Assembly: GCA_049516635.1 (NCBI GenBank)
Contig: JBEKSX010000002.1
Coordinates: forward strand, 3,768 to 67,767
Source of the DNA: Ignavibacteria bacterium
Lineage (GTDB): Bacteria > Bacteroidota > Ignavibacteria > Tepidaquicellales > OLB5
Length of the DNA: 64,000 bases
Direction of reading: 5' to 3'
Part shown: positions 1-64,000 of the stretch, one piece after another
Layout: each line of letters opens with the position of its first letter
How positions within the stretch are numbered: the first letter of the stretch is position 1
The notes under the pieces: generated by a model
The model's database searches: none
Seen by the model: the letters and a program-made list of their open reading frames with translations, nothing else
Told to the model about the DNA's origin: nothing
Translations under genes and position numbers: made by a program

Positions 1-117
1 AAACCTATGTTTCTGGAACCGGCTATGTTATAAATATGTATTATAATTGTAATTAATGCCTAATTTTACTAAGTTTATAAATTCAAAATCAGGAAAATTC
101 TATTTAATAATACAATT

Positions 118-163
118 GGATTCCCCCGCCAAAGGCCGGGCAAGCTGCCTTGGAGGGAATGAC
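118..163. repeat. GC-rich nested-hairpin repeat (GGATTCCC...GGGAATGAC type)
   Basis: An imperfect inverted repeat attccc/gggaat encloses an inner ggca-agc-tgcc hairpin and sits in AT-rich spacer. Its termini match the element at 22404-22488. Confidence 0.45.
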
Positions 164-176
164 AAAATAAATAAAA

Positions 177-953
177 ATGAACGTAAAAAGCATATTTATT
201 ATTACTTTACTGACTGCTGTACTCGGGTTAATGTCATGTAACCACGATGATACTGAGAATACTTCGAAGAAGGATACTACTAAATTCTCCAGTATAACAC
301 AAAGTGTGGACGTTCAGACAGGTGAAACGATAGGTGACAGCAGCAGGATTTACGGTACGGGTAATTTTAGTTACCGTGATTCACTGGACACATTTCACCG
401 GGGTTACAGTATACCGCGTGACAGCATTTACAAGGTTTATAATATCAAGGAATTCGAAAAATTTAACTTTTTAATAAAAAAGTATCCGACCAGACCGGGT
501 CCGTATCTTGACAGGGGAAATCATTTCCAGAATATTAAGATGTATACGGAAGCTATCGCGGACTATAATAAGTATATAGCACTCAATCCCCGCAATCCTT
601 CGGCTTATATGAATAGGGGCAACGCACACGAAAGATTAAAAGAATACGATTCGGCGATGTACGATTACAACAAGACACTGGAGCTGAAACCCGATGATAC
701 GATCGCTAACTTCAATAAGGGCAACATATATGATATCCTCGGGAAATATGACCTTGCGGTAAAAGAATACGACACGGTTATTGTAAAAGACCCGAGGCTT
801 GCTAAAGCATTTTACAACCGCGGAGCGAGTCATCTGAGTTTAAAAGATTATTCAGCATCTGTGAAAGATTGGGAAGAAGCCATCAGGCTGAATCCGCCTT
901 ATGAACCGGACCTCAGGCCCAGGATAAACAGGATAAGACCCCTGATCAGGTAA
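177..953 (+). CDS. TPR-repeat lipoprotein
   Basis: The 258-aa ORF has an N-terminal signal peptide with lipobox-like LMSC. It carries several 34-aa TPR units (AIADYNKYIALNPRNPSAYMNRG, AMYDYNKTLELKPDD, AVKEYDTVIVKDPRLAKAFYNRG). Confidence 0.7.
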   Translation: MNVKSIFIITLLTAVLGLMSCNHDDTENTSKKDTTKFSSITQSVDVQTGETIGDSSRIYGTGNFSYRDSLDTFHRGYSIPRDSIYKVYNIKEFEKFNFLIKKYPTRPGPYLDRGNHFQNIKMYTEAIADYNKYIALNPRNPSAYMNRGNAHERLKEYDSAMYDYNKTLELKPDDTIANFNKGNIYDILGKYDLAVKEYDTVIVKDPRLAKAFYNRGASHLSLKDYSASVKDWEEAIRLNPPYEPDLRPRINRIRPLIR

Positions 954-966
954 AAATTTACGTAAC

Positions 967-1365
967 CTACTTTCTGTAGATAGACCAGGTCCCTTTACAT
1001 TTTACATCGAGAATATACGACCCTGTTTTGGGGACGTTGATAGATTTTGTTCCTTTATAATTTCCGGTAACATCAGCGAGCACTTCGACCAGTGTTCCGT
1101 CGGGATCCAGCAGGTGAGCGGTAAAATTTGTAGTACCTTCATACTTAATATCGAACGTTGCAGGTCCCTCGATAAGGTCAATTATCTGAGCCTTATTATC
1201 CTGAAAATTCTCGCCCATTCTGTACTGGTCCTTTTTTTCCTGTTCGGTGGTTTTTGTTTTGCTCTTATCTTTTTCAATGTCCTTCTTCGCTTTGAACCAG
1301 CTGCAGGAAAATGCTAAGGCGATTATTATAAAAAGTGAGAGAATGAAGTTTATCCTGTTACTCAT
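967..1365 (-). CDS. hypothetical small lipoprotein
   Basis: The 132-aa ORF has a signal peptide ending in lipobox LAFSC, a K/E-rich linker and a beta-rich C-terminal domain. I recognised no family. Confidence 0.45.
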   Translation of the reverse strand: MSNRINFILSLFIIIALAFSCSWFKAKKDIEKDKSKTKTTEQEKKDQYRMGENFQDNKAQIIDLIEGPATFDIKYEGTTNFTAHLLDPDGTLVEVLADVTGNYKGTKSINVPKTGSYILDVKCKGTWSIYRK

Positions 1366-1460
1366 CTAAATATTTATTTTTTGTTGGATTATAGTTTAAT
1401 TTAGTAATATTTAATAAGTTTATATATACAATTTGAAATTCGAAAACTATTCAAATAATT

Positions 1461-2588
1461 TTGAATAAAACTCTTAATATAACCATTATGAACTCTAAAA
1501 CATTTCACAAATACCTGAAAATATTGATTTTATTTATTACAATTACAATTACACTATCTTTTAGATTCGAAGGATGCAGTAAAAATCCCGTAGAATCGGA
1601 CAGGCACTTGAAAACAGGCATGGGGATGATTGATAAAGGTGATATTTCCGGAGCTATAAAAGAATTTGACCTGGCAATAGACCTTAATTCCGATAATTCG
1701 GAAGCGTATTATGAGAGAGGTGTTTGTTATATCTCACAAAAAGACATGAATAGGGGGTTGGAGGATCTTACCCGTGCTATTGCGTTCAACCCAATAAATG
1801 CAAAATATTATGATAGACGCGGCTACATCTACCTGACACTGAATAATTTCAGCAGTGCGATGAATGATTATGAATATGCTGTAAAATTTGACACTAAAAA
1901 TGCCATCTATGTGAACAAGCGCGGATATGTTTATGCTAACCTGAAAGACTACATCCAGGCGGTAAAAGACTACACTAAAGCGATCGAATTAAACCCGGAC
2001 TATGAAGAAGCAGTGGCTAACAGAGGATTCGCATACATAAATCTCAAGAGGTATGATAAAGCTAAATCGGATTTCATCAAAGCTATAACATTGAATCCGA
2101 ATAGAGGAATTTATTACAACTCACTTGGTTACTGCTATGCAAACGAACAGCTGTATGACTCTGCCATTTCAAATTACAATAAAGCGATCGAACTCGACAG
2201 CAGGAACCCCGATGCGTACATCAACCGCGGTTATGCTTATCTTAATACAAAAGCCTACAGATCAGCTGTTGACGATTTTAGCAAAGCCCTGCAGTTAGAT
2301 TCGACAAAAGCATCCAGCTGTAATTCGCTCGGTTATGCATACGCTAACCTGAAAGACTACAAGAACGCTGCATTCTATTATGATAAAGCCATCATTCTCG
2401 ACAGTACGTTTGCTGACGCTTATGTCAACCGCGGTTTCGCAAAATATAACTCATCACTCTCTCCTGATGCTATGAATGACTGGGAAACAGCAATAAGGCT
2501 TAATCCTGAACTGGCAGATTACCTGAGACCGTATATGGAAAGACTTGAAGAACTGAATAAGAAACTTGAAGGGAAAAAAAAGAGGTAA
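1461..2588 (+). CDS. TPR-repeat protein
   Basis: The 375-aa ORF has an N-terminal hydrophobic segment and at least 8 tandem TPR units with the recurring pattern A..DY.KAIELNP....AY.NRG. Confidence 0.75.
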   Translation: MNKTLNITIMNSKTFHKYLKILILFITITITLSFRFEGCSKNPVESDRHLKTGMGMIDKGDISGAIKEFDLAIDLNSDNSEAYYERGVCYISQKDMNRGLEDLTRAIAFNPINAKYYDRRGYIYLTLNNFSSAMNDYEYAVKFDTKNAIYVNKRGYVYANLKDYIQAVKDYTKAIELNPDYEEAVANRGFAYINLKRYDKAKSDFIKAITLNPNRGIYYNSLGYCYANEQLYDSAISNYNKAIELDSRNPDAYINRGYAYLNTKAYRSAVDDFSKALQLDSTKASSCNSLGYAYANLKDYKNAAFYYDKAIILDSTFADAYVNRGFAKYNSSLSPDAMNDWETAIRLNPELADYLRPYMERLEELNKKLEGKKKR

Positions 2589-2674
2589 CTATATTCAGCT
2601 TATATCATTCAACACTATTTTTCGGTACCATTTAGTTTTATATGATTGAAAATAATAACTTCTCTAAGAGCTAT

Positions 2675-2716
2675 AAAAAAGCCGGAGGAAGGTTGTATTT
2701 TCCTCCTCCGGTTTTA
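2675..2716. terminator. bidirectional intrinsic terminator between convergent genes
   Basis: An 8-bp GC stem ccggagga/tcctccgg is flanked by an A-run upstream and a T-run downstream. It lies between the stops at 2588 (+) and 2741 (-). Confidence 0.6.
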
Positions 2717-2740
2717 AGATCCATTCAGTAAATAGAACTA

Positions 2741-3766
2741 CTATTTGATCAAGACCATCTTTTTGGTTTCCGAATAAGTTTCCGCTTGAAGTTTATAGAA
2801 ATAAATACCGCTTGCATAATTGCTAGCATCGAACTCTATTTCGTATTTTCCCGGCACTAAATCGTCATTTACGAGAGTTGTGGCCTCTCTGCCCTGCACA
2901 TCAAAAAGCTTTAAATTTACAAATCCCGATCGGGGCACCTGAAATCCTATAATAGTTTTGGGGTTAAACGGGTTCGGATAGTTTTGTTTCAAATCATATT
3001 TATCCGGTACCTGTGTGCTGATAGGCCTGATGCCGATCGGAACACTATTCGGATTATAAATAACATTTTTATAATTGAAAGTGTACCCTAAGACACTAAT
3101 GGTTGTATACATGATCTTAAAGACACTAAATTTCTTTCCGGGAACGTACCATTCATAGATGGTATAGGTAGTATTAAGAACAGATTGATACGTATATGAA
3201 GTATCTTTGATCGTGATAACCTCTTTCAATCTCAATGCATTTAAGAAAGTACCGAAGGGCAGATTTATTATACCCCAGGCATCACCGGTGAATACTTCAT
3301 ATCCCCTTCTTAAAATTGTCTGGTTATTCAAATTGACAAGCACCGTAAAACTATCTGTCATAACAGAATTGTATCCGAACGGGAAAGTCATGACCGCTTC
3401 AGGGTTATTGTAATTTATCGCTGTGTTCGATGAATAATAACCTACCATATCTACGCGAGAGGGGGTTTCATCGAAAAAGTTATAACAGGTATCAAGAGAT
3501 GCAATGTTTGATGTTGGAAAAAGATCCCCGTGCCCCGTGCTTGCCGGTGTCATCCACTGGTTAACGTTGCTGTCCAATCTTACAAGTGTGGGGTAATTCC
3601 ACGTTTGATTTGCTCCTGAATTTCCCTGCGTAATCCCAGTAGTATCAGCCCTCACATCTATTTGCATATCACCGGGTGAAGGATTGATTGCCGATGTAAG
3701 AGTTAGCTGAGAATAAGATTGCACTGTAACTAACAACCCAAATACTAAAAGTGTAAATTTACACAT
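2741..3766 (-). CDS. secreted protein with T9SS C-terminal sorting domain
   Basis: The 341-aa ORF has a signal peptide. The C-terminal ~80 aa (QNYPNPFNP...FDVQGRE...GIYFYKLQA...KKMVLIK) fit the Por_Secre_tail/T9SS type A pattern. Confidence 0.75.
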   Translation of the reverse strand: MCKFTLLVFGLLVTVQSYSQLTLTSAINPSPGDMQIDVRADTTGITQGNSGANQTWNYPTLVRLDSNVNQWMTPASTGHGDLFPTSNIASLDTCYNFFDETPSRVDMVGYYSSNTAINYNNPEAVMTFPFGYNSVMTDSFTVLVNLNNQTILRRGYEVFTGDAWGIINLPFGTFLNALRLKEVITIKDTSYTYQSVLNTTYTIYEWYVPGKKFSVFKIMYTTISVLGYTFNYKNVIYNPNSVPIGIRPISTQVPDKYDLKQNYPNPFNPKTIIGFQVPRSGFVNLKLFDVQGREATTLVNDDLVPGKYEIEFDASNYASGIYFYKLQAETYSETKKMVLIK

Positions 3767-4246
3767 GTCATATTCCTTTATATAATTTTATAAATAAGAA
3801 TTTCCAAGGAGAAAGAATTTCAGAGAGCAGATTGTGAGATTTACATCGGTATTCTTAAGCTTAAAAGCTTCATCCCGGCTAATTCAAGATCCATAAATGG
3901 AATTTCCTAAAAAAACACAATATTATAAAATTAGGTTCCTATTTATAATAACATTGAGAATTGCTATGGATAGAGATTTAGCCAAGTCAATAAAAAATAA
4001 TCAGTTAATAAAGCGTATATCCTTGTCAACAATGGAAGAATTATAGTTTCATTGAACATCAATACGGAAATAATATCCTGAAAAAACGCTGGGAACTGCT
4101 CTACCCTTTGAAGAAATAAATATAGAAATATATTCACATCTAAAGATGTATTTCTAACCTACATAATCAAATACAATACATCTGATTTTTAGGTTAGAAT
4201 ATCAAAAATTATTTCAGTAAAATTGTAAACTCTTTTAAAATTATTA

Positions 4247-4361
4247 GCCCGGGTGGTCCCGAGGACTCGGGATACCTGCCTGAATGCCGTTGGCAAACGG
4301 TAGGCAGGAACTCCACTGGCAGATGCACCAGCCTTTAATGGATCGGGGTTGAAACCTGTGC
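4247..4361 (+). repeat. truncated tRNA-Leu-like 5' copy 1 with inserted hairpins
   Basis: It starts with gcccgggtgg, identical to the tRNA acceptor 5' end. It also contains aactccactggcagatgc (D-arm-like) and tcggggttgaaacctgtgc (variable-arm-like). Two GC hairpins are inserted after position 10. The T-arm and 3' acceptor are missing. Confidence 0.5.
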
Positions 4362-4411
4362 TATATGAAGCATTTTAGTCAATTTCATTTATAGAGCTTC
4401 TTTCGATTAAT

Positions 4412-4496
4412 GCCCGGGTGGCCCCGCTAATAGCGGGGTAAACTCCACTGGTAGATGCGCCCCGATTATATCGGGATCGGGGTTGAAACCCGGTGC
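4412..4496 (+). repeat. truncated tRNA-Leu-like 5' copy 2 with inserted hairpin
   Basis: The order is gcccgggtgg, then hairpin ccccgctaatagcgggg, then aactccactggtagatgcg, then tcggggttgaaacccggtgc. It ends at the same variable-arm/T-arm junction as copy 1, and the upstream context gattaatgcccgggtgg matches the real tRNA. Confidence 0.5.
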
Positions 4497-4556
4497 GAAT
4501 TTTAAAACTATAGACTATCTTTTCTAAACAAAAGGTTCTTTTATCTAACGATTAAT

Positions 4557-4643
4557 GCCCGGGTGGCGGAACTGGTAGACGCGCAGGACTTAAAATCCTG
4601 TCGGGGTTGTACCTCGGTGCCGGTTCGATTCCGGCCCCGGGCA
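4557..4643 (+). tRNA. tRNA-Leu (anticodon UAA), class II with long variable arm
   Basis: I folded the cloverleaf by hand. The acceptor is GCCCGGG/CCCGGGC, the D-arm GCG-GAACTGGTAGA-CGC, the anticodon stem CAGGA/TCCTG with loop CTTAAAA, the variable arm tcggggttgtacctcggtg, the T-arm GCCGG-TTCGATT-CCGGC and the discriminator A. Confidence 0.9.
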
Positions 4644-4661
4644 CTTTCTTTTAACTAAAAC

Positions 4662-4727
4662 TGTACCTCGATGTAGGTTCTCCCACAGGGACTCCTTCGG
4701 AGGATTCCGGCCCCGGGCACTTTCTTT
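4662..4727 (+). repeat. partial tRNA-Leu 3' copy (variable-arm fragment plus T-arm/acceptor 3' half)
   Basis: tgtacctcg matches the variable arm. An inserted ctcc-ttcg-gagg hairpin follows. The final 25 nt, gattccggccccgggcactttcttt (4703-4727), are identical to 4627-4651 of the tRNA and its 3' flank. Confidence 0.6.
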
Positions 4728-4807
4728 GACTTCCTCCCATCTTGGCTACCGATATCAACTCCTCTAACTTACTTTGTAATTGAATATATTCGTTTATATG
4801 GCTATTA

Positions 4808-5365
<558 letters not shown>

Positions 5366-5374
5366 CTCTGCCGT

Positions 5375-6379
5375 ATGACTGCCTCAAATCCAAAACCTTC
5401 TTCCCAAAAGAGAATACTCTCCGGAGTCCAGCCCAGCGGAGTTCCGCATCTTGGCAACTACCTGGGAGCAATGAGGAATCACGTAGCTATGCAGAACGAG
5501 TTCGAAAGCTTTATATTTATAGCCGATCTGCACACGCTAACAACGGTCAAGGACGGTAAGAAATTGAACGAGCTTATCATCGGGTTGGCAACAGATTACC
5601 TCGCATTAGGGTTAGATCCCGGGAAAACGGTCTTCTTCAGGCAGAGTGACCTTTACGAGCACGCAGAACTTGCATGGATACTAAGCTGCGTTACTCCGAT
5701 GAATATACTCGAACAGGCACACGCTTACAAAGATGCCGTTGCCAAGGGGCTTAAAGATGCTACTGCAGGACTTTTCACGTACCCCGTATTGATGGCAGCT
5801 GATATTTTAATATACAAACCTGATTTTGTACCTGTCGGAAATGACCAGAAACAGCACGTTGAGATAGCAAGAGACATTGCAGGTAAGTTCAATAATATTT
5901 ACGGTGATGTATTTAAGCTGCCGGAACCCTATATACCGCGGGAATCCGCCTATATAATAGGAACGGACGGTTCAAGCAAGATGAGCAAGAGCTACGGAAA
6001 TGTCATAGAATTCTTCGCGGATGAATCTGTACTGAAAAAACAGGTCATGGGGATAAAAACAGACTCTACCCCGCTTGAGGATCCGAAAGACCCGGATAAA
6101 GATACGGTTTTCAAATTTTATTCCTACTTCGCAACGGAGAACGAAAAGCTTGATTTAGCAGGTAAATACCATGCCGGCGGTTTCGGCTACGGCGATGCAA
6201 AAAAGTTACTGCTCGGAAAGCTGCTCGATCACTTCCATCCCTACCGTGAAAAAAGAAATGCCCTGAAAAAAGATCCGGCTTACGTTAAGTCGGTTCTAAA
6301 AGACGGGGCAGACAGAGCCCGTGCGGTTGCATCCATAACCCTGAAAGAAGTAAGGGACAGAACCGGTTTATCTTTGTAA
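5375..6379 (+). CDS. trpS: tryptophan--tRNA ligase
   Basis: The 334-aa ORF has class I aaRS signatures PSGVPHLGNY (HIGH-type) and KMSKS, with overall TrpS-like layout. Confidence 0.95.
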   Translation: MTASNPKPSSQKRILSGVQPSGVPHLGNYLGAMRNHVAMQNEFESFIFIADLHTLTTVKDGKKLNELIIGLATDYLALGLDPGKTVFFRQSDLYEHAELAWILSCVTPMNILEQAHAYKDAVAKGLKDATAGLFTYPVLMAADILIYKPDFVPVGNDQKQHVEIARDIAGKFNNIYGDVFKLPEPYIPRESAYIIGTDGSSKMSKSYGNVIEFFADESVLKKQVMGIKTDSTPLEDPKDPDKDTVFKFYSYFATENEKLDLAGKYHAGGFGYGDAKKLLLGKLLDHFHPYREKRNALKKDPAYVKSVLKDGADRARAVASITLKEVRDRTGLSL

Positions 6380-6388
6380 ATTTATTTT

Positions 6389-6790
6389 ATGCCAACTTAT
6401 AACTTAACTTCCGCTCAACAAGAAATCTGGCAGGTCATACAAAAAATAAATAACGCATGGTCCGAGAACCGGACCGAAGAGCTTCATCAATATTTTTATA
6501 AGGACTTTGTAATTGTAGGAACTGACCTCCATCCGCTTGCAAAGGGGCGGGATGCTTGTATAAAAAGCTACAAAGACTTTGTCTCGGAAGCAGTTGTTCA
6601 CGAATATAAAGAATCAGATCCTGTGATAGATATATTTGATGATACCGCAGTTGCGGGGTACAAATTCGATATTACTTACGAAATGAAAGGTAAAACATAT
6701 ATCGAAGACGGCAGGGATCTTTTTGTTTTCATAAATGGTAACGGAAAATGGCTTGCTGTGTGGAGGATGCTTCTACCGGAGAAAAAATAA
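6389..6790 (+). CDS. NTF2-like (SnoaL/DUF4440-type) protein
   Basis: The 133-aa ORF has the size and pattern (N-terminal helix ...W....N.E.L..., C-terminal W.AVW) typical of the NTF2-fold DUF4440 family. This is a motif-level call only. Confidence 0.45.
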   Translation: MPTYNLTSAQQEIWQVIQKINNAWSENRTEELHQYFYKDFVIVGTDLHPLAKGRDACIKSYKDFVSEAVVHEYKESDPVIDIFDDTAVAGYKFDITYEMKGKTYIEDGRDLFVFINGNGKWLAVWRMLLPEKK

Positions 6791-6795
6791 TTCTG

Positions 6796-7830
6796 TCACG
6801 GAACCATTACTATTTTACCCATAACATTTCCCGATTCCATGAGTTTATGCCCTTCGGCAGCATCTTTCAGATCCAATTTTTGATAAATATGCGGTTTTAT
6901 TTTCCCTTCCGAACATAATTTCACCAATGCTTCGAGCTCGTGTTTTTCACCGAGGTAAAGTCCAAGCAAACTTATATGCCTAAGGTACGTCTGGTGTATA
7001 CTCACGTTCGCTTCCCTACCAGACATGATCCCGCACCAGAGTATTTTACCGCCTTTCTTTACCATTTGAAAGCTCCGGGAGTGTGTAGCCGGACCGACAT
7101 AATCAAGTACAACATCGACTCCCCTGCCCTCCGTGAGCTTCAATACTTTATCAACAATATTATCATCGTGATAATGATCGAAAACATGATCAACACCCAT
7201 CTGTTTGAGTTTCTCTATCTTATCTTCCTGTCCTGCGGTAGCAAAAATTTCCGCACCGATGCTCTTTGCGATCTGGACGGCAATGAGACCCAGCCCGCTG
7301 GTGCCTCCCCATATAAAAAAAGATTCTCCCCGTTTCAGGTCACCAACTCCTGTCACAGCGTAATAAGCGGTAAGTCCCGCTACAGGCAGGCTAGTAGCAT
7401 CTTCAAATGAAACATTTTCGGGAAGTTTAATAAGGCTACTTTCCGGGACAGAAGTAAATTCCGCATACCCTCCCCAGCGGTGCATACCGAAATACTGCCA
7501 GTTGAAACATAAACCCTTACGTCCCTTTAAGCACCACTCGCATTTACCACAGGCAGTTATAGGCCAGCATATGATCCTATCTCCCGAATGAAAATCTTTT
7601 ACTCCGCTTCCTGTTTTTTCCACAACCCCTGCAATATCACCCCCCAGAATATGAGGAAAATTCAGTGATAATCCAGGATACCCTGCTCTCACGATCGTAT
7701 CCGCCCTGTTGATGCTGGTTGCCATAACCTTTACCAGCACTTCATCGTTTTTTATATGAGGTTCGGGAAAATCAGTTCGGTAAATCAGTTTATCCGTACC
7801 GCCGTTTTCATTTAAAAAGACTGCTTTCAT
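6796..7830 (-). CDS. zinc-binding alcohol dehydrogenase / quinone oxidoreductase family protein
   Basis: The 344-aa ORF has the MDR-family N-terminus VLVKV.A..INR.D, a structural-Zn Cys cluster CGKCEWC and the Rossmann motif WGGTSGLG. Confidence 0.8.
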   Translation of the reverse strand: MKAVFLNENGGTDKLIYRTDFPEPHIKNDEVLVKVMATSINRADTIVRAGYPGLSLNFPHILGGDIAGVVEKTGSGVKDFHSGDRIICWPITACGKCEWCLKGRKGLCFNWQYFGMHRWGGYAEFTSVPESSLIKLPENVSFEDATSLPVAGLTAYYAVTGVGDLKRGESFFIWGGTSGLGLIAVQIAKSIGAEIFATAGQEDKIEKLKQMGVDHVFDHYHDDNIVDKVLKLTEGRGVDVVLDYVGPATHSRSFQMVKKGGKILWCGIMSGREANVSIHQTYLRHISLLGLYLGEKHELEALVKLCSEGKIKPHIYQKLDLKDAAEGHKLMESGNVMGKIVMVP

Positions 7831-7885
7831 AAAAGTGTGTTAAATTTCTTCAACATTAGAATGATTGGATAGCTTCAATTAAGTG

Positions 7886-8674
7886 CTACACTTCTACTGT
7901 TAGTCCGTCATAAGCGAGCTGTATGTTCTGAGGTAATTTTGCATTAGCTTCATCATGCAGTACGTCGTGCGTAAAGTGTGTGAAATATGTCTGTTTCGCA
8001 TTTATTCTCAAGGAAACTTCGGTTGCCTCGCTTATCGAAAAATGTGTCGGGTGCGGACGGTACCTGAGTGCGTCTATTACGAGCAATTTCAATCCTTCAA
8101 GCTTCGGAAATTCCTTTTCAGGGATCTTGCTGCAATCGGTAATATATGCAAAGTCACCTATCCTGTATCCATAAATCATTGCCGGTCCGTGGTAATACTC
8201 AATGGGAATAATTTCCACATGACCTATTTTGAATTTGTTGAGCCCGATGATGTTCATATGTATATCCGGTATACCGCCGCCTTTAAATGTATTCTCATCG
8301 AAAATATACCTGAAGGTTATTTTAAGCTGTTTAATTGTTTCTTCGTTTCCATACATCTCTACGGTTTTTCTGTGGAGCTGGTTTATGTGGCTAATATCAT
8401 CCAGTCCCATAATATGATCGATATGGTGATGTGTATAGAGCACCGCATCTATATCATCCAGGTTATTCATCAGCATCTGCTGTCTGAAATCCGGTGACGT
8501 ATCGATGAGAAGCTTTAAGGTCTTTCCGCTATTGTTCTTATCCGGGTCTGATTCAATATAAACCGATACACGAAATCTTTTATCCTTAGGGTTGGATGAT
8601 GTGCAGGTCGGGCACTTGCATCCTATCATAGGAACTCCCTTCGAAGTTCCGCTGCCCAATATGATCACCCTCAT
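7886..8674 (-). CDS. MBL-fold metallo-hydrolase
   Basis: The 262-aa ORF has the HHHIDH metal-binding motif, an N-terminal ILGSGTS.G.P and a CKCPTC Cys cluster as in PhnP-like MBL proteins. Confidence 0.75.
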   Translation of the reverse strand: MRVIILGSGTSKGVPMIGCKCPTCTSSNPKDKRFRVSVYIESDPDKNNSGKTLKLLIDTSPDFRQQMLMNNLDDIDAVLYTHHHIDHIMGLDDISHINQLHRKTVEMYGNEETIKQLKITFRYIFDENTFKGGGIPDIHMNIIGLNKFKIGHVEIIPIEYYHGPAMIYGYRIGDFAYITDCSKIPEKEFPKLEGLKLLVIDALRYRPHPTHFSISEATEVSLRINAKQTYFTHFTHDVLHDEANAKLPQNIQLAYDGLTVEV

Positions 8675-9030
8675 TCGGGGTCCCCTTCTTCATCGGATCC
8701 TTCATCTGCTTCCTCCGTGATTTCTTCGTCCGGTAATTTTGCCTTTGCGCTTTCTCTCTCTATTACTTCGCGTACATTAGGTTTTATGAATATACTGTCG
8801 ATCCCTATCTCCTTGAGATTTCTTGAGATAATGGATATTCTTCTTTCGACCTCGTTCTTTGTATTGATAACGAATAGACGCGATTCCATCAGAAGGCAGT
8901 AGCCGCCTTCGAAGTCACCCTTTTCATACCTTAATTTATAACCGAGCCTTTGCACAATATCTTCTAACTCTGCAAGAAGCTGTTTTAATTCCGGGTCAAT
9001 CGGCTTTTTTTTCTTTTGCATCTGCGTCAA
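8671..9030 (-). CDS. hypothetical protein with acidic C-terminal tail
   Basis: The 119-aa ORF overlaps the downstream MBL gene start by 4 nt, which suggests translational coupling. I recognised no family. Confidence 0.4.
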   Translation of the reverse strand: MTQMQKKKKPIDPELKQLLAELEDIVQRLGYKLRYEKGDFEGGYCLLMESRLFVINTKNEVERRISIISRNLKEIGIDSIFIKPNVREVIERESAKAKLPDEEITEEADEGSDEEGDPE

Positions 9031-9547
9031 CAGATCTCCTTAAGGGTTTGAAAACGGCAAGTGCAATTATCGTGTAATAACAGAGCAGTGCTATTATCGG
9101 GACGCCGCTCAATGCACCGAGCCTGTTACCGAATATCCTTAATAGTTCATCGTGGTTTGGCGGATGGGAATAATACAGCAATATGAACTTGACGTCAAGG
9201 TAACAGGTGTAAGATTCCACCGGGACGAACATGAAGAATAATATTGCACTCATTATCAGCCACCCGTTCTCCCTGAATTTCAGCTTTGTGGTTTTGATGA
9301 ACCACAGAACACAGATAAAAACAAGGGTATAGCTGCTGATGATGACTATCGAGGAATATGCCAATAGCTGGAATAGTGTGTTCTCCCTGTCAGGCGGAAT
9401 CCCGGTCTTGAACTTGAACTGATCGTAGATGAGAAGCTCGTTGCCTATTATAGCCCTTATATTTATTCCGCCGAGCCAGAATATTGCAGCGATTATAAGA
9501 AGCGTTAGGGCAAATTTATTGGATCTTGATTGTGCGGTTTCATTCAT
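8996..9547 (-). CDS. hypothetical integral membrane protein
   Basis: The 183-aa ORF has about 4 hydrophobic helices. No diagnostic motif was seen. Confidence 0.45.
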   Translation of the reverse strand: MNETAQSRSNKFALTLLIIAAIFWLGGINIRAIIGNELLIYDQFKFKTGIPPDRENTLFQLLAYSSIVIISSYTLVFICVLWFIKTTKLKFRENGWLIMSAILFFMFVPVESYTCYLDVKFILLYYSHPPNHDELLRIFGNRLGALSGVPIIALLCYYTIIALAVFKPLRRSVDADAKEKKAD

Positions 9548-9700
9548 GTGTGTACAAATTATGAAAAAAGAATCAGTGATTCAATCCAAAGCTAAGGGAA
9601 GTATCCCACCAGACCTGGAGGCTAAATAATAATAAAACAAAACCTGGCGGGTTTCCTCAACCTGTCAGGTTTTTGTAAAAACATTTTTATAGCAGGCTTA

Positions 9701-10165
9701 TTAATGCAGAACAGTACCTTCCTGAATACTCTTCAGGTCGGTTTCACGCAGGTCAATACCGTACTCCAGAAAAGTTTTCAGGTTAGTAAGATAGAACGTC
9801 CATCCGTTGCTGCAGCCTAAGTGTGTAGCCGATTTATGTTCCTCTGTAATTGGAATATTATACTGACGCAGGTTCACAAGCGAACCCCGTTTATCTTTTT
9901 TGATCTCTACTTCACAGATACTTCCCGCAAAAGTAAAAATAAGCTTAGTCGGCTTGCGAATGTTCAATATCTGGCCGGAATCTTTATAACCGCCAAGCCA
10001 CGTCCATTCATAAGAGCCGTCTTTTTTCAAATGCATTTTAGCGTCCGAAACCAGCCATTTGGACATTAATTTCGGGTCGGTCCACATCCTGAATACTTTT
10101 TCGGCTGGTGCCGCAACAGCTACCCGTTGAGTAAACTGAGACCAATCATATTTTTTGCTAGGCAT
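9701..10165 (-). CDS. SRPBCC / Aha1-domain (activator of Hsp90 ATPase homolog 1-like) protein
   Basis: The 154-aa ORF has the pattern F...TDP....W and the W.GGY..SG.I....P...L.F.F architecture typical of AHSA1/SRPBCC proteins. Confidence 0.6.
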   Translation of the reverse strand: MPSKKYDWSQFTQRVAVAAPAEKVFRMWTDPKLMSKWLVSDAKMHLKKDGSYEWTWLGGYKDSGQILNIRKPTKLIFTFAGSICEVEIKKDKRGSLVNLRQYNIPITEEHKSATHLGCSNGWTFYLTNLKTFLEYGIDLRETDLKSIQEGTVLH

Positions 10166-10285
10166 CTTTCTCCCTTCGGATTAATCGAAATAATAAAATT
10201 TACTAAAATTATTTAATACTACAAATCTAACATAATTATTCCATAAGTAAATCACGGATAAAGGTGAATTAGAAAATAATACCTA

Positions 10286-10314
10286 TAAAAAAAGCCGAAC
10301 TGCAAAGTTCGGCT
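10286..10314 (-). terminator. intrinsic terminator downstream of 10345-10674
   Basis: The minus-strand hairpin agccgaac-tttgc-agttcggct is followed by a run of 7 T, 30 nt after the stop codon. Confidence 0.65.
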
Positions 10315-10344
10315 AAAAATACCCGATTGACGTGATATGTTTTT

Positions 10345-10674
10345 TTACTTCGTTTTTATGTTAGAGCTTACCTGTTGGGCTGCGGCAACAACATTATTTT
10401 CAGCTATTTCCGGCTGGTTCTGCTGTTCTTTTTTGGTCTTTTTCAGTATACCGTAAGGAATAATGACACAGTATCCCAGTACCAGTAATATGGGTGATAT
10501 TACGGTAGCAAGGGTTCCATCTACAGTATCTTCAGCCATGAGTATGTAACCGAGAACCAGTACAACTATGCCGATACCTATTATTATGTAATTTATCCTC
10601 TCAAAAGGAAAAGTAATTTCTTTTTTGGTTTTACCCTGTGTTTTTTTAACCTTTGATGCTGTCTTTGCTGCCAT
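10345..10674 (-). CDS. small membrane protein (DUF3098-like)
   Basis: The 109-aa ORF has a basic N-terminus, then F.F...NY.....G..V...GY.LM and a second TM helix. It resembles the FCB-group DUF3098 family by eye. Confidence 0.4.
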   Translation of the reverse strand: MAAKTASKVKKTQGKTKKEITFPFERINYIIIGIGIVVLVLGYILMAEDTVDGTLATVISPILLVLGYCVIIPYGILKKTKKEQQNQPEIAENNVVAAAQQVSSNIKTK

Positions 10675-10688
10675 TGTTTATTATATAT

Positions 10689-12062
10689 TTACTTTAAATT
10701 AGCAAGTTCATTGTAAAAAATCGAGGAAGTAATTATACCTCTTTGAAAATTATCCAGATCCATATGTTCATCGGGAGAATGCGAGTTTTCGTCGGGCAGA
10801 CCAAAACCGAGCAGAACGGCAGGCGCTTGAAGCTGTACCTGGAAAGTTTCTACTATGGGTATTGAACCGCCATTGCGTATGAATACAGGATCTTTACCGA
10901 ATGCCTGCTTAAGAGCTTTAAAGGCTGCCTTTATCCATTTGCTGTCCATGGGCGTTATTGCCGGTTTTCCGTGATGCAGACCTTTAACTTCTATCTTAAC
11001 CGTTTTCGGAGTAATTTTTTTTATGTAAGCTTCAAAAAGTTTTGCGATCTTTTCCGGTTCCTGATCGGGTACCAGACGCATACTTATTTTAGCATATGCT
11101 TTTGAAGGCAGTACGGTTTTTGCACCTTCACCTGTGAAGCCTCCCCATATGCCGTTGCAGTCGAGCGTAGGTCTTGACCACATTCGCTCTATTGTTGAGT
11201 ATCCCTGCTCACCGAACAGCTCTTCGACGCCAAGCCTTATCTTGAACGCTTTATCTTCGAACGGAAGCCTGGCTAGTTCTTTTCTCTCCATTTCACTGAG
11301 CACGCGGACGTCATCATAAAATCCGTCTATCAGTATTTTCCCATCCCTGTCCTTAAGCTTCGAGATTATATAGGAAAGTGCATTGATCGGGTTATCCACA
11401 GTACCACCGTAAGTTCCGGAATGAAGGTCATGGTTTGGACCCGTTACTTCTACCTGCATATAACACAAACCCCTTAACGCATAACAGATTGCCGGCATCT
11501 CATGGTCATACATGGCTGTATCGGAAATGACAACTACATCGGCTTTTAAAAGATCTTTATGGCTATCGATGAAATCTTCGAGATGTTCACTTCCAATTTC
11601 TTCTTCCCCTTCTACAATCATCTTTACATTCACCGGCAAAGACTTATTCATCTTCAGGTGAGCTTCGAGGGCTTCTATATGTATCAGCACCTGTCCCTTA
11701 TCATCGGCAGAACCGCGGGCAAAAATATTATTGCCTCTTATCTCAGGTTCAAAAGGCGGGGTTGTCCATAGCTCGATAGGATCAACCGGCTGAACATCAT
11801 AATGGCCATATATCAGAATTGTGGGTTTATCCTTTCCTGCATCAAGCCAATCGGAGTAGACGACGGGATGTCCTCCTGTGGGATATGCTTTAGCATTATG
11901 CATGCCGATGTTTTCAAAACGTTGTTTAATAAACTCCGCACATGCGGCAACATCACCTTTGTTTTCAGGATTGGTGCTTATACTCGGGAACCGCAGCAAT
12001 TCTTTCAGGTCTTCAAGATACCTGTTCCTGTTCGATTCGATAAACTTTAGGATTTCGTCCAT
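10689..12062 (-). CDS. M20-family dipeptidase
   Basis: The 457-aa ORF has the motifs GHYDVQP, RGS.DDKG and EGEEE.GS, and a C-terminal HSPDE typical of M20/ArgE/DapE-type dipeptidases. Confidence 0.85.
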   Translation of the reverse strand: MDEILKFIESNRNRYLEDLKELLRFPSISTNPENKGDVAACAEFIKQRFENIGMHNAKAYPTGGHPVVYSDWLDAGKDKPTILIYGHYDVQPVDPIELWTTPPFEPEIRGNNIFARGSADDKGQVLIHIEALEAHLKMNKSLPVNVKMIVEGEEEIGSEHLEDFIDSHKDLLKADVVVISDTAMYDHEMPAICYALRGLCYMQVEVTGPNHDLHSGTYGGTVDNPINALSYIISKLKDRDGKILIDGFYDDVRVLSEMERKELARLPFEDKAFKIRLGVEELFGEQGYSTIERMWSRPTLDCNGIWGGFTGEGAKTVLPSKAYAKISMRLVPDQEPEKIAKLFEAYIKKITPKTVKIEVKGLHHGKPAITPMDSKWIKAAFKALKQAFGKDPVFIRNGGSIPIVETFQVQLQAPAVLLGFGLPDENSHSPDEHMDLDNFQRGIITSSIFYNELANLK

Positions 12063-12068
12063 GAAGTC

Positions 12069-13556
12069 CTATTGCTTTCCCTGTAACTTAGCTAATTGGT
12101 CCTTTGCATCCTGATTGTCGGGTTGTATCTCAAGAACTTTTTGGTAAGCGGCTATTGCTTCCGGTCTCTTGCCCATCGCGGCATAACAGTTCCCTATCCA
12201 GAGATATGAATAAGCAAAACTCGGATCGATTTCGACGCTCTTCTGCAGCGGGACAAGGGCCTGATCGTAATTCTGGAGGTAGTAGTAGCATAACCCTTCA
12301 TAAACATAAACACCAAGGTTTTTTATCCCCAGGGCTAACGATTTGTCTATCCTGGTGAGTGCATCGTTATACTTCTGGTCGCTGAACAGCGCTTTACCAT
12401 ATTCAAAGTAGGCGTTCTCGTCCGTCGAATCCAGCGCTATTGCTTTATTGAAATATGTATATGCCTTCGTGAATTCTTTCTGGTCAACGAATATTTTTGC
12501 GTATTTTGTATAGTCTTCAGAGTTAAAATCTTCGGGTTTAATTTTATCAAAATATGCTTGTGCCTGATCGTAATCTTTCTTCTCAATGTAAATGTACGCT
12601 TTATATTTGTTCGCTTCGCTGGAACTCGGGTCTGTCTTTAACACTTCGTCAAGGAGCGTCATTGCAGAGTCGAGCTTTCCCATGGCATAATAGGTTTTAG
12701 CATAATATGTTTCCCCTCTGGTTGAGCCGGGTCTCAGCTCTGCGTATTTCTTGAATGCATCGAGTGCCGAGTTATAATCATCCGCAAGATATAGTATCAA
12801 ACCCTTTTCAAAATATGCATTTGCATATTGATTATCGGCACTGATAGCTTTTGAGTAGAAATCGAGTGCATCATTATACTTTTTCTGTTTGTAAGCTACC
12901 ATTCCCAGTCCGTAATATGCCGGTGCAAAATTGTGCATCTTGTTCAGTGCAAGCTTATAATTATTTACAGCCGGCTCTAAAGCTCCCCTGACCAGGTAAG
13001 CATCCCCCAGACCTACATAGATGAGGGGGTTATTAATATCATATGTCTTTGCCTGCGTCAGCGAAGCAATGGCTTTATCCACTTTTCCTGCAGCAATGGA
13101 ATTATCAGCTTCCTGGCTTAAGATCTCCACGATCAAAGAAATTTCACTTTTATCGAGGTCTTCGGCGGTTTTATTTAATGGCAAAAACTTCTTAGCTTCA
13201 GCAAATTTTGACGCCGCATCGTCATACTTTTTCTGTTCAGAATATACCTCGCCTAAAATTTCATAAGCTTCGGGTCTTTCATTATCTATCCCGACAGCAT
13301 TGTTTAAATATTTCTCAGCTTCTGCAAGTGAACCGGTCTTCTGCAGAGCAATGCCATAGTAAAGATTCGCATTATATGAATTTTGATCTGTACCCACTGC
13401 CGATTTGAGGAGCCCGACTGCAGTAATATAATCTCCCTGTTTGACCGCAGCGATTCCTTGCTCCAGCTTATCCTGCGAATAACTCTGAACAACACCAAAT
13501 ATGCAAATTAACGCCAGCGCTATTAAAATATTTTTTTTGCTCACAAATTTGTACAT
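12069..13556 (-). CDS. TPR-repeat protein
   Basis: The 495-aa ORF has a signal peptide and more than 10 TPR units (A...Y.KA....P....AY...G). Confidence 0.75.
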   Translation of the reverse strand: MYKFVSKKNILIALALICIFGVVQSYSQDKLEQGIAAVKQGDYITAVGLLKSAVGTDQNSYNANLYYGIALQKTGSLAEAEKYLNNAVGIDNERPEAYEILGEVYSEQKKYDDAASKFAEAKKFLPLNKTAEDLDKSEISLIVEILSQEADNSIAAGKVDKAIASLTQAKTYDINNPLIYVGLGDAYLVRGALEPAVNNYKLALNKMHNFAPAYYGLGMVAYKQKKYNDALDFYSKAISADNQYANAYFEKGLILYLADDYNSALDAFKKYAELRPGSTRGETYYAKTYYAMGKLDSAMTLLDEVLKTDPSSSEANKYKAYIYIEKKDYDQAQAYFDKIKPEDFNSEDYTKYAKIFVDQKEFTKAYTYFNKAIALDSTDENAYFEYGKALFSDQKYNDALTRIDKSLALGIKNLGVYVYEGLCYYYLQNYDQALVPLQKSVEIDPSFAYSYLWIGNCYAAMGKRPEAIAAYQKVLEIQPDNQDAKDQLAKLQGKQ

Positions 13557-13571
13557 AATTAAAAATTTAAT

Positions 13572-14537
13572 TTAGTTTAGTTGTATAATTCTTACGGGCT
13601 GTGTAACAGGAACAAGCCCGGAATTCAAAATAATCTTCTGACCATCATAAGATAAAAGGAAACTTACAAATCCGGAGGTGACATCCAGGTCGTAGTCGCG
13701 TGAGTAAATGTAGTTTTCTACAACCAGCGGGTAGGTCCGTTCGGCAATGTACGCCTGGTGCAGTCCCACATAGTCACCGATGTGTCCCGCCGAATCTACC
13801 GGGGCTATTCTTAGCGGCTTTACAAGAGTATCAAGGGTATCTGCAAAATGAGTTATCCAGCTCATGGTTATGAACCCTATCGCTCTATCGTTATTTTGTA
13901 TCTCATTCAGCATTTGTGTAGAAGTACTGCAAACCATGTCATTCTTCGAATATTCCCGGTTACCAAGTGCTTTCAATTTAAAAATGTCATGTATTGACGC
14001 GTTCGGGCGGGCTATAAATACTTTTATTTTACCTTTGTAAATATCCTTGTTATCACCGTCGAGGTCTTTCCACTCCGTTGTTTCCCCTGTGAATATTCTC
14101 TTTAGCTCGTTATAATTAAGTTTCTTAACAGGGTTTCCGGGATTCACGATGACGCCGATGCCGTCAAGAGCAAGTTTGTTCTTCCTCATTTCGACCTTGT
14201 ATTTGGCGATATGGTCGGTCTCTTCCTGGTTAAAGCCGCCGTTGGTAATGATAGTCTTGATATCGCCGTTCAGCAGGTCAGCCGTAAGTTCTCGCGTGGT
14301 TTTGATCTTCAGATCGATCTTCGATTCAGGGTTCAGCCTCATGAACTCATCCGCTTCTTTCTTTATCAGCTGTGCCTCGGATTCGTCCACGCCGATTGTC
14401 GTCTGCCCAATCGTAGTGACGGATTTAACTTTACCGTAATCACAGGCGAAATAGATAAAAGAACAGAGCACAAATATCAAGAACCAGAAGTAATTGTTAT
14501 TTATTTTGTTCATGGCTTTTTTTGATGGAGAATTCAT
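13572..14537 (-). CDS. PstS-like periplasmic substrate-binding domain protein
   Basis: The 321-aa ORF has an N-terminal membrane anchor and a PBP-like domain, with ...ELKRIFTGE...W..L typical of the PstS/PBP_like_2 family. Confidence 0.6.
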   Translation of the reverse strand: MNSPSKKAMNKINNNYFWFLIFVLCSFIYFACDYGKVKSVTTIGQTTIGVDESEAQLIKKEADEFMRLNPESKIDLKIKTTRELTADLLNGDIKTIITNGGFNQEETDHIAKYKVEMRKNKLALDGIGVIVNPGNPVKKLNYNELKRIFTGETTEWKDLDGDNKDIYKGKIKVFIARPNASIHDIFKLKALGNREYSKNDMVCSTSTQMLNEIQNNDRAIGFITMSWITHFADTLDTLVKPLRIAPVDSAGHIGDYVGLHQAYIAERTYPLVVENYIYSRDYDLDVTSGFVSFLLSYDGQKIILNSGLVPVTQPVRIIQLN

Positions 14538-14552
14538 GGTTGCTTTTCATTA

Positions 14553-14768
14553 TCATTTTTCTTCTGAATTCCCTGCGTTCTTAATCTTGAAAAAAGTATT
14601 AACCGCCCTGAAGATCCCGTATATAAGCAGAAGACCGCCGAATGAGTACTGGAGAGTGGAATTGTTCCTGAAGTAGCCTGTGTGAAAAAAAACACCGCTT
14701 AAAATAAGAATTCCCATCACCGTGAAGATGAGGGAAATCGTAAATGATAAATAATTATATATTTTCAA
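14553..14768 (-). CDS. hypothetical small membrane protein
   Basis: The 71-aa ORF has two predicted TM helices and is packed between the TonB and PstS-like genes on the same strand. Confidence 0.35.
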   Translation of the reverse strand: MKIYNYLSFTISLIFTVMGILILSGVFFHTGYFRNNSTLQYSFGGLLLIYGIFRAVNTFFKIKNAGNSEEK

Positions 14769-14801
14769 GAACTAAAACCCGCTCCTGAAATCCGGGGGCT
14801 A

Positions 14802-15605
14802 TTAATTTTTCAGCTTGAAATTGAACGGAACAGTTACCCAGACCTTCACCGGTTTGCCGTTCTGAAGGCCGGGCGTAAACTGGAGGTTCATGGATTTATC
14901 TCTCACTTCATCCGAAAAAACGTCGGGACCGGATATAGAACCAACCTTCTCAACACTTCCGTCGGTGCCCACGAGAACCTTTACCGTAACCTTTCCTTCT
15001 ATACCTGCCTGCCTTGCTACTTCAGGATATATCATCGAACCTTTTACCTGGGATAAATTAACACACTCCGGCGGTTTCTCGACCTCAAATGACTGGTATA
15101 CTGTCTTTTCTACAGTCTCCTTCTTTTCTATCTTTTCTTCCACCTTCTTTTCTTCCACTTTTACAGGACCCGAATATGTGAACTTTCCGGAATCACCGGT
15201 GCTCGAAACAGGCGTCTTTATCGCCTCAAGCTCTGCCTGCGTCTTGATCGTCTGTTCCTCAGCTTTTTCCTTTGCTACGGGTTCAGGTGTTAATGCCGTG
15301 AGGTCTTTGGGAGGTGCAGCTGTCACTTCTTCGATCTTGGGCGGAGGAGGTGTATCTTCATCTGTTGCAGACGGCGGCGGTTCGAGATCGGTCAGATTAA
15401 TTATCCTCTGCTGCTGCTGCTGTTTTATAAGATTCTCTGCATGTAATTTGTTCAGATAATTAATGAACATATAGGATGATATGAACACTACATGAACAAC
15501 AAGCGCGAGTATCAGCCCTCTCGAAAAATTCCGCTGGTATGTCTTCTTAAGTTCCGGCGCACCGTAATCTACATCTGTTAATATCTCTATGTTATCGGTA
15601 ACCAT
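14802..15605 (-). CDS. tonB: energy transducer TonB
   Basis: The 267-aa ORF has an N-terminal TM anchor, a Pro/Glu/Lys-rich spacer and the C-terminal TonB domain YPEVARQAGIEGKVTVKVLVGTDGSV. Confidence 0.8.
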   Translation of the reverse strand: MVTDNIEILTDVDYGAPELKKTYQRNFSRGLILALVVHVVFISSYMFINYLNKLHAENLIKQQQQQRIINLTDLEPPPSATDEDTPPPPKIEEVTAAPPKDLTALTPEPVAKEKAEEQTIKTQAELEAIKTPVSSTGDSGKFTYSGPVKVEEKKVEEKIEKKETVEKTVYQSFEVEKPPECVNLSQVKGSMIYPEVARQAGIEGKVTVKVLVGTDGSVEKVGSISGPDVFSDEVRDKSMNLQFTPGLQNGKPVKVWVTVPFNFKLKN

Positions 15606-15756
15606 TGGGACTCCTATTGATTGTATGATTTAATATTGATTTTATTCTGATATTTATACGATTTTCTGTAAAAAATGTTCCTTTTAATAAAAAAACAAAA
15701 ATTACATTAAGCATTATAGATAAAAATGTAAATAAATACAATTTATAATGCAGAGG

Positions 15757-16056
15757 CTAATATACATCGCCGTATAGTAAAACAACAAAATTCTGAGCAA
15801 AATTCATTAATTCGCGGGATGCCCTTTTACCTTCGGGTGACCCCATAGCTTCGTTCAACCGGTCCATATTTTCAAAGTACATTTCATCCATCATATAATA
15901 TTTTGTGTCCCCTCCCTGCAATCCCGAAAAACGTGTGGTCTCTACTTTGACCAGACCGTTGATTTTTCGAACCAGGGGAAGATAATCGTTAAAATAATGT
16001 TTTTCAAATAGTTCAATGTCAGGAGGGGTTTTGTAAAGAGAGGTTAGCTTAACCAT
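15757..16056 (-). CDS. EthD-family (TIGR02118-like) protein
   Basis: The 99-aa ORF begins MVKLTSLYK.P.D...FEKHY...YLPLV, typical of EthD/TIGR02118 small dimeric alpha-beta barrel proteins. Confidence 0.55.
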   Translation of the reverse strand: MVKLTSLYKTPPDIELFEKHYFNDYLPLVRKINGLVKVETTRFSGLQGGDTKYYMMDEMYFENMDRLNEAMGSPEGKRASRELMNFAQNFVVLLYGDVY

Positions 16057-16068
16057 GCATCAAAAGAC

Positions 16069-17169
16069 TTATTTATCTTTATTGGGCGGAAAATAAGGCA
16101 GTATTCCTCCCGGGTTATATACAAGCTTCTTAATAAGTTCGGGACTCACGCTCACATCTGTGTTTTCCTGCGTGTCTTCTTCGGTGATCCCGAAATATTC
16201 TGAAAGGTCTTTTTCGAAAGAATCGTTTATGACCTGTGTTGTGGTTCTGGATGGATCCAGTCTGTCACTTTTCAGTTCAGTAAAATCCATCATAAGAGGT
16301 ACCTGTTGTTTTTCCGGGATGTCATCGGTATTGCCAACATTGAATCCTATTCTTGGAATGACAGCCGGGTCTATAACGAACCTTTTCGGCGGATTAAAGA
16401 AATATTTCCCTTCATAAACCGAATTAAGATTATATGCAAGCAGGCTCTGGTAATCGTCTTTCATATACTCCCGGTCATTCTTGAAGTCCGGCGGAGTAAA
16501 TGCAACCACACGTGCACTCTTGCCCCTGTGAGCAAGGACCAGTGTCCCTATCGGGCATTCACGGAATAAAGCTTTTGCGTCTTCATACCTCATCCTTATG
16601 CATCCGTGCGAAGAAGGCCTGACGCCGAGATTCCCGTAATAACCTGTTCCAGCAAGACTGTGGAACCCGATGCCCATATTGAATGGCATATAATTATACA
16701 TCTTAGCATCATCGAACTGCGATGACAGGTGAAGCTCTTCCTTGTGAAATATTGCGAATAGTCCGGGGCGTGATTCGATCCCTTTGTTCAGAAATTTATT
16801 TCCGCTGGAAATAGGGTAACGTTTTATTCTGCCGTCCCTGTAATGAACATACAGCTGCTGCTCGTCTATTCTCAGCTCGAGCCAATTATCCATATCGGTA
16901 TAGACTGTATCGCGCAGTTCGCTCGAGAACTCTTCACCCGTAAGGAGTGCCATGAAATCTATCCTGGGACCGAGTGTCTCATCATTCAGTGCGGGATCCG
17001 AATCCGTAATTTTATCCTTTTCATTCCCGGTAGAAACTATCTGTGAAAAACCGATAAACATCCATACGGCAAAAACAAGCGGTATAAAAAGGACAAGCAT
17101 GTTCGTCTTTTTGCATTCTTCCGTTTTTCCCTGGTTCTCCGTTTGTATATTATTATTGTTATTTTCCAA
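16069..17169 (-). CDS. L,D-transpeptidase (YkuD domain) protein
   Basis: The 366-aa ORF has an N-terminal TM anchor and the catalytic YkuD motif SSHGCIRM. Confidence 0.8.
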   Translation of the reverse strand: MENNNNNIQTENQGKTEECKKTNMLVLFIPLVFAVWMFIGFSQIVSTGNEKDKITDSDPALNDETLGPRIDFMALLTGEEFSSELRDTVYTDMDNWLELRIDEQQLYVHYRDGRIKRYPISSGNKFLNKGIESRPGLFAIFHKEELHLSSQFDDAKMYNYMPFNMGIGFHSLAGTGYYGNLGVRPSSHGCIRMRYEDAKALFRECPIGTLVLAHRGKSARVVAFTPPDFKNDREYMKDDYQSLLAYNLNSVYEGKYFFNPPKRFVIDPAVIPRIGFNVGNTDDIPEKQQVPLMMDFTELKSDRLDPSRTTTQVINDSFEKDLSEYFGITEEDTQENTDVSVSPELIKKLVYNPGGILPYFPPNKDK

Positions 17170-17259
17170 AATAAAAAATATTCAAGAATATAGATGATAA
17201 ACCCTGAAGCATGTTAGTGTGTTCCATTCCGCAAATTTTTCCCGCCGCAATGGGGGAAG

Positions 17260-17315
17260 GCCTGCCTGCCCTAATAGAGGGTCCACCTTTTAACGGGTGG
17301 GTTGGACAGGCAGGC
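17260..17315. repeat. GC-rich nested-hairpin element (CCTGCCTG...CAGGCAGG type)
   Basis: The outer 9-bp stem gcctgcctg/caggcaggc encloses two inner hairpins, ccc-taataga-ggg and ccacc-ttttaacg-ggtgg. It lies just downstream of the gltA stop. The outer stem and the ctaatag loop recur inside the tRNA-like copies at 4268-4309 and 4421-4437. Confidence 0.5.
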
Positions 17316-17376
17316 GGTTGAGATTAAACTCTGATATATTCCCTATAATCAGCTCGCTTACCCGTATACAAATATA

Positions 17377-18660
17377 CTAATGTTGAACGGCTCTTACAAG
17401 CCAGTCCGAAGTAACTGATTTTGGCCTGTGTATCGGGAATCCCGCAGCCCTGTCAAGAATAAGCTGTGCCGTTAATCCCAGCACCCTGGAAACACCGAAC
17501 AGCAGCGTATAATAATCAAACTCTGTGATTCCGAAATAATGCAGCAGCGCTCCCGATGATGCGTCTACGTTAGGCCATGGATTTTTTGCCTTGCCGCCTT
17601 CCATCAATACCTTCGGCACTATCTCGAACAGTTTTTCGACTATCCTGAAGCAATCATCCTCAGGCATAACACGCTTGCCGTATTCAAGGAACGCAGTAAA
17701 CCTGGGGTCGGTGACTCTCAATACCGCATGACCGTAGCCGGGTATCACCCTTCCGCTCGAAAGCGTTTCTACAACATAATCCCTCAGTGATTTATCATCC
17801 GGCACACCGCCAAACTTTTGGTGCACATCCAGAACAAATCGTATCCCTTCCTGGTTCGCAAGTCCGTGAAGCGGACCCGCCAGACCGCACAACCCCGCTA
17901 CAACGGAATAGTACGGGTCGGCAAGAGCCGAGTTCACTACATGGCACGTACGCGCGCTTACGTTTCCCCCTTCGTGATCGCAGTGAAGAACCATGAACAG
18001 TCGCATCAGGTTCTTAAACTCATCCGGATTTTTTTCCACTCCCATCATGTTAGCGAAGTCTGCTGCCCAATCGAGGTCCATTTTAGAACTGATCAGGGGA
18101 CCTTTATCAAATCTCAGCCTGTATATTCCCGCCGCTAGCGTGGGAAGCATCGCTATCAGATCCAGCGAATCCTCAAGTGCATATTCCCAAAATTTATCTT
18201 TCTTCATACCGCGTGAATAATTGTAAGCAAACTTCGATTCACGCTCAAGAATTGCGATGCAGGAGATCAATATCGTCATCGGGTGCGGGTCATCCTTTAT
18301 CAAACAGGTCTTTAATGTTGACCACAGGTACTGAGGAACTTTGGAACGTGCTTTTAATTCTGACTGGAGGTCTTCGAGCTCTGCCTTCGTCGGAAGATCA
18401 CCGGTCAGAAGCAAAAAATAAATTTCTTCGGGTAACTTTTCCGTTAGCTCTTTTATCGGGTAACCCCTGATGATCAATCCCTGGTCGACGATCACTTCAG
18501 ATGTATCGCACAACAAAGATTTCACGCCTCTTAACCCGCCAAGCAGCTGCCCGACAGTAACATCGGAAATAACCTTTGTACCGTAATTTTCGATCAGGCT
18601 GTGTGTTCTCTCACGAAGCTGAGGTATCTGTGATGCTAATTTTTCTTTTAATAATGACAA
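17377..18660 (-). CDS. gltA: citrate synthase
   Basis: The 427-aa ORF has the signatures HCDHEGGNVSA, GYGHAVLR and the GPLHGLANQ region diagnostic of type I citrate (Si)-synthase. Confidence 0.9.
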   Translation of the reverse strand: MSLLKEKLASQIPQLRERTHSLIENYGTKVISDVTVGQLLGGLRGVKSLLCDTSEVIVDQGLIIRGYPIKELTEKLPEEIYFLLLTGDLPTKAELEDLQSELKARSKVPQYLWSTLKTCLIKDDPHPMTILISCIAILERESKFAYNYSRGMKKDKFWEYALEDSLDLIAMLPTLAAGIYRLRFDKGPLISSKMDLDWAADFANMMGVEKNPDEFKNLMRLFMVLHCDHEGGNVSARTCHVVNSALADPYYSVVAGLCGLAGPLHGLANQEGIRFVLDVHQKFGGVPDDKSLRDYVVETLSSGRVIPGYGHAVLRVTDPRFTAFLEYGKRVMPEDDCFRIVEKLFEIVPKVLMEGGKAKNPWPNVDASSGALLHYFGITEFDYYTLLFGVSRVLGLTAQLILDRAAGFPIHRPKSVTSDWLVRAVQH

Positions 18661-19082
18661 CTTTTTGTTCCCCTAAGAGTTAAAATACATTTTAAGGATA
18701 GCAAATATATTTAGATTTTCTATAATTATAAAGGGTAAAGTTATTTTTATTATACTTTATTTCCTGTTGATACAAGCCTCACGCTGATTGAATTCCAGAA
18801 CTCTTTCTTATTGCTGCATCTGTTAATCCCAATAAATACAATAACTTATATCGTTATCAGGAACTGTATTAATAAATCAGTCATATCACCTCAAGAGATC
18901 ACACAAATTATAACAAAAAAATCTTTTTTACAAAAGGCAGGAACCGGGAATATAATGGAGCTGGTCCGGCTTGATACGAATACTTACGAATTCGGTGGCT
19001 GCCGGGAATGGCTTAAAAGATTTTTTTATAGAGCTGTGTAGTACAAATTGTCCCCCCTTTACGAAAGGGGGGGTAGGGGGGT

Positions 19083-19706
19083 TCAATTTATATTATTAAC
19101 TATTTTTCTAGCCTTTTCTCGGTAAGTTTCATAATTTCCCAACGAATACTTATAATGCCTATAAAATGGTATTAACGGCCTGTTTAGTTTATTTTCATCA
19201 GGGGGGATTGGAATACTGGTTTTACATTCGTAAAATTCTATAGGTTTATAATAAATAGAATTATTGAACCTTAAAGCTTTATATAAGCATTCAGACGTAA
19301 GCAGAACAGGAATATCCGTGTGAAACCTACTCAACTCTATTTTCAGATAAGGTATCCAATATTCTGCTACTTGGTACCAAATTTTGTTTTTAGCAGTTTC
19401 TTTTTGGAAATAGTTCTTACACAGATTTTGGCAGTAAACATTATCTAGGTTTAATCCGATTTGATTCAATTGTGATTTGATTCTTTCAATTGATGAATTG
19501 AAAATATTCTTATGACTTTCTATTGCAAACACATACTTTAAAGTGTTTGAATGTCTGTTACTTGGATCACATCCTAAAAGTATCGATTTCGGATTTTTAA
19601 TATCTGGTTTATAAGCAGATGGAAATGGGTAGTTATTTAATATTTCATCACCAAATCTGCCTTTAAGCTCTTTTAAAATTGTTAAATCTTCTTCTAATTT
19701 CATCAT
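19083..19706 (-). CDS. hypothetical protein with uracil-DNA-glycosylase-superfamily-like motifs
   Basis: The 207-aa ORF has LLGCDPS (res 43-49, motif A-like), NVYCQNLCKNY (res 89-99, like family-4 ..TN..KC), IPVLLTS (res 132-138) and FYRHYKYS (res 181-188, motif B His-like), in the order and spacing of the UDG fold. This is a motif-level inference only. Confidence 0.45.
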   Translation of the reverse strand: MMKLEEDLTILKELKGRFGDEILNNYPFPSAYKPDIKNPKSILLGCDPSNRHSNTLKYVFAIESHKNIFNSSIERIKSQLNQIGLNLDNVYCQNLCKNYFQKETAKNKIWYQVAEYWIPYLKIELSRFHTDIPVLLTSECLYKALRFNNSIYYKPIEFYECKTSIPIPPDENKLNRPLIPFYRHYKYSLGNYETYREKARKIVNNIN

Positions 19707-19793
19707 TTTAATGTTTTTTTATTAAAATAGTCCCCTTTACAAACTTTATAAACTTTTAAACCTTATAAACTTTACTAACTGCTGATTTTCAAC

Positions 19794-20363
19794 TTAATGC
19801 AATATATAATCTATATCCAGCACAGTCAGAAACCCGTCACCGTCGATATCGCCTTTATCAATAGTACCCGCGCACTCGTGGCATGAGTAGATCGTTTTCA
19901 AATATTTTTTCTCTATCAGCTTCGGTATGATGTCATAGAACTTAGGCTCACCGGGATACAACGTCATGTAAAACTCATACAGACCTAAAGTGCCTTTATT
20001 TGAGTTACATTCGGGACATGCACGCACCTGGTTATGTATCGCCTGTAACTTATCACAGGACACACATTCCGGTTTTATTTTTAGTGACCCCGGAACAATA
20101 TGCTCCCAGTTCATAACATCATCCCCCTTCCCGCAGTACGCGCAATTGCGACTATCTGCTTCCATTAATTGCTTATCCTCTCGAATTATATCTGACCACG
20201 ATTTGGAACCGAATTTTAAACCCTTGAAAGTGCTCTTGATAAACCCGTAATGCCTGTATTTAGCTTCCACTCCGTCCGGTAGCTCAAAGGCACTTTTTGC
20301 AATAATTTTTGAGTACTGGTAATATATCAGTTCTCTTATAGTTTTAACTCCACGGTCCGGCAT
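19794..20363 (-). CDS. HNH endonuclease with C-terminal EF-hand/dockerin-like Ca-binding loop
   Basis: The 189-aa ORF has CAYCG (C74, C77), WEH (H88), HN (H110, N111) and CPECNSNKG (C116, C119), which together form an HNH/zinc motif. The C-terminal DIDGDGFLTVLD (res 172-183) fits the 12-residue DxDxDGxLxxxD loop. Confidence 0.8.
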   Translation of the reverse strand: MPDRGVKTIRELIYYQYSKIIAKSAFELPDGVEAKYRHYGFIKSTFKGLKFGSKSWSDIIREDKQLMEADSRNCAYCGKGDDVMNWEHIVPGSLKIKPECVSCDKLQAIHNQVRACPECNSNKGTLGLYEFYMTLYPGEPKFYDIIPKLIEKKYLKTIYSCHECAGTIDKGDIDGDGFLTVLDIDYILH

Positions 20364-20513
20364 GTGAGAAAAGGATAATAATTATATTGATATAAATCTA
20401 TTTCTTATTTATAGTAAATATAGTAATTTATTGCTACAAATAATATATTTTAACCATAGGACATTAATAATTGTTCTTATTAAAATATTCTTTTAGTTAG
20501 AACGGATCTTTAA

Positions 20514-21374
20514 ATGACTAAAGTTAAGTTCAACCCAATAATTCCAGTAAAAAACGATGACTTATTTGTAGAACAAGTTGGGGAATGGGCAAAAGAAAAG
20601 TATAGTTTAGTTGGAGTTTATTGTGATATATTTACAAAAAGTATGAAATCAAGATGGGGTAACTTAGTTTATATTGATCTCTTTGCTGGTTGTGGTTACT
20701 CACGTATAAAGGACACAAAAACATATATTAAATCATCCCCTTTAATTGCCCTTTCAGTCCCAAATAAATTTACTAAATATATCTTTTGTGAAGAAAATAA
20801 TGAAAAATGCAAATCATTAGAAAGAAGAATTAAAGGAGAGTATAATGATTTAAATTACATTATAATTAAAGGTGACTGTAATAAAAGAGTAGAATCAATA
20901 AAGAATGCATTGCCTAAATATAGTAAAAATAATACAGTATTATCTTTTTGTTTTGCTGACCCATACGCCATGAGTAATTTAAACTTTATAACTATTGAAA
21001 GATTATCACAATTCATGATCGATTTTCTAATTCTAATTCCGACAGGAATGGATGCTAGAAGAAATTTGAAATATTACTTAGATGGAAACAATGAAACTGT
21101 AGACTACTTTATTGATAATAGAGACTGGAGAGAAAAATTTAGAAAAACATATAAAGAAAACAACCAATCCTTCGTAAGCTTTCTTAAAGAGATATATTCA
21201 AATAAAATGGTTTCACTAGGTTATAAAGAACCAGGATCCTTTCATTTAATAAAATCTATAAATAAGAATTTGCCATTATACCATTTAGCTTTTTTTTCAA
21301 AACATGCATTAGGTAATAAGTTTTGGGATGCAGTAAATGAATATTCGAGTCAGCAAGTTGAATTATTTAGTTAA
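20514..21374 (+). CDS. three-Cys-motif partner protein TcmP-like
   Basis: The 286-aa ORF has the W..EK...L..Y region, then VYIDLFAGCGYS (res 52-63, MTase motif I-like) and FCFADPYA (motif IV-like). It sits 2 nt upstream of a Gp37/Gp68 gene, the defining context of TcmP. Confidence 0.65.
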   Translation: MTKVKFNPIIPVKNDDLFVEQVGEWAKEKYSLVGVYCDIFTKSMKSRWGNLVYIDLFAGCGYSRIKDTKTYIKSSPLIALSVPNKFTKYIFCEENNEKCKSLERRIKGEYNDLNYIIIKGDCNKRVESIKNALPKYSKNNTVLSFCFADPYAMSNLNFITIERLSQFMIDFLILIPTGMDARRNLKYYLDGNNETVDYFIDNRDWREKFRKTYKENNQSFVSFLKEIYSNKMVSLGYKEPGSFHLIKSINKNLPLYHLAFFSKHALGNKFWDAVNEYSSQQVELFS

Positions 21375-21376
21375 TC

Positions 21377-22117
21377 ATGTCTAAATCAAAAATTGAGTGG
21401 ACTGAAGTTACGTGGAACCCTGCTACGGGATGCAATAAGGTATCACCCGGCTGTAAATACTGCTATGCCGAGGTTTTCGCTAAGAGACTGCAGGGAATGG
21501 GAGTCAATAAATATGAGAACGGCTTTGAGTTAACTTTACAGCCCGATGTCCTGAATTTACCAAAAAGATGGCGGGGGAATAAAACTGTATTTGTTAACAG
21601 CATGAGCGATCTTTTTCACGAAAACATACCTTTCGAGTATATCAAAAAAGTATTCAATGTAATGCATGAGTGCCCGCAGCACACATTTCAGGTTCTTACC
21701 AAAAGATCAGAAAGATTGTCCAAAATGGCAAATAAACTGACCTGGACACCCAATATCTGGATGGGTGTTTCGGTCGAGAACGAAGACTACACATTTAGAA
21801 TTGACCAATTAAGGAAGATACCTTCTAAAATTAAATTCTTATCATTAGAACCGCTCCTGGGTCCTTTACCTGATTTGAATCTAAAAAACATCGACTGGGT
21901 AATAGTCGGAGGCGAGTCAGGCAAAAAAGCCAGACCCATGCGAAGTGAATGGGTGCTGGATATTCAAAAGCAGTGTGGAGCAAAGAAGGTACTTTTCTTC
22001 TTTAAACAATGGGGCGGAATGAACAAAAAACTTACCGGACGTGAATTAAATGGCAGAACCTATGATGATATGCCCAGAAGAGCAAAAAACGATATGGAAC
22101 TGTTTCAGAATATATAA
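21377..22117 (+). CDS. phage Gp37/Gp68 family (DUF5131) three-Cys-motif protein
   Basis: The 246-aa ORF has the N-terminus IEWTEVTWNPATGCNKVSPGCKYCYAE, a family hallmark with C19-x6-C26-x2-C29. Later motifs are VFVNSMSDLFHE and DWVIVGGESG. Confidence 0.85.
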   Translation: MSKSKIEWTEVTWNPATGCNKVSPGCKYCYAEVFAKRLQGMGVNKYENGFELTLQPDVLNLPKRWRGNKTVFVNSMSDLFHENIPFEYIKKVFNVMHECPQHTFQVLTKRSERLSKMANKLTWTPNIWMGVSVENEDYTFRIDQLRKIPSKIKFLSLEPLLGPLPDLNLKNIDWVIVGGESGKKARPMRSEWVLDIQKQCGAKKVLFFFKQWGGMNKKLTGRELNGRTYDDMPRRAKNDMELFQNI

Positions 22118-22403
22118 GCATTTACTAAGCTTAATCTGCTAAAGTCTGTGTAATCTGTGTTCTGTTCCCCTCACCTTCCTAGCTCCCATGCCTTCCCGCT
22201 GTAGCTACAGCTTATGCGGGCGGTTCAGCCCCGCTAACCTTTTCACGGTAATTTTCACATAACCTCAAAAACAGCAGTATTTTTCAGTGTAAAAATTCGT
22301 CCCCCTCTTGACAAACGGGAAAAAGTTATTTAGATTTATGATAAGCTGATTAATTCAGAAAATAAAAGTGCGTTCTTTGACATAATTCAACTATTCTCCT
22401 CTT

Positions 22404-22488
22404 GTCATTCCTGCCCATCTAAGACGGGTAGACTCCGGCAGGAATCCACTTTTCTATTCTAATGGATTCCCGCTTTCGCGGGAATGAC
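22404..22488. repeat. palindromic double-hairpin element with GTCATTCC / GGAATGAC termini
   Basis: The left arm is gtcattcctgcc...ggcaggaatcc and the right arm is ggattcccgc-tttc-gcgggaatgac. The termini form an inverted repeat, giving a MITE/REP-like architecture. Confidence 0.5.
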
Positions 22489-22745
22489 ACATTGGCGTGG
22501 TAACTATCAACCCAAAAACTGTATTTTAAGTAATCAAATCATCAAAAAATTTTCCCTCCTGTAGCTACATTATAAGTAAATAAGTTACGGTCAGTTAACT
22601 GTTTTAAATTAGGAAAAGGATTTTGCATTTTTGATTACTTAAACATTAAATCGATTACTTAAGTAATAGGGGTGTACCCCCAAAATAACACATGCTTTAC
22701 TAACGAAATGCAGGTAACGTGGAAAAAAGTGGGTTAGAAGCCACT

Positions 22746-22820
22746 GTCATTCTGAGGGAACGAAGTGACCGAAGAATCTCAATTAGAGATCCTTCCCCCG
22801 AGTTCTCGGGGTCAGGATGA
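22746..22820. repeat. palindromic double-hairpin element with GTCATYCTGA termini
   Basis: The left arm is gtcattctgagggaacgaagtgaccgaagaatc and the right arm is tcccccgagttctcggggtcaggatgac. The termini gtcattctga and tcaggatgac are inverted repeats. Confidence 0.5.
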
Positions 22821-22824
22821 CAAA

Positions 22825-22853
22825 TAAAAAAAGGGTGTTATAAATAACACCCT
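22825..22853 (-). terminator. intrinsic terminator of nrdJ
   Basis: The minus-strand hairpin agggtgtt-atttat-aacaccct is followed by a run of 7 T, about 60 nt after the nrdJ stop. Confidence 0.7.
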
Positions 22854-22868
22854 CACTCTAAAGACTCA

Positions 22869-22895
22869 ATACACTCGATACACTCGATACACTCA
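22869..22895. repeat. tandem 9-mer ATACACTCG x3
   Basis: The sequence atacactcg atacactcg atacactca is followed by a degenerate acgcact. It lies between the nrdJ stop (22912) and its terminator. Confidence 0.6.
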
Positions 22896-22911
22896 ACGCA
22901 CTAGATTTATT

Positions 22912-25900
22912 CTAGCTGCATCCGCTTGTCTCGCCGCACGTAGTGCACTTGAGACATGTACCGTTGCGTACCATCGTGAAGCTTCCGCAGGAAGAACAAA
23001 CATCGCCGGAATAACCTTTGAGCTTCGCTTCTTTTATCATCTCAATCTTATCCGATTGCGTCTTCACCTGCGGTGTCTGCGGGTAACCCGGCGGTATCAT
23101 TCTCAGCGGGTCGGGATCCGCCGGAACCTTCCGCGGGTCTTCTTCGATAATACGTTCGCTGTATATCTCCTCCTCATCGAAGTCCGCTTCCTTGTCGAGC
23201 TTGGAGATAGAATCGATGGGACTGGTATGCAGTTCGCTCTCCGATGCTATCTGTGCGAGGTCGGTCCTGCCGAGATATGTAACAGCGAGCTCACGGAAAA
23301 TATAATCTATTATCGATGTTGTCATCTTGATGTTCGGATTCCCGATGACGATACCGTTCGGCTCGAAACGTGTGAACACAAAAGCATCCACAAATTCCTC
23401 GAGCGGAACACCATGCTGGAGACCCAGCGAGATTGCGATCGCAAAACAGTTCATTAAGCTTCTGAATGCAGCGCCCTCGCGGTGCATATCGATGAATATT
23501 TCGCCTATTTGTCCGTTCTCATATTCGCCAGTGCGGAGGTAAACGGAATGGTTGCCTATCTTTGCTTTCTGAGTGTAGCCTCTCCGTCTGAACGGGAGTT
23601 TCCTCCGCTTTGCGATATACCGGTGGATTATCCTCTCGGCTATCCTGATGATATCGTTCGACTTGGAGAGCGGTTCGCTGTAATCGGAATCATCATTGCC
23701 GCCGTTCTCGCTCACGCTGTTAAGAGGCTGTGAAAGCTTTGAACCGTCACGGTAAAGCGCGTTCGCTTTCAGTCCCAGCGACCATGAGAGCATGTAGGCA
23801 CGCTTCATATCCTCAATTGATGCTTCGTTGGGAAGATTAATGGTCTTTGATATCGCGCCGGAGATGAACGGCTGCGCCGCCGCCATCAGTTTGATGTGCG
23901 CTTCTGCAGAGATGTATCTGGTCCCGGTTCTGCCGCATTTATTTGCACAGTCGAATATCGGGTAATGAAGCTCTTTAAGATGAGGTGCGCCTTCTATCGT
24001 CATTGTTCCGCAGATGTAATCGTTTGCTTCTTCTATCTGCTCTTTTGAAAATCCGATCGCCCTGAGCATGTTGAAATTGAAATCATCCAGCTGTTCCTCT
24101 TTGAAGCCGAGAACGTTATGGCAGAAATCCGAGCCCAGTGTCCACTTATTGAACGTGAAGTTTATATCGAAGACCGATGGGAGACTTTTCTCCACCAGGC
24201 TGATGACATCTTTCGTAAATCCTTTTTCGGCTAAGCTCTGTACGTTGATATGGGGACAGTTAGCAAGCGTACCGTGACCCTTTGTGTACTTGATAATATC
24301 ATTTATCTCCATTTCGGTATAGCCGAGCTTCTCAAGTGCGGGCGGAACAGATTCGTTGATTATCTTAAAGTATCCGCCGCCTGCAAGTTTTTTGAACTTC
24401 ACGAGAGCGAAATCGGGTTCCACACCGGTCGTATCGCAGTCCATCACGAGACCGATGGTGCCCGTAGGTGCTATCACGGTGACCTGTGCGTTCCTGTAAC
24501 CGTATTTTTCACCTAGCTGAAGAGCACGGTCGGCATCCTGTCTTGCGGCATTGAGAAGATCATCAGGGCAGAACTTTTTGTTTATGCCCATGGGCATTAT
24601 GGAAAGTCCCTCATATTCTTCGGAAGGCGAATTATAAGCGGCACGCCTGTGATTTCTTATGACGCGCAGCATACTGGATTCGTTCTCTTTGTACCTGGGG
24701 AAAGGACCAAGCTCCATTGCCATTTCCGCTGACGTTGCGTAAGCCCTCATGTGCATCATTGCTGTGAGAGCACCGGTGATTGCAAGCGCTTCATTTGAAT
24801 CATAGGGAATGCCTTGGAGCATAAGCAGAGCGCCGAGATTTGCGTAACCGAGACCGAGTGTCCTGTAATCATAAGAGAGCTTTGCTATCTTCCTGCTGGG
24901 GAACTGCGCCATGAGCACACTTATCTCCAGCACGATCGTCCACAGCCTTACGGCATGGCGGTACTTCTCCGTCTCGAAAACGTTTTTATCGAGGTCATAA
25001 AACTTTACCAGGTTGACGGATGCAAGGTTGCAGGCGGTATCATCCAGGAACATATATTCGGAGCACGGGTTAGATGCTTTTATCTCCCCGCCCTTCGGGC
25101 AGGTGTGCCACTCATTAATAGTGGTATGGAACTGCATGCCGGGGTCGGCACAGGACCAGGCGGAATATGCTATCTGGTCCCATAATTCGCGTGCTTTTAA
25201 GGTTTTGCTGGCAACCGGTTTGCGTCCTTCGAGCTTTGATTTGACAAGCTCCGTACGCCAGTAGAGGTTCCAGTCGCCGCCTGATGCGACCGCATTCATG
25301 AAATCGTTTGTTGCGCGGACACTGTTGTTGGAGTTTTGCCCGGATACCGTCACGTATGATTCTGAGTTCCAGTCCGTATCATAGACGGGAACATAAATTT
25401 CTTTAACGCCAAGCCTCGCGAGATGGATGACGCGCTCGATATAATTTTCGGGGATCATGCAACGGTGTGCATCGGCTATCGCTTTAGCAAGCTGTTTATT
25501 GCTCTTCCTGTCGAAAGGATCGTTCTCGGGATGAGAAGGTTCGCATGCGCGGATGATGTTATTGAGATGTATGTTTAGCATGCGTGAGCCTGCAACGAGG
25601 TCAGCTACTTTCTGCTCCTCGATAACTTTCCAGTTAATGTATTCTTCTATATCAGGGTGGTCGAGATCGAGCGTAACCATTTTTGCAGCTCTTCGTGTAG
25701 TGCCTCCGGATTTAATTGCACCGGCACTCCGATCACCGATCTTGAGAAACGACATTAATCCCGATGATTTTCCCCCGCCGCTGAGCGGTTCGTTTGTTCC
25801 GCGCAGGTTAGAAAAGTTCGTACCCGTACCAGAACCGTACTTAAATAAACGCGCTTCTCTAACCCAGAGGTCCATGATGCCGCCTTCGTTGACGAGATCA

Positions 25901-26517
25901 TCTGTAATTGACTGGATGAAACATGCATGAGGCTGAGGATGTGTGTACGCATCTTCCGATGCACGTACTTCACCGGTTTGGGGATCAGAGTAATAATGGC
26001 CCTGCGGCGGTCCGGTTATTCCGTACGCCCAATTGAGACCTGTATTAAACCATTGAGGTGAGTTAGGCGCAGCCGTCTGCATGGCAAGCATGTAGCAAAG
26101 CTCGTTATAAAAATTTCTTGCATCTGCTTCATTGTCAAAATACTGGTTCTTCCATCCCCAGTATGTCCAGCATCCTGCAAGACGATGGAAGACCTGTCTC
26201 GAGTCGGTCTCGGAAGTATATCTTTCTTCCGGCGAGACCTCGTTCATTTTTTCTCTATCCTCTTCCGAGCGGCTCAGCCAGTCAGGAACATTTTCTTCTT
26301 TAATTTTCTTAAGAAATTTAGGAACTCCGGCTTTGCGGAAATATTTTTGCGATATGATATCGGTAGCAACCTGTGACCATTGTCTCGGAACAATAATATC
26401 GATCATCTCAAATACGATCGAACCGTCGGGGTTTCTGATTACTGAAGTGCGTTTTACGAATTCTATGTTCCCAAAAGGATCTTTTCCTTCTTCAACTAAA
26501 AAACTTTTGATCTTCAT
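22912..26517 (-). CDS. nrdJ: adenosylcobalamin-dependent (class II) ribonucleotide reductase
   Basis: The 1201-aa ORF has the active-site region [22 protein letters not shown], a GGGTG finger-loop context and a C-terminal Cys-rich tail CSSCGS...CLKCTTCG typical of long NrdJ proteins. Confidence 0.9.
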
Positions 26518-26759
26518 CTCATAAAAACATTATAATGATTAGAAACTCATCAATTTAATATTAAAACTTAGTTAAAAAGTTTCACGAAGAAACTTTTTCT
26601 CCCGAACTTAATGATAAATAGAAACTTTCGATGTGCGGGATTTTTATCAAGGATGTAAGGAAATTTTAATTCTATACCTGCTGGATTCAAAATTAACACA
26701 ATACTTTTTGAAATGCAAATGGTGTTTTACATCAAATCAGGTCATTCTCAGCTACAACA

Positions 26760-26794
26760 TAAAAATATCCCGAAATTGAGAGAATTTCGGGATA
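26760..26794 (-). terminator. intrinsic terminator of the kamA-like operon
   Basis: The minus-strand 12-bp stem tatcccgaaatt/aatttcgggata has a 5-nt loop and is followed by TTTTT, 56 nt after the stop at 26850. Confidence 0.7.
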
Positions 26795-26849
26795 AAATTT
26801 ATTTATCTAAAAAATATTTTAGATAAAAATCATAAATTTATTTATGCAT

Positions 26850-27986
26850 TTACTCTTCCATGAGAACCGGGAGCTGTATCTTTTTCTGTTTCTTCTTCAT
26901 CGGTCTCGATTCGATGCTCTTTCCGTTCTTGAGCACCGGATGATCTTCCTGTACATCGGGATACTCGAACACTTCATTCCGGAAATTACGCAGAACGATC
27001 TTCTCTTTGGTCCTCGCAAGAACATATTCAGGAAGAAGAGGGATCTTTCCTCCGCCGCCGGGTGCATCTATTACGAAATACGGAATTGCGAGACCCGATA
27101 TGTGCCCTCTGAGCTTATCCATAATTTCCAACCCTACATCTATCGGAGTTCTGAAATGATTCGCTCCCTTTGTAAGATCGGCCTGATAAATATAATACGG
27201 TCTCACTCTCATCATGAGGAGTTTCTTCATAAGCTCTTTCATAATTTCGGGGTCGTCGTTAACACCTTTAAGAAGCACTGTCTGGCATCCCACGGGACAT
27301 CCTGCATCAACAAGCATCTCACATGCTTTTCTGCTCTCTTCGGTGATCTCCCACGGGTGATTGAAATGCGTGTTCACGAATATCGGGTGGTATTTCCTCA
27401 GCATTTCGCAAAGCTGGGGCGTGATCCTCTGGGGCAGTACGCAGGGCATCTTTGTGCCGAGCCTGATGATTTGTATATGGGGAATTGTTCTTAACCTCTT
27501 CAAAATTTTTTCGAGCATGGCATCTGTCAGCATCAGGGGGTCGCCGCCGGATAGTATAACGTCGTTCACTTCGGTGTGCTCTTCAAGATACCTGAAAGCA
27601 CTCTCAAGCTGTTTTAGGTTGATCTTGCTGGAGTCGCCTACCTTCCTCTTCCGCGTACAGAACCTGCAGTACAAACCGCACTGGCTGGTTGTAAGAAACA
27701 GCACGCGGTCCGGGTAGCGATGAGTGATGTTCGGGACAGGGCTCATGTCATCTTCATGAAGCGGGTCTTCGAGTGCATCCCAATCTTCAAGCTCCTTTTC
27801 ATCGGGAACGCACTGACGCCATATCGGATCGCCCGGCTGGCGTATGAGACTGAGATAGTAAGGATTTATCCTCGCCTGGAAGAAATCTTCCAATCGTTCG
27901 GCTACTTCCCTTTTAATGCCGAACTTATCAACCAAATGGTCAACGGAACTTACGCTTTCTCTTAACAGCTGCTGCCAAAGTTCCAT
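26850..27986 (-). CDS. KamA-family radical SAM aminomutase (lysine 2,3-aminomutase-like)
   Basis: The 378-aa ORF has CGLYCRFC (C103-x3-C107-x2-C110), SGGDP and VIDAPGGGGK (PLP Lys314). D270 (YQADL) and D307 (IDAP) sit where lysine-specific aminomutases carry the two Asp residues. Confidence 0.85.
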   Translation of the reverse strand: MELWQQLLRESVSSVDHLVDKFGIKREVAERLEDFFQARINPYYLSLIRQPGDPIWRQCVPDEKELEDWDALEDPLHEDDMSPVPNITHRYPDRVLFLTTSQCGLYCRFCTRKRKVGDSSKINLKQLESAFRYLEEHTEVNDVILSGGDPLMLTDAMLEKILKRLRTIPHIQIIRLGTKMPCVLPQRITPQLCEMLRKYHPIFVNTHFNHPWEITEESRKACEMLVDAGCPVGCQTVLLKGVNDDPEIMKELMKKLLMMRVRPYYIYQADLTKGANHFRTPIDVGLEIMDKLRGHISGLAIPYFVIDAPGGGGKIPLLPEYVLARTKEKIVLRNFRNEVFEYPDVQEDHPVLKNGKSIESRPMKKKQKKIQLPVLMEE

Positions 27987-28047
27987 AAAGTTTTATAACT
28001 CCTATATTGTTAAAAAATACCCCTGTAAGACGGGATTAATTAAAAAC

Positions 28048-28524
28048 TTATATATATTTGTGGTAGATGTAAAGATCATCTCCCTTCCTGTAAAATCCCT
28101 TTATAATAGTTTGAACTTTATAGCCGTTCTTTTCATAGAACTTTCTTTCGCCCGAATAATTTTCCAGGCCGCTCGTTTCTATCAGCACCAATCCTGCTTT
28201 GTTCTTTTTCAGATCATCCTCCATGAACTCAATCAATTTGCTTCCTATCCCCTTTCCATGAACTGCAGGATCAACCGCAATCCAGTAGAGATCATATGTG
28301 CTATCGGTCATCGGCCTTTTCCCGTAACAGATATATCCTGCAGCCTTACCGTCATCACCGTTCATATAAGAATAAATTGTATAGTCATCCTGTTTCTCAT
28401 CGTCCAGATAAATATCAATCAGCTCAAGCGCAATGTTAATCTCTTCATCATTAAAGTTCTTCGTATCGATCAACAACTGCTTAATTAAATCCCTATCTTC
28501 CTTAATAAGTTTCCTTATCATCAA
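28048..28524 (-). CDS. GNAT-family N-acetyltransferase
   Basis: The 158-aa ORF has the acetyl-CoA motif A, WIAVDPAVHGKGIGSKL, and a C-terminal FYEKNGY. Confidence 0.8.
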   Translation of the reverse strand: MMIRKLIKEDRDLIKQLLIDTKNFNDEEINIALELIDIYLDDEKQDDYTIYSYMNGDDGKAAGYICYGKRPMTDSTYDLYWIAVDPAVHGKGIGSKLIEFMEDDLKKNKAGLVLIETSGLENYSGERKFYEKNGYKVQTIIKGFYRKGDDLYIYHKYI

Positions 28525-28561
28525 TATTTATCGTTGAACAAATTTTTTATTTCAAACAATA

Positions 28562-29653
28562 TCAGACATACTCAGCAACTTTTTCAACATGCCATCTATT
28601 CAAAGCATACCTGATGATCTGCTGAATAAGATACTCATAATCCCATCCATGAGCTTTAGCGCTTCTGGTGAATCCCGTATCTTCCGGCACATCGGAAGCT
28701 ATATCGGGATTCGGATTCAGCTCGAGAACGTAAGGTACACCATCCTTATATCTCATATCAATGCGTGCATAATCGCATGCACCGAGCAGACGGTAAACTT
28801 TCTTAGCCGTCTCCTGAATTACTTTCACTTCTCTCGCTGTTAAATTTTTTGCAGGGCATATTGCTTTGGTCTTTGCGAACTCAACTGTTTTATACATCCA
28901 TTTCGAATTATAGCTTATTATCTTCGGTAATTCTTCCGGAAGCAATGAAAAATCAATTTCAGATATCGGGAAAGCTATCAAATTATCACCGTTACCCACA
29001 ACCGAAACGTTTATCTCTCTTCCGTCGATAAACTCTTCAACAAGTGCCGGCTGCTTATGTTCGTCAAGAACATATTCGATCCTCTTCTTCAGGTCTGCCC
29101 TGTTCGTTACGATCGATTCATTTGTAATACCGATGCTTGCATCTTCTCTCGAAGGTTTCACGATCATCGGAAATTTATTTCCGTTGATATGTAAAGTATC
29201 CGTACCGGTTGCAACGAAATGTTTCGCAGTCGGGACACCGTTCTGTTCAAGAATTTGTTTTACGAGCGGCTTGTTCAATGCAAGACCGAGAGTAAATGCC
29301 CGCGAACCCGTGTAAGGAATTTTCATCAGCTCATAAAGTGATGCAATGTTCATCTCCTGCGTTGGGTCTCCGTCAACGCTTTCGCAAAGGTTGAAAATGA
29401 CATCGGGCCGGTTCTCATTTAACTCATCAATAAGTTTATTAATATCAAGAGCGAAAGGAACAATCTTGATATTATGCTTCAAAAGCTGCAGTGCCCGCTC
29501 AATGGATCTCATTTCATCCAGCACACCGTACTCGCTCATATCAATTGCATGCGGTAGCTCATCAATATTCACTTTGGTCCTGTCATAAATAGGTTCAGCG
29601 GCATATTGAGTCGGATCGTTGAAAATAATTGATATGTTAAGTTTTTTACTCAT
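28562..29653 (-). CDS. ATP-grasp ligase, D-alanine--D-alanine ligase-like (paralog 1)
   Basis: The 363-aa ORF has PDVIFNLCE, IPYTGS, MIVKPSREDASIGI, VEEFIDGREINV and ARIDMR...VLELNPNP, the ATP-grasp/Ddl-family order. Confidence 0.8.
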   Translation of the reverse strand: MSKKLNISIIFNDPTQYAAEPIYDRTKVNIDELPHAIDMSEYGVLDEMRSIERALQLLKHNIKIVPFALDINKLIDELNENRPDVIFNLCESVDGDPTQEMNIASLYELMKIPYTGSRAFTLGLALNKPLVKQILEQNGVPTAKHFVATGTDTLHINGNKFPMIVKPSREDASIGITNESIVTNRADLKKRIEYVLDEHKQPALVEEFIDGREINVSVVGNGDNLIAFPISEIDFSLLPEELPKIISYNSKWMYKTVEFAKTKAICPAKNLTAREVKVIQETAKKVYRLLGACDYARIDMRYKDGVPYVLELNPNPDIASDVPEDTGFTRSAKAHGWDYEYLIQQIIRYALNRWHVEKVAEYV

Positions 29654-29654
29654 C

Positions 29655-30734
29655 TTATTTTATTTTATACCTTTGAATTGCCAGATTTAGCACAGTGTTA
29701 ATCAAATTGTCATACTCTATACCTGCGGCACGGGCAGCTTTTGGAAAACACGAATTATCGTCCGGATTCGGCAAAATCCCCGGTAACGGGTTCACCTCTA
29801 TTATATAGGGATTTTCATGGGAGTCACACCGGATATCGATCCGCGCCCAATCCTTTATTCTCAATACTTTATAAGCCTGCAGGCAAATATCTTCTATATT
29901 TTTCTTCAGCTTAGGACTTATTTTTGCGGGACAGGTAAAAATATCGAGCTTGTTCTCCCGGGTGTCAAAAAACCATTTTACTTCGTAAGAATATATTTTA
30001 TTAAATCCTTCCGGAACGCAATCCAGATTTATTTCCACTATTGGCAAAACCCTTGTATCGGAACCGTTTCCCAGCATTGCAACGGTGAATTCCCTGCCTT
30101 CCAGAAAATCCTCTATAATAGAGGGCTGACAGTAATCTTTCCATATCCTATCGACCTCGCGGTTGAGTTCATCCTTCGAATGTACAATACAAGTATTATA
30201 AATACCCTTCGATGAACCTTCATGGAGCGGCTTCACAAACCCAGGGAAATTAATCTTATACTGACCGTTAATCCTGCTGTCCGTGATAAAGAAGTTAGGT
30301 GTTGGAATATTATAGTAAGTAAGAATTTCTTTGCATCTTGATTTATCGTGGCAGATACCGATGGTTACCGGGTCACTCGCTGTGTAAGGAATATTAAGAA
30401 GCTCTAATATGGTAGGTAAATAAGATTCTCTTGCCGGACCGCCGTAGCCTTCAGCCAAATTGAAAACGATATCGGGTCTTTCGTTTCTTAATCTTTGATA
30501 TGCATTCTCATCCGCTTCGATGAGAACAACTTTATGACCTGCTTTTTCTAATGCAGAGCGAATTGCATCGATAGTCTCCCTATCATCCCACTCCGCATAT
30601 TTATCGGATAGACGTTCCGAATAATTCTTTACAAGATTATCATCAAAATATTTTTGAAGCTGGTTGTCCCGGGAAGTTTTTGAAACTTCAGCTTCAATTT
30701 CTTTTTTTATATTAAAAGTTATACCAACTTTCAT
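29655..30734 (-). CDS. ATP-grasp ligase, D-alanine--D-alanine ligase-like (paralog 2)
   Basis: The 359-aa ORF has PDIVFNLAE, IPYTAS, GFVKPLHEGSSKGI, IEDFLEGREFTV and ARIDIR...IIEVNPLP. Its stop is 1 nt from the start of paralog 1. Confidence 0.8.
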   Translation of the reverse strand: MKVGITFNIKKEIEAEVSKTSRDNQLQKYFDDNLVKNYSERLSDKYAEWDDRETIDAIRSALEKAGHKVVLIEADENAYQRLRNERPDIVFNLAEGYGGPARESYLPTILELLNIPYTASDPVTIGICHDKSRCKEILTYYNIPTPNFFITDSRINGQYKINFPGFVKPLHEGSSKGIYNTCIVHSKDELNREVDRIWKDYCQPSIIEDFLEGREFTVAMLGNGSDTRVLPIVEINLDCVPEGFNKIYSYEVKWFFDTRENKLDIFTCPAKISPKLKKNIEDICLQAYKVLRIKDWARIDIRCDSHENPYIIEVNPLPGILPNPDDNSCFPKAARAAGIEYDNLINTVLNLAIQRYKIK

Positions 30735-31180
30735 AAAATATTTTATGCAAATATAACATTATACACATCATTGTCAAGATGTTTTACGTTTTTTTTAAAA
30801 TTTATTTTTAAAAATATTTTTAGAGTTTTTTCATTAATATCTCTTTATCTGTACCAAAATATTTTTTTATGAAAAATATTTTTCTATTAAGGTTAGACAA
30901 TCGAAAATGAAAAGAGATTAAAAATATTTTTTACAAAAAGATTTATAATTTATAGTATAACTTCTTCAGTCATATTTAAATTATTCCAATAAAAATAATT
31001 TAAAATACTTTATGAAAAACATAACCAATATACCTTAGACTTTTCTTCTTTCTTCTAATAAAAAGATAAACCGGACTATCCTCTTCATACCTTTTACCTT
31101 TATCTAATACTACGAACTAAATTGAATCTTCAAATGCAATAAAGTATTTTCGTAATCACACAAAGGTAACAAAATCAGAT

Positions 31181-32251
31181 ATGTTCGACAGGTTAGAAAA
31201 AGTCAAAGAAAGATATAACGAGATAGCGGGACTTCTTAATAAACCGGATGCAATGTCCGACCAGAAGGAGTATATCAAATTATCAAAGGAATATTCTGAA
31301 CTTACAGAGATAATAAACACATACGATAATTATAACAAGATTAAGCAGGATCTCGAAAACACCAAACAGCTTATCTACGATACGAACGATTCCGAGATGA
31401 AAGAGCTTGCAAAAGCGGAGGAACTTGAACTGTCTGAAAAACTTCATCTTATCGGAGAAACCTTAAAAGAGCTCCTCGTACCTAAGGACCCCAACGATGC
31501 TAAGAATGCAATACTCGAAATAAGGGCCGGCACGGGCGGTGAGGAGGCAGCGCTCTTTGCCGCAGACCTTTACCGGATGTACACAAGGTATGCCGAGAGA
31601 GTGGGATGGAAAATGGATACCATCACATTCAACGAATCATCGGGTTTGGGCGGATTAAAGGAGGTCATAGTTAACGTCACCGGGAAAAACGTATACGGCA
31701 CCCTAAAATACGAAAGCGGCGTACACAGGGTACAAAGAGTGCCTGTAACAGAAGCCCAGGGGAGGGTTCACACTTCCGCTGCATCGGTAGCTGTATTGCC
31801 TGAAGCAGAGGAGGTTGATGTTGAAATCAATCCAACTGATCTAAAAATTGATGTATACCGCTCCGGCGGTGCAGGCGGACAAAATGTTAACAAGGTGGAA
31901 ACAGCGATACGCATTACGCACATACCCACCGGTGTGGTTGTTACCTGCCAGGATGAACGCTCACAGCTGAAGAATAAGCAAAAGGCAATGAAGATACTGC
32001 GTTCAAGACTGCTTGAAGCAGAAATAGAAAAACAGGATAAAGAGGTATCCGATAAACGTAAATTGATGGTAAGAAGCGGTGACAGAAGCGATAAGATAAG
32101 AACATACAACTTCCCACAGAACAGAGTTACAGATCATCGAATTGGACTGACTCTATATAACCTTTCTCAAATTATTGATGGTGACATCGACGAGCTTATC
32201 GAGAAACTAAAGATAGCGGATAGAGCCGAGAAGCTGTCTGAAAGTAATTAA
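31181..32251 (+). CDS. prfA: peptide chain release factor 1
   Basis: The 356-aa ORF has GGQNVNKVETA (the GGQ motif) and the RF1-type tripeptide region PVTEAQGRVHTS. Confidence 0.95.
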   Translation: MFDRLEKVKERYNEIAGLLNKPDAMSDQKEYIKLSKEYSELTEIINTYDNYNKIKQDLENTKQLIYDTNDSEMKELAKAEELELSEKLHLIGETLKELLVPKDPNDAKNAILEIRAGTGGEEAALFAADLYRMYTRYAERVGWKMDTITFNESSGLGGLKEVIVNVTGKNVYGTLKYESGVHRVQRVPVTEAQGRVHTSAASVAVLPEAEEVDVEINPTDLKIDVYRSGGAGGQNVNKVETAIRITHIPTGVVVTCQDERSQLKNKQKAMKILRSRLLEAEIEKQDKEVSDKRKLMVRSGDRSDKIRTYNFPQNRVTDHRIGLTLYNLSQIIDGDIDELIEKLKIADRAEKLSESN

Positions 32252-32357
32252 TACTCAATTATTTCAATATTGAAGACACAGGAGTTTATGATATTAATTC
32301 CCGGTAAATATTGACACTTTGTACATTTTAGGCAATATTTGAAAAAACCGGAATACA

Positions 32358-32588
32358 ATGTCAAAATCAATTACTCTCAATCTCGATAATAATGTATTTA
32401 AACTCTTTGAAGAAGCTGCAAAGGACGAAGGAAGAAGTCTTGCCAGTTTCATAGAATTTGCCGCACTCTCATACTTAGCAAATGAAAATTATAACGAGAA
32501 TGAAAAGAAAACGGAGATCGTCATAGATAAGAAATTTATTCATAGCATAACGAAGGGTTTAATAGATTCTAAAAAAATTAAGATTTGA
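32358..32588 (+). CDS. ribbon-helix-helix (CopG/antitoxin-like) protein
   Basis: In the 76-aa ORF, the N-terminal ITLNLDNNVFKLFEEAAKDEGRSLASFIEFAAL fits a beta-strand plus two helices, the RHH pattern. No intact toxin gene is adjacent. Confidence 0.45.
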   Translation: MSKSITLNLDNNVFKLFEEAAKDEGRSLASFIEFAALSYLANENYNENEKKTEIVIDKKFIHSITKGLIDSKKIKI

Positions 32589-32978
32589 ACTTTTGGTTAA
32601 GCTTAATATTTAAAAACTCAAAATCATTTATAAACAACAATGGCAATCAAACACATCACGCATCACATCAAAAGTAAAGTATCCTACGCAAAGGAAGCAA
32701 TAAGAGAATAAAGATAAGGAGATGCTTGAGATGATAATAAATGCTCTCGTCTCCGCAGATGAAATGCATAAGAAAATTGCTCTGGGCAAACTGAAATACA
32801 CGGGATTAAACCTTGAGCTCGGCTTACCGCCGAAGGTGGTAATAAAGTTTGCGGGGTATACAGCAGGTTATCGATGTAAAAATTCTCATATCTGAATTCT
32901 CTTCCCACAAATTACATTTCTTACATAGTTGTTCTGATTTGTAATCAATAAATTAATTGCAGTAAACTAATTATTTAC

Positions 32979-33338
32979 ATGACCAATCAACACATCGAAA
33001 TCACGGATGAATTCGTGAAGAAAAAAGTCTCAACAGGCAGGCAGTATATACTCGTGCATTTAATAAAAGGTCCGAAATATGAATCAGATCCTGAATCGGC
33101 AGATGAAATCCAAAAAGCACACCTGCGTTTTTTGTTCAAGCTTAAAGAAGAAGGTAAATTATTGCTTGTCGGACCTCTTATGGAGAAAACCGACCTGAGA
33201 GGCATAGCTATCTATAACATACAAGAACCGGAAGAAGTGAAAAAAATCGCATCAGAAGATCCTGCAGTACAGGCAGGATTGTTTACAATAGAGATCTACC
33301 GCTGGTTCGGGATACCGGGAGACGGCCTGCCATTATAA
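32979..33338 (+). CDS. YciI-family protein
   Basis: The 119-aa ORF has the pattern H..FL..L.E.GKL...GP......G..I and a size typical of the YCII domain. Confidence 0.65.
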   Translation: MTNQHIEITDEFVKKKVSTGRQYILVHLIKGPKYESDPESADEIQKAHLRFLFKLKEEGKLLLVGPLMEKTDLRGIAIYNIQEPEEVKKIASEDPAVQAGLFTIEIYRWFGIPGDGLPL

Positions 33339-33443
33339 AATAATTCGATATTATTTATATCTCTTGAGATTTTTTAGCCCGCAGGATTGTTATCTCATTC
33401 ACCCCTGTGTACTTAAATAATTATAGTTTAACTATATAATTAT

Positions 33444-33908
33444 ATGAAAAAAACGTTTAAAATAGGGCTTTATGTTTTAATTATTTTGTTCCTTTTGATA
33501 CAGATCTATCGCCCCGAAAGGACACGGACGGACGAGATCACAAAAGACCATTTAACTAAAGTAATGAACGTTCCGGATAATGTTCAGAGCATTCTGAAAC
33601 ACTCATGTTATAACTGTCATTCGGAACAGACGGAATGGCCATGGTACAGCAATGTAGCTCCAGTCTCATGGCTCGTAATTTCAGACGTTACCGGTGCCAG
33701 GGCTAAAATGAATTTCAGCCAATTCGGAAAATACGCTAAAGATAAACAGGCAATCAAGCTCAGCAGGATCTGTGACCGCATTACCGATAAAGATATGCCC
33801 CCGACTAAATATACGATGATACATACGGATGCAGTTCTTTCGCAGGAAGACAGAGATATACTTTGCAAATGGGCAAATGCCGTATCGGATACGCTCGGAA
33901 GCAACTAA
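33444..33908 (+). CDS. haem-binding domain protein
   Basis: The 154-aa ORF has an N-terminal TM anchor and CYNCHSEQTEWPWYSNVAPVSWLV, which matches the Haem_bd family signature (CxxCHS..T.WPWYS). Confidence 0.7.
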   Translation: MKKTFKIGLYVLIILFLLIQIYRPERTRTDEITKDHLTKVMNVPDNVQSILKHSCYNCHSEQTEWPWYSNVAPVSWLVISDVTGARAKMNFSQFGKYAKDKQAIKLSRICDRITDKDMPPTKYTMIHTDAVLSQEDRDILCKWANAVSDTLGSN

Positions 33909-33962
33909 GATATATCTCTTTTTAAAAATATACTTTTTAAAATCTAACTAAAGGAGGAACTA

Positions 33963-34490
33963 ATGAAACAGCAAATTTTTTTCATCATTACTTTAATCTT
34001 TTTTGCTGCAGTAAGTCTTAAGACTTATTCACAGGATGATATGGCACCACCTAAACCTGCCGACAACAAAGTTATGGATGCTATGGTAGGCGACTGGACC
34101 GGCGAAAGTACAATGATGGGTATGAAATTCACCGATGATATGAAAAGTTACTGGGCGATGAACCACCAGTATATTATTATGGAGAGCGCCATGACAAGCA
34201 AAGATAATCCAAAAACCAAGTATTCGGGCATAGGAATTCTCGGCTTAGACAAGGACGGGAATCCTGTAATGTGGTGGTTCGATGACTGGGGCGCATCGGC
34301 TATGATGAGCGGGGCGGGAACGTTTGACGGAATGAAGTGTCATATTATATCGACAGGTGCGATGGGTAAGGATGACAGAACGATATCGTTCAAAGAAGGA
34401 AATCTGGTGATGAGCTGGGAAGAAACCATGAAAGCCAAGGACGGCAAAGATATGACGATGAGCGGAGAAACGGTATACAAGAAAAAATAA
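33963..34490 (+). CDS. secreted DUF1579-like protein
   Basis: The 175-aa ORF has a signal peptide and a Met-rich lipocalin-like domain containing GDWTGE...M. This is a motif-level resemblance only. Confidence 0.4.
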   Translation: MKQQIFFIITLIFFAAVSLKTYSQDDMAPPKPADNKVMDAMVGDWTGESTMMGMKFTDDMKSYWAMNHQYIIMESAMTSKDNPKTKYSGIGILGLDKDGNPVMWWFDDWGASAMMSGAGTFDGMKCHIISTGAMGKDDRTISFKEGNLVMSWEETMKAKDGKDMTMSGETVYKKK

Positions 34491-34694
34491 AAGTTTCATA
34501 TCAAGCTATGTTATCAAGACTTCAGGGGTCTAACAGACATCTGAAGTCTTTTTTATTTTAGATGCATACCTAATAAGGAAAGCATTTGAACATCTAAGTT
34601 TCAAAGTGAGTTAATCTAATTTAGATAGAAAGACATTTTGTTATTTAGTATCTTGCAGAACAAAATTTAATATTTTTCACTAGAAACTGGATAA

Positions 34695-36239
34695 TTGAAA
34701 CGCTTTTTACAATCCCCCTTCAATATTCTTATTTTTCTTCTGGTATTAATCGGTACATTTTTACATTTCGCACCATTCTTAACATATCAAAGGTTAGTAT
34801 ATTCGATATCCGAGGACGGTTATTATATGCTGACAATAGCCCGTAATATCGCTGAAGGTCACGGCATGAGCACGGCGAACGGAACGATTCCAACAAACGG
34901 AACACAGCCCCTGGTCACATTCATCCTGGCAGGAATATTTTATTTTGCCAGCGGAGAAAAGATACTTTCCCTACAACTGATCGTAATAATGCAATGGATA
35001 ATAGCGGTGATCACATCGGTTCTGATATATAGATTGGGTATTCGTTTGTTCAGTGACAAGCCCGAAGGAAAGAGAATATCAATGCTGGCAGCTGCCGTCT
35101 GGTATTCGGGCCCCATGACCCTGATGCATACGATGAACGGGCTTGAAACGGAATGGTATACGCTTATAGTGGTTTTTATCACCACAATAATTATTTTTCG
35201 AAATGAAACGCTCAACCTGCGTTTTTCCATACTCATCGGTTTTTTTTTCGGGATAGCTTTCTGGATCAGAAATGATGCTATCTTCCTGATTTCAGCTATC
35301 GGACTTGTTCTTTTGATGCCCGGACTATACCCGATGAGCATCGGTTTCGTGAAGCGTCTGGCTTATGTTATTATGATAGGTCTGACCTCTTTCATCATCG
35401 CTTCACCCTGGCTGATATATAATAAGCTTAGCTTCGGAAGAATAATGCCTATTAGCGGTTACGCCCAGATGTTCGAAGTCAGGTATGGAGGTAATTTTAT
35501 CAACCTCCCAAGGATCATTGTGGAATACATCGTGATGTTTATTCCTATACCCTATGGAGCACAAAAGTATTTACCGGTGTTTATATTCTGTGTTTTATTC
35601 ATCGTTGCAACATTTATAATCGTACAGAGATACTACAAAATTGCAAATGTATATCAAAAGCGTGCTATACTCATTAGCGGAATTTTTCTCATTTTTCTGT
35701 GTAACTTTTACGGAACGGTATTTGATTCCTATTATTTTCTCCCGCGTCATCTTTTCCCACCCACCGCATTTATGATACTCGGATGGGCACTGGCAATATT
35801 CTACGGAACCGGAAAGTTGCGGTTGAAATTTAAATATACACCGATGATATGCGGCATAGCTTTTTTGATTATCGTATCGGCTATATCGGTGATAAGGCTC
35901 AACCAGTCGAACTTCCATATGCATTTTCAGGAAGTGGATTGGGTTAAGAACAATCTCGGAGATGATGTCTGGGTAGCATCATTCCAGTCAGGTGCACTGG
36001 GTTATTTTCATGATAAGACCATTAATCTCGACGGTAAGGTAAATCCCGAAGCCTTGAGAGCACGGCAGCGTAACCGTATGCCTGACTATATACTTGAGAA
36101 AAAGGTCACATATCTTGTTGATTGGGTAAACCTCGCTGAGTGGCTGTCTTATACGAAAGTAAGCAGCAATTTTGAAGTTATAATTTGTGATCCGGTAAAA
36201 AATCTCACCGTATTAAAGAGAAAAGGAGACACAGATTAA
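34695..36239 (+). CDS. GT-C-fold membrane glycosyltransferase-like protein (ArnT/PMT family-like)
   Basis: The 514-aa ORF has more than 10 TM helices and an acidic first-loop motif SEDGYYML. It starts at TTG. Confidence 0.5.
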   Translation: MKRFLQSPFNILIFLLVLIGTFLHFAPFLTYQRLVYSISEDGYYMLTIARNIAEGHGMSTANGTIPTNGTQPLVTFILAGIFYFASGEKILSLQLIVIMQWIIAVITSVLIYRLGIRLFSDKPEGKRISMLAAAVWYSGPMTLMHTMNGLETEWYTLIVVFITTIIIFRNETLNLRFSILIGFFFGIAFWIRNDAIFLISAIGLVLLMPGLYPMSIGFVKRLAYVIMIGLTSFIIASPWLIYNKLSFGRIMPISGYAQMFEVRYGGNFINLPRIIVEYIVMFIPIPYGAQKYLPVFIFCVLFIVATFIIVQRYYKIANVYQKRAILISGIFLIFLCNFYGTVFDSYYFLPRHLFPPTAFMILGWALAIFYGTGKLRLKFKYTPMICGIAFLIIVSAISVIRLNQSNFHMHFQEVDWVKNNLGDDVWVASFQSGALGYFHDKTINLDGKVNPEALRARQRNRMPDYILEKKVTYLVDWVNLAEWLSYTKVSSNFEVIICDPVKNLTVLKRKGDTD

Positions 36240-36346
36240 TATTTAATTGTAAGAAGAAGAAGGGCTTTAAATATTCAGCACAAAATAATTCCAATATATG
36301 AAAAAAATTTTACCCGAAATGGAAATGTACAGAAAGAAAAGAAGAA

Positions 36347-37249
36347 TTAGATCACCGTTCTCAGTGCATCGAGTGCTCCGGGAAATTGAAATTCATACCC
36401 AAAATGCTGAAGCTTTTTGGGGAGGGCTTTTCTGCCTGTAAGTACAAGCTCTGACATTTCACCGAAAAGAATTTTCATGAGAAATGCCGGCACTGGAAAA
36501 TATGAAGGGCGATGAAGAACTTTCCCCAATTCAAAGCAAAAATCCTTCATCATCAAAGGATTGGGAGAAATTGCGTTTACTGCTTTGCGGATATCGTTAT
36601 GATCGAGTACGAACAGATAGGTCCCGATAATATCATTAATGTGTATCCACGAAAAATATTGTTTCCCGTTCCCGGGATAACCTCCCGCAAAAAATTTGAA
36701 CGGTAAAGCCATTTTTTTAAGTGCGGGTGAATCAGGTGCCAGGACAAAACCGGTTCTTACAAGTACAACCCTTACGCCTGCTTTTTCCGCTCGCTGTGCT
36801 TCAGCTTCCCAATCAGCAGTGAGCTTAGCAGCAAAAGATGTTCCCGGCGGGGAATCTTCGTAAATATCCCTGTCCCCAGTATCTCCATAATAATCCACAC
36901 CCGATGCATTTACCAGAACTTCAGGTTTGTTCGTCATGGAATTAATAAAGTCTACTATTTTTCTCGTTGTATGGATCCTGGAATAATATAACTGCTTCTT
37001 AATTTTCTCATTCCATCTTTTCACTCCCATGTTCATTCCGGCAAGATTGATAACACCATGTAAGGATTCGTTATTCAACGATGTTAAATTGTTCCAGTTC
37101 ACAATTTTCTTGACATCGGGAAGTTTTAGTCTTGTAGAAATATCATCACGTGTAACTGCAATGACATCATCCCCCCTGGAGCGAAGAGCAAGTACTATCC
37201 GCGGACCGATCAATCCTGTGGCGCCCGTAATTAACATTGTTTTAGACAT
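36347..37249 (-). CDS. TIGR01777-family NAD-dependent epimerase/dehydratase (YfcH-like)
   Basis: The 300-aa ORF has LITGATGLIG and a C-terminal DUF1731-like ...LPKKLQHFGYEFQFP.LDALR. Confidence 0.8.
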   Translation of the reverse strand: MSKTMLITGATGLIGPRIVLALRSRGDDVIAVTRDDISTRLKLPDVKKIVNWNNLTSLNNESLHGVINLAGMNMGVKRWNEKIKKQLYYSRIHTTRKIVDFINSMTNKPEVLVNASGVDYYGDTGDRDIYEDSPPGTSFAAKLTADWEAEAQRAEKAGVRVVLVRTGFVLAPDSPALKKMALPFKFFAGGYPGNGKQYFSWIHINDIIGTYLFVLDHNDIRKAVNAISPNPLMMKDFCFELGKVLHRPSYFPVPAFLMKILFGEMSELVLTGRKALPKKLQHFGYEFQFPGALDALRTVI

Positions 37250-37302
37250 TCTATATTAATATCTATTTAAATTTAACTCATAAAATCGATTAAATAACCT
37301 CA

Positions 37303-37333
37303 ATAAATAAAACAAGGGAGCACGCTCCCTTGT
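37303..37333 (-). terminator. orphan intrinsic terminator (no annotated upstream ORF)
   Basis: The minus-strand 9-bp stem acaagggag/ctcccttgt has a 4-nt loop and is followed by TTTATTTAT. The nearest upstream region on that strand (37334-37609) has no ORF of 60 aa or more. Confidence 0.5.
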
Positions 37334-37609
37334 ATAATGACAATAATCTTATTTTAATTTATTTCTTTTTAGATAAAAGTCCCGTTCGGCGAGTAAGTTT
37401 CATTTTTCTCAGCGAGGATAGTCCGATTTCAGCGAAGTGATTTGTACCTACCTGGTCTAATTAGGCCGTTAAGAGACTCATAATTGCCTCTTAGTACAAA
37501 TGGTGTATATTCCATAGTATTTTAGAAACTTGTTAAAATATATCATCATAATTTCAGAAAATGAATTATCTTTTAAATAATATGCATTTATGTTATTTTT
37601 TGGTTTAAT

Positions 37610-38848
37610 ATGAAAAGCTACGGTTCGGCAAATATAAAAATTGCACTTCTTATTACAGGTCTTATTATTATGATCGCTACCCTGATCTACACACAGGTAC
37701 TGGTATCCGATATACTTAACAGGGAAAGTGAGATAGCCAATCTATATGCAAAATCCATCGAATTTATAGCAAACGATGAAAGCCAATCAGGTGAGTACAA
37801 TTTCGTTTTTAATACATTAATCAATTCGAATACGATTAATTTCCCGATAGCGGTAACCGACGCAAAAACCGGAAAACCCACATTTTTCAAGAATATAGAG
37901 CTGGATACAGCCCTTGATAAATCAAAACAAGATGCATTGTTGGAGAAATTGATCGATAAGATGGATGAAGTGAACAGGCCTATCAAAGTTTCATACCAGG
38001 ATACGATCGTTCTCAGCTATGTTCATTACGGACAGTCAGCCCTTGTAACCAAACTTCAGAACTTGCCGTACATAGAATTTATCGTTGCGGGTATCTTTGT
38101 TTTACTGGGATACTACGGTTTTAATTATATAAAGAGGACCGAGCAAAGCAACATCTGGGTCGGACTATCCAAGGAGACGGCACACCAGCTTGGAACTCCA
38201 CTTTCGAGCCTGATGGGCTGGAACGAACTTATGAAGGTGAACGCAGGTAATTCTGCCAAGGTCCTCGCTCTTTCGAACGAAATGAGCAATGACCTTGACC
38301 GGCTTACCAAGATCGCCAATAGATTCTCCAAGATAGGCTCTAAAGAGGTGTTGAAATACGAAAACCTTTACGAAGTTATCAACAAAGTTGTACAATATTT
38401 CGAAAAAAGAATACCAAGAATGAGTTCGGGAAGTTTCGGTAATTCAGAAACCAAGCGCAAAATATGCCTCCAGATCACAGGTGACGAAACGGTTACAGCA
38501 CTTATTAACAGGGACCTGTTCGAATGGGTACTGGAAAATCTCACAAAGAATGCACTCGATGCGATCGAAAATTCCCAGGGAACAATAACGTATAACATAC
38601 TGGATAAGGGACATTACATTAACCTGGATGTTACCGATACCGGCAAAGGGCTGGACATGAGGCACAGGAATGATATATTCCGCCCCGGGTTCAGCACAAA
38701 GATGAGGGGATGGGGTCTCGGCTTAAGTCTTTCTAAAAGAATAATAGAAACTTATCACAAAGGTAAGTTAAACGTAAAAGAATCACAGCCAGGCAAAGGT
38801 ACTACTTTTAGAATAAGATTGCAAAAGCACAGTGAAATTCAAACATAA
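37610..38848 (+). CDS. sensor histidine kinase
   Basis: The 412-aa ORF has two TM segments flanking an extracytoplasmic domain, the H-box HQLGTPLSSLMGW, an N box (NALDA) and G boxes (DTGKGL, GWGLGL). Confidence 0.85.
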   Translation: MKSYGSANIKIALLITGLIIMIATLIYTQVLVSDILNRESEIANLYAKSIEFIANDESQSGEYNFVFNTLINSNTINFPIAVTDAKTGKPTFFKNIELDTALDKSKQDALLEKLIDKMDEVNRPIKVSYQDTIVLSYVHYGQSALVTKLQNLPYIEFIVAGIFVLLGYYGFNYIKRTEQSNIWVGLSKETAHQLGTPLSSLMGWNELMKVNAGNSAKVLALSNEMSNDLDRLTKIANRFSKIGSKEVLKYENLYEVINKVVQYFEKRIPRMSSGSFGNSETKRKICLQITGDETVTALINRDLFEWVLENLTKNALDAIENSQGTITYNILDKGHYINLDVTDTGKGLDMRHRNDIFRPGFSTKMRGWGLGLSLSKRIIETYHKGKLNVKESQPGKGTTFRIRLQKHSEIQT

Positions 38849-38858
38849 TTAATATAGC

Positions 38859-39365
38859 ATGTTCAAAAGAAAACCATCTAAAGATAATTCAATCGAAAAA
38901 GCTGTAAAGGAATGTGCCCTTTTTCAGGGATTAAGCAATTCTGAATTAAAAACACTACTCAGTATTTCACATATACGGGATTACTCGGTTGACGAAAAAA
39001 TTTTCTCGGAAGGGACAACGGGTTTATGTTTTTATATAATTGTTAAGGGCTCGGCAGATATCATTAGAGAACAGTCACCGCAGGGAAGCACTGCCGTTCT
39101 GAGAACGTATACCGAGGGCTCATTTTTTGCAGAAAGCCACCTCTTTTCAGAGACCACCCATACCGTTTCATGTACAGCCAGGGAAGTAACAAAATTAATT
39201 ATCTTTTCCAAACCGGATTTCGAAGATCTCATCAAAATTAAACCGAAGCTTGGCAACAAGCTTCTCATGAAATTCCTTGCTTACATGAGCGAAGAAATGG
39301 AACAGCTCTACAAGCAAAATATTAAGGTACAGGATAAAAATCCGGTCCGTGAAACGTTAGCATAA
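38859..39365 (+). CDS. cyclic-nucleotide-binding domain protein
   Basis: The 168-aa ORF has the cNMP-binding beta-barrel pattern F.EG......YIIVKG...I and FFAE. No DNA-binding domain is present. Confidence 0.7.
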   Translation: MFKRKPSKDNSIEKAVKECALFQGLSNSELKTLLSISHIRDYSVDEKIFSEGTTGLCFYIIVKGSADIIREQSPQGSTAVLRTYTEGSFFAESHLFSETTHTVSCTAREVTKLIIFSKPDFEDLIKIKPKLGNKLLMKFLAYMSEEMEQLYKQNIKVQDKNPVRETLA

Positions 39366-39377
39366 TTACATTTAAAT

Positions 39378-41681
39378 TTGCTGAAAGAACTAAAACCAAA
39401 ATACCAAAAGTACCTGCAGAGTACTTTTTTTGCCCTCATTACACTTATTTTGGTCAAGACCGTGTTCCAGATAATCGTTGTCAGGAGCGGTTTAAGGTGG
39501 CTTACAGCAGATGACTACTGCAGGACGGTAATTTCATACGAGTGGTTTCAACACCCAAAGATCTATGCCGGGGTCTGGCTTGCGCTTCATTTCTGGATAA
39601 ATGGGTTGTTCATTTCGATATTTAAGGACCTGACCTTTGCACCGGTCCTCGTTAACACGATCTTTTCCATACTTACACTTATATATTTTTATCTCCTTCT
39701 AATAAAAATATTCGACCGCAGCGTTGCTTACCTGAGCTGTCTTATATTTGCCGTATTCCCTTTCCAGGTCTGGTTAAGCACATCGGGGATGCCTGAATCC
39801 ATTTTCTTTTTCTTTATCATTGCTGCGTGTTATTATTTCATACGCTGGTACGAAAGCATCCGAAATAATGCAGAGGTTGAAGGAAAATTAAAATCTCTTG
39901 TATACGTGATAGTATGCCTTAATCTTGCTAATCTCCTGCGTTATGAGGGCTGGCTCTTCAGTCTGACCTTCGTAATACTTGTATTTATGGTATCTTACAG
40001 AAAAGGAAAGTTCTCAAAAAGATTATTCATTAATTGTACTTTATCACTGCTATCACTCCTTACGGCATTATGGTGGCTGTACCAAAATTATGCGGATAAT
40101 AACGATGCGTTCTTCTTCATGAAGGAGACCATAAAAATATTCAAAGGACTTAACAACGCCGGGTTCTGGCAGAGGGTCATCCAGTACCCGTTCTTCATTT
40201 TCTACATAGCTCCGTTTACTACACTTCTTGGTTTGAGAAAGATCTATTTTGTAATGCGTAATAGAAGAAACGGTTTCCAAGGAAATTTTTCTTTTTTACG
40301 GCTCTTCCTCCTGTTTAATCTAGTCGAGCTGCTGCTTCTCATGCTCACGGGTATTTTCGGTTCGGGCGGAACTAATATGATCTCCAGGTATATAGTCGTG
40401 AACTCCATCATGCTTTTTCCTTTTGCTGTCTGGCAGCTTCTGGATTTCAGAAAATACGTTGCCGTGATTTCTTTAAGTGCATTAATACTGGTCAATATAA
40501 TCTGGAGCTTTTATTACCAGCAGGCTTACAGGGAAGATACTTACGAGGTGGCAGACCTCACGAAACGCCTGATACAGCGAAACTACTTTGAGCCGGGAGA
40601 TAAAATATATTTCGAAATGGTCGAAGGATACTATGACATTTACCCGCTCCAGGTCATATCCAATACACCGGACAGGTTCAACTGCGATACTATCCCCGCA
40701 ACTTTTCCAATAAACATTACTTCAAAGAGGGTCTCTCAGAAAAAACGCGCCGAGGAACAGCAGCGTCTAAATATACTGGAACTGAGAAAATTTCTTGAGC
40801 AAAAGAAAATAAAGCTGTTCATAGCCCGCAGCGACCTGCTCATAGATAAATTGAAAAAGCTCAGCTACAAAAGCGAACAGATCGGTGATTACCATATCTT
40901 TTATCTTTCGGATAAAAAAATAAAATATAAGGAGAACAGCAATCACGATGCTATTGAAGAAAAGATCCCGCAGAATGCAATAACGTTCGATAAAAAATTG
41001 TTGCTGAAAGATTTCAGGATAGACAACAGCAACTTCGGTTTGAACCCGCAAACCATTACCATAAGATGGGGAATTGCCAATATGTCAATGCTTGACAGCC
41101 TTGCTTCGGATGAAGATGATTTCGGCAGGTACAAGATAAGGATTGAACTGGTCTCTCCCGAGAGTGATTCATCTTCGTATGAAACTTCAACAAGGTTATT
41201 TTCCGAGAGGAATGTAGAAGAATATTTCGAAACCGAAGAGATCAAGAACATATTGATACTTAAACCCTTCGCTTTACTGAATTATTCAAAAAAATTCAAG
41301 CTGTCACCGTTCGAAAGCGGGATGTATGATGTCAGGCTATCAGTACTCGATGAAGATGAAAATTCGAGGGAATTGCAGATATACAAAGGTGACAGTCTTT
41401 ATACATATATACCCGATACGACAACCGAAAGCAGCGATACACTGCATACCGATATTAAATTCAGCCAGACGAAATGGAAAAAATTTCAGGAAAGGTACAG
41501 AAATAAGCCGTTTTATCCTCTCGGCAGGGTAATAGCGATGTTCCCCAATGCGAACTATAACGAGATATTAAAAAAGTCAAAAGAACTTTCCCAGATAATA
41601 ATCAGGAACGGTATAATGCTTCCATTCCTGCAGAGATACCAGGGAGACCAATTCCTCAACATTGTGTTCAACTACTTCTGA
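39378..41681 (+). CDS. GT-C-fold membrane protein with large C-terminal soluble domain
   Basis: The 767-aa ORF has about 11 TM helices in its first ~390 aa, with an acidic loop motif (TADDY), followed by a ~370-aa hydrophilic domain. It starts at TTG. Confidence 0.5.
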   Translation: MLKELKPKYQKYLQSTFFALITLILVKTVFQIIVVRSGLRWLTADDYCRTVISYEWFQHPKIYAGVWLALHFWINGLFISIFKDLTFAPVLVNTIFSILTLIYFYLLLIKIFDRSVAYLSCLIFAVFPFQVWLSTSGMPESIFFFFIIAACYYFIRWYESIRNNAEVEGKLKSLVYVIVCLNLANLLRYEGWLFSLTFVILVFMVSYRKGKFSKRLFINCTLSLLSLLTALWWLYQNYADNNDAFFFMKETIKIFKGLNNAGFWQRVIQYPFFIFYIAPFTTLLGLRKIYFVMRNRRNGFQGNFSFLRLFLLFNLVELLLLMLTGIFGSGGTNMISRYIVVNSIMLFPFAVWQLLDFRKYVAVISLSALILVNIIWSFYYQQAYREDTYEVADLTKRLIQRNYFEPGDKIYFEMVEGYYDIYPLQVISNTPDRFNCDTIPATFPINITSKRVSQKKRAEEQQRLNILELRKFLEQKKIKLFIARSDLLIDKLKKLSYKSEQIGDYHIFYLSDKKIKYKENSNHDAIEEKIPQNAITFDKKLLLKDFRIDNSNFGLNPQTITIRWGIANMSMLDSLASDEDDFGRYKIRIELVSPESDSSSYETSTRLFSERNVEEYFETEEIKNILILKPFALLNYSKKFKLSPFESGMYDVRLSVLDEDENSRELQIYKGDSLYTYIPDTTTESSDTLHTDIKFSQTKWKKFQERYRNKPFYPLGRVIAMFPNANYNEILKKSKELSQIIIRNGIMLPFLQRYQGDQFLNIVFNYF

Positions 41682-42571
41682 GCTAAAGCACTATAGCTCA
41701 CCGCATCGAAACTTATCTCTCCTTCACTTATTTTCTTCGCACTGCCTTCGAGCGTGATATTTTCTATCACTCCATTGTTGTTCAGAAAATTGACTATAAG
41801 CCATTCACCGCTTTGGGAAAGTACCCTGACGGGAGCGGCTGTATCGTATAATAAATTTGATATCACAGCAGAAGAAATAATCCCTGTTCCGCAGGCAAGG
41901 GTTTCCCGCTCTACGCCCCGTTCATACGTCCTAACCCGGATCTCATTACCGGAGAGGACCTGCACGAAATTTACATTTGCACCGGCCGGCTGAAGGTCTT
42001 TATGGTACCTCAAAGCTCTCCCCCATTCGTTAATCTTTACCCCTTCCAGATCTTTAATGGCAAAAGCTTTTTCATTCTGTGATATAAATATTACGAGATG
42101 TTCGGAACCTACGTGGATCCAGCTTGCATTCACGCTAATGATACTTTTACCGTTATCCATATCTATTTTCAATCCTATCTTGACACTCACAGGCGGAGGA
42201 AATGAAATTCTCACCGTATTATTTCCGAGAATTTCAGCTTTATAAATTTTTTCCACCGCTTCAAGATTGAATATTTTTTCCCGCATGATTCCATTATTGA
42301 AAGCGTACAAGCTAATACATCTTGCACCGTTCCCGCACATAGCTCCATAACTGCCGTCACGGTTGTAATAGTTCATACGGATAGAAGCTGCCTTGTTTAA
42401 AGGTCTCTCAAGAAAGATCACCCCGTCCAGCTCTTTGAAAAATCTGCTGCAAATATCAGTGGTGAAATCTTTTTGCTTTTCGAACGGAATGATATTATCC
42501 AGGTTGTTTATAATCACGAAGTCATTGCCGGCTCCGGAAAAGATCTCATAATTTAATTTATCCGTATTCAT
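41672..42571 (-). CDS. dapF: diaminopimelate epimerase
   Basis: The 299-aa ORF has GAGNDFVII, the first catalytic Cys in MCGNGARC and the second in LACGTG. Confidence 0.9.
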   Translation of the reverse strand: MNTDKLNYEIFSGAGNDFVIINNLDNIIPFEKQKDFTTDICSRFFKELDGVIFLERPLNKAASIRMNYYNRDGSYGAMCGNGARCISLYAFNNGIMREKIFNLEAVEKIYKAEILGNNTVRISFPPPVSVKIGLKIDMDNGKSIISVNASWIHVGSEHLVIFISQNEKAFAIKDLEGVKINEWGRALRYHKDLQPAGANVNFVQVLSGNEIRVRTYERGVERETLACGTGIISSAVISNLLYDTAAPVRVLSQSGEWLIVNFLNNNGVIENITLEGSAKKISEGEISFDAVSYSALAQK

Positions 42572-42584
42572 AAACGGGTTACGC

Positions 42585-45095
42585 TTAAAATACTCCCCTG
42601 TAATTTGTTTCTTTAGTCACTTTTAAATCCTGAAGCTGAGGAGCCTTCACTCTCAGTTCAACACGAAATCCCCTGTACGCACCCAACGGTATCCAGTTGA
42701 AGTTCATTTCCCAGCAATGGAGATCGCGGTAGATAGTGATGTAAGGTGCCTCTATCTGCTTCTGAAAAATATCATAACTTGCCGTAATAGTCAATTTCCA
42801 GTTTTGTGTGAGGGAGAAGCTCAGGGACCCCATGATGTTCGATGATTTTAAAAAAGTAGACGGGGAAGGTTTGCTCAGTGTATAATTATAGTTGAAGCTG
42901 ACCGACCACGGTATCCTGAAATTCGGCGGTTTATCAGAATAAATTCCAATATACTCCTCGGATTTTGCCACCTTGCCTGTATCCGCCTTCCCGGTGGACA
43001 GCTCTTCGCTTTGAAATGAGGTTGTGACATTTATATTGAATCCGGTGAGATTCGCAATTATTCTATCCGTGTTCCAGAGAAATTTATTTATCCTTCCTAC
43101 ACTATCAATGTATTTGTAAAAATTAAAGCTCGCCGCTCCTCCAATACTGAGTATGGAGCCAATCTGCGTTCTGTAGCTTAATCCGAGTTCGGATAATCTC
43201 AGACTGTCCGCAGCGAAGTTATAGCTGATGCCGGCATTAAGATTCAATACCTGGAACTTGTTCTCAGTAGTGTCATTCGGTTTTGTTTTTATCTCAAAGA
43301 TATTGCCGAGTGAAAACCCGAGGCTCTGCGCTTCTCCAACGGGAGTGGTACCGAATACTTCCTTTTCAAAATATGAGTATGGTATCACCCTGCCGTTCAC
43401 ATCTGTATATGAAGTCCACGCCTTCCAGAAAGGTTTAGAGAAATCGGGCATATAATTATATGAGAGTGATGGGGTTAATGTATGCCTGAAACCCTTTATG
43501 CCGAGAATATTCGTGTTGAATATACCGATTATCCTGGAATCCAGCGAAACGCCAGTGGAAAAATACCTGAATGCTTTAAACCCCGGCACATCAACGGTTG
43601 TAACCTGACTGTCAAGCGAGTTATAATTCTTTATAATGGATTTGTTGTACCAGATCTCATTATAACTAACAAAAGGTGACACACTGAACTGGCTTAATTT
43701 TATAGGCGCACCGAGACCCAATGTCTGTTTCAAACCTCCCCTGTAATCTTTCACAAGGGTCTGGGTACCCGAAATATCTGTCTGCAACGATTTATTCCGC
43801 TGGTAAAGAAATTGAGCACTGTAATCATACGATAACACTTCATACCATTTCAGATCCAACAGCGATGTATTCTTCGAGCGGAATGGAAAAGACTGGGTTC
43901 TCGTAAATACAGCAGAAGGGATCCTCTCGCTTGTTTCACCGGTCTCAAGGTTTTGATCACGGTAATAGTTTAATGAGAGGGAATTGGGTGTACCTTCCCA
44001 GTACTTAGAGAGAGTAAAATTAGATATAGCATGCTGGAGAAGCAGGTCGTTCATGTTATTCGATGAGTTGTTGTAATAATTTTTACTGCTCATAAAATTC
44101 AAGTCAGCAGAGATGGAGGTGGTCGGATCTATTGTTTGGTTGTGCGTTAGAGCTATTCGCCAGTCATCTGAAAAGATCCTATCGAGATCGGTCGGCTCAC
44201 CTATCCGCGTTCGATTGCCCCCAACTTCCAGCGAACCCGCGAACTTATATCTTAACGCATACCTGTAACGCCCATCAAGGTCTATTCTGCCTTTAGTATA
44301 GTAATTGCCCTGAACGGCAAGGTCCATATAATCATTGACAGCCCAGAAATACCCGAGATGCGAAAGATACCTTCCGTAGGTTGCATCCTCACCGTAAGCG
44401 GGCGTAATAATTCCGCTCGAACGCCCGGTATGATTGGGAAAGATTCCAAACGGAATAGCAAATACGGGTACGTCATCCACAAAGAGATATACGGGCTCAG
44501 CAATCACTTTATCACCCTGGATTATCTTCATTTTCGGGCTGGCAAAATAAAAATCAGGGTCGGCTTTATCACAGGTGGTATATCTTCCGTTCTTTATGAA
44601 AAAGACATCATTGGATACTTTCTTTATCTTCTCGCCGAGATAGTAACCACCTTCCATCTCGGTTGTTCCCATTGTAATATTGCCCTTGCGGGTTTTAAAA
44701 TTATAAGTGACCTTTTCCCCCTCATATTTTTTTGTACCCTCAAAAAATACCGGTGTACCCATAAATTTCCCTGCTTTCACGGTGTCAGGGACACCATACG
44801 ACTCAAGCGTGGAATTATCTTTATGCAGGATGACCACTGCCGCCTTCAGCTCAAATTCCTTGTACTTTAGATCACCGTTATTATACAACATAAGCTGTTG
44901 TTTCGAGAGATCAAATACGGCGGAATCTTTTGCAGAATACTCGATGACAGCATCGATATTACCGGTTGCTTTTGAGGTATCTGTTTTCTTAACCGTATCG
45001 ATAGGCACAAGGTACAGCGAGTCTGTTTTTTGCTGAGAATAAGAAAGGGAAGTTAATATTAATAATAATGTATATGTAAGGAATATCCTTTTCAC
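42585..45095 (-). CDS. LptD/OstA-like outer-membrane protein
   Basis: The 836-aa ORF has a signal peptide, an N-terminal OstA-like beta-jellyroll region and a long beta-strand-rich C-terminus ending in aromatic ...YRGVF. Confidence 0.5.
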   Translation of the reverse strand: MKRIFLTYTLLLILTSLSYSQQKTDSLYLVPIDTVKKTDTSKATGNIDAVIEYSAKDSAVFDLSKQQLMLYNNGDLKYKEFELKAAVVILHKDNSTLESYGVPDTVKAGKFMGTPVFFEGTKKYEGEKVTYNFKTRKGNITMGTTEMEGGYYLGEKIKKVSNDVFFIKNGRYTTCDKADPDFYFASPKMKIIQGDKVIAEPVYLFVDDVPVFAIPFGIFPNHTGRSSGIITPAYGEDATYGRYLSHLGYFWAVNDYMDLAVQGNYYTKGRIDLDGRYRYALRYKFAGSLEVGGNRTRIGEPTDLDRIFSDDWRIALTHNQTIDPTTSISADLNFMSSKNYYNNSSNNMNDLLLQHAISNFTLSKYWEGTPNSLSLNYYRDQNLETGETSERIPSAVFTRTQSFPFRSKNTSLLDLKWYEVLSYDYSAQFLYQRNKSLQTDISGTQTLVKDYRGGLKQTLGLGAPIKLSQFSVSPFVSYNEIWYNKSIIKNYNSLDSQVTTVDVPGFKAFRYFSTGVSLDSRIIGIFNTNILGIKGFRHTLTPSLSYNYMPDFSKPFWKAWTSYTDVNGRVIPYSYFEKEVFGTTPVGEAQSLGFSLGNIFEIKTKPNDTTENKFQVLNLNAGISYNFAADSLRLSELGLSYRTQIGSILSIGGAASFNFYKYIDSVGRINKFLWNTDRIIANLTGFNINVTTSFQSEELSTGKADTGKVAKSEEYIGIYSDKPPNFRIPWSVSFNYNYTLSKPSPSTFLKSSNIMGSLSFSLTQNWKLTITASYDIFQKQIEAPYITIYRDLHCWEMNFNWIPLGAYRGFRVELRVKAPQLQDLKVTKETNYRGVF

Positions 45096-45589
45096 TTACC
45101 AGAACTGATTATTTTTGATGCCATCTGCGCAATCTTTTCAAGATAAAGCTTATCTTTCTCATCGAAGCTTGAATAATCATCACTGTCCACATCGAGAACG
45201 GCAGCAACCTCATCCCCAGTGAATATCGGAACAACTATCTCGCTTTTGGATTCGCTGCTGCATGCAATATGTCCGGGGAATTTGTTCACGTCATCTACGA
45301 TAATCGTTTTCTTTTGCTTCACTGCTGTTCCGCAAACACCTTTGGGTATCTGAATCCTTGTACATGCCACGGGTCCCTGAAACGGACCAAGTATAAGCTC
45401 ATCGCCTTTCCTAATGTAGAATCCCACCCAGAAGAATCTGTCCATATTATATTTCAGTGCAGAGCAAATATTGCCGAGATTTGCTGTAAGGTTATCCTCT
45501 CCCTCAACCAGTGATTCTATCTGCGGGAGCAGAGCTTTATACTTTTCTTCCTTTGGTAGAGATGGGTCTATGGTAATTGATTCTGACAA
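45092..45589 (-). CDS. GAF-domain free methionine-(R)-sulfoxide reductase-like protein
   Basis: The 165-aa ORF has WVGFY...LILGPFQGPVACTRI..GKGVCG and FPGHIACSSESKSEIVVPI, typical of the fRMsr/YebR family. Confidence 0.8.
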   Translation of the reverse strand: MSESITIDPSLPKEEKYKALLPQIESLVEGEDNLTANLGNICSALKYNMDRFFWVGFYIRKGDELILGPFQGPVACTRIQIPKGVCGTAVKQKKTIIVDDVNKFPGHIACSSESKSEIVVPIFTGDEVAAVLDVDSDDYSSFDEKDKLYLEKIAQMASKIISSGK

Positions 45590-45621
45590 AGTGAAAATTA
45601 TTTAGCTATCATAATCATTCT

Positions 45622-46182
45622 TTACAGCCCCAGCTTATCCGCTATTCCCTGCATTGCTTTCAGGACAAATTCAACATGCTCGGCAAGCGGGATACCGAGA
45701 ATTTCCGCTCCCTTAATCATATCCTCGCGGTTCACCTGCCGGGCAAACTCTTTCTTCTTAAATTTCTTCACTACCGACTCCGGCTTAACGTCAGCCAGTT
45801 TTTTTGACGGCTGGACAAGAGCACATGCGATAATGAATCCCGACAGCTCATCACATGCGAACAGAACCTTCTCCATGATTGTATCGCGTGTGACTCCCGT
45901 GTAATCCGCATGAGATAATACAGCTTTTATTATCTCTTCGGAATATCCTTTTCCCTTTAAAATTTCTACTCCCTTTACAGGATGTTCTTCTGCATTGGGA
46001 TGGATCTCCCAGTCAAAATCGTGGAGTATTCCGACTGCTGACCATTCGTCCTCGTCACCGCCGTATTTTTTAGAATACTGTCTCATCGCTTCGGACACTG
46101 CGTACATGTGATTACGCAGGCTCGGACTCTTCACATATTCGTGCATGAGTTCGATTGCGGAATTATATAGATTGTCTGACAT
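45622..46182 (-). CDS. HD-domain phosphohydrolase
   Basis: The 186-aa ORF has H...A and the HD dyad in GILHDFDWE, with further His residues (HP, SHAD). Confidence 0.7.
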   Translation of the reverse strand: MSDNLYNSAIELMHEYVKSPSLRNHMYAVSEAMRQYSKKYGGDEDEWSAVGILHDFDWEIHPNAEEHPVKGVEILKGKGYSEEIIKAVLSHADYTGVTRDTIMEKVLFACDELSGFIIACALVQPSKKLADVKPESVVKKFKKKEFARQVNREDMIKGAEILGIPLAEHVEFVLKAMQGIADKLGL

Positions 46183-46248
46183 AGTTTTTAGAGACCTCCC
46201 CTTATTCCCCTCCTTACTAAGGAGGGGATAAATTAATAATATTATTCT

Positions 46249-46857
46249 CTACAATTCTTTTTTATTAATTACTTTCAAGTCTTTATCGAATTCATATAGT
46301 ATAGGCACACCGGTAGGGATCTCAAGCTTCACTACTTCTTCTTTAGATAAATTATCGAGGTGCATTAACAGGGCTCTCAAGCTGTTACCGTGAGCGAATA
46401 TAAGAACATTTTTTCCGTCTTTCAGGTAAGGTTCTATTTTTTCATGGTAGTATGGCATAACCCGATCGGAAGTATCCTTCAGGCTTTCGCCGTTCGGAGG
46501 GGCAACATCGTAGCTTCTACGCCAAAGCCGGACCTGTTCATCACCGAACTTTTTTCTCATCTCGTCTTTGTTCAAGCCCTGCAAGTCGCCGTACATCCTC
46601 TCGTTTAGAGCCTTATCTTTAAATACCGGAAGTGTTTTTAATTGTGTGGCAATTTCAGCGGCTATTTCATAAGTCTTGATCGCACGCTGGAGAACCGATG
46701 TAAATATCACATCGAATTCCATTCCTTTCAGCTTTTCGCCCGCTTTTTTGGCTTCTTCCTCTCCCCCTTTTGATAACGGTATATCAATCCATCCGGTGAA
46801 CTTGTTCTCGAGGTTCCACTGGGACTCCCCATGCCTGATAAGTACTAATTGAGACAT
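46249..46857 (-). CDS. gpmA: 2,3-bisphosphoglycerate-dependent phosphoglycerate mutase
   Basis: The 202-aa ORF has LVLIRHGESQWNLENKFTGW (the RHGE motif) and a second catalytic His in FAHGNSLRAL. Confidence 0.85.
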   Translation of the reverse strand: MSQLVLIRHGESQWNLENKFTGWIDIPLSKGGEEEAKKAGEKLKGMEFDVIFTSVLQRAIKTYEIAAEIATQLKTLPVFKDKALNERMYGDLQGLNKDEMRKKFGDEQVRLWRRSYDVAPPNGESLKDTSDRVMPYYHEKIEPYLKDGKNVLIFAHGNSLRALLMHLDNLSKEEVVKLEIPTGVPILYEFDKDLKVINKKEL

Positions 46858-46931
46858 AATTTACTATTTAATTATAATTTTATCATTATAGGTACAAAAT
46901 TACTTTTTTTCTACGAACAAATAAACGTATT

Positions 46932-46960
46932 AAAAAAAAGCCCCCTGATTTACAGGGGGC
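46932..46960 (-). terminator. intrinsic terminator downstream of 47020-48009
   Basis: The minus-strand hairpin gccccctg-taaat-cagggggc is followed by 8 T. Confidence 0.7.
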
Positions 46961-47019
46961 CAGGGTTAAGGAGTACAGTATTAACAGGTCTGTGACCTGT
47001 TGTATCAGGACACTCTTCG

Positions 47020-48009
47020 TCAGCGGGTTACCCAGTATAAAAAACCAACCTCACTGGAAGCAAATAAATTAGGATCATCATCATAGAGTGATTCATGGGT
47101 TGAAGCACTTATGAAACCGCTATGCACGCCAAGTTTATGGTTTGGAAATATTGTAAAGGTTCTTTCAAAAGTGTTTATGTATCCCTGTCCTCCGGGAACA
47201 GAACTGGTCAATGTGAAAGGTACTCTGTGGAACCCCAATGCATTTCTTACCCAATGCCAGGCAACGTAATTATTTTGTTCCGTAGAATTCACCGTTACCA
47301 CGATCCTAACAGAATGATCTCTATCAATCCTGGGAATTCCGGGTCCGCCGAATTTCTGTGTAATGAAAGCATTCTGGGTAAAATCAGGTCCGGTAAAGGT
47401 ATATGATGGTGTGGAGTTGTTGTCAACATAGACCTGTATCTGTGTCATCTGTGTTATCGAGCCGTTCTGAGGCTGGGTTGTTCCTCCGCTTAAAAGCGAT
47501 ATAGAATATAATCTCCAGTTAAATCTCGGGTCACGGTTTGTGCCTACCCGTTTAAATTGAACGGTCCTGTATAATGCTTCCGTATAGGGTTTTGTCACTG
47601 TGATAAACTGTCCGTTGTGCTGGTAGACGATTATATAATTCCCGTTAATGGTCCTGGTAATATTTACAGTTTTAATATCTCCGGAGTTGGTAATATTCAA
47701 GTTCAAATCCGAGCTAACTACCTGTCTTCCCCATCTCACAAGCGAATCTATGGGACTCATGGGGCCGCTGCCGCTGTCAGGGACCGCGCCGCCGTCATTA
47801 TAAGCTGCTGTATCGACTGACATTGCGTTGTCGGGATCATTTGGGTCGCTGCTATAACCGGATTGTATGACCTGTGTTATAAACTGATCATCGGTCTGAA
47901 CAGGACTCGTGGTATTATTACTGCACCCGGAAAAGTATGCCAGGATCGTAACTACAAATAAAAAACTGAAAAATTTTAGGGTGTTTTGTGTGTTTACAGA
48001 GGAATTCAT
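47020..48009 (-). CDS. hypothetical lipoprotein
   Basis: The 329-aa ORF has a signal peptide with lipobox FSGC and a beta-rich body. I recognised no family. Confidence 0.45.
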   Translation of the reverse strand: MNSSVNTQNTLKFFSFLFVVTILAYFSGCSNNTTSPVQTDDQFITQVIQSGYSSDPNDPDNAMSVDTAAYNDGGAVPDSGSGPMSPIDSLVRWGRQVVSSDLNLNITNSGDIKTVNITRTINGNYIIVYQHNGQFITVTKPYTEALYRTVQFKRVGTNRDPRFNWRLYSISLLSGGTTQPQNGSITQMTQIQVYVDNNSTPSYTFTGPDFTQNAFITQKFGGPGIPRIDRDHSVRIVVTVNSTEQNNYVAWHWVRNALGFHRVPFTLTSSVPGGQGYINTFERTFTIFPNHKLGVHSGFISASTHESLYDDDPNLFASSEVGFLYWVTR

Positions 48010-48134
48010 TTATTTTACTCCCTTTTTATATATTTTTTATTATTTATTACCCTACTGTTACTAAGACAATACAAAATGTAAAATGGTTTAATTAGTGAAA
48101 GGCTCTATAAATGCTTAATATTACTAAATTTAAA

Positions 48135-48881
48135 TCATTTCTTTATAAATATTGATAAAGGACCTTTTGGATCGATTACGTCTTGCAATACTGAATAGGG
48201 CACGTATACCTCTTTTGGCCCCTCTGCATATGATGCAACCTGGTAAACAGGGAAAGTGATGAGAAGTGAATTCCCGGTAATATTAAATACGGTATAGTTG
48301 CTGTCCTTGGGTGAAGCACCATCCTGTATCCAGCTTATATCCGGGTTATCGGTATATTCATTTTTTTGCTTCACAAGATCTGCGATGCAGTAATCTGAAA
48401 TAGCTTTCAGATAATTTCCCGTGAACATGTCTGAAAGCTTAACCGGTTTGTTATTTTTCAGATCATACACAGCAGAATAGAAAAATGTAAGCGGGTGTGC
48501 AGCTCCCGCATAATACTCATAGCCGTCAAACCTGATACTGATAACTTCGTCTGACCGGAACCAGACGGAATCGGCAATTTCGAATTCGCTGGAAAAATCT
48601 TTAGGAGCTTCCCAGGTCTTCATGTCATTTTTAAAACTATTGACCGCATCAAAGACAATCTGAAATGCATAGCTGTTAAATTTATCCTGGACGTTCTTAT
48701 CATGAAAACCCGAGATGACGGGATACGATGTATTGATTGTATATTTTAATTTCTTATTATCTTCTTTTATCACTTTGAAATCAACCTTGTAATCTGCCGA
48801 TTCCATGTACAGATAATTTGCGCAGGCAGAATTAACAAGCAATATCAACAGGAAAATTATTTTATAAAATTTATTGCTCAT
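48135..48881 (-). CDS. DUF3298/DUF4163-like secreted protein
   Basis: The 248-aa ORF has a signal peptide and the pattern YP.ISG......Q.KFN followed by ...Y.GGAHP, typical of the PdaC/RsiV-like family. This is a motif-level call. Confidence 0.45.
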   Translation of the reverse strand: MSNKFYKIIFLLILLVNSACANYLYMESADYKVDFKVIKEDNKKLKYTINTSYPVISGFHDKNVQDKFNSYAFQIVFDAVNSFKNDMKTWEAPKDFSSEFEIADSVWFRSDEVISIRFDGYEYYAGAAHPLTFFYSAVYDLKNNKPVKLSDMFTGNYLKAISDYCIADLVKQKNEYTDNPDISWIQDGASPKDSNYTVFNITGNSLLITFPVYQVASYAEGPKEVYVPYSVLQDVIDPKGPLSIFIKK

Positions 48882-50373
48882 GTTTCTTATATATTGAATT
48901 AATAAAATATGAAATGTTTGAAATTATTAATGTGATGATTACGCCTATTATCACATACCAGGTGTATGCTATCTTAGTATAGTATATTATGAAGACCATC
49001 CCAAGGATACCGGCAATGAATCCTATCATTGCATCTCTCTGCTTCACCTTCTTAAAGAAAATGCCTAATAGAAAAGTCCCCAGCTGACCGCCGTAAGTGA
49101 AAGAAGCTATGGAAAGCCCGAGCTCAACCACGGGATTTTTAGTGTCTCGAAATAGCATCGCTCCTCCCACCAGCGCAACCCCCCAGAACAAAGTGAATAT
49201 TCGTGACCAGTAGACCTCTCTCCGGGGACTCATTTCCTTAGCTTTTCCGGATGATCGGAATAGATCAAGATATGTGGATGAAGCCAGTGAACTTATAGCC
49301 GATGACAAGGTACCCATTGCAGAAGCCAGTACGCCTGCTATCACAATTCCGGCTACGCCAACAGGAAGATTTTCCACTATGAATTTAGGGAATATCTCGT
49401 CCGAAGACATCAGGTTGGAACCCGTCGATTGCAGAACGAGCTGGTTAAATGGAATGCCTTTATAAAATGCATACAGGCACAAACCGAGAAACAGGAAAAA
49501 TGCGAACTGTATTACAATGACGCTTGAATCCAGTATCAAAGCTTTCTGGCTGTCACGTTTTGATCTGCAGCCGAGCAATCTTTGCACTAATAATTGATCT
49601 GTTCCATGAGAAGCCATCGTTAAGAACGTTCCGCCGAGCAGTGCCCCGATAAACGTGTAAGGCGAAGCAAGAAAATCAATTAACCCGCCGCTAAAGCTAA
49701 AATCAAACATAGCAAATTTATTTGTACCCGCGATAGTTGCATAATTAATAACATCATTCAATCCGTTAGGCAGGTAATGAAAAATTATTATCATGGAAGC
49801 AGCTGCCCCGCCGAGGTATATGAACATCTGGACTACATCCATTGTTACAACGGCTTTCAATCCGCCGAGAAAAGTATAGATCAATGTAAAAACCCCGATT
49901 ATAGCAATGCTAGTGGGGTAATCGAGACCTGTGATAATATGGACCGGTATTGCAGTTGCAAACAAGCGTACACCTGAAGCGAGGACTCTGGTTACAATAA
50001 ATACACTTGAGGTAAACTTTCTGAGAGCCAGTCCGAAGCGTTTGCCCAAAAAATCGTAAGCTGTTTCCATATCACCCCGGTAATAAGCAGGAATGAACAC
50101 GGCTGCTACAATAAGTCTTCCGATAAAATAACCGAACACCAATTGCATGAACTGCATATTGCTCTTATATGCGAGCCCGGGAATACTTATGAATGTGAGA
50201 GTGCTGGTTTCGCTTGCAACTATGGATAGACCTACAGCCCACCAGGCAAGCTGTTTACCGCCCAGAAAATAGTCTTTTGATGATCTTTGTTTTCCGGAAG
50301 TGATGATACCGAATACTGTTACGCCGACTAGATAGAGTATGACGATTATGTAATCGGTTAAAGAGAAATGCAT
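48871..50373 (-). CDS. sodium:solute symporter family transporter
   Basis: The 500-aa ORF has about 13 TM helices and the N-terminal DYFLGGK...WW SSF signature. Confidence 0.85.
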   Translation of the reverse strand: MHFSLTDYIIVILYLVGVTVFGIITSGKQRSSKDYFLGGKQLAWWAVGLSIVASETSTLTFISIPGLAYKSNMQFMQLVFGYFIGRLIVAAVFIPAYYRGDMETAYDFLGKRFGLALRKFTSSVFIVTRVLASGVRLFATAIPVHIITGLDYPTSIAIIGVFTLIYTFLGGLKAVVTMDVVQMFIYLGGAAASMIIIFHYLPNGLNDVINYATIAGTNKFAMFDFSFSGGLIDFLASPYTFIGALLGGTFLTMASHGTDQLLVQRLLGCRSKRDSQKALILDSSVIVIQFAFFLFLGLCLYAFYKGIPFNQLVLQSTGSNLMSSDEIFPKFIVENLPVGVAGIVIAGVLASAMGTLSSAISSLASSTYLDLFRSSGKAKEMSPRREVYWSRIFTLFWGVALVGGAMLFRDTKNPVVELGLSIASFTYGGQLGTFLLGIFFKKVKQRDAMIGFIAGILGMVFIIYYTKIAYTWYVIIGVIITLIISNISYFINSIYKKHEQ

Positions 50374-50401
50374 TTACAAATATAAGAATATATTTACGTT
50401 G

Positions 50402-52486
50402 TTATTCTTTGTATCCAAAGCAGTTCAGTATAAAGGCATATTCGAAAGCTGCTTCTTTATAGAAAGTATACCTTCCGGAAGGTCCGAAATGTGCGGCTTC
50501 CATTTCTGTTTTAAGAATCAGCTCATTCTCATCTTTTTTAAAGGCTCTTAGTTTTGCAACATACTTAGCGGGCTCAAAACAGTGAACATTAACATCATAC
50601 AATCCCGCAGTTACAAGCATGTGAGGGTATTCCTGATATATAATATTATCATACGGGCTATATGATTTGATATAGTAATAATATTCTTCACTTACCGGGT
50701 TACCCCACTCATTAAAATGCATAGCCGAATTTTCAATTGTCCCATCGAATAAATTGTTGAGCACGTCCGTTCCGGGCACCCTTAGCACGAGGCATCTAAA
50801 AAGATCCGGCCGCATATTGGCAACAGCTCCTAACAGCAATCCTCCTGCACTTGCTGCCATTGCCGTTATTCCTTTTTTGTAAGTGTATTTGGTTTTTACT
50901 AAATGTTCCACGCAGCTTATAAAGTCATAAAATGTGTTCTTTTTATTCAATAATTTCCCGTTATTATACCATTCCTCTCCCATTTCTCCGCCCCCTCTGA
51001 TATGTGCTATTGCATAAACGAATCCCCTGTCCAGCAAAGAAAATCTTGTTTCGGTAAACCAAACTTCCGAACTAATTCCGTATGAACCATAAGAATAAAG
51101 ATAAGCCGGGTTTTTTCCATCATGCGGTAGCCCTTTTTTATAAACAAGCGATATTGGAATCATAACTCCATCATGAGCTTTCGCATAGATCCGTTCGCAC
51201 ATATAATTATCCTTATTATATCCGCCACGGACCTCTTTCTGTTTTAATAAAATGCTTTCCCCTTTTTCCATATCATAATCAAATATTGTCCTTGGTGTAA
51301 TAAAAGACATATACATATATCTGAAATATTTTGTATCAAATTCAAAATTAGCATCGGAAAATGCGGAATATACCGGTTCGGGAAATTTGACATAATGTGC
51401 CTGATTATTACTTAAATTAATGATACGGAATTTTGTCAATCCTTCTCCGCGTTCATTCAAAACAAGGTAATCCTTGAAAATTATCATTTCTTCAATCTTA
51501 GCAGCAGGATTTTCAGGAACAAACTCTTTCCAGTTTTCTATGGATGTATTGTTAACCGGGGTTGTCATTACCCTGTAATTTGGAGCATTATAATTTGTCA
51601 GGATATAAAATTTTCCCCCGTTTTGTTCGACAGAATATCTCAGACCTTCTGTTCTTTTATTGAATAATTTAAATTTTCCCTGAGGATTATTTACATCGAT
51701 GTAACTCACTTCGCTCGTATTCATACAGCCAGAGGTAAGAAAGATATAATCTCTTGATTTAGAGATAGTAATATCTACCCAAAACCTATCATCTTTTTCC
51801 TGATAAAGCAGCTCATCATTATTCTGGTCCTGCCCCATAATGTGTCTAAAGACCTGCTTTCCCATATTACCTCTCTCATTTTTCACATAATAGAGAAATT
51901 TATCATCCGGCGCCCATTCCCAACTCCACCCCACATTGGATAACGTTTCTTTGGAAGTTTCCCCCGTAGTTAGATTTCTAAAATAAATTGTCCGCGAATG
52001 GTCTCCTTTTCTATCGACGCCAACCGCCAGTGTTCTGCCATCGGGAGAAGGCACATAGATTACACTGCAATAAGCGAGTTCGCCTGCTATCTCATTTATA
52101 TCCAGTATTAATTGCTCTTCGCTGTCCTCAGAATTTTTCTTCCTGTAATGGACCTGGTAATTTTTACCTTTCTCTTCTTTCATGAAGTAAAAGTAATTTC
52201 CCCGCTTGAATGGAACCGTTATATCATCTTCAACAATTTTGCTGATAAATTCATTGTATACTTTCTCTTTCAGTCCTGAAAATTGCCGGGCAACACAGTC
52301 CGTGTATTCGTTCTCTTTTCTCAGGTAACCGAGCATTTCGGGATCCTTCAGATCATGCATCCATGCATAATTGTCTACTCTGTTATCTCCGTGATGAATG
52401 GATTCTACTGGAAGAATTTTAGCTGTGGGAGGTTTGATATGATTTTCCATAGATAATTTTTGTAATAAATAAGGCTTATTCCTCAA
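50402..52486 (-). CDS. ptrB: S9A serine peptidase, oligopeptidase B-like
   Basis: The 694-aa ORF has the N-terminus HGD.RVDNYAWM.D, a beta-propeller region and the catalytic region GGSAGGLL (seen as ASAGGLLLG). An alternative start lies at the internal Met at 52450. Confidence 0.8.
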   Translation of the reverse strand: MRNKPYLLQKLSMENHIKPPTAKILPVESIHHGDNRVDNYAWMHDLKDPEMLGYLRKENEYTDCVARQFSGLKEKVYNEFISKIVEDDITVPFKRGNYFYFMKEEKGKNYQVHYRKKNSEDSEEQLILDINEIAGELAYCSVIYVPSPDGRTLAVGVDRKGDHSRTIYFRNLTTGETSKETLSNVGWSWEWAPDDKFLYYVKNERGNMGKQVFRHIMGQDQNNDELLYQEKDDRFWVDITISKSRDYIFLTSGCMNTSEVSYIDVNNPQGKFKLFNKRTEGLRYSVEQNGGKFYILTNYNAPNYRVMTTPVNNTSIENWKEFVPENPAAKIEEMIIFKDYLVLNERGEGLTKFRIINLSNNQAHYVKFPEPVYSAFSDANFEFDTKYFRYMYMSFITPRTIFDYDMEKGESILLKQKEVRGGYNKDNYMCERIYAKAHDGVMIPISLVYKKGLPHDGKNPAYLYSYGSYGISSEVWFTETRFSLLDRGFVYAIAHIRGGGEMGEEWYNNGKLLNKKNTFYDFISCVEHLVKTKYTYKKGITAMAASAGGLLLGAVANMRPDLFRCLVLRVPGTDVLNNLFDGTIENSAMHFNEWGNPVSEEYYYYIKSYSPYDNIIYQEYPHMLVTAGLYDVNVHCFEPAKYVAKLRAFKKDENELILKTEMEAAHFGPSGRYTFYKEAAFEYAFILNCFGYKE

Positions 52487-52517
52487 ATTTATAATAATTT
52501 ATCAAATAAATTCATCC

Positions 52518-52578
52518 CAAATAAAAATGCCTGTTTACTTGATAGAGAATCCAATAATCCTCCATGATAAACAGGCAT
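52518..52578 (-). terminator. probable terminator hairpin downstream of pnp
   Basis: The 11-bp stem atgcctgttta/taaacaggcat has a ~30-nt loop and is followed on the minus strand by TTTTTATTT. It starts about 30 nt after the pnp stop. Confidence 0.45.
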
Positions 52579-52609
52579 AAGACTAAGAATCTTAGTTTAT
52601 CGAGATATT

Positions 52610-54796
52610 TTAGTTACGCGGTTTATGCGGTCTCCTATCGCCGTGGTGTCTGTCTTCGTGAGAACTATCGCTGTGCTGTCTCTCCTTCTTTTCACCATGT
52701 TCATCTTCCTCGGTTTCCGGAAGAAGAACTTTCCTGCTTAAGCTTAATTTGCCGCTCTCTTTATCTATCTCCATCAGTTTTACCGTTACCTCTTCACCGC
52801 GTTTTAAAACATCTTCTACTCTATTTATCCGTTTTCTATCGATCTGCGAAATGTGCAGGAGTCCCTCTTTACCCGGTAATATTTCTACAAAAGCGCCAAA
52901 ATCTGTTATCTTCGTCACCCTGCCCGTATATATCTTTCCTTTTTCGGGAACCTCTGTAATTTTTTCTATCATTTCTCTCGCAATCGCGGCAGACTCACCG
53001 GAGACTGCAGCGATAGTAACCGTTCCGTCATCTTCGATATTGATCTCAGCACCGCTTTGTTCGATTATATGGCGTATTGATTTTCCACCCGGTCCGATCA
53101 CTGCTCCGATCATGTCAACTGGGACAATCATAGAATATAGATGCGGAGCATACTGTGAAATCGTTTCTCTCGGTTCGGGTAGGGTCTGGTTCATAATGTT
53201 CAGTATGTGTACCCGCCCTTCCTTAGCTTGCTGAAGCGCCTCTTCCATTATCTCGAACGAAATTCCTTTTATCTTTATATCCATCTGGTAACCTGTAATG
53301 CCCTGTGTTGTACCGCATATTTTAAAATCCATATCTCCAAAGTGATCCTCATTGCCGAGTATATCTGATAAAACTACAACTTTATCACTTTCCTTCACCA
53401 AACCCATCGCAATACCTGCAACCGGTCGCTTTATGTGAACACCGCCATCCATTAAAGCCAGCGTGCCTGCACATACGGTTGCCATAGAGGAAGAACCGTT
53501 AGATTCAAGTATATCGGAAACAAGCCGTATTGTATAGGGAAAATCCTTTTCGTCAGGGAGCATATTCTTTAACGATCTTTCTGCCAGATGACCGTGGCCA
53601 ATCTCTCTTCTTCCGGGCCCGGACATCCTTCCGACTTCACCCACTGAAAAAGGCGGGAAGTTATAATGAAGCATGAATGTCTTGGATGATTCAGGCAGCA
53701 GTCCGTCGATTATCTGTTCGTCCATCTTGGTTCCGAGAGTAAGAGATGTCAAGCTCTGCGTTTCACCACGTGTGAATAGTGCCGAACCGTGATTCCTCGG
53801 GAGTACTCCCACTTCACATGTTATAGGCCTTATATCTTTTGAACTTCTTCCGTCAAGTCTTCTGCCTTCTTCCAGTATCATTTTTCTCATATCCTCGTAC
53901 TGCAGGTTATGGTATGTTTCACCGATAAGCAGTTCCTGCTCAGGATACTTTTCTGCAAGCGATACGTTCAGAGAGTCGAACAGCTCTTTGTTCTTATTAT
54001 GTCTTTCATCTTTAGTAAGAATGGTTCTGTGAAGTTCTCTGATCCTGTCCAAGCAGAAGTCCTTTATATCCTTAATGAGTTCGGTATTTTCTGCCTGGGG
54101 TATCACTTCACGCTTCGGTTTGCCGGCTTCTTTCTGCAGTTCGATCTGGATCCTGCATAACTCTCTGACACTCTCGTGTGCAAATTTGATCGCGTTCAAT
54201 AGATCCTGTTCAGCAACTTCCAGTGAATCACCTTCAACCATGACGATGGAATCATCAGTTCCTGCAACCACCAGATTCATATCGCTTTCCTTCAGCTGAG
54301 TTTGAGTAGGATTTATCACGAACACTCCATTCACCCTGCCAACCCTTACCTCACCGATAGGTCCGTCGAACGGGATATCGGAAATCAAGAGCGCCGCTGA
54401 AGCACCTATAGCTGCAAGTACATCGGCATCATTTTCCTGATCGGAAGAATATACAGAGCATATCAACTGGGTTTCGCATTTAAATCCCTCCGGGAAAAGA
54501 GGCCTGATCGGCCTGTCAATGAGACGGGATGTGAGCACTTCCTTCTCGCTGGGTTTACCTTCCCGTTTAAAGAAGCCTCCCGGAATTTTCCCGGCAGCAG
54601 CAGTTCTTTCACGGTACTCGACCTGCAGCGGAAAAAAATCAGTCCCTTCTGTGGTTTCTTCTTTCGCAACAGCAGTGCACAGAACGATCGTTTCCCCGTA
54701 AGACACGACGGCTGAACCGCCTGCCTGTCTGGCTAACTTCCCTGTTTCTATTCTTAATATTTTGCCCCCTAAATCAATATCTTTGCTTAATATCAT
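52610..54796 (-). CDS. pnp: polyribonucleotide nucleotidyltransferase (PNPase)
   Basis: The 728-aa ORF has two RNase PH domains, a KH domain (GPGGKSIR) and an S1 domain (YTGRVTKITDFGAFVEI), plus a basic His/Arg-rich tail. Confidence 0.95.
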   Translation of the reverse strand: MILSKDIDLGGKILRIETGKLARQAGGSAVVSYGETIVLCTAVAKEETTEGTDFFPLQVEYRERTAAAGKIPGGFFKREGKPSEKEVLTSRLIDRPIRPLFPEGFKCETQLICSVYSSDQENDADVLAAIGASAALLISDIPFDGPIGEVRVGRVNGVFVINPTQTQLKESDMNLVVAGTDDSIVMVEGDSLEVAEQDLLNAIKFAHESVRELCRIQIELQKEAGKPKREVIPQAENTELIKDIKDFCLDRIRELHRTILTKDERHNKNKELFDSLNVSLAEKYPEQELLIGETYHNLQYEDMRKMILEEGRRLDGRSSKDIRPITCEVGVLPRNHGSALFTRGETQSLTSLTLGTKMDEQIIDGLLPESSKTFMLHYNFPPFSVGEVGRMSGPGRREIGHGHLAERSLKNMLPDEKDFPYTIRLVSDILESNGSSSMATVCAGTLALMDGGVHIKRPVAGIAMGLVKESDKVVVLSDILGNEDHFGDMDFKICGTTQGITGYQMDIKIKGISFEIMEEALQQAKEGRVHILNIMNQTLPEPRETISQYAPHLYSMIVPVDMIGAVIGPGGKSIRHIIEQSGAEINIEDDGTVTIAAVSGESAAIAREMIEKITEVPEKGKIYTGRVTKITDFGAFVEILPGKEGLLHISQIDRKRINRVEDVLKRGEEVTVKLMEIDKESGKLSLSRKVLLPETEEDEHGEKKERQHSDSSHEDRHHGDRRPHKPRN

Positions 54797-54832
54797 TTTT
54801 TATTTCTTTCTTTATTCTGTTATAAAATATTT

Positions 54833-54892
54833 AAACATTCTGCTGATTTGCTCTTAAAAAGTAAAATACTTACAGTTTAAGCAGAAATGTTT
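54833..54892 (-). promoter_or_regulatory. long hairpin in the rpsO-pnp intercistronic region
   Basis: The stem aaacatt(t)ctgct/agcagaatgttt (12 bp with one bulge) spans almost the whole 102-nt spacer. Confidence 0.4.
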
Positions 54893-54898
54893 ACCGTT

Positions 54899-55171
54899 CT
54901 ATTTTCTGATCTGAAGATCTTTGATGATCTTTCTGTACCTGTCAATATCTTTATTCTCAAGATACCTGAGCAGACGGCGTCTTTTGCCTACCATCTTCAG
55001 CAGCCCCAGACGGGAATGATGATCTTTCTTGTGAGCTGAAAAATGTTCAGCCTGCAATTCGTTGATCCTTCTTGTCAGAATAGCTATCTGCACCTCTGAC
55101 TTTCCCGAATCTTTTTCAGTACTGCCGTATTTTGAAATGATTTCCTGTTTTTGTTCTTTGCTTAGAGCCAT
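54899..55171 (-). CDS. rpsO: 30S ribosomal protein S15
   Basis: The 90-aa ORF has ...[21 protein letters not shown]...[19 protein letters not shown]. Confidence 0.95.
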
Positions 55172-55198
55172 TAGTTCTCCTTTAGTTTTATACTTCGG

Positions 55199-56137
55199 TT
55201 AAGATTTAATATTGAAATATTTTAATGTTTGTTCCCGGTCAAGTTTAAGCTGAGCTATCAGTTCTTCTTTTGAACCGAACTTTTTTTCGTCACGCAGCCT
55301 TTTTAAAAACTTTACATTTATTTCACTGTTATAAATATCATAGCTAAAATCAAAAATATTTATTTCCATTATTTTTTTCAACCCCTCGGTCATTGTCGGA
55401 CTATAGCCGATATTCATCATTCCGTAATACCACTTGTTCTCATATTGTACCTGAACACAATAAACTCCGTCCTTCGGCATAGCTTTGTTATCAGCTATCT
55501 GTGTTACGTTTACGGTGGGAAATCCCAGTGTCCTGCCTCTTTTATCGCCTGGTTTCACAAGCCCTTCGAAGCCGTACGCATAGCCAAGCAGCAGATTAGC
55601 TTTCTCAACGTTACCTTCATAAAGAAAATGCCTGATCTTGGTACTGCTAACTGCAGTTCCGTCCACATCAATTTCTTCTACTCTGTGAATTTCGAAATCA
55701 AGCTCTCTGCCTAATTTTAATAAAGTATCAAAACTTCCTTCCCTGTTCCTTCCGAAAACGTGGTCATATCCGACAACGAGATGACTAAGTCCTATCCTTG
55801 CATATATCAGCTTTTTGTAAAAATCTTCAGCTGTTGTTTTAGAAAATTCCTTTGTAAAAGTTATCACGAATACATTTTCTATTCCCAGCTCTTCAAAAAG
55901 CTTCAGTTTTTCATTGGTGGTTGTCAGCAGTTTAATTTCAGGTGATTTGTTTTTCAATACTTCCTGTGGATGCGGGTCGAATGTAACTATAAAAGAACGT
56001 AAACTGCCGTTTCTGGAAAAATCCAGCACCTTATTAATTATCTGTCTGTGAGCTGCATGGACACCATCAAATGTGCCGATAGATATTACGCTTGCATCAA
56101 CCCTTACTATATCATCGATATTCCTGTATATATTCAT
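55199..56137 (-). CDS. ribF: bifunctional riboflavin kinase / FAD synthetase
   Basis: The 312-aa ORF has the N-terminal FMN adenylyltransferase motifs GTFDGVH and F.PHP, and the C-terminal riboflavin kinase motifs G...LGFPT.N and E..I.DF..D.Y. Confidence 0.9.
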   Translation of the reverse strand: MNIYRNIDDIVRVDASVISIGTFDGVHAAHRQIINKVLDFSRNGSLRSFIVTFDPHPQEVLKNKSPEIKLLTTTNEKLKLFEELGIENVFVITFTKEFSKTTAEDFYKKLIYARIGLSHLVVGYDHVFGRNREGSFDTLLKLGRELDFEIHRVEEIDVDGTAVSSTKIRHFLYEGNVEKANLLLGYAYGFEGLVKPGDKRGRTLGFPTVNVTQIADNKAMPKDGVYCVQVQYENKWYYGMMNIGYSPTMTEGLKKIMEINIFDFSYDIYNSEINVKFLKRLRDEKKFGSKEELIAQLKLDREQTLKYFNIKS

Positions 56138-56163
56138 TAAGCTGTTTTTTAGCAGATACTTCC

Positions 56164-56856
56164 TTAGTTATATAGTATGTTATTATCCAGTTTCAGAAAT
56201 TCTTCGAGTGTTATTGAATTTTTCACGTCATACTCTCCTATCCTCAACCTTCTTAATACTTTGAGGTATGCACCTGTTCCAAGGATTTCGCCAAAATCAT
56301 TTACCAAAGCCCTCACATAAGTTCCCTTCGAGCAGACAGTTCTAAAAGATAGCTCGGGGAGCACTATAGACGTAATTTTGAACTCCCTGATCGTTACTTT
56401 TCTCGGTAAACGTTCTATAACTTTATTCTTTCTTGCATATTTATATAAAGGCTTGCCTTTGTATTTAATAGCGGAGTACATCGGCGGAACCTGTTCAATT
56501 TCACCTATAAACCTCTTTGCGCTCTCATGTATGATATCATTTGTAATATGCCGAATATCACGTTCATTTTTCACTTCCGTTTCGGAATCGAAGCTGCTGG
56601 TAGATGCCCCAATACGCATGATCCCTTCATATTCTTTATCAGAGATAATAAGGTCAGTCAGTTTTTTTGTCATCTTTTGAGTGCATACTATCATCAGCCC
56701 CGTAGCTTTAGGGTCAAGTGTACCTGAATGACCCGCTTTTTTAACTTTAAGTTTCTTTTTTATGATATTTACTACCCTGGCGCTAGAATAATCTGCGGGT
56801 TTATCGATCAGAAGCATCAAACCCTCCTTCTCATTCCCGGCAATCTTAAAGATCAT
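56164..56856 (-). CDS. truB: tRNA pseudouridine(55) synthase
   Basis: The ORF has LLIDKPADYSS and the catalytic GHSGTLDP. The track ORF extends to 56913, but the Met at 56856 avoids a 68-nt overlap with rbfA, so I prefer it. Confidence 0.85.
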   Translation of the reverse strand: MIFKIAGNEKEGLMLLIDKPADYSSARVVNIIKKKLKVKKAGHSGTLDPKATGLMIVCTQKMTKKLTDLIISDKEYEGIMRIGASTSSFDSETEVKNERDIRHITNDIIHESAKRFIGEIEQVPPMYSAIKYKGKPLYKYARKNKVIERLPRKVTIREFKITSIVLPELSFRTVCSKGTYVRALVNDFGEILGTGAYLKVLRRLRIGEYDVKNSITLEEFLKLDNNILYN

Positions 56857-57193
56857 CCTTATGAATTTCTTTAATAAGCTCGTCGATCTTGTTTGCGTAT
56901 TCCAAGGAATCATCGTAATAGAAGAGCAATTCTGGAACAGCCTTCAGGTAAATCCTTGAACCAAGATGCATCCTGATCTGCTTTTTCCTGAAGTTAATCT
57001 TATCTATGCATTTCTGTCCGGTTTGTTTATTCCCGAAAAAACTCAAATAAATTTTCGATGTTTTCAGGTCACGGCTCATAACAACTTTAGTAACCGTTAC
57101 CAACCCGAGATCAAGTTCGGATAGGTCCCTTGTCAGGACCTCATTAATCTTATGTTTAATCTCTTCCGAGACCTTTTCCGTTCTTACTGACAT
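56846..57193 (-). CDS. rbfA: ribosome-binding factor A
   Basis: The 115-aa ORF has R..KV.E.I...I..., then VTVT.V..S.DL..... and P.L.F..D. Confidence 0.9.
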   Translation of the reverse strand: MSVRTEKVSEEIKHKINEVLTRDLSELDLGLVTVTKVVMSRDLKTSKIYLSFFGNKQTGQKCIDKINFRKKQIRMHLGSRIYLKAVPELLFYYDDSLEYANKIDELIKEIHKDDL

Positions 57194-57204
57194 GGCTATA
57201 ATAA

Positions 57205-60096
57205 TTAGGCAAGCTTACGCTTTATTTCAACTATTTTATAGGACTCTATTATATCGCCTACCTTTATATCATTGAAGTTCTCCAGGCTAATCCCGCACTC
57301 ATAACCTGCTTCGACTTCTCTTACATCATCCTTAAATCTCTTCAGTGAGAGAATATTGCCGTCGAAAACAGTAAACCCTTCTCTTAATAGCCTGACCTTA
57401 CTCGATCTGACCACTTTACCATCAAGTACATAGCAGCCCGCTATCAGGCCTACTTTTGGTACTTTGAAGGTCTGCCGTACTTCAACTGTAGCAAGTACTT
57501 CTTCAGATTTTTCAGGTTCAAGCAGGCCCTCGAGAGCAAGTTTTATCTCGTTTATCACATCATATATAATATTATGGAGCCTGATATCCACCTTCTCGGA
57601 TTGTGCAAGCTTGCGTGCTTTCAGGTTAGGTCTTACGCTAAATCCCACAATAATTGCGTTTGATGCTGCGGCAAGAAGCACATCGTTCTCTGATATCTCG
57701 CCTATACCTTTATGAATGACACTTACTTTTACTTCTGAAGTTCCAAGTTTCAGGAGTGAATCGGATAATGCTTCCACAGACCCATCTACATCACCTTTAA
57801 TTATAACATTTAGGTCCACCTGTTTTCCCTCTTTGATTTGTTTCGATATATCATCCAGTGTTGTGAACTTTATCTGTCTGAAATCCTGCTCTCGTTTTAG
57901 CTGCTGCCGTTTAAGAGAAATTTCTTTAGTATCTCTTTCGGTGTTCAGTACTACAAGCGTATCGCCTGCCTGGGGCATTCCGTCAAAGCCCGATACCTGT
58001 ACGGGAGTAGAAGGTTTTGCTGTTTCAACACGATTCCCTCTCTCATCGTACATCGCTTTTACTTTTCCGCTAAAAACACCGGCAACAAAACTATCTCCCA
58101 TCTTTAATGTGCCTTTCTGGACAAGTATCGAAGCCAGTATTCCTTTGCCTTTATCAAGCTCTGCTTCAACAACTGCACCGCGGGCATTTCTATGTGGATT
58201 CGCTTTCAGGTCGAGCAGCTCCGCTTCGAGCAAAATTTTCTCAAGGAGCTTATCTATATTCAAACCTTTCTTTGCAGCGATCTCAACCGATTGGTACTTG
58301 CCGCCCCATTCCTCCACAAGGATTCCTTTATCCGATAATTGAGTTTTAATTTTCAAAGGATCCGCATTGGGTTTATCAATCTTATTGATGGCAATAACGA
58401 TAGGTACATTAGCTGCAAGAGAGTGATTGATCGCTTCTATGGTTTGCGGCATCACATTATCATCGGCAGCAACAACCAGCACAACTATGTCCGTTATTTG
58501 AGCACCCCTCGCCCTCATTGCAGTAAATGCTTCATGGCCGGGCGTATCAAGGAAAGTAATCAGCTTTCCGCTATCCAGACTGACCTGGTATGCCCCGATA
58601 TGCTGTGTTATTCCACCTGCTTCCCCGGCAACTACATTGGTTTTCCTGATATAGTCGAGCAGCGAAGTTTTTCCGTGATCAACGTGTCCCATGATAGTTA
58701 CAACGGGCGGTCTGGAAACAAGTGTCTCCGGGGGATCGTCAGTATCAGCAAGGAGATCCACTTCATATTCCTTATGGAAATCTACCTTGTATCCAAACTC
58801 ATCGGCAAGCAGAACTATGAGATCTTTTTCAAGGCGCTGGTTTATGCTAATCATCATACCCAGCTCTAAGCTTTTTTGTATAAGAAGATTTACATCGATA
58901 TTCATGAGTGATGCAAGTTCGGCTGTGGATAAAAATTCTGTTACCTGAAGTATACTCTGGCTACGGAGAAATTCTTCCTGCTGCTTCTGTTCCTGCTCTA
59001 TCCTTTCTTTTCGTTTTCTCTTTCTCAGCTGGCTTCTTGAGGTTAGGGCGCCGACATCCTCTATCTTTGCCATCGTTTCTCTGATAGCTTCTTCTATTTC
59101 GATGTTCAACGCTTCATCATCATATTTTTTCCGTTTCTTCGCCTCTGCACCATCAGTATATTTCTGCTTTTTTATCTTATTCTTTCTTTCTATATCTCTT
59201 TTCTTTGCATCAAGTGATTCAGGAACGGGTATGGCTTCTATCTGCTTTTCTTTTGGAACCGGAATTCTTTCCTTCTCATCGTGCTGGGCCGGCTTTTTAA
59301 AGAAAGGTCTTTGCCTATAACCCTGCTGCGGTTTTTTCCGCTTTTTATAGTCTTCCTTAATTACTACTTTTTCGTACTTTCTTTCAGTTTTGCCCGCTTG
59401 TTTATCCGCTTTATCCTCATACCGGGGTCTTTGTTCTTCTTTATTTCGCTGGAATTGTGCAGGTTTTTCAGGTTCTCTTTTAGGTTTAAAAGGAGGTTTC
59501 CTTTCAGCAGGCACTGGAATCACCTTTTTTGCTGTAGGTTTCTCTGCAGGTATCTTAATCACCTTTTCTTTAGGTTTTTGTGCTTCTTCTTCTTTTCTTT
59601 TCTTTTCTGCTTCAAGTTGTCTGCGACGTTCTAATTCTTTTTCTTTCTCCAGTTCTTTCTCACGTTCGAGCTGTTCTTTCTTCATCTCGATCAGACGTCT
59701 CTTTTCATCAAGTTCTCTCTGAAGGTGAAGTTCCCTCTCCCTTTTTAGCTTCTCTTCAGCTTCCAGTTTTTCCTTTCTCTCTTCTTCTTCCTGAAGTTTC
59801 CTTTCCCTTTCCTTTTTTACATCCTCTTCAATCTCATTTATCTCTATAGTTTTATGTTTCTTCTTGAAATCGATCAGTTTCTGTTTATGCTTTACTGCTT
59901 CTTCGATATCTGACTTAAAATGCCCGAGGACTTTTCTGTATACAGTCTCATCAACTTTAGACATAATTCCGCTGACCTCGATCCCTATTCGCTTTAGATA
60001 ATCGAGGACCTCAGTACTTTGCCTGTTGACTTCCTTAGCTATACTGAAGATACTTTTACTTTTTCCCTGTGCTGTATCGGTTTTCGTTTCGGGCAT
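57205..60096 (-). CDS. infB: translation initiation factor IF-2
   Basis: The 963-aa ORF has an N-terminal IF2_N domain, a long K/E-rich low-complexity linker, a GTPase domain (GHVDHGKTSLLD, DTPGHEAF, NKID) and C-terminal domains. Confidence 0.95.
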   Translation of the reverse strand: MPETKTDTAQGKSKSIFSIAKEVNRQSTEVLDYLKRIGIEVSGIMSKVDETVYRKVLGHFKSDIEEAVKHKQKLIDFKKKHKTIEINEIEEDVKKERERKLQEEEERKEKLEAEEKLKRERELHLQRELDEKRRLIEMKKEQLEREKELEKEKELERRRQLEAEKKRKEEEAQKPKEKVIKIPAEKPTAKKVIPVPAERKPPFKPKREPEKPAQFQRNKEEQRPRYEDKADKQAGKTERKYEKVVIKEDYKKRKKPQQGYRQRPFFKKPAQHDEKERIPVPKEKQIEAIPVPESLDAKKRDIERKNKIKKQKYTDGAEAKKRKKYDDEALNIEIEEAIRETMAKIEDVGALTSRSQLRKRKRKERIEQEQKQQEEFLRSQSILQVTEFLSTAELASLMNIDVNLLIQKSLELGMMISINQRLEKDLIVLLADEFGYKVDFHKEYEVDLLADTDDPPETLVSRPPVVTIMGHVDHGKTSLLDYIRKTNVVAGEAGGITQHIGAYQVSLDSGKLITFLDTPGHEAFTAMRARGAQITDIVVLVVAADDNVMPQTIEAINHSLAANVPIVIAINKIDKPNADPLKIKTQLSDKGILVEEWGGKYQSVEIAAKKGLNIDKLLEKILLEAELLDLKANPHRNARGAVVEAELDKGKGILASILVQKGTLKMGDSFVAGVFSGKVKAMYDERGNRVETAKPSTPVQVSGFDGMPQAGDTLVVLNTERDTKEISLKRQQLKREQDFRQIKFTTLDDISKQIKEGKQVDLNVIIKGDVDGSVEALSDSLLKLGTSEVKVSVIHKGIGEISENDVLLAAASNAIIVGFSVRPNLKARKLAQSEKVDIRLHNIIYDVINEIKLALEGLLEPEKSEEVLATVEVRQTFKVPKVGLIAGCYVLDGKVVRSSKVRLLREGFTVFDGNILSLKRFKDDVREVEAGYECGISLENFNDIKVGDIIESYKIVEIKRKLA

Positions 60097-60123
60097 TAAT
60101 TAAAATAAATAATAGATTAAAAA

Positions 60124-61236
60124 TTAACTATTTTCTTCTCCAGCTGTTTCGTCATCAGCTGTTACCTCTTCGGTCGCTTGCATCTCCTCCTCTTTCTCTG
60201 GAGGCTGCTCTTTACGTTCCACATCAATTTCGAAGCCTGTGAGTTTAGATGCCAGTTTGATATTCTGGCCATTCTTGCCTATAATAAGTGATACCTGGTC
60301 ATCATCGGCTACGATCTTAGCAGATTTATTTTCTTTATCCAGATAGATATCTTTAAGTTTTGCCGGTGCAAGAGCCCTTGCAATATATAAGCCTATATCA
60401 TCAGAATAATTAATAACATCAATATTTTCATTGCATAACTCACGAACAATAGAATGTATTCTTATACCTTTCATGCCTACGCACGCACCAACAGCGTCTA
60501 TCCTGTCATCGTATGAAAGCACTGAAACCTTTGCTCTTTCGCCCGGTTCGCGCGCTATCCCCTTGATTTCAATGATACCGTCGTATATCTCGGGAATCTC
60601 CAGTTCGAACAATTTCTTCAGAAATTCATCGCATGCACGGGAAACAACTATCAGAGGAGGACCGGAAGAACGCTTCTGAACTTCTTTTATATATACTCTC
60701 AGTGATTCTCCCTTTTTATATCTTTCCTTAGGTATCTGTTCACTTTTGGGAAATATGACTTCGTGACCATTATGTATGAGCAGTATATAGTTCGGCTTAA
60801 GCTGGTATATCTCTCCGACTATTATTTCTCCCGCAAGGTCCTTATAATCATTATAGACAATTTCCTTTTCAACTTCACGTATTTTCTGATTAAGGTTCTG
60901 CTTCAAATTCACAATATGCCTTCTGCCAAAGCTCACAAAGTCGAGCACTTCAACATAATCATCTCCTACGCCTAGCTCTTCGCCTGATCTGTCATTTGCT
61001 GCTTCGACGTCTATCTCTGTTTCAGGATCGGTTACCTGTTCAACAACTGTCTTGGTGAGATACATTTCGATATCACCCTTATCCATGTTGACTATCACGT
61101 CATAATTAGTATTTAGTCCATACTTTTTCTTTATCATCATCCCGAACACATCTTTGATAATGCTCTCGAGGACATCCCTGTCCATCTTTTTATCTTTAAC
61201 CATTTGGGAAAATGATTCAACTATGTCAGATTTCAT
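60124..61236 (-). CDS. nusA: transcription termination/antitermination factor NusA
   Basis: The 370-aa ORF has an N-terminal NusA_N domain, an S1-like domain, two KH domains (GACVGMKG.RI and IGKNGQNI.LAS.L) and an acidic tail. Confidence 0.9.
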   Translation of the reverse strand: MKSDIVESFSQMVKDKKMDRDVLESIIKDVFGMMIKKKYGLNTNYDVIVNMDKGDIEMYLTKTVVEQVTDPETEIDVEAANDRSGEELGVGDDYVEVLDFVSFGRRHIVNLKQNLNQKIREVEKEIVYNDYKDLAGEIIVGEIYQLKPNYILLIHNGHEVIFPKSEQIPKERYKKGESLRVYIKEVQKRSSGPPLIVVSRACDEFLKKLFELEIPEIYDGIIEIKGIAREPGERAKVSVLSYDDRIDAVGACVGMKGIRIHSIVRELCNENIDVINYSDDIGLYIARALAPAKLKDIYLDKENKSAKIVADDDQVSLIIGKNGQNIKLASKLTGFEIDVERKEQPPEKEEEMQATEEVTADDETAGEENS

Positions 61237-61264
61237 GCTTATTCCAAATAATTTAAATTTACAG

Positions 61265-61294
61265 AAAAAAAATGACGCTTTGAAGGAGCGTCAT
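61265..61294 (-). terminator. intrinsic terminator located in the nusA 5' leader
   Basis: The minus-strand 8-bp stem atgacgct/agcgtcat has a 7-nt loop and is followed by 8 T. The T-run ends only 28 nt upstream of the nusA ATG. Confidence 0.6.
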
Positions 61295-61322
61295 CATATT
61301 CTTGACCAAATTTTAACCAACG

Positions 61323-61351
61323 AATATACTTACTTTGTTGTTACAAATCAA
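61323..61351 (-). promoter_or_regulatory. sigma70-like promoter candidate upstream of the nusA leader
   Basis: The minus strand reads TTGATT, a 17-nt spacer, then TATATT. AT-rich context makes chance matches likely. Confidence 0.3.
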
Positions 61352-61452
61352 TACATATATTATATTTCTAAAGAAACGTAAGTTACCTGTTGATTACAAA
61401 CTATTGTAATTAAAGAATTTACTATAACATAATAGGTATTTTCCCTCATATA

Positions 61453-62211
61453 TTATTCTGAAGAACCTATTGTCAACTGATATCCCGCATATAATTGAGC
61501 TTTTACAGGACCCTGGACCCCTCTTCCAGCGGAAATAAGCAGATGATGTTTCTCAGTAAAATCGAATACTAAGCCTACATTAAACCTCGTCTCCGAGCTA
61601 CCTGCAACATCCTGAGGGGTCATGTGATAAAGTTCCACCCCGATATTCAAATTTTTTGTAATCTGATTCTGTACCTGCCATCCCGTATACCACCAGTTTT
61701 TTTTCCCTTCACCAGGATTTATCCAATAACCGCCACCTCCATAAGTCATCCATTTCCCGAAGCTTTTTTGTATCCACACAGGAATATATAGCTGGACTTT
61801 GCCACTTCCCAAACCCTTATCCTGATTGCCGGTGGGCAGTTCGACAAGCGGGAAAGTTCCTATCATCGGTATTGATTTGCTTTCCTGCAGAAATCTGTAT
61901 TTCATTCCGAGTTCGGCATCTCCAAACCCATATTTCTTGCTTCCCTCATTCGGAAAATAAAATCCCATTGGAGCTATTATATGAAGCTGTAGGTTTTCAA
62001 CGGCTCCATAATTCACCTCTACATGAGGAAGAGTTCCTGACCACCCCGCATCATCGTGAATAGGACGAGATGACAGGTAGAACTCCCAATGATGTAATTC
62101 TACAGGTTCCGGGTCATCCGTATCATAGGGTGGGCCTGAGAGAGCAGGTTTTGTGCAAATAAATGCTATTACTATGAAGAGTGATTGTATTCCAAAATAT
62201 GCTTTTGTCAC
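61453..62211 (-). CDS. outer-membrane beta-barrel protein (MetA-pathway/phenol-degradation-like transporter family)
   Basis: The 252-aa ORF has a signal peptide, a PYDTDDPEP motif near the mature N-terminus and alternating amphipathic beta-strands. Confidence 0.5.
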   Translation of the reverse strand: MTKAYFGIQSLFIVIAFICTKPALSGPPYDTDDPEPVELHHWEFYLSSRPIHDDAGWSGTLPHVEVNYGAVENLQLHIIAPMGFYFPNEGSKKYGFGDAELGMKYRFLQESKSIPMIGTFPLVELPTGNQDKGLGSGKVQLYIPVWIQKSFGKWMTYGGGGYWINPGEGKKNWWYTGWQVQNQITKNLNIGVELYHMTPQDVAGSSETRFNVGLVFDFTEKHHLLISAGRGVQGPVKAQLYAGYQLTIGSSE

Positions 62212-62868
62212 GGTTAATGTAACTTATTAATTTAATTTTATAATTCTTCAACAAAATAAACATAGAACCACAGATTTTAGTTTACTAGATGCTTCTGAAG
62301 TTATACTTTTTAGTCAAAATGAGAGTAGTTTGATATGTAATTAACTCTGCGATATGAACTAGCTAAACTGAAAATTGTGTGTCATTAGATTTAATCTAAA
62401 AAGAAATCACCCCCTTAATCCTGCAATACATTTTTAACACTGCATCATTTTTACTATTTGCCTGACCGTATCGAAAGTAGAAACGGTGATCTTATGTGGC
62501 GGTATCTTTTTTCCGAGCCTCCTCTCTATAAATTGCTGGAGAGAAACCAGAGAATAAGGATCTATCAATCCGGTCAACAGTAATCTGCATTTGGCGTGAT
62601 CTCGGTGCGTGGGTCATCCTGAAATTCTTATTGGATAAGTTCAATTAATTTTTCTTCCTTTTATTATTTCCTCTCGTTCTATGAGTTCGAGATAAAGGAT
62701 AAAATATAAGAAATTATTAAATAAATCAAGAAAATATTGATACAATTAAACCTAATTATATTAAATTCTTTGAGAATTTAAAATATTTTGCACTTTTTTT
62801 TTAAAATTGTATTTAATTACTATCTTTCGTAAGTTTATTAACATTATCAAATATAAAATAGATAAAAA

Positions 62869-63483
62869 ATGATAAAATTGAATAAATTTATACAATTAGT
62901 ATTGATATCAGCTTTAAGTTTTACCGTTTTCGGATGCGGATACAATTCCCTCGTTCAAATGGATGAAAAAGTAAACCAGGCGTGGTCACAGGTTGAAAAC
63001 CAGTACCAGCGCAGGGCAGACCTTATTCCTAATCTTGTCAAGACGGTTCAAGGATATGCGGATTTTGAGAAAGGTGTACTTGTTGAAGTAACTGAACTTC
63101 GTTCTAAAGTAGGGCAAATTAAGCTATCAGCAGATGATCTTGCAGACGAGGATAAGTTCAAAAAATTTCAGGAAGCTCAAGATCAGCTTTCGGGAGCTTT
63201 ATCAAGACTTCTGGTTGTTGCAGAAAATTATCCCCAGCTAAAAGCAAATGAGAATTTCCTCCAGCTTCAGACTCAACTCGAAGGTACCGAGAACAGGATA
63301 GCTGTTGAGAGGAAGAAATTCAATGAAGCAGTCCAGGAATATAATACTTCTATAAGAAGTTTTCCAACTTTGATCACCGCAAAGATATTCGGATTTAAAG
63401 ATAAGCAATATTTTAAATCTGTGCTTGGTACCGAAAAACCCCCGGACGTAAATTTTGATTTCAATAAGAAGGAAACAAAATAA
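62869..63483 (+). CDS. lemA: LemA-family protein
   Basis: The 204-aa ORF has an N-terminal anchor and YNSLV...E.V.QAWSQVENQYQRRADLIPNLV.TV.GYA.FE, the classic LemA signature. Confidence 0.85.
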   Translation: MIKLNKFIQLVLISALSFTVFGCGYNSLVQMDEKVNQAWSQVENQYQRRADLIPNLVKTVQGYADFEKGVLVEVTELRSKVGQIKLSADDLADEDKFKKFQEAQDQLSGALSRLLVVAENYPQLKANENFLQLQTQLEGTENRIAVERKKFNEAVQEYNTSIRSFPTLITAKIFGFKDKQYFKSVLGTEKPPDVNFDFNKKETK

Positions 63484-63487
63484 TTCC

Positions 63488-64000
63488 ATGCAGGCAATAA
63501 TAATGGCGGGCGGGTTTGGAACAAGGCTGCGTCCTTTAACTTGCAGCATACCTAAACCTATGGTTCCGTTATTGAATAAACCGATACTAGAACATAACAT
63601 AAATTTGCTCAAGTCTCATGGAATTAAAGACCTGATTATAATTCTCTATTACCAGTCAGAAATTATAAATCAATATTTTAAAGATGGCAGAGCTTTTGGT
63701 GTAAATATACAATATGTAAAACCTGATGCTGATTACGGAACCGCTGGCGCAGTATACAGGGCAAAGGATTACATAAACGATACCTTCTTGATTATTAGCG
63801 GAGACGTAATCACTGATTTCGATTTGACCAAAGCTATATCTAATCATAAAAAGAATTGTTCGGAAGCAACACTTATTTTAACGCATTCAAAGAATCCACT
63901 TCAGTTTGGAATCGTACTGACAGATGAAGAAGGAAAGATACACAAGTTTTATGAAAAGCCTACATGGAGTGAAGTATTCAGCGATACTATAAACACGGGA
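63488..64000 (+). CDS. sugar-phosphate nucleotidyltransferase (partial, runs off the window end)
   Basis: The frame is open from the ATG at 63488 to the window edge (171 codons) and is absent from the ORF track because it has no stop. The N-terminus is MQAIIMAGGFGTRLRPLT...PKPMVP, and GTAGA and ISGD motifs follow. Confidence 0.8.
   Translation, partial: MQAIIMAGGFGTRLRPLTCSIPKPMVPLLNKPILEHNINLLKSHGIKDLIIILYYQSEIINQYFKDGRAFGVNIQYVKPDADYGTAGAVYRAKDYINDTFLIISGDVITDFDLTKAISNHKKNCSEATLILTHSKNPLQFGIVLTDEEGKIHKFYEKPTWSEVFSDTINTG

Follow-up and report, generated by a model that had tools for sequence, protein, structure and literature searches.

Among the closest described counterparts of the protein analyzed here are three antiviral DNA glycosylases. 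Brig1 is an antiviral alpha-glucosyl-5hmC DNA glycosylase (Hossain et al. 2024, PMC11078745), Brig2 is a UDG-like protein that defends against Pseudomonas phages with hypermodified thymidine (Getz et al. 2025, 10.1101/2025.10.29.685425), and Brig3 is a 5hmC DNA glycosylase (Mejia-Pitta et al. 2026, 10.64898/2026.02.25.707755). An earlier sequence-only reading of a 64,000-nucleotide stretch of DNA from an Ignavibacteria bacterium (contig JBEKSX010000002.1; hereafter, the window) proposed that one of its genes encodes a UDG-fold protein directed at a modified base; as a concept, such an enzyme can no longer be presented as new, since Brig1-3 had already been published. We describe here how this gene, its product, and its family compare with these systems and with the established UDG families. 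The features concerned are compiled in Table 1.

Table 1. Features of the window discussed in the text, with residue numbers referring to the UDG-fold protein.
Feature	Position	Strand	Remarks
UDG-fold protein gene	19083..19706	minus	ATG-started ORF, 207 aa
HNH endonuclease gene	19794..20363	minus	Pfam HNH_5 + HNH (weak); PHROG HNH endonuclease 4.4e-10; PADLOC PtuB (weak)
TcmP (three-Cys-motif partner protein)	20514..21374	plus	NCBIfam TIGR04474 1.5e-38; PADLOC candidate PDC-M41A 1.1e-28
DUF5131 protein, partner of TcmP	21377..22117	plus	Pfam PF07505 2.4e-100; PADLOC PDC-M41B/M30B
Low-GC four-gene island	18700..22250	no strand	flanked by citrate synthase and class II ribonucleotide reductase
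Citrate synthase, one flank of the island	17377-18660		
Class II ribonucleotide reductase, other flank	22912-26517		
Motif A, LLGCDPS, residues 43-49	19560..19580	minus	family consensus L-G-x-D-P-[S/T]
F60	19527..19529	minus	75/76 members
NVYCQNLCKNY, residues 89-99, end of strand 2	19410..19442	minus	
IPVLLTS, residues 132-138, central strand 3	19293..19313	minus	
FYRHYKYS, residues 181-188, motif-B region past strand 4	19143..19166	minus	

All four motif strings picked out by the sequence-only reading are present in the ORF translation at the residues given in Table 1, and its claim that they are ordered and spaced as in the UDG fold was borne out by the AF2 strands, Pfam, hhalign, and Foldseek. 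More specifically, the AF2 model (pLDDT 94.8, pTM 0.91) has strands at residues 41-45 (followed by CDPS), 90-94 (ending in N94), 134-136, and 178-180 (followed by FYRH), and each motif string sits at a UDG-fold motif site. The model displays the four-stranded parallel-sheet alpha/beta architecture of the superfamily, with motif A past strand 1 and motif B past strand 4. All 50 PDB matches listed by Foldseek belong to the UDG superfamily and none to an unrelated fold (best E=1.6e-5; probability 1.00 for the first 37); they comprise UdgX, family 4, TDG, SMUG, and UNG structures, and the BFVD structure matches of the model are phage UDG domains. Among the PDB matches listed, the best are UdgX and family 4 (1L9G, 1UI0, 4ZBX, 6AIL), at ~12% identity. 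These structures match at TM 0.53-0.63 (0.55-0.63 for the best of them); TM scores to solved UDGs of only 0.5-0.63 count against reading the protein as a glycosylase.

By sequence, the window protein matches the Pfam UDG model PF03167 at E=0.0013 and 19.2 bits, under the gathering threshold of 24.3 bits. The same model matches 15 of 43 homologues at a cut of E<=0.1 (best E=2.2e-5), and a precomputed PF03167 match exists for one homologue (P0003). Consistently, hhalign comparison of the family profile with a family-4 UDG profile gave E=1.7e-4 (local) and 1.3e-5 (global), with a probability of 50-59% and all motifs in register. Searching the PDB by sequence and by profile, with the protein itself and with family profiles A1 and A2, returned chance matches only and no UDG, so the homology is visible solely by Pfam, hhalign, and fold comparison. 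NCBIfam and PHROGs yielded nothing for the protein, and PADLOC a single chance-level match (Cas5g, E 0.012). We conclude that this protein of 207 residues genuinely belongs to the UDG fold, as a very divergent member.

Conservation was read across 76 family members, in which G45, D47, F60, N94, R176, R183, and Y187 are each kept in at least 74. In motif A, G45 is invariant, D47 is present in 75 members (the remaining one having Asn), P48 in 72, and Ser or Thr at position 49 in 67; the motif aligns with LGQDPY of Ung and with VGEGPG of family 4. Residue roles were assigned from remote alignments, namely hhalign to family 4 and an alignment to E. coli Ung. The latter, spanning only 29 columns (E 0.016), places motif A and the Phe without gaps on D64 and F77 of Ung; F60 and F77 each lie 13 residues past the Asp, and the G45-to-F60 spacing equals that from G62 to F77. 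D47 is presumed to be the water-activating residue and F60 the base-stacking Phe. In the strand-2 segment, N94 (75/76), Q93 (72/76), Y99 (71/76), and Y91 (70/76) are kept; N94 is in register with the first residue of family-4 NVVKC, and Q93-N94 presumably form the base-recognition Asn site. The strand-3 segment, with P133 in 75 members and T137 in 69, aligns with family-4 IVALGA.

The motif-B region is dominated by R183 (74/76) and Y187 (75/76). The sequence-only reading had taken H184 for the motif-B His, and H184 and Y187 do align with the H and Y of family-4 HPSYLL; H184, however, occurs in only 52 of the 76 members, gives way to N, G, or S in about one third, and is the sole partly conserved His in the family. 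In families 1 and 4, the motif-B His stabilizes the leaving base, and its loss from about one third of members counts against a glycosylase reading. The cysteines are likewise only partly conserved (C46 in 24 members, C96 in 52), and there is no N-terminal CxxC; in the segment that the sequence-only reading likened to N..KC of family 4, the cysteine (C96) is not an Fe-S ligand.

The proposal that the protein carries no canonical family string held insofar as it fits no canonical UDG family, although its motif A, in its Asp and in its spacing to the Phe, is nearer to UNG than had been claimed. The UDG-like family shares with UNG (family 1) the Asp at the third place of motif A, the motif-to-Phe spacing, and the Asn ending strand 2. 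In contrast to the GQDPY and HPSPLS that define family 1, the Q is A, C, or T here and the Y is S or T, motif B reads [FL][YF]R[H/x]xxY, and the model has low structural similarity to UNG (TM 0.32-0.42). Families 2 (MUG/TDG) and 3 (SMUG1) are marked by G-[IM]-N-P-G, in place of which the UDG-like family has its nearly invariant Asp; E. coli Mug gave no hhalign match with the family. Family 4 is the best profile match, with the strand-2 Asn, strand 3, and the motif-B H..Y in register, but its motif A is GE[AG]PG as opposed to GxDP[ST], and of its four 4Fe-4S ligands C18, C21, and C105 are invariant and C89 nearly so, whereas the UDG-like family has no conserved Cys set. Motif A likewise differs from the GEQPG of UdgX, and no conserved His could substitute for the covalent His109 of the UdgX KRRIH loop. 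Brig1, which is marked by GLNPG and a Tyr121 + Glu147 pocket, shares no detectable sequence homology with the family. Thus, the UDG-like family falls in none of these families and, going by the descriptions of Brig2 and Brig3, probably in no described one.

Brig1 resembles the protein in having a UDG-superfamily fold, in being a single gene at a defence-island site annotated merely "hypothetical protein", and in having family-4 UDGs among its closest solved structures. The two nevertheless have no detectable sequence similarity (hhalign of profile A1 against Brig1 gave E 0.15, in a non-homologous register); Brig1 combines GLNPG with the base reader Glu147, as against G-x-D-P-S/T and Asn94 here, and its homologues are mostly Actinobacteria, as against mostly Bacteroidota and Ignavibacteriota. 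Brig2 is likewise an antiviral protein with the UDG fold, encoded in mobile or defence regions, and the phages it counters carry 5-substituted uracil, the substrate class favored below. The contrast with it is by taxonomy: its homologues number 735 in Pseudomonadota, 274 in Bacillota, and 32 in Bacteroidota, whereas the 58 genome loci of the UDG-like family include none from Pseudomonadota. In common with the UDG-like family, Brig3 has weak UDG-superfamily homology, a defence-island site, and an x-P-S loop near residue 50, which in Brig3 touches the base flipped out of the helix; an acidic residue, essential in Brig3, is a further likeness. By its published residues, however, Brig3 has Asn50 in the loop and D127 as the essential Asp, whereas the Asp lies within motif A here, and it is paired with BapA, no such partner being seen beside the UDG-like family. 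By these comparisons, made for Brig2 and Brig3 with their descriptions, the UDG-like family is probably a new one in the kind established by Brig1-3.

This family is small, never annotated, and sporadically distributed. In a set of 1.84 billion proteins it accounts for 319 clusters. Members occur in 58 of 185,579 species genomes, with a scattered presence in Bacteroidota, Ignavibacteriota, Chlorobiota, and Bacillota; the first two phyla contribute the bulk of the genome loci. Every member named by any source is a "hypothetical protein", and no member was found in phage, plasmid, or viral collections.

Its gene neighborhoods are variable yet defence-type. A type I R-M operon embeds the gene in 13 of 54 loci, and the commonest Pfam families within two genes are N6_Mtase, Eco57I, Methylase_S, HsdM_N, SWI2_SNF2, ResIII, and HSDR_N. 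Elsewhere the gene adjoins GmrSD, McrB/McrC inside a BREX locus, or DISARM-like genes and SLFN_AlbA_2; a dCTP-deaminase defence gene lies beside it in two loci, and McrB-like genes lie directly downstream in L051 and L080. What looked in L051 like a 1118-aa fusion joining the UDG-like domain and AAA_5 (McrB-like) was rejected, as its frame crosses a run of N (XXXX) and adjacency alone stands. Fusions to HEPN domains were found, as was one to HNH (P0115/L068), although most members are single-domain genes without a constant partner. No conserved housekeeping neighborhood was seen among the family loci.

In the window, the HNH gene lies 87 bp upstream of the UDG-like gene on the same strand, and the two are possibly co-transcribed; the TcmP/DUF5131 unit is transcribed divergently from them. 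GC content is 0.26-0.43 within the island versus mostly 0.45-0.51 in both flanking genes, and a Citrate_synt match is also borne by a gene neighboring the UDG-like gene in locus L014. Direct repeats around the island (18570/22235 and 18703/22322) were considered as att sites, but their flanks align without extended similarity and they are thus chance matches. Across 30 long loci, the GC depression clear in the window was not seen, the UDG-like gene differing by a mean of -1% from its surroundings, a point against the reading favored below. Neither window neighbor is a conserved partner: the window HNH was found by tblastn in 0 of 58 genome loci, an adjacent HNH gene being confined to the window's own lineage (L014-L018) besides the P0115 fusion, whose HNH tail has only a CxxCNxxK stretch in common with the window HNH, and TcmP/DUF5131 homologues accompany the UDG-like gene in just two of the 58 loci (L027 and L029). 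The sequence-only reading had argued from these neighbors to a modified base as the possible target, with anti-phage glycosylases as a precedent. Phage defence by action on a non-standard base remains the best reading of the defence contexts across the family, which are its real support, while these counts leave the window-neighbor argument weak.

On balance, we hold that the protein is probably a stand-alone, monofunctional UDG-superfamily DNA glycosylase of an undescribed family borne in bacterial defence islands. Because a divergent UDG fold is combined with residence in anti-phage islands, Brig-like excision of unusual bases from invading DNA is its most likely activity, the protein being most likely an antiviral DNA glycosylase for a non-canonical pyrimidine. 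Such an enzyme would scan DNA and flip the pyrimidine into a pocket in which F60 would provide the stacking face and Q93-N94 would read the Watson-Crick face. The motif-A loop, G45-x-D47-P48-[S/T]49, would lie over the glycosidic bond, and D47 would activate water (compare Asp64/Asp145 in UNG) for removal of the base, while R183, Y187, or R176 of the motif-B loop might occupy the space left in the helix or else hold the DNA backbone. The resulting abasic sites would block replication of the invading DNA and could also be cut, either by host AP endonucleases or by neighboring or fused nucleases such as the HNH protein of the window.

As substrate we favor uracil or a 5-substituted uracil (a hypermodified thymine) over a cytosine derivative. 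The Tyr of UNG motif A excludes 5-substituents. Position 94 keeps Asn, as in UNG, and the small Ser or Thr at position 49 takes the place of that Tyr, which together would favor a uracil-type base; the arguments draw on UNG mutant data reportedly obtained by Kavli et al. (1996) and on Brig1, which has Glu at the site of Asn94.

The strongest competing possibility, although an unlikely one, is a Brig1- or Brig3-like defence glycosylase for modified cytosines (5hmC, glucosyl-5hmC, or similar). The family recurs beside GmrSD and McrBC, type IV systems that target hmC/glucosyl-hmC DNA, and in the Brig3 loop N50-P51-S52 the Ser backbone reads the 5-hydroxymethyl group at nearly the position that D47-P48-[S/T]49 occupies here. 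Against this, 75 of the 76 members carry Asn at the base-reading position, whereas Brig1, to which there is no sequence similarity, requires Glu147 at that site, and in UNG mutants it is reportedly the change of this Asn to Asp that confers cytosine excision.

Ordinary repair, in which a divergent back-up uracil-DNA glycosylase would clear deaminated cytosine from host DNA, is likewise unlikely and ranks next. Redundancy is frequent among the many UDG families, the protein retains the Asp, Phe, and Asn that typify uracil recognition, and residual uracil activity persists in Brig1 and Brig3. The rare, patchy occurrence of the family speaks against a repair role, as do its R-M, BREX, and McrBC loci in place of a housekeeping neighborhood, its HEPN or HNH fusions, and the low-GC site in the window. 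Only a slim chance is given to a more specific version of the antiviral reading, in which the protein would supply the second, excising step of a nucleotide-poisoning defence: a neighboring dCTP-deaminase defence enzyme would flood the infected cell with dUTP, and uracil-rich phage DNA would then be rendered abasic and unreplicable.

Slighter again is the prospect of a base-flipping sensor with weak or no catalysis, which would mark foreign DNA, or bind sites that are abasic or modified, on behalf of a partner nuclease (HNH, HEPN, McrBC). The fusions to HNH and HEPN effector domains, the position directly upstream of McrB-like genes, the adjacent HNH gene in the window, and the unconserved motif-B His would all suit such a sensor, whereas the near-invariance of D47, the mostly single-domain members without a constant partner, and the fact that Brig1 and Brig3 work alone do not. 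Very improbable is a part in a DNA-modification pathway with TcmP/DUF5131, for instance excising a base to make way for a modified one, as the putative modification pair of the sequence-only reading would imply: the pair stands alongside in the window, L027, and L029, and the DUF5131 protein has sub-threshold matches to radical-SAM mobile-pair models, but 56 of 58 genome loci lack the pair, the two units diverge in the window, PADLOC treats TcmP/DUF5131 as a defence candidate in its own right (PDC-M41), and we know of no modification activity for it.

Antiviral DNA glycosylases have been known only since 2024-2026 (Brig1-3 and the Dag families), and each new family has brought a different modified base. 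The UDG-like family has been invisible to annotation, reaching no NCBIfam or PADLOC model and remaining sub-threshold in Pfam, and it is repeatedly tied to R-M, McrBC, GmrSD, BREX, and dCTP-deaminase loci in Bacteroidota and their relatives, whose phage DNA modifications are poorly known. A UNG-type catalytic Asp on a family-4-like core without an Fe-S cluster would be useful for understanding how UDG specificity evolves and, if the glycosylase reading is true, might more generally constitute a seventh catalytic UDG type. Were the pairing of deaminase and UDG-like protein to be true as well, it would be a bacterial counterpart of APOBEC/UNG logic; and the protein itself could serve as a reagent to map a modified base.

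The ORF listing gave a single ORF with an ATG start and a length of 207 aa for the UDG-like gene, and all four motif strings claimed by the sequence-only reading were found in it at the residues claimed. The match of the encoded protein to the Pfam UDG profile PF03167 (E=0.0013, 19.2 bits, under the 24.3-bit cut-off) spans residues 38-143, i.e., profile positions 7-96, and the same profile was matched by 15 of 43 homologues, with a best E of 2.2e-5. A family profile aligned with a family-4 UDG profile (TM0511, whose sequence is identical to 1L9G, plus homologues) in local mode (E=1.7e-4, 99 columns, probability 50%) as well as in global mode (E=1.3e-5, probability 59%). The AlphaFold2 model, computed from a 43-sequence alignment, reached a mean pLDDT of 94.8 and a pTM of 0.91, and its elements follow the order strand 41-45, helix, strand 90-94, helix, strand 134-136, helix, strand 178-180, helix, thereby putting the four strings at the UDG-fold places of motif A, the strand-2 Asn, strand 3 and motif B. 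When this model was compared with the PDB by Foldseek, the best 50 matches listed all belonged to the UDG superfamily, namely UdgX and family 4 (best; E about 2e-5, TM 0.53-0.63), TDG (next; TM about 0.5), and SMUG and UNG (weaker; TM 0.32-0.45), with sequence identities mostly of 8-15%; the BFVD matches were phage UDG domains. NCBIfam and PHROGs yielded zero matches for the protein, PDB sequence and profile searches yielded chance matches alone, and the sole PADLOC match, to Cas5g (E 0.012), was dismissed as chance-level. Thus, the profile alignments, the confident model and the UDG-only PDB matches listed support the fold assignment well, and the protein almost certainly adopts the UDG fold that had been proposed for it, rather than an unrelated one.

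The family consensus for motif A is G-x-D-P-[S/T]. It overlies the VGEGPG motif of family 4 in the global profile alignment, and a short gapless local alignment (E=0.016) with E. coli Ung (LGQDPYH...LAFSV) sets D47 against D64 and F60 against F77, the distance between the two residues being the same in both proteins. These alignments therefore point to a UNG-type catalytic Asp on a core structurally nearer to family 4. Whereas C18, C21, C89 and C105 are conserved in family 4, the UDG-like family has two partly conserved Cys and no more, and it is predicted to be without an Fe-S cluster. Brig1, a published antiviral glycosylase, differs in carrying GLNPG as motif A (supplement sequence) and is without sequence similarity to the family. 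None of the motifs that define families 1-4, UdgX and Brig1 is present; this bears out the claim that none of the canonical families is matched, and we therefore treat the proteins as a putative separate family of the superfamily.

A word-indexed search returned 54 clusters of this family, and an exhaustive HMM search across 1.84 billion representatives returned 319 under a cut-off of E<=1e-3, 212 under E<=1e-10 and 117 under E<=1e-30; every protein found in a second profile search was either unnamed or a "hypothetical protein". Conservation was counted in a diverse alignment of 76 members, and the counts did not uphold His184 as a conserved motif B His.

Coordinates of genes, motif strings and conserved residues (residue numbers are those of the UDG-like protein; counts are family members)
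Feature	Location	Remarks
UDG-like gene	window 19083-19706	minus strand
HNH nuclease gene	window 19794-20363	minus strand; 87 bp upstream of UDG-like gene, same strand
TcmP (TIGR04474) + DUF5131 pair	window 20514-22117	divergent from UDG-like gene
dCTP deaminase, 631/632 aa	L026:8024-9916; L027:10659-12554	Bacteroidales type I R-M operons
UDG-like genes beside dCTP deaminase	L026:10001-10615; L027:9995-10639	
HEPN-UDG-like fusion P0368	L080:6001-7095	between BREX genes (PglZ, BrxL) and McrB-like/McrC pair
LLGCDPS (motif A)	residues 43-49	
NVYCQNLCKNY	residues 89-99	
IPVLLTS	residues 132-138	
FYRHYKYS	residues 181-188	
G45		76/76
D47		75/76
P48		72/76
S/T49		67/76
F60		75/76
Y91		70/76
Q93		72/76
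N94		75/76
Y99		71/76
W110		75/76
E124		70/76
P133		75/76
T137		69/76
Y159		76/76
R176		76/76
R183		74/76
H184		52/76; N, G or S in rest
Y187		75/76
Y195		72/76

In the window, the gene sits in a four-gene island between citrate synthase and class II ribonucleotide reductase, with a GC content of 0.26-0.43 versus mostly 0.45-0.51 in flanking genes. The HNH protein is weakly similar to Septu PtuB and the IscB HNH region, and its C-terminal end holds a DIDGDGFLTVLDID stretch resembling a calcium loop of the EF-hand or dockerin type. An 8-9-nt unit (AAACTTTAT / AAACCTTAT) occurs in three overlapping copies at 19741-19783, within the 87-bp spacer from the HNH stop to the UDG-like start, and these copies may act as a promoter or operator. 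At 19052-19072, a hairpin with 9 perfectly paired bp, CCCCCCTTT-ACG-AAAGGGGGG, starts ~10 nt past the UDG-like stop codon; it was not called by the terminator scan because no T-run follows it. The TcmP/DUF5131 pair corresponds to the PADLOC defence candidate PDC-M41 (A/B), and DUF5131 gave sub-threshold matches to radical-SAM "mobile pair" models. The window arrangement was found again solely on metagenome contigs that belong to this same organism. Screening 185,579 species genomes identified 58 loci with a UDG-like gene, which belong to Bacteroidota, Ignavibacteriota, Chlorobiota and, in a few cases, Bacillota; by tblastn, the window HNH was absent from all 58 and DUF5131 was present in two (L027 and L029). 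The window neighbours are therefore not conserved partners, and the argument that had been built on the HNH gene and the modification pair falls. At both of these loci the DUF5131 gene, in the vicinity of the UDG-like gene, is part of a type I R-M operon; L027 also has a TcmP-like gene.

Family-wide, ORF calling and neighbour clustering (54 loci) placed type I R-M subunits four or fewer genes away in 13 loci; the gene upstream was on the same strand in 41/54 and within 60 bp in 22/54. Among 133 neighbours within two genes, the top Pfams were N6_Mtase (9), Eco57I (8), Methylase_S (7) and HsdM_N (7), followed by SWI2_SNF2 (6), ResIII (6) and HSDR_N (5), and next in frequency by SLFN_AlbA_2, YhcG/DUF1016, PDDEXK_4 and AAA_15/21. 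More specifically, the UDG-like gene (i) starts at the hsdM stop codon at one locus, with DUF1016, hsdS and two GmrSD genes behind it; (ii) stands behind an SLFN_AlbA_2 gene in a helicase/PLD (DISARM-like) cluster at another; (iii) adjoins GmrSD at one; and (iv) is enclosed by another type I R-M locus together with AAA_15/21, FRG, RhuM, HNH_2 and AbiEii. A conserved cassette of four genes (L008-L011; e.g., L008:2763-5516), in which the UDG-like gene stands between the gene for a 110-aa protein, itself next to an AAA_14/DUF4143 ATPase gene, and an HD_4 gene, recurs on several metagenome contigs from wastewater and elsewhere and may be a distinct multi-gene variant. At L026 and L027, the UDG-like gene directly adjoins the gene of a dCTP deaminase known from defence (PADLOC dCTPase, E about 1e-125), the gene order at one locus being opposite to that at the other; the deaminases are 48% and the UDG-like proteins 56% identical. 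This suggests a possible partnership of dUTP flooding and uracil excision. Fusions comprise two clusters with an N-terminal HEPN(pEK499_p136) domain (P0368 and P0379 are such proteins), one UDG-like-HNH protein, and proteins with DUF6508 and DUF4160. A 1118-aa UDG-like/AAA_5 (McrB-like) fusion (L051:8750-12106) was rejected as an artefact of a frame reading through an N run; the two genes there are adjacent only, with a 425-aa gene behind both. No relatives were detected in 50,697 phage records, 72,556 plasmids and 2.9 million viral contigs.

A rare, patchy gene without a fixed partner, lying in restriction/defence operons and fused to effector domains, fits the usual picture of stand-alone defence genes, and this pattern is untypical of a repair gene. 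The protein is probably an active glycosylase, and we lean, somewhat less firmly, towards a defence role for the family. The established part of this account consists of the fold, the set of conserved residues and the genomic contexts; the mechanism would follow UNG, family 4, Brig1 and Brig3. The target base would be flipped into a pocket, F60 would stack on it, Q93-N94 would read its pairing face, and D47 in the motif-A loop would activate the hydrolytic water, while R176, R183 and Y187 around strand 4 would give wedge and phosphate contacts. Elsewhere, such contacts come from His/Leu in UNG and from Arg in TDG and SMUG1. In Brig3 they are supplied by Asn225 (10.64898/2026.02.25.707755). The abasic sites would then halt replication, and their processing would fall to host AP endonucleases or, in certain lineages, to an HNH or HEPN nuclease that is fused to the protein or encoded beside it.

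The residue after D-P in motif A is Ser or Thr, unlike the Tyr of UNG, which excludes 5-substituted pyrimidines. In UNG mutants described by Kavli et al. in 1996, Y147A/C/S reportedly permitted thymine excision and N204D cytosine excision. Ser/Thr49, the Asn reader and these mutants thus indicate uracil or a 5-substituted uracil, which we offer as a tentative target and as the weakest step of the argument. Brig1 uses Glu as base reader for cytosine derivatives (PMC11078745), whereas the UDG-like family has Asn; judged by neighbours, a cytosine derivative would fit the recurring GmrSD and McrBC genes equally well.

Antiviral glycosylases of this superfamily are already established, acting on alpha-glucosyl-5hmC (Brig1; PMC11078745), on phages with hypermodified thymidine (Brig2; 10.1101/2025.10.29.685425) and on 5hmC (Brig3; 10.64898/2026.02.25.707755), so that the kind is known and the idea of the sequence-only reading is precedented; of that reading, the fold and likely role stood, and the neighbour-based argument and His184 did not. 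A literature search found no paper describing the UDG-like family. New here are a distinct sequence family without annotation, its motif combination (UNG-type Asp, no predicted Fe-S cluster, R-x-x-x-Y replacing HPS), its own taxonomic range, and its associations with type I R-M, McrBC, GmrSD, BREX and dCTP deaminase. Brig2 homologues are mainly Pseudomonadota (10.1101/2025.10.29.685425), whereas none of the 58 loci is from that phylum, a profile that makes identity with the Brig2 family less probable. Should the family prove a relative of Brig2 or Brig3, it would be merely a further member and less new; as it stands, the family is a new, well-grounded and testable addition to a young field, and no new principle.

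What the first reader, a model, noticed from the sequence alone, without database searches (positions are those of the whole stretch)
26850..30734. Operon of a KamA-type aminomutase, a small GNAT and two paralogous Ddl-like ATP-grasp ligases, as a candidate beta-lysine peptide, osmolyte or protein-modification pathway
Seen in the sequence:
- Four co-directional genes have gaps of 1, 37 and 61 nt. A strong terminator closes the operon at 26760-26794, and a 446-bp AT-rich upstream region precedes it.
- The aminomutase has the radical-SAM CX3CX2C motif and the PLP-Lys motif APGGGGK.
- It retains Asp at YQADL (D270) and IDAP (D307).

Established knowledge, as I recall it:
- The equivalent Asp293 and Asp330 of Clostridium lysine 2,3-aminomutase bind the lysine epsilon-ammonium group.
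- Those residues are replaced by Lys and Asn in glutamate 2,3-aminomutase, so a basic substrate (lysine) is favoured here.
- KamA plus a GNAT (AblA/AblB) makes the osmolyte N-epsilon-acetyl-beta-lysine in methanogens.

Unusual features: the GNAT is only 158 aa, and two tandem ATP-grasp amide-bond ligases are part of the operon.

Inference: the operon could make a ribosome-independent beta-lysine-containing di- or oligopeptide, or an acetylated derivative. Alternatively it could perform an ATP-grasp-mediated beta-lysyl modification of a protein, by analogy with the EpmA/EpmB modification of EF-P or the RimK modification of ribosomal protein S6. I know of no characterised pathway with this exact gene set.
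Basis: partly seen in the sequence, partly recalled or inferred. Interest (0 to 1): 0.7.

Follow-up and report, generated by a model that had tools for sequence, protein, structure and literature searches.

The report
Conserved beta-lysine peptide-building gene cassette
This Ignavibacteria operon belongs to a widespread, unstudied four-gene cassette in anaerobic bacteria and archaea that most likely turns lysine into beta-lysine, joins it into a small peptide-like molecule and caps it with an acetyl group, giving a metabolite nobody has yet identified.

Summary
Four co-directional minus-strand genes (AG1, AG2, GNAT, KamA) have gaps of 1, 37 and 61 nt, a strong terminator and a 446-bp AT-rich leader. 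KamA is about 51% identical to Clostridium lysine 2,3-aminomutase and keeps every lysine-, PLP- and cluster-binding residue.

The two ATP-grasp proteins are not ordinary D-Ala-D-Ala ligases. They keep all catalytic residues, fail every Ddl model cut-off and have remodelled substrate pockets.

The cassette is conserved in about 80 Ignavibacteria genomes and, as KamA-AG1-AG2-GNAT, in Desulfovibrio, Woeseia and 80 metagenome contigs. It also occurs with fused genes in Methanocellales, Thermoplasmatota and DPANN archaea.

Gene fusions form a chain: KamA~AG1~AG2~GNAT~acetylpolyamine-type deacetylase. That chain suggests the pathway order.

I found no efp, carrier protein, precursor peptide or riboswitch. 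The ligases sit in the small-molecule Ddl/L-amino-acid-ligase clade, far from RimK.

Best reading: a non-ribosomal pathway to an N-acetylated beta-lysine di- or tripeptide-like solute. The product and its role (osmolyte or polyamine-like) are unknown. No paper in the searchable library describes it.

The parts
30750..30777 (-). Best promoter-like site of the operon: TTGACA, 16-nt spacer, TATATT with an upstream TG. The -10 region reads TATATTTG, which also fits the TAnnTTTG motif of Bacteroidetes-type promoters as I recall it.
   Evidence: 11 of 12 matches, the best in the region; the total number of such sites in the region is at chance level. Sequence read. Function not shown.
30645..30930 (.). 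Cluster of six exact copies of the 10-bp palindrome AAAATATTTT (at 30645, 30735, 30811, 30856, 30873, 30921) spanning the promoter and the first codons of AG1. Candidate operator array for an unknown regulator.
   Evidence: 9 copies in the window against 0.70 expected; local Markov-1 control gives mean 0.07, maximum 2 in 5000 simulations; 44% of AG1-upstream regions in 73 related loci carry at least one copy, against 8% of AT-matched control tiles.
29655..30734 (-). AG1: Ddl-family ATP-grasp ligase, 359 aa. This is the ligase type that is fused or adjacent to KamA in other lineages. Inferred to perform the first amide ligation on beta-lysine.
   Evidence: (best Ddl model 187.7 bits, below the 243 cut-off).
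28562..29653 (-). AG2: paralogous Ddl-family ATP-grasp ligase, 363 aa, 34% identical to AG1. This is the ligase type that is fused to GNAT domains in other lineages. Inferred to perform the second ligation.
   Evidence: (135.4 bits, below 243).
28048..28524 (-). Small GNAT N-acetyltransferase (157/158 aa), of the same family as the uncharacterised PDB entry 2R7H. Inferred to N-acetylate the ligase product.
   Evidence: AblB model 16 bits against a 205 cut-off; RimI 46.5 against 86.4; 2R7H, E 1.3e-29.
28019..28036 (-). Weak 5-bp hairpin followed by a U-run inside the 61-nt GNAT-KamA gap. Possibly a partial terminator or attenuator. Significance unknown.
   Evidence: terminator-like site; the whole 61-nt gap folds at -8.5 kcal/mol, which includes this hairpin and a second one.
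26850..27986 (-). KamA-family radical-SAM/PLP aminomutase, 378 aa, predicted L-lysine 2,3-aminomutase. It is shorter than Clostridium LAM (416 aa): the alignment to 2A5H ends at about residue 344 (LAM 367), and the rest is a Lys-rich tail.
   Evidence: AblA model 464.7 bits against a 525.4 cut-off; KamA subfamily 314.9 against 199.2, passed; 50.6% identity to 2A5H residues 20-367.
26811..26820 (.). A further copy of the AAAATATTTT palindrome between the KamA stop codon and the terminator.
26766..26794 (-). Intrinsic terminator closing the operon: 12-bp stem, 5-nt loop, U-run. It is symmetric enough to score on both strands.
   Evidence: (dG -14.7 kcal/mol).

Best explanation
The operon encodes a self-contained, ribosome-independent pathway that makes a small N-acetylated beta-lysine-containing amide, a di- or tripeptide-like molecule.

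Proposed steps:
1. KamA converts L-lysine to beta-lysine. This is strongly inferred from residue conservation.
2. AG1, the ligase that evolution repeatedly fuses to KamA, uses ATP to form the first amide bond involving beta-lysine. By analogy with Ddl and the negamycin pathway, it probably activates the beta-lysine carboxylate as an acyl phosphate and joins it to an amino-acid amine.
3. AG2 adds a second amide bond.
4. The GNAT, which other lineages fuse to AG2, acetylates a free amine of the product. That amine is most plausibly the flexible epsilon-amino group, because the deacetylase that accompanies the cassette elsewhere is of the acetylpolyamine-amidohydrolase type.

The co-substrates are unknown; they could be further beta-lysine or common amino acids.

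The product most likely stays in the cytoplasm as a charge-balanced solute, that is a compatible solute or nitrogen-rich pool. This would be analogous to N-epsilon-acetyl-beta-lysine and to the dipeptide osmolyte NAGGN.

Shown here: gene content, residue conservation, synteny, fusions and family placement. Inferred: every chemical step, the order of steps, the site of acetylation and the physiological role.
For: KamA acts on lysine:
- 50.6% identical to crystallised LAM.
- D293, D330, R134, K337 and the Cys triad are invariant in 65 Ignavibacteria and 8 distant cassette-linked KamAs.
- The best NCBIfam model is lysine 2,3-aminomutase.

Both ligases are active but are not Ddl:
- All ATP/Mg and catalytic residues are kept.
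- Pocket positions are remodelled in family-invariant ways: H63 to E in both; E68 to R and G252 to D in AG1; Y216 to W in both (invariant in AG2, 83 of 88 in AG1); G276 to D and H280 to D in AG2.
- The added acidic residues fit an ammonium-rich substrate.
- Both fall below all Ddl cut-offs.

The genes work together:
- AG1-AG2-GNAT-KamA is present in essentially all of the 80 Ignavibacteria loci whose contig reaches far enough, while the flanks vary.
- KamA-AG1-AG2-GNAT occurs in Desulfovibrio mangrovi, Oleidesulfovibrio and metagenome contigs, and Woeseia carries KamA, AG1, an AG2 fragment, HDAC and GNAT. In the metagenome set KamA is present in 49/51 loci, AG2 in 61/63 and GNAT in 47/53.
- Fused versions occur in Methanocellales, Woesearchaeota, a Deltaproteobacteria MAG and Spirochaetales.

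The fusion chain gives the order:
- KamA is fused only to AG1; AG1-AG2 fusions always run in that order (17 representatives); two unrelated GNAT subtypes are fused only to AG2; HDAC is fused to the GNAT.

The substrate is a small molecule, not a protein:
- The AG1 profile hits Ddl/Van at 1e-48 and L-amino-acid ligase BL00235 at 2e-17, but CphA only at 1e-5 and RimK at 4e-4.
- No conserved small ORF and no efp.
- The linked deacetylase is closest to acetylpolyamine amidohydrolases, 6PHR at 9e-70.

Precedents:
- Ngg both N-acetylates and peptide-bonds glutamine to make the osmolyte NAGGN (PMC8070244).
- The negamycin cluster co-localises beta-lysine formation with an ATP-grasp enzyme (bioRxiv 10.1101/2025.05.27.656397).

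Weak hints of an osmotic role:
- MscL, Na+/H+ and Na+/Ca2+ exchanger genes lie directly upstream in Woesearchaeota.
- A Na+/H+ antiporter lies nearby in Woeseia.
Against: - No product has been observed. All chemistry is inferred from homology and genomic context.
- KamA scores below the curated cut-off of the AblA equivalog (464.7 against 525.4), so it is a distinct subfamily. Its substrate or stereochemistry could differ.
- No known riboswitch and no osmolyte transporter is associated with the operon in the window or in Ignavibacteria.
- The ion-channel neighbours are seen in only two lineages and could be coincidental.
- Some lineages lack the GNAT (Woesearchaeota, the Deltaproteobacteria MAG, Spirochaetales), so acetylation is not universal. 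An unacetylated product would be cationic, which fits a compatible solute poorly.
- A linear chain of fusions may reflect physical complex architecture rather than reaction order.
- My assignment of DdlB His63 and its neighbours to the first D-Ala subsite is from memory, not from a structure examined here.
Confidence: 0.55

Rival explanations
1. The enzymes are the same, but the product is a cationic beta-lysine oligomer or polyamine surrogate. AG1, AG2 and, in some lineages, a third ligase link beta-lysines head-to-side-chain, as in the beta-lysine chain of streptothricin. Reversible acetylation by the GNAT and the acetylpolyamine-type deacetylase switches its charge and activity, as SpeG and APAH do for polyamines.
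For: - The only dedicated precursor enzyme in the cassette is KamA. No other amino-acid-supplying gene is conserved.
- The number of ligases varies from 1 to 3, as expected for stepwise chain extension.
- Both ligases gained invariant acidic pocket residues.
- The linked deacetylase is APAH-like, and HDAC-GNAT fusions exist.
- The Methanocellales GNAT shows weak similarity to spermidine N1-acetyltransferase.
- GNAT-less versions exist, in which the product would stay cationic.
Against: - In Ignavibacteria the GNAT is always present and no deacetylase lies in the window or in any of the 80 loci. The end product there is probably acetylated, not switchable.
- HDAC is present in only 7 of 36 assessable metagenome loci.
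- AG1 keeps Ser281 and Arg255, which in Ddl hold the carboxylate of the incoming amino acid (as I recall). That fits an alpha- or beta-amino-acid nucleophile at least as well as an epsilon-amine.
Confidence: 0.15
2. Protein modification: AG1 and AG2 attach beta-lysine to a carboxylate or amine of a specific protein. The target could be a translation factor or ribosomal protein, and the chemistry would resemble RimK, LysX or EpmA.
For: - ATP-grasp enzymes of other clades do modify protein C-termini (RimK, LysX, TTL; established knowledge).
- Beta-lysine is used to modify EF-P in some bacteria (PMC2821294).
- The cassette is vertically conserved like a housekeeping function, including in small DPANN genomes.
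Against: - No efp in the window or in any of about 180 loci, whereas epmB genes cluster mainly with efp (PMC2821294).
- KamA scores 237.9 on the EpmB model against a cut-off of 369.3.
- The cassette occurs in Archaea, which as I recall lack EF-P.
- The ligases are Ddl/Lal-clade, with RimK at E 4e-4 and LysX absent from the top 60.
- No RimK Pfam hit for the window proteins.
- No conserved small carrier-like ORF and no conserved protein-coding neighbour.
- The linked deacetylase is of the small-molecule APAH type.
Confidence: 0.08
3. A specialised bioactive metabolite: a beta-lysine-containing antibiotic or toxin, with the GNAT acting as a self-resistance or pro-drug acetyltransferase and the deacetylase as its activator. 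Streptothricin and negamycin pathways use this logic.
For: - Beta-lysine is a building block of several antibiotics (established knowledge).
- The negamycin cluster combines beta-lysine formation with an ATP-grasp enzyme.
- Acetylation followed by deacetylation is a common self-protection scheme.
Against: - The cassette is near-universal and syntenic within Ignavibacteria and present in many unrelated anaerobes and genome-reduced DPANN archaea. That is unlike the patchy distribution of antibiotic clusters.
- No exporter, tailoring enzyme or resistance target gene is conserved nearby.
- There are no defence-system matches beyond a trivial radical-SAM hit.
Confidence: 0.07
4. A plain AblA/AblB-type pathway: KamA plus the GNAT make N-epsilon-acetyl-beta-lysine, and the two ligases serve an unrelated purpose, merely sharing the operon.
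For: - KamA's best model is AblA.
- A GNAT is present.
- As I recall, N-epsilon-acetyl-beta-lysine is known in the related green sulfur bacteria.
Against: - The GNAT is not AblB-like: 16 bits against a cut-off of 205, and 158 aa against a model length of 266.
- KamA is physically fused to AG1 in many lineages, and GNATs are fused to AG2. The ligases are therefore integral to the pathway.
- Several lineages have KamA plus ligases and no GNAT.
Confidence: 0.05
5. The two ATP-grasp genes are ordinary D-Ala-D-Ala ligases for peptidoglycan synthesis.
For: - Pfam Dala_Dala_lig_C domain.
- Public annotation calls them D-alanine-D-alanine ligase.
- No other ddl is present in this 64-kb window.
Against: - Both score far below every Ddl cut-off.
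- Pocket residues H63, Y216 and L282 (both ligases), E68 (AG1) and S150, G276 (AG2) are replaced.
- The genes always travel with KamA, not with mur/fts genes.
- Orthologues occur in Thermoplasmatota and DPANN archaea. As I recall, these groups do not make peptidoglycan.
Confidence: 0.01

Closest known systems
AblA/AblB pathway to the compatible solute N-epsilon-acetyl-beta-lysine (methanogens, some bacteria)
   Same: A lysine 2,3-aminomutase of the LAM/AblA type (best NCBIfam model; all lysine-binding residues kept) is encoded together with a GNAT acetyltransferase. The likely outcome is an acetylated beta-lysine derivative.
   Different: - Two or more ATP-grasp ligases are integral parts of the cassette, as fusions to both KamA and GNAT show.
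- The GNAT is not AblB (16 bits against 205; 158 aa against a 266-position model).
- KamA falls below the AblA equivalog cut-off.
- Some lineages have no GNAT at all.
Ngg/AsnO pathway to the osmolyte dipeptide N-acetylglutaminylglutamine amide (NAGGN)
   Same: Non-ribosomal synthesis of a small N-acetylated peptide, combining an N-acetyltransferase activity with peptide-bond formation (PMC8070244). Relatives of the cassette even fuse the ligase and GNAT into one protein, as I recall is the case in Ngg.
   Different: - The building block is a beta-amino acid made by a dedicated radical-SAM mutase.
- There are two separate Ddl-clade ligases.
- There is no AsnO-type amidotransferase.
- Homology to Ngg was not tested, because no Ngg sequence was available. 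That Ngg's ligase half is an ATP-grasp domain is my recollection of Sagot et al. 2010, which I could not read.
D-Ala-D-Ala ligase (Ddl/Van) and L-amino-acid ligases such as BL00235
   Same: Same fold and clade. All ATP-, Mg- and phosphoryl-transfer residues are conserved. The presumed mechanism is the same acyl-phosphate route joining two small amino acids.
   Different: - Below all Ddl family cut-offs.
- The substrate pocket is remodelled with extra acidic and basic residues.
- An N-terminal extension is present.
- The genomic partner is KamA rather than cell-wall genes.
- The family occurs in archaea, including Thermoplasmatota and DPANN.
Negamycin biosynthesis (beta-lysine derivative joined through an ATP-grasp-type amide-forming enzyme)
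   Same: Beta-lysine formation and an ATP-grasp superfamily enzyme are co-localised in one cluster (bioRxiv 10.1101/2025.05.27.656397). This is a precedent for ATP-grasp chemistry on a beta-lysine-type acid.
   Different: - Negamycin is an actinomycete antibiotic whose cluster also has hydroxylase, N-methylase and hydrazine-forming enzymes.
- None of those accompany this cassette.
- This cassette is broadly and vertically distributed.
EpmA/EpmB beta-lysylation of EF-P
   Same: Uses a KamA-family aminomutase to supply beta-lysine.
   Different: - KamA here is not EpmB-like (237.9 against a 369.3 cut-off).
- The transfer enzyme there is a LysRS paralogue, not an ATP-grasp enzyme.
- No efp linkage.
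- The cassette is present in archaea.
Polyamine acetylation and deacetylation (SpeG-type GNAT with acetylpolyamine amidohydrolase)
   Same: In part of the family the cassette carries, or fuses, a GNAT and an APAH-like deacetylase. This suggests reversible acetylation of a primary alkylamine on a small molecule.
   Different: - The amine would be on a beta-lysine amide, not a classical polyamine.
- The deacetylase is absent from the window and from all 80 Ignavibacteria loci.

Membership tests
Lysine 2,3-aminomutase (LAM/AblA, KamA family) | Radical-SAM CX3CX2C cluster motif and PLP-binding lysine | tested here: met
   C103/C107/C110 and K314 align with C125/C129/C132 and K337 of 2A5H. Both are invariant in 73 cassette-linked KamAs.
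Lysine 2,3-aminomutase (LAM/AblA, KamA family) | Lysine-binding residues Asp293 and Asp330 (epsilon-ammonium) and Arg134 (carboxylate) | tested here: met
   D270, D307 and R112 in the window protein, invariant across Ignavibacteria, Desulfovibrio, Woeseia and the archaeal fusions. The functional roles of these residues are from established literature as I recall it.
Lysine 2,3-aminomutase (LAM/AblA, KamA family) | Score above the curated equivalog cut-off (TIGR03820) or the subfamily cut-off (TIGR00238) | tested here: inconclusive
   TIGR00238 KamA subfamily is passed (314.9 against 199.2). The TIGR03820 AblA equivalog is the best hit but below its cut-off (464.7 against 525.4). The glutamate, arginine and EpmB models score lower and are also below cut-off. 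The G20 orthologue behaves the same way.
Lysine 2,3-aminomutase (LAM/AblA, KamA family) | Enzymatic conversion of L-lysine to beta-lysine | not testable with these tools
   Needs an anaerobic enzyme assay.
AblA/AblB N-epsilon-acetyl-beta-lysine system | AblB-type beta-lysine N-acetyltransferase (TIGR03827, 266-position model) | tested here: not met
   The GNAT scores 16.1 bits against a cut-off of 205.1, matching only 28 residues. Its family is that of PDB 2R7H.
AblA/AblB N-epsilon-acetyl-beta-lysine system | Two-gene ablA-ablB operon induced by salt | tested here: not met
   The operon has four genes, with two ligases placed ahead of the GNAT and KamA. Salt induction cannot be tested here.
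D-alanine-D-alanine ligase (Ddl) | Score above the curated Ddl model cut-offs | tested here: not met
   AG1 scores 187.7 and AG2 135.4 bits against the 243 cut-off of the most permissive Ddl subfamily model. All other Ddl and Van models score far lower.
D-alanine-D-alanine ligase (Ddl) | ATP-grasp catalytic residues (DdlB K97, K144, E180, E187, K215, R255, D257, E270, N272) | tested here: met
   Conserved in 88 AG1 and 78 AG2 sequences, apart from E270 to D in 3 AG1 and 2 AG2 sequences.
D-alanine-D-alanine ligase (Ddl) | D-Ala pocket residues (DdlB H63, S150, Y216, G276, S281, L282) | tested here: not met
   H63 to E and Y216 to W in both. L282 to C in AG1 and to G in AG2. S150 to A, G276 to D and S281 to T in AG2. 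Further invariant charged substitutions are listed.
D-alanine-D-alanine ligase (Ddl) | Association with peptidoglycan synthesis | tested here: not met
   The genes are always next to KamA. Orthologues occur in Thermoplasmatota, Methanocellales and DPANN archaea.
EpmA/EpmB EF-P beta-lysylation | EpmB-type aminomutase (TIGR03821) | tested here: not met
   237.9 bits against a cut-off of 369.3.
EpmA/EpmB EF-P beta-lysylation | Clustering with efp and an EpmA (LysRS-like) gene | tested here: not met
   tblastn with E. coli EF-P finds nothing in the window or in any of about 180 related loci. No LysRS-like gene is among the recurrent neighbours. EpmA itself was not searched by sequence.
RimK/LysX-type protein- or carrier-modifying ATP-grasp ligases | Membership of the RimK clade | tested here: not met
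   No RimK Pfam hit for the window proteins at E 0.01 or better. The AG1 profile hits RimK at 4e-4, against 1e-48 for Ddl.
RimK/LysX-type protein- or carrier-modifying ATP-grasp ligases | Adjacent substrate protein (S6, or a LysW-like carrier) | tested here: not met
   The intergenic gaps of 1, 37 and 61 nt leave no room. Only low-complexity ORFs flank the operon. Small ORFs near distant cassettes are unrelated to each other.
Ngg-type N-acetyl-dipeptide osmolyte synthesis (NAGGN) | GNAT plus peptide-bond-forming ligase acting on one molecule | tested here: met
   GNAT and ligase are adjacent genes here. In relatives they are fused as AG2-GNAT, with two different GNAT subtypes. This shows an analogy of design. 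Homology to Ngg was not tested.
Ngg-type N-acetyl-dipeptide osmolyte synthesis (NAGGN) | AsnO amidotransferase partner and osmotic induction | tested here: not met
   No asparagine-synthase-like gene is in the cassette. Induction cannot be tested here.

The most novel reading that the evidence does not exclude
The cassette makes a previously unknown class of primary metabolite: short beta-lysine-based oligo-amides assembled by dedicated beta-amino-acid ATP-grasp ligases and capped by acetylation. In some lineages the cap is reversible through an acetylpolyamine-type deacetylase. Anaerobic bacteria and archaea, including genome-reduced DPANN, would use these molecules as a protease-resistant compatible solute or polyamine surrogate. 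The related double-ligase plus beta-aminopeptidase (S58) gene pairs would then be a second synthesis-and-breakdown system for natural beta- or D-peptides. That would give beta-aminopeptidases the natural substrates that, as far as I recall, have not been identified.
Probability: 0.3. Interest if true: 0.8.

Novelty: new variant of a known kind. Interest (0 to 1): 0.64.

Why it matters
- **A hidden metabolite.** If the model is right, a whole clade of genes annotated as "D-alanine-D-alanine ligase" (over 1,000 clusters at 50% identity) is mis-annotated. At least the KamA-linked members would build beta-lysine peptides instead. The metabolite would be unrecognised yet common in anaerobic sediments, sludge and groundwater, in both bacteria and archaea.
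- **New enzymes.** It would add ATP-grasp ligases that accept a beta-amino acid. Such enzymes are attractive biocatalysts for protease-resistant beta-peptides.
- **A context for an orphan structure.** PDB 2R7H, currently unexplained, would gain a biological role.
- **A new stress-adaptation system.** It could reveal a new compatible solute or polyamine-like system, with a clear experimental route through cultured Desulfovibrio and Ignavibacterium strains.
- **What it is not.** The component enzyme families are all known, so this is a new combination, not a new principle.

Tried and rejected
- **Riboswitch or leader RNA.** An Rfam scan of 26400-31400 at E up to 5 gave only chance-level hits.
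- **Anti-phage defence.** PADLOC gave only a trivial 21-bit radical-SAM hit to viperin.
- **A genuine ddl or an HDAC elsewhere in the window.** None found by tblastn.
- **Extra conserved partner genes in Ignavibacteria.** Only clade-specific synteny was found: ECF sigma and membrane proteins downstream, HdeD-like and RidA-like genes upstream, RF1 and RNR in the nearest relatives.
- **Extra partners in the proteobacterial-type set.** Pit/PhoU-like genes, Fpg, a sigma-54 activator and a sensor kinase each occur in 25% of loci or fewer.
- **Carrier protein or precursor peptide.** No credible small ORF. One candidate in L095 looks like a fragment of a restriction-enzyme gene.
- **efp linkage.** None.
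- **Literature.** No paper in the library describes KamA plus ATP-grasp cassettes. The Desulfovibrio sigma-54 regulome paper and the G20 transposon-library paper do not mention these genes. Iyer et al. 2009 (amidoligases) and Sagot et al. 2010 (NAGGN) could not be read. A prior in-silico description in Iyer et al. therefore cannot be excluded.
- **Metagenome scan with a nine-phylum AG1 alignment.** It failed for lack of a conserved stretch and was rerun with four closer sequences.
- **Homology search with the window AG1.** It was saturated by close Ignavibacteria relatives and said nothing about wider distribution.
- **Structure prediction.** Not used, because the tool returns no coordinates, so it could not test pocket geometry. 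Sequence and profile searches had already placed the folds.

Full report
**1. Observation.**

The region holds four co-directional minus-strand ORFs. In transcription order they are:
- AG1, 30734..29655, 359 aa
- AG2, 29653..28562, 363 aa
- a GNAT, 28524..28048, 158 aa from TTG, or 157 aa from the ATG that public gene calls use
- a KamA-family protein, 27986..26850, 378 aa

The gaps are 1, 37 and 61 nt. A 12-bp hairpin with a U-run at 26766-26794 (dG -14.7 kcal/mol) closes the unit. Upstream lies a 446-bp region of 22-25% GC, shared with the divergently transcribed prfA. The best promoter-like site, TTGACA-16-TATATT, ends 16 nt before the AG1 start codon. Pfam confirms Radical_SAM + LAM_C, a GNAT, and two Dala_Dala_lig_C ATP-grasp proteins.

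**2. The aminomutase.**

Aligned to the crystallised Clostridium subterminale lysine 2,3-aminomutase (2A5H), the protein is 50.6% identical over LAM residues 20-367. It keeps the cluster cysteines (C103/C107/C110), the PLP lysine (K314), the carboxylate-binding arginine (R112 = R134) and both aspartates said to hold the lysine epsilon-ammonium (D270 = D293, D307 = D330). These residues are invariant in 65 Ignavibacteria orthologues and in eight cassette-linked KamAs from Desulfovibrio, Woeseia, a Deltaproteobacteria MAG, Spirochaetales, Methanocellales and Woesearchaeota.

Among curated NCBIfam models the lysine enzyme (AblA) scores best, at 464.7 bits, but below its 525.4 cut-off. The glutamate (418), arginine (344) and EpmB (238) models score lower, and only the general KamA subfamily model is passed. 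I conclude it is a distinct LAM-like subfamily that very probably makes beta-lysine. Activity and stereochemistry are untested.

**3. The two ligases are not Ddl.**

AG1 and AG2 are 34% identical. Their only close solved relatives are Ddl/Van ligases, at 25-30% identity. They fail every Ddl model: 187.7 and 135.4 bits against 243.

I mapped 88 AG1 and 78 AG2 sequences onto E. coli DdlB, whose recalled sequence I verified as identical to 2DLN/1IOV. Every ATP-, Mg- and phosphoryl-transfer residue is kept, apart from a few conservative E270-to-D changes, and so is Glu15. Pocket positions, however, are replaced in near-invariant, family-specific ways:
- Both ligases: His63 to Glu, Tyr216 to Trp and Met259 to Arg.
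- AG1: Glu68 to Arg, Gly252 to Asp and Leu282 to Cys.
- AG2: Ser150 to Ala, Gly276 to Asp, His280 to Asp and Leu282 to Gly.

Both are therefore predicted to be active ligases with new specificities. The gained acidic residues would suit an ammonium-rich substrate. That last point is an inference and depends on my recollection of which DdlB residues line the substrate sites.

A profile of diverse AG1 sequences ranks solved structures as follows: Ddl/Van (1e-48 to 1e-14), then the L-amino-acid ligase BL00235 (2e-17), PurK/PurD (1e-8), glutathione synthase (7e-7), cyanophycin synthase (1e-5) and RimK (4e-4). LysX is not in the top 60.

**4. Conservation and distribution.**

The window comes from an Ignavibacteria genome. 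In 80 species-level Ignavibacteria loci the order AG1-AG2-GNAT-KamA is kept wherever the contig reaches far enough, while the flanking genes change.

The GNAT matches the uncharacterised structural-genomics entry 2R7H at E 1e-29. Following that family led to cultured Desulfovibrio mangrovi and to a contig carrying a 99%-identical copy of the 2R7H protein, which I attribute to Oleidesulfovibrio. Both carry a sigma-54 activator followed by KamA-AG1-AG2-GNAT. It also led to Woeseia.

A metagenome scan gave 80 more loci of this type. Among loci with enough sequence to judge, KamA was present in 49/51, AG2 in 61/63, a GNAT in 47/53 and an HDAC-type deacetylase in 7/36. A search of 1.8 billion cluster representatives found 1,150 relatives of AG1 at E 1e-30 or better. 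KamA-AG1 fusion proteins occur in Thermoplasmatota, Methanocellales, Woesearchaeota, Nanoarchaeota, Spirochaetales and Deltaproteobacteria. Neighbourhoods there are:
- KamA-AG1 + AG2 + GNAT in Methanocellales
- KamA-AG1 + AG2 in Woesearchaeota
- KamA-AG1 + AG1' + AG2 in a Deltaproteobacteria MAG
- KamA-AG1 alone in Spirochaetales

AG1 and AG2 are separate orthologous lineages across all these groups.

**5. Fusions order the pathway.**

I classified ligase domains in 150 representatives and in the fetched loci.
- KamA is fused only to AG1, in both orientations.
- AG1-AG2 fusions (17 representatives) always run in that order.
- GNAT domains of two unrelated subtypes (Acetyltransf_1/7 and Acetyltransf_3) are fused only to AG2.
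- The deacetylase is fused to a GNAT.

The pairwise fusions form a chain, KamA~AG1~AG2~GNAT~HDAC, identical to the gene order in the Desulfovibrio-type cassettes. I read this as the reaction order: lysine to beta-lysine, first ligation, second ligation, acetylation, optional deacetylation. The chain could instead reflect how the proteins assemble into a complex.

**6. Small molecule or protein?**

Several results point to a small molecule:
- No efp is present in the window or in about 180 related sequences. EpmB genes, by contrast, typically cluster with efp (PMC2821294).
- The cassette occurs in archaea, which as I recall have no EF-P.
- No conserved small ORF could serve as a carrier or precursor.
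- The cassette-linked deacetylase is closest to acetylpolyamine amidohydrolases (6PHR at 9e-70; 3Q9B; 3MEN). Those enzymes act on small N-acetyl alkylamines, so the acetyl group plausibly sits on the flexible epsilon-amine of beta-lysine.

Two precedents exist. Ngg both N-acetylates and peptide-bonds glutamine to make the osmolyte NAGGN (PMC8070244). The negamycin cluster combines beta-lysine formation with an ATP-grasp enzyme.

**7. Physiological role.**

This is the weakest part. Evidence for an osmotic role is only contextual: MscL, Na+/H+ and Na+/Ca2+ exchanger and CorA genes lie directly upstream in Woesearchaeota, and a Na+/H+ antiporter lies nearby in Woeseia. No riboswitch and no transporter is linked.

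GNAT-less versions would yield a cationic product. The GNAT-deacetylase pairs recall polyamine homeostasis. I therefore keep a polyamine-like or oligo-beta-lysine reading as the main rival. An antibiotic role is unlikely, given the vertical, near-universal conservation within Ignavibacteria, the presence in genome-reduced DPANN archaea, and the absence of exporters or tailoring genes.

**8. Regulation.**

The promoter region carries six exact copies of the palindrome AAAATATTTT within 30645-30930, and a seventh lies after the KamA stop codon. The window holds 9 copies against 0.7 expected, and a local composition model expects 0.07 in this region. Across 73 related loci, 44% carry the motif upstream of AG1, against 8% of AT-matched control tiles. 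It is a candidate operator for an unknown regulator. In Desulfovibrio-type cassettes a sigma-54 activator takes the equivalent position.

**9. Novelty and verdict.**

The full-text searches that paired aminomutase or beta-lysine with ATP-grasp, and those for Ignavibacterium, Desulfovibrio and the Dde locus tags, found no description of this cassette. The library lacks most subscription papers, including the 2009 amidoligase survey that might mention it. Public annotation calls the ligases Ddl and the mutase "KamA family".

All component families are known and the combination is new. I rate it a new variant of a known kind, of moderately high interest.

Noticed in passing
window 30645-30930 and 26811-26820: Seven of the window's nine exact copies of the palindrome AAAATATTTT flank this operon: six in the promoter and 5' end, one after the KamA stop codon. 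The motif is also enriched upstream of AG1 in related Ignavibacteria (44% of loci against 8% of AT-matched controls). Probably an operator array. The regulator is unknown.
   Followed up: partly
L180:322-3509; L182:7001-10432 (same arrangement in L183): A sister system without KamA. Double ATP-grasp fusions (a divergent N-terminal ligase plus an AG1-type ligase) are each followed, once with a 4-nt overlap, by a Peptidase_S58 gene. That peptidase's closest solved relatives are a D-aminopeptidase (2DRH), the beta-peptidyl aminopeptidase BapA (3N2W) and DmpA (1B65). This suggests a make-and-break pair for peptides with beta- or D-amino-acid N-termini.
   Followed up: partly
L097:8629-10386; L099:6505-8486; L181:2541-3929; L123, L131, L134, L140, L144, L146, L156, L159, L165: Outside Ignavibacteria the cassette is often followed by an HDAC-fold deacetylase, sometimes fused to a GNAT. 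The Woeseia copy has an extra N-terminal region of about 170 residues with no match in the PDB search, and neither that copy nor the D. mangrovi fusion hit any NCBIfam model.
   Followed up: partly
window 30750-30757: The -10 element of the best promoter-like site reads TATATTTG. As I recall, this matches the TAnnTTTG -7 motif of Bacteroidetes-type promoters, which fits Ignavibacteria belonging to the same superphylum.
   Followed up: no
window 28019-28036: A weak 5-bp hairpin with a U-run sits in the 61-nt gap between the GNAT and KamA. It might partially uncouple KamA expression from the ligases.
   Followed up: no
window 26850-26960 (C-terminus of KamA): KamA is shorter than LAM (378 against 416 aa). 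Its alignment to 2A5H ends at about residue 344, and it finishes in a Lys-rich tail (KKKQKKIQLPVLMEE). It therefore appears to lack most of the C-terminal region that, according to PMC2821294, forms the multimerisation domain in LAM. Desulfovibrio orthologues instead carry 70-110 extra N-terminal residues.
   Followed up: no
L089/L090:2030-5684: In a Woesearchaeota genome the KamA-AG1 and AG2 genes lie directly downstream of MscL, Na+/H+ exchanger, Na+/Ca2+ exchanger and CorA genes. This is a cluster of ion and osmotic homeostasis functions in a genome-reduced archaeon.
   Followed up: no
L025:~6990-11007 compared with window 22912-26517: The class II ribonucleotide reductase downstream of the operon is 1201 aa in the window. 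In relative L025 the corresponding ORF is about 1340 aa, and its sequence diverges right after the conserved PQPHAC motif. This looks like an intein-type insertion at the active-site cysteine. In L009 the tblastn match is split in two.
   Followed up: no
window 26844-27494, 27361-27717, 27916-28488 (+ strand): Long ORFs on the + strand overlap the operon (216, 118 and 190 aa). They are antisense to well-supported genes, are absent from public gene calls of identical contigs, and are most likely not genes.
   Followed up: partly
window 21377-22117: By matching gene order and length (246 aa) to the public gene calls on contig L001, the ORF at 21377-22117 corresponds to a gene hit by DUF5131 and, weakly, GP88. 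I recall these as phage-related families. It sits next to two unannotated ORFs a few kb from the operon, and could be a prophage remnant.
   Followed up: no
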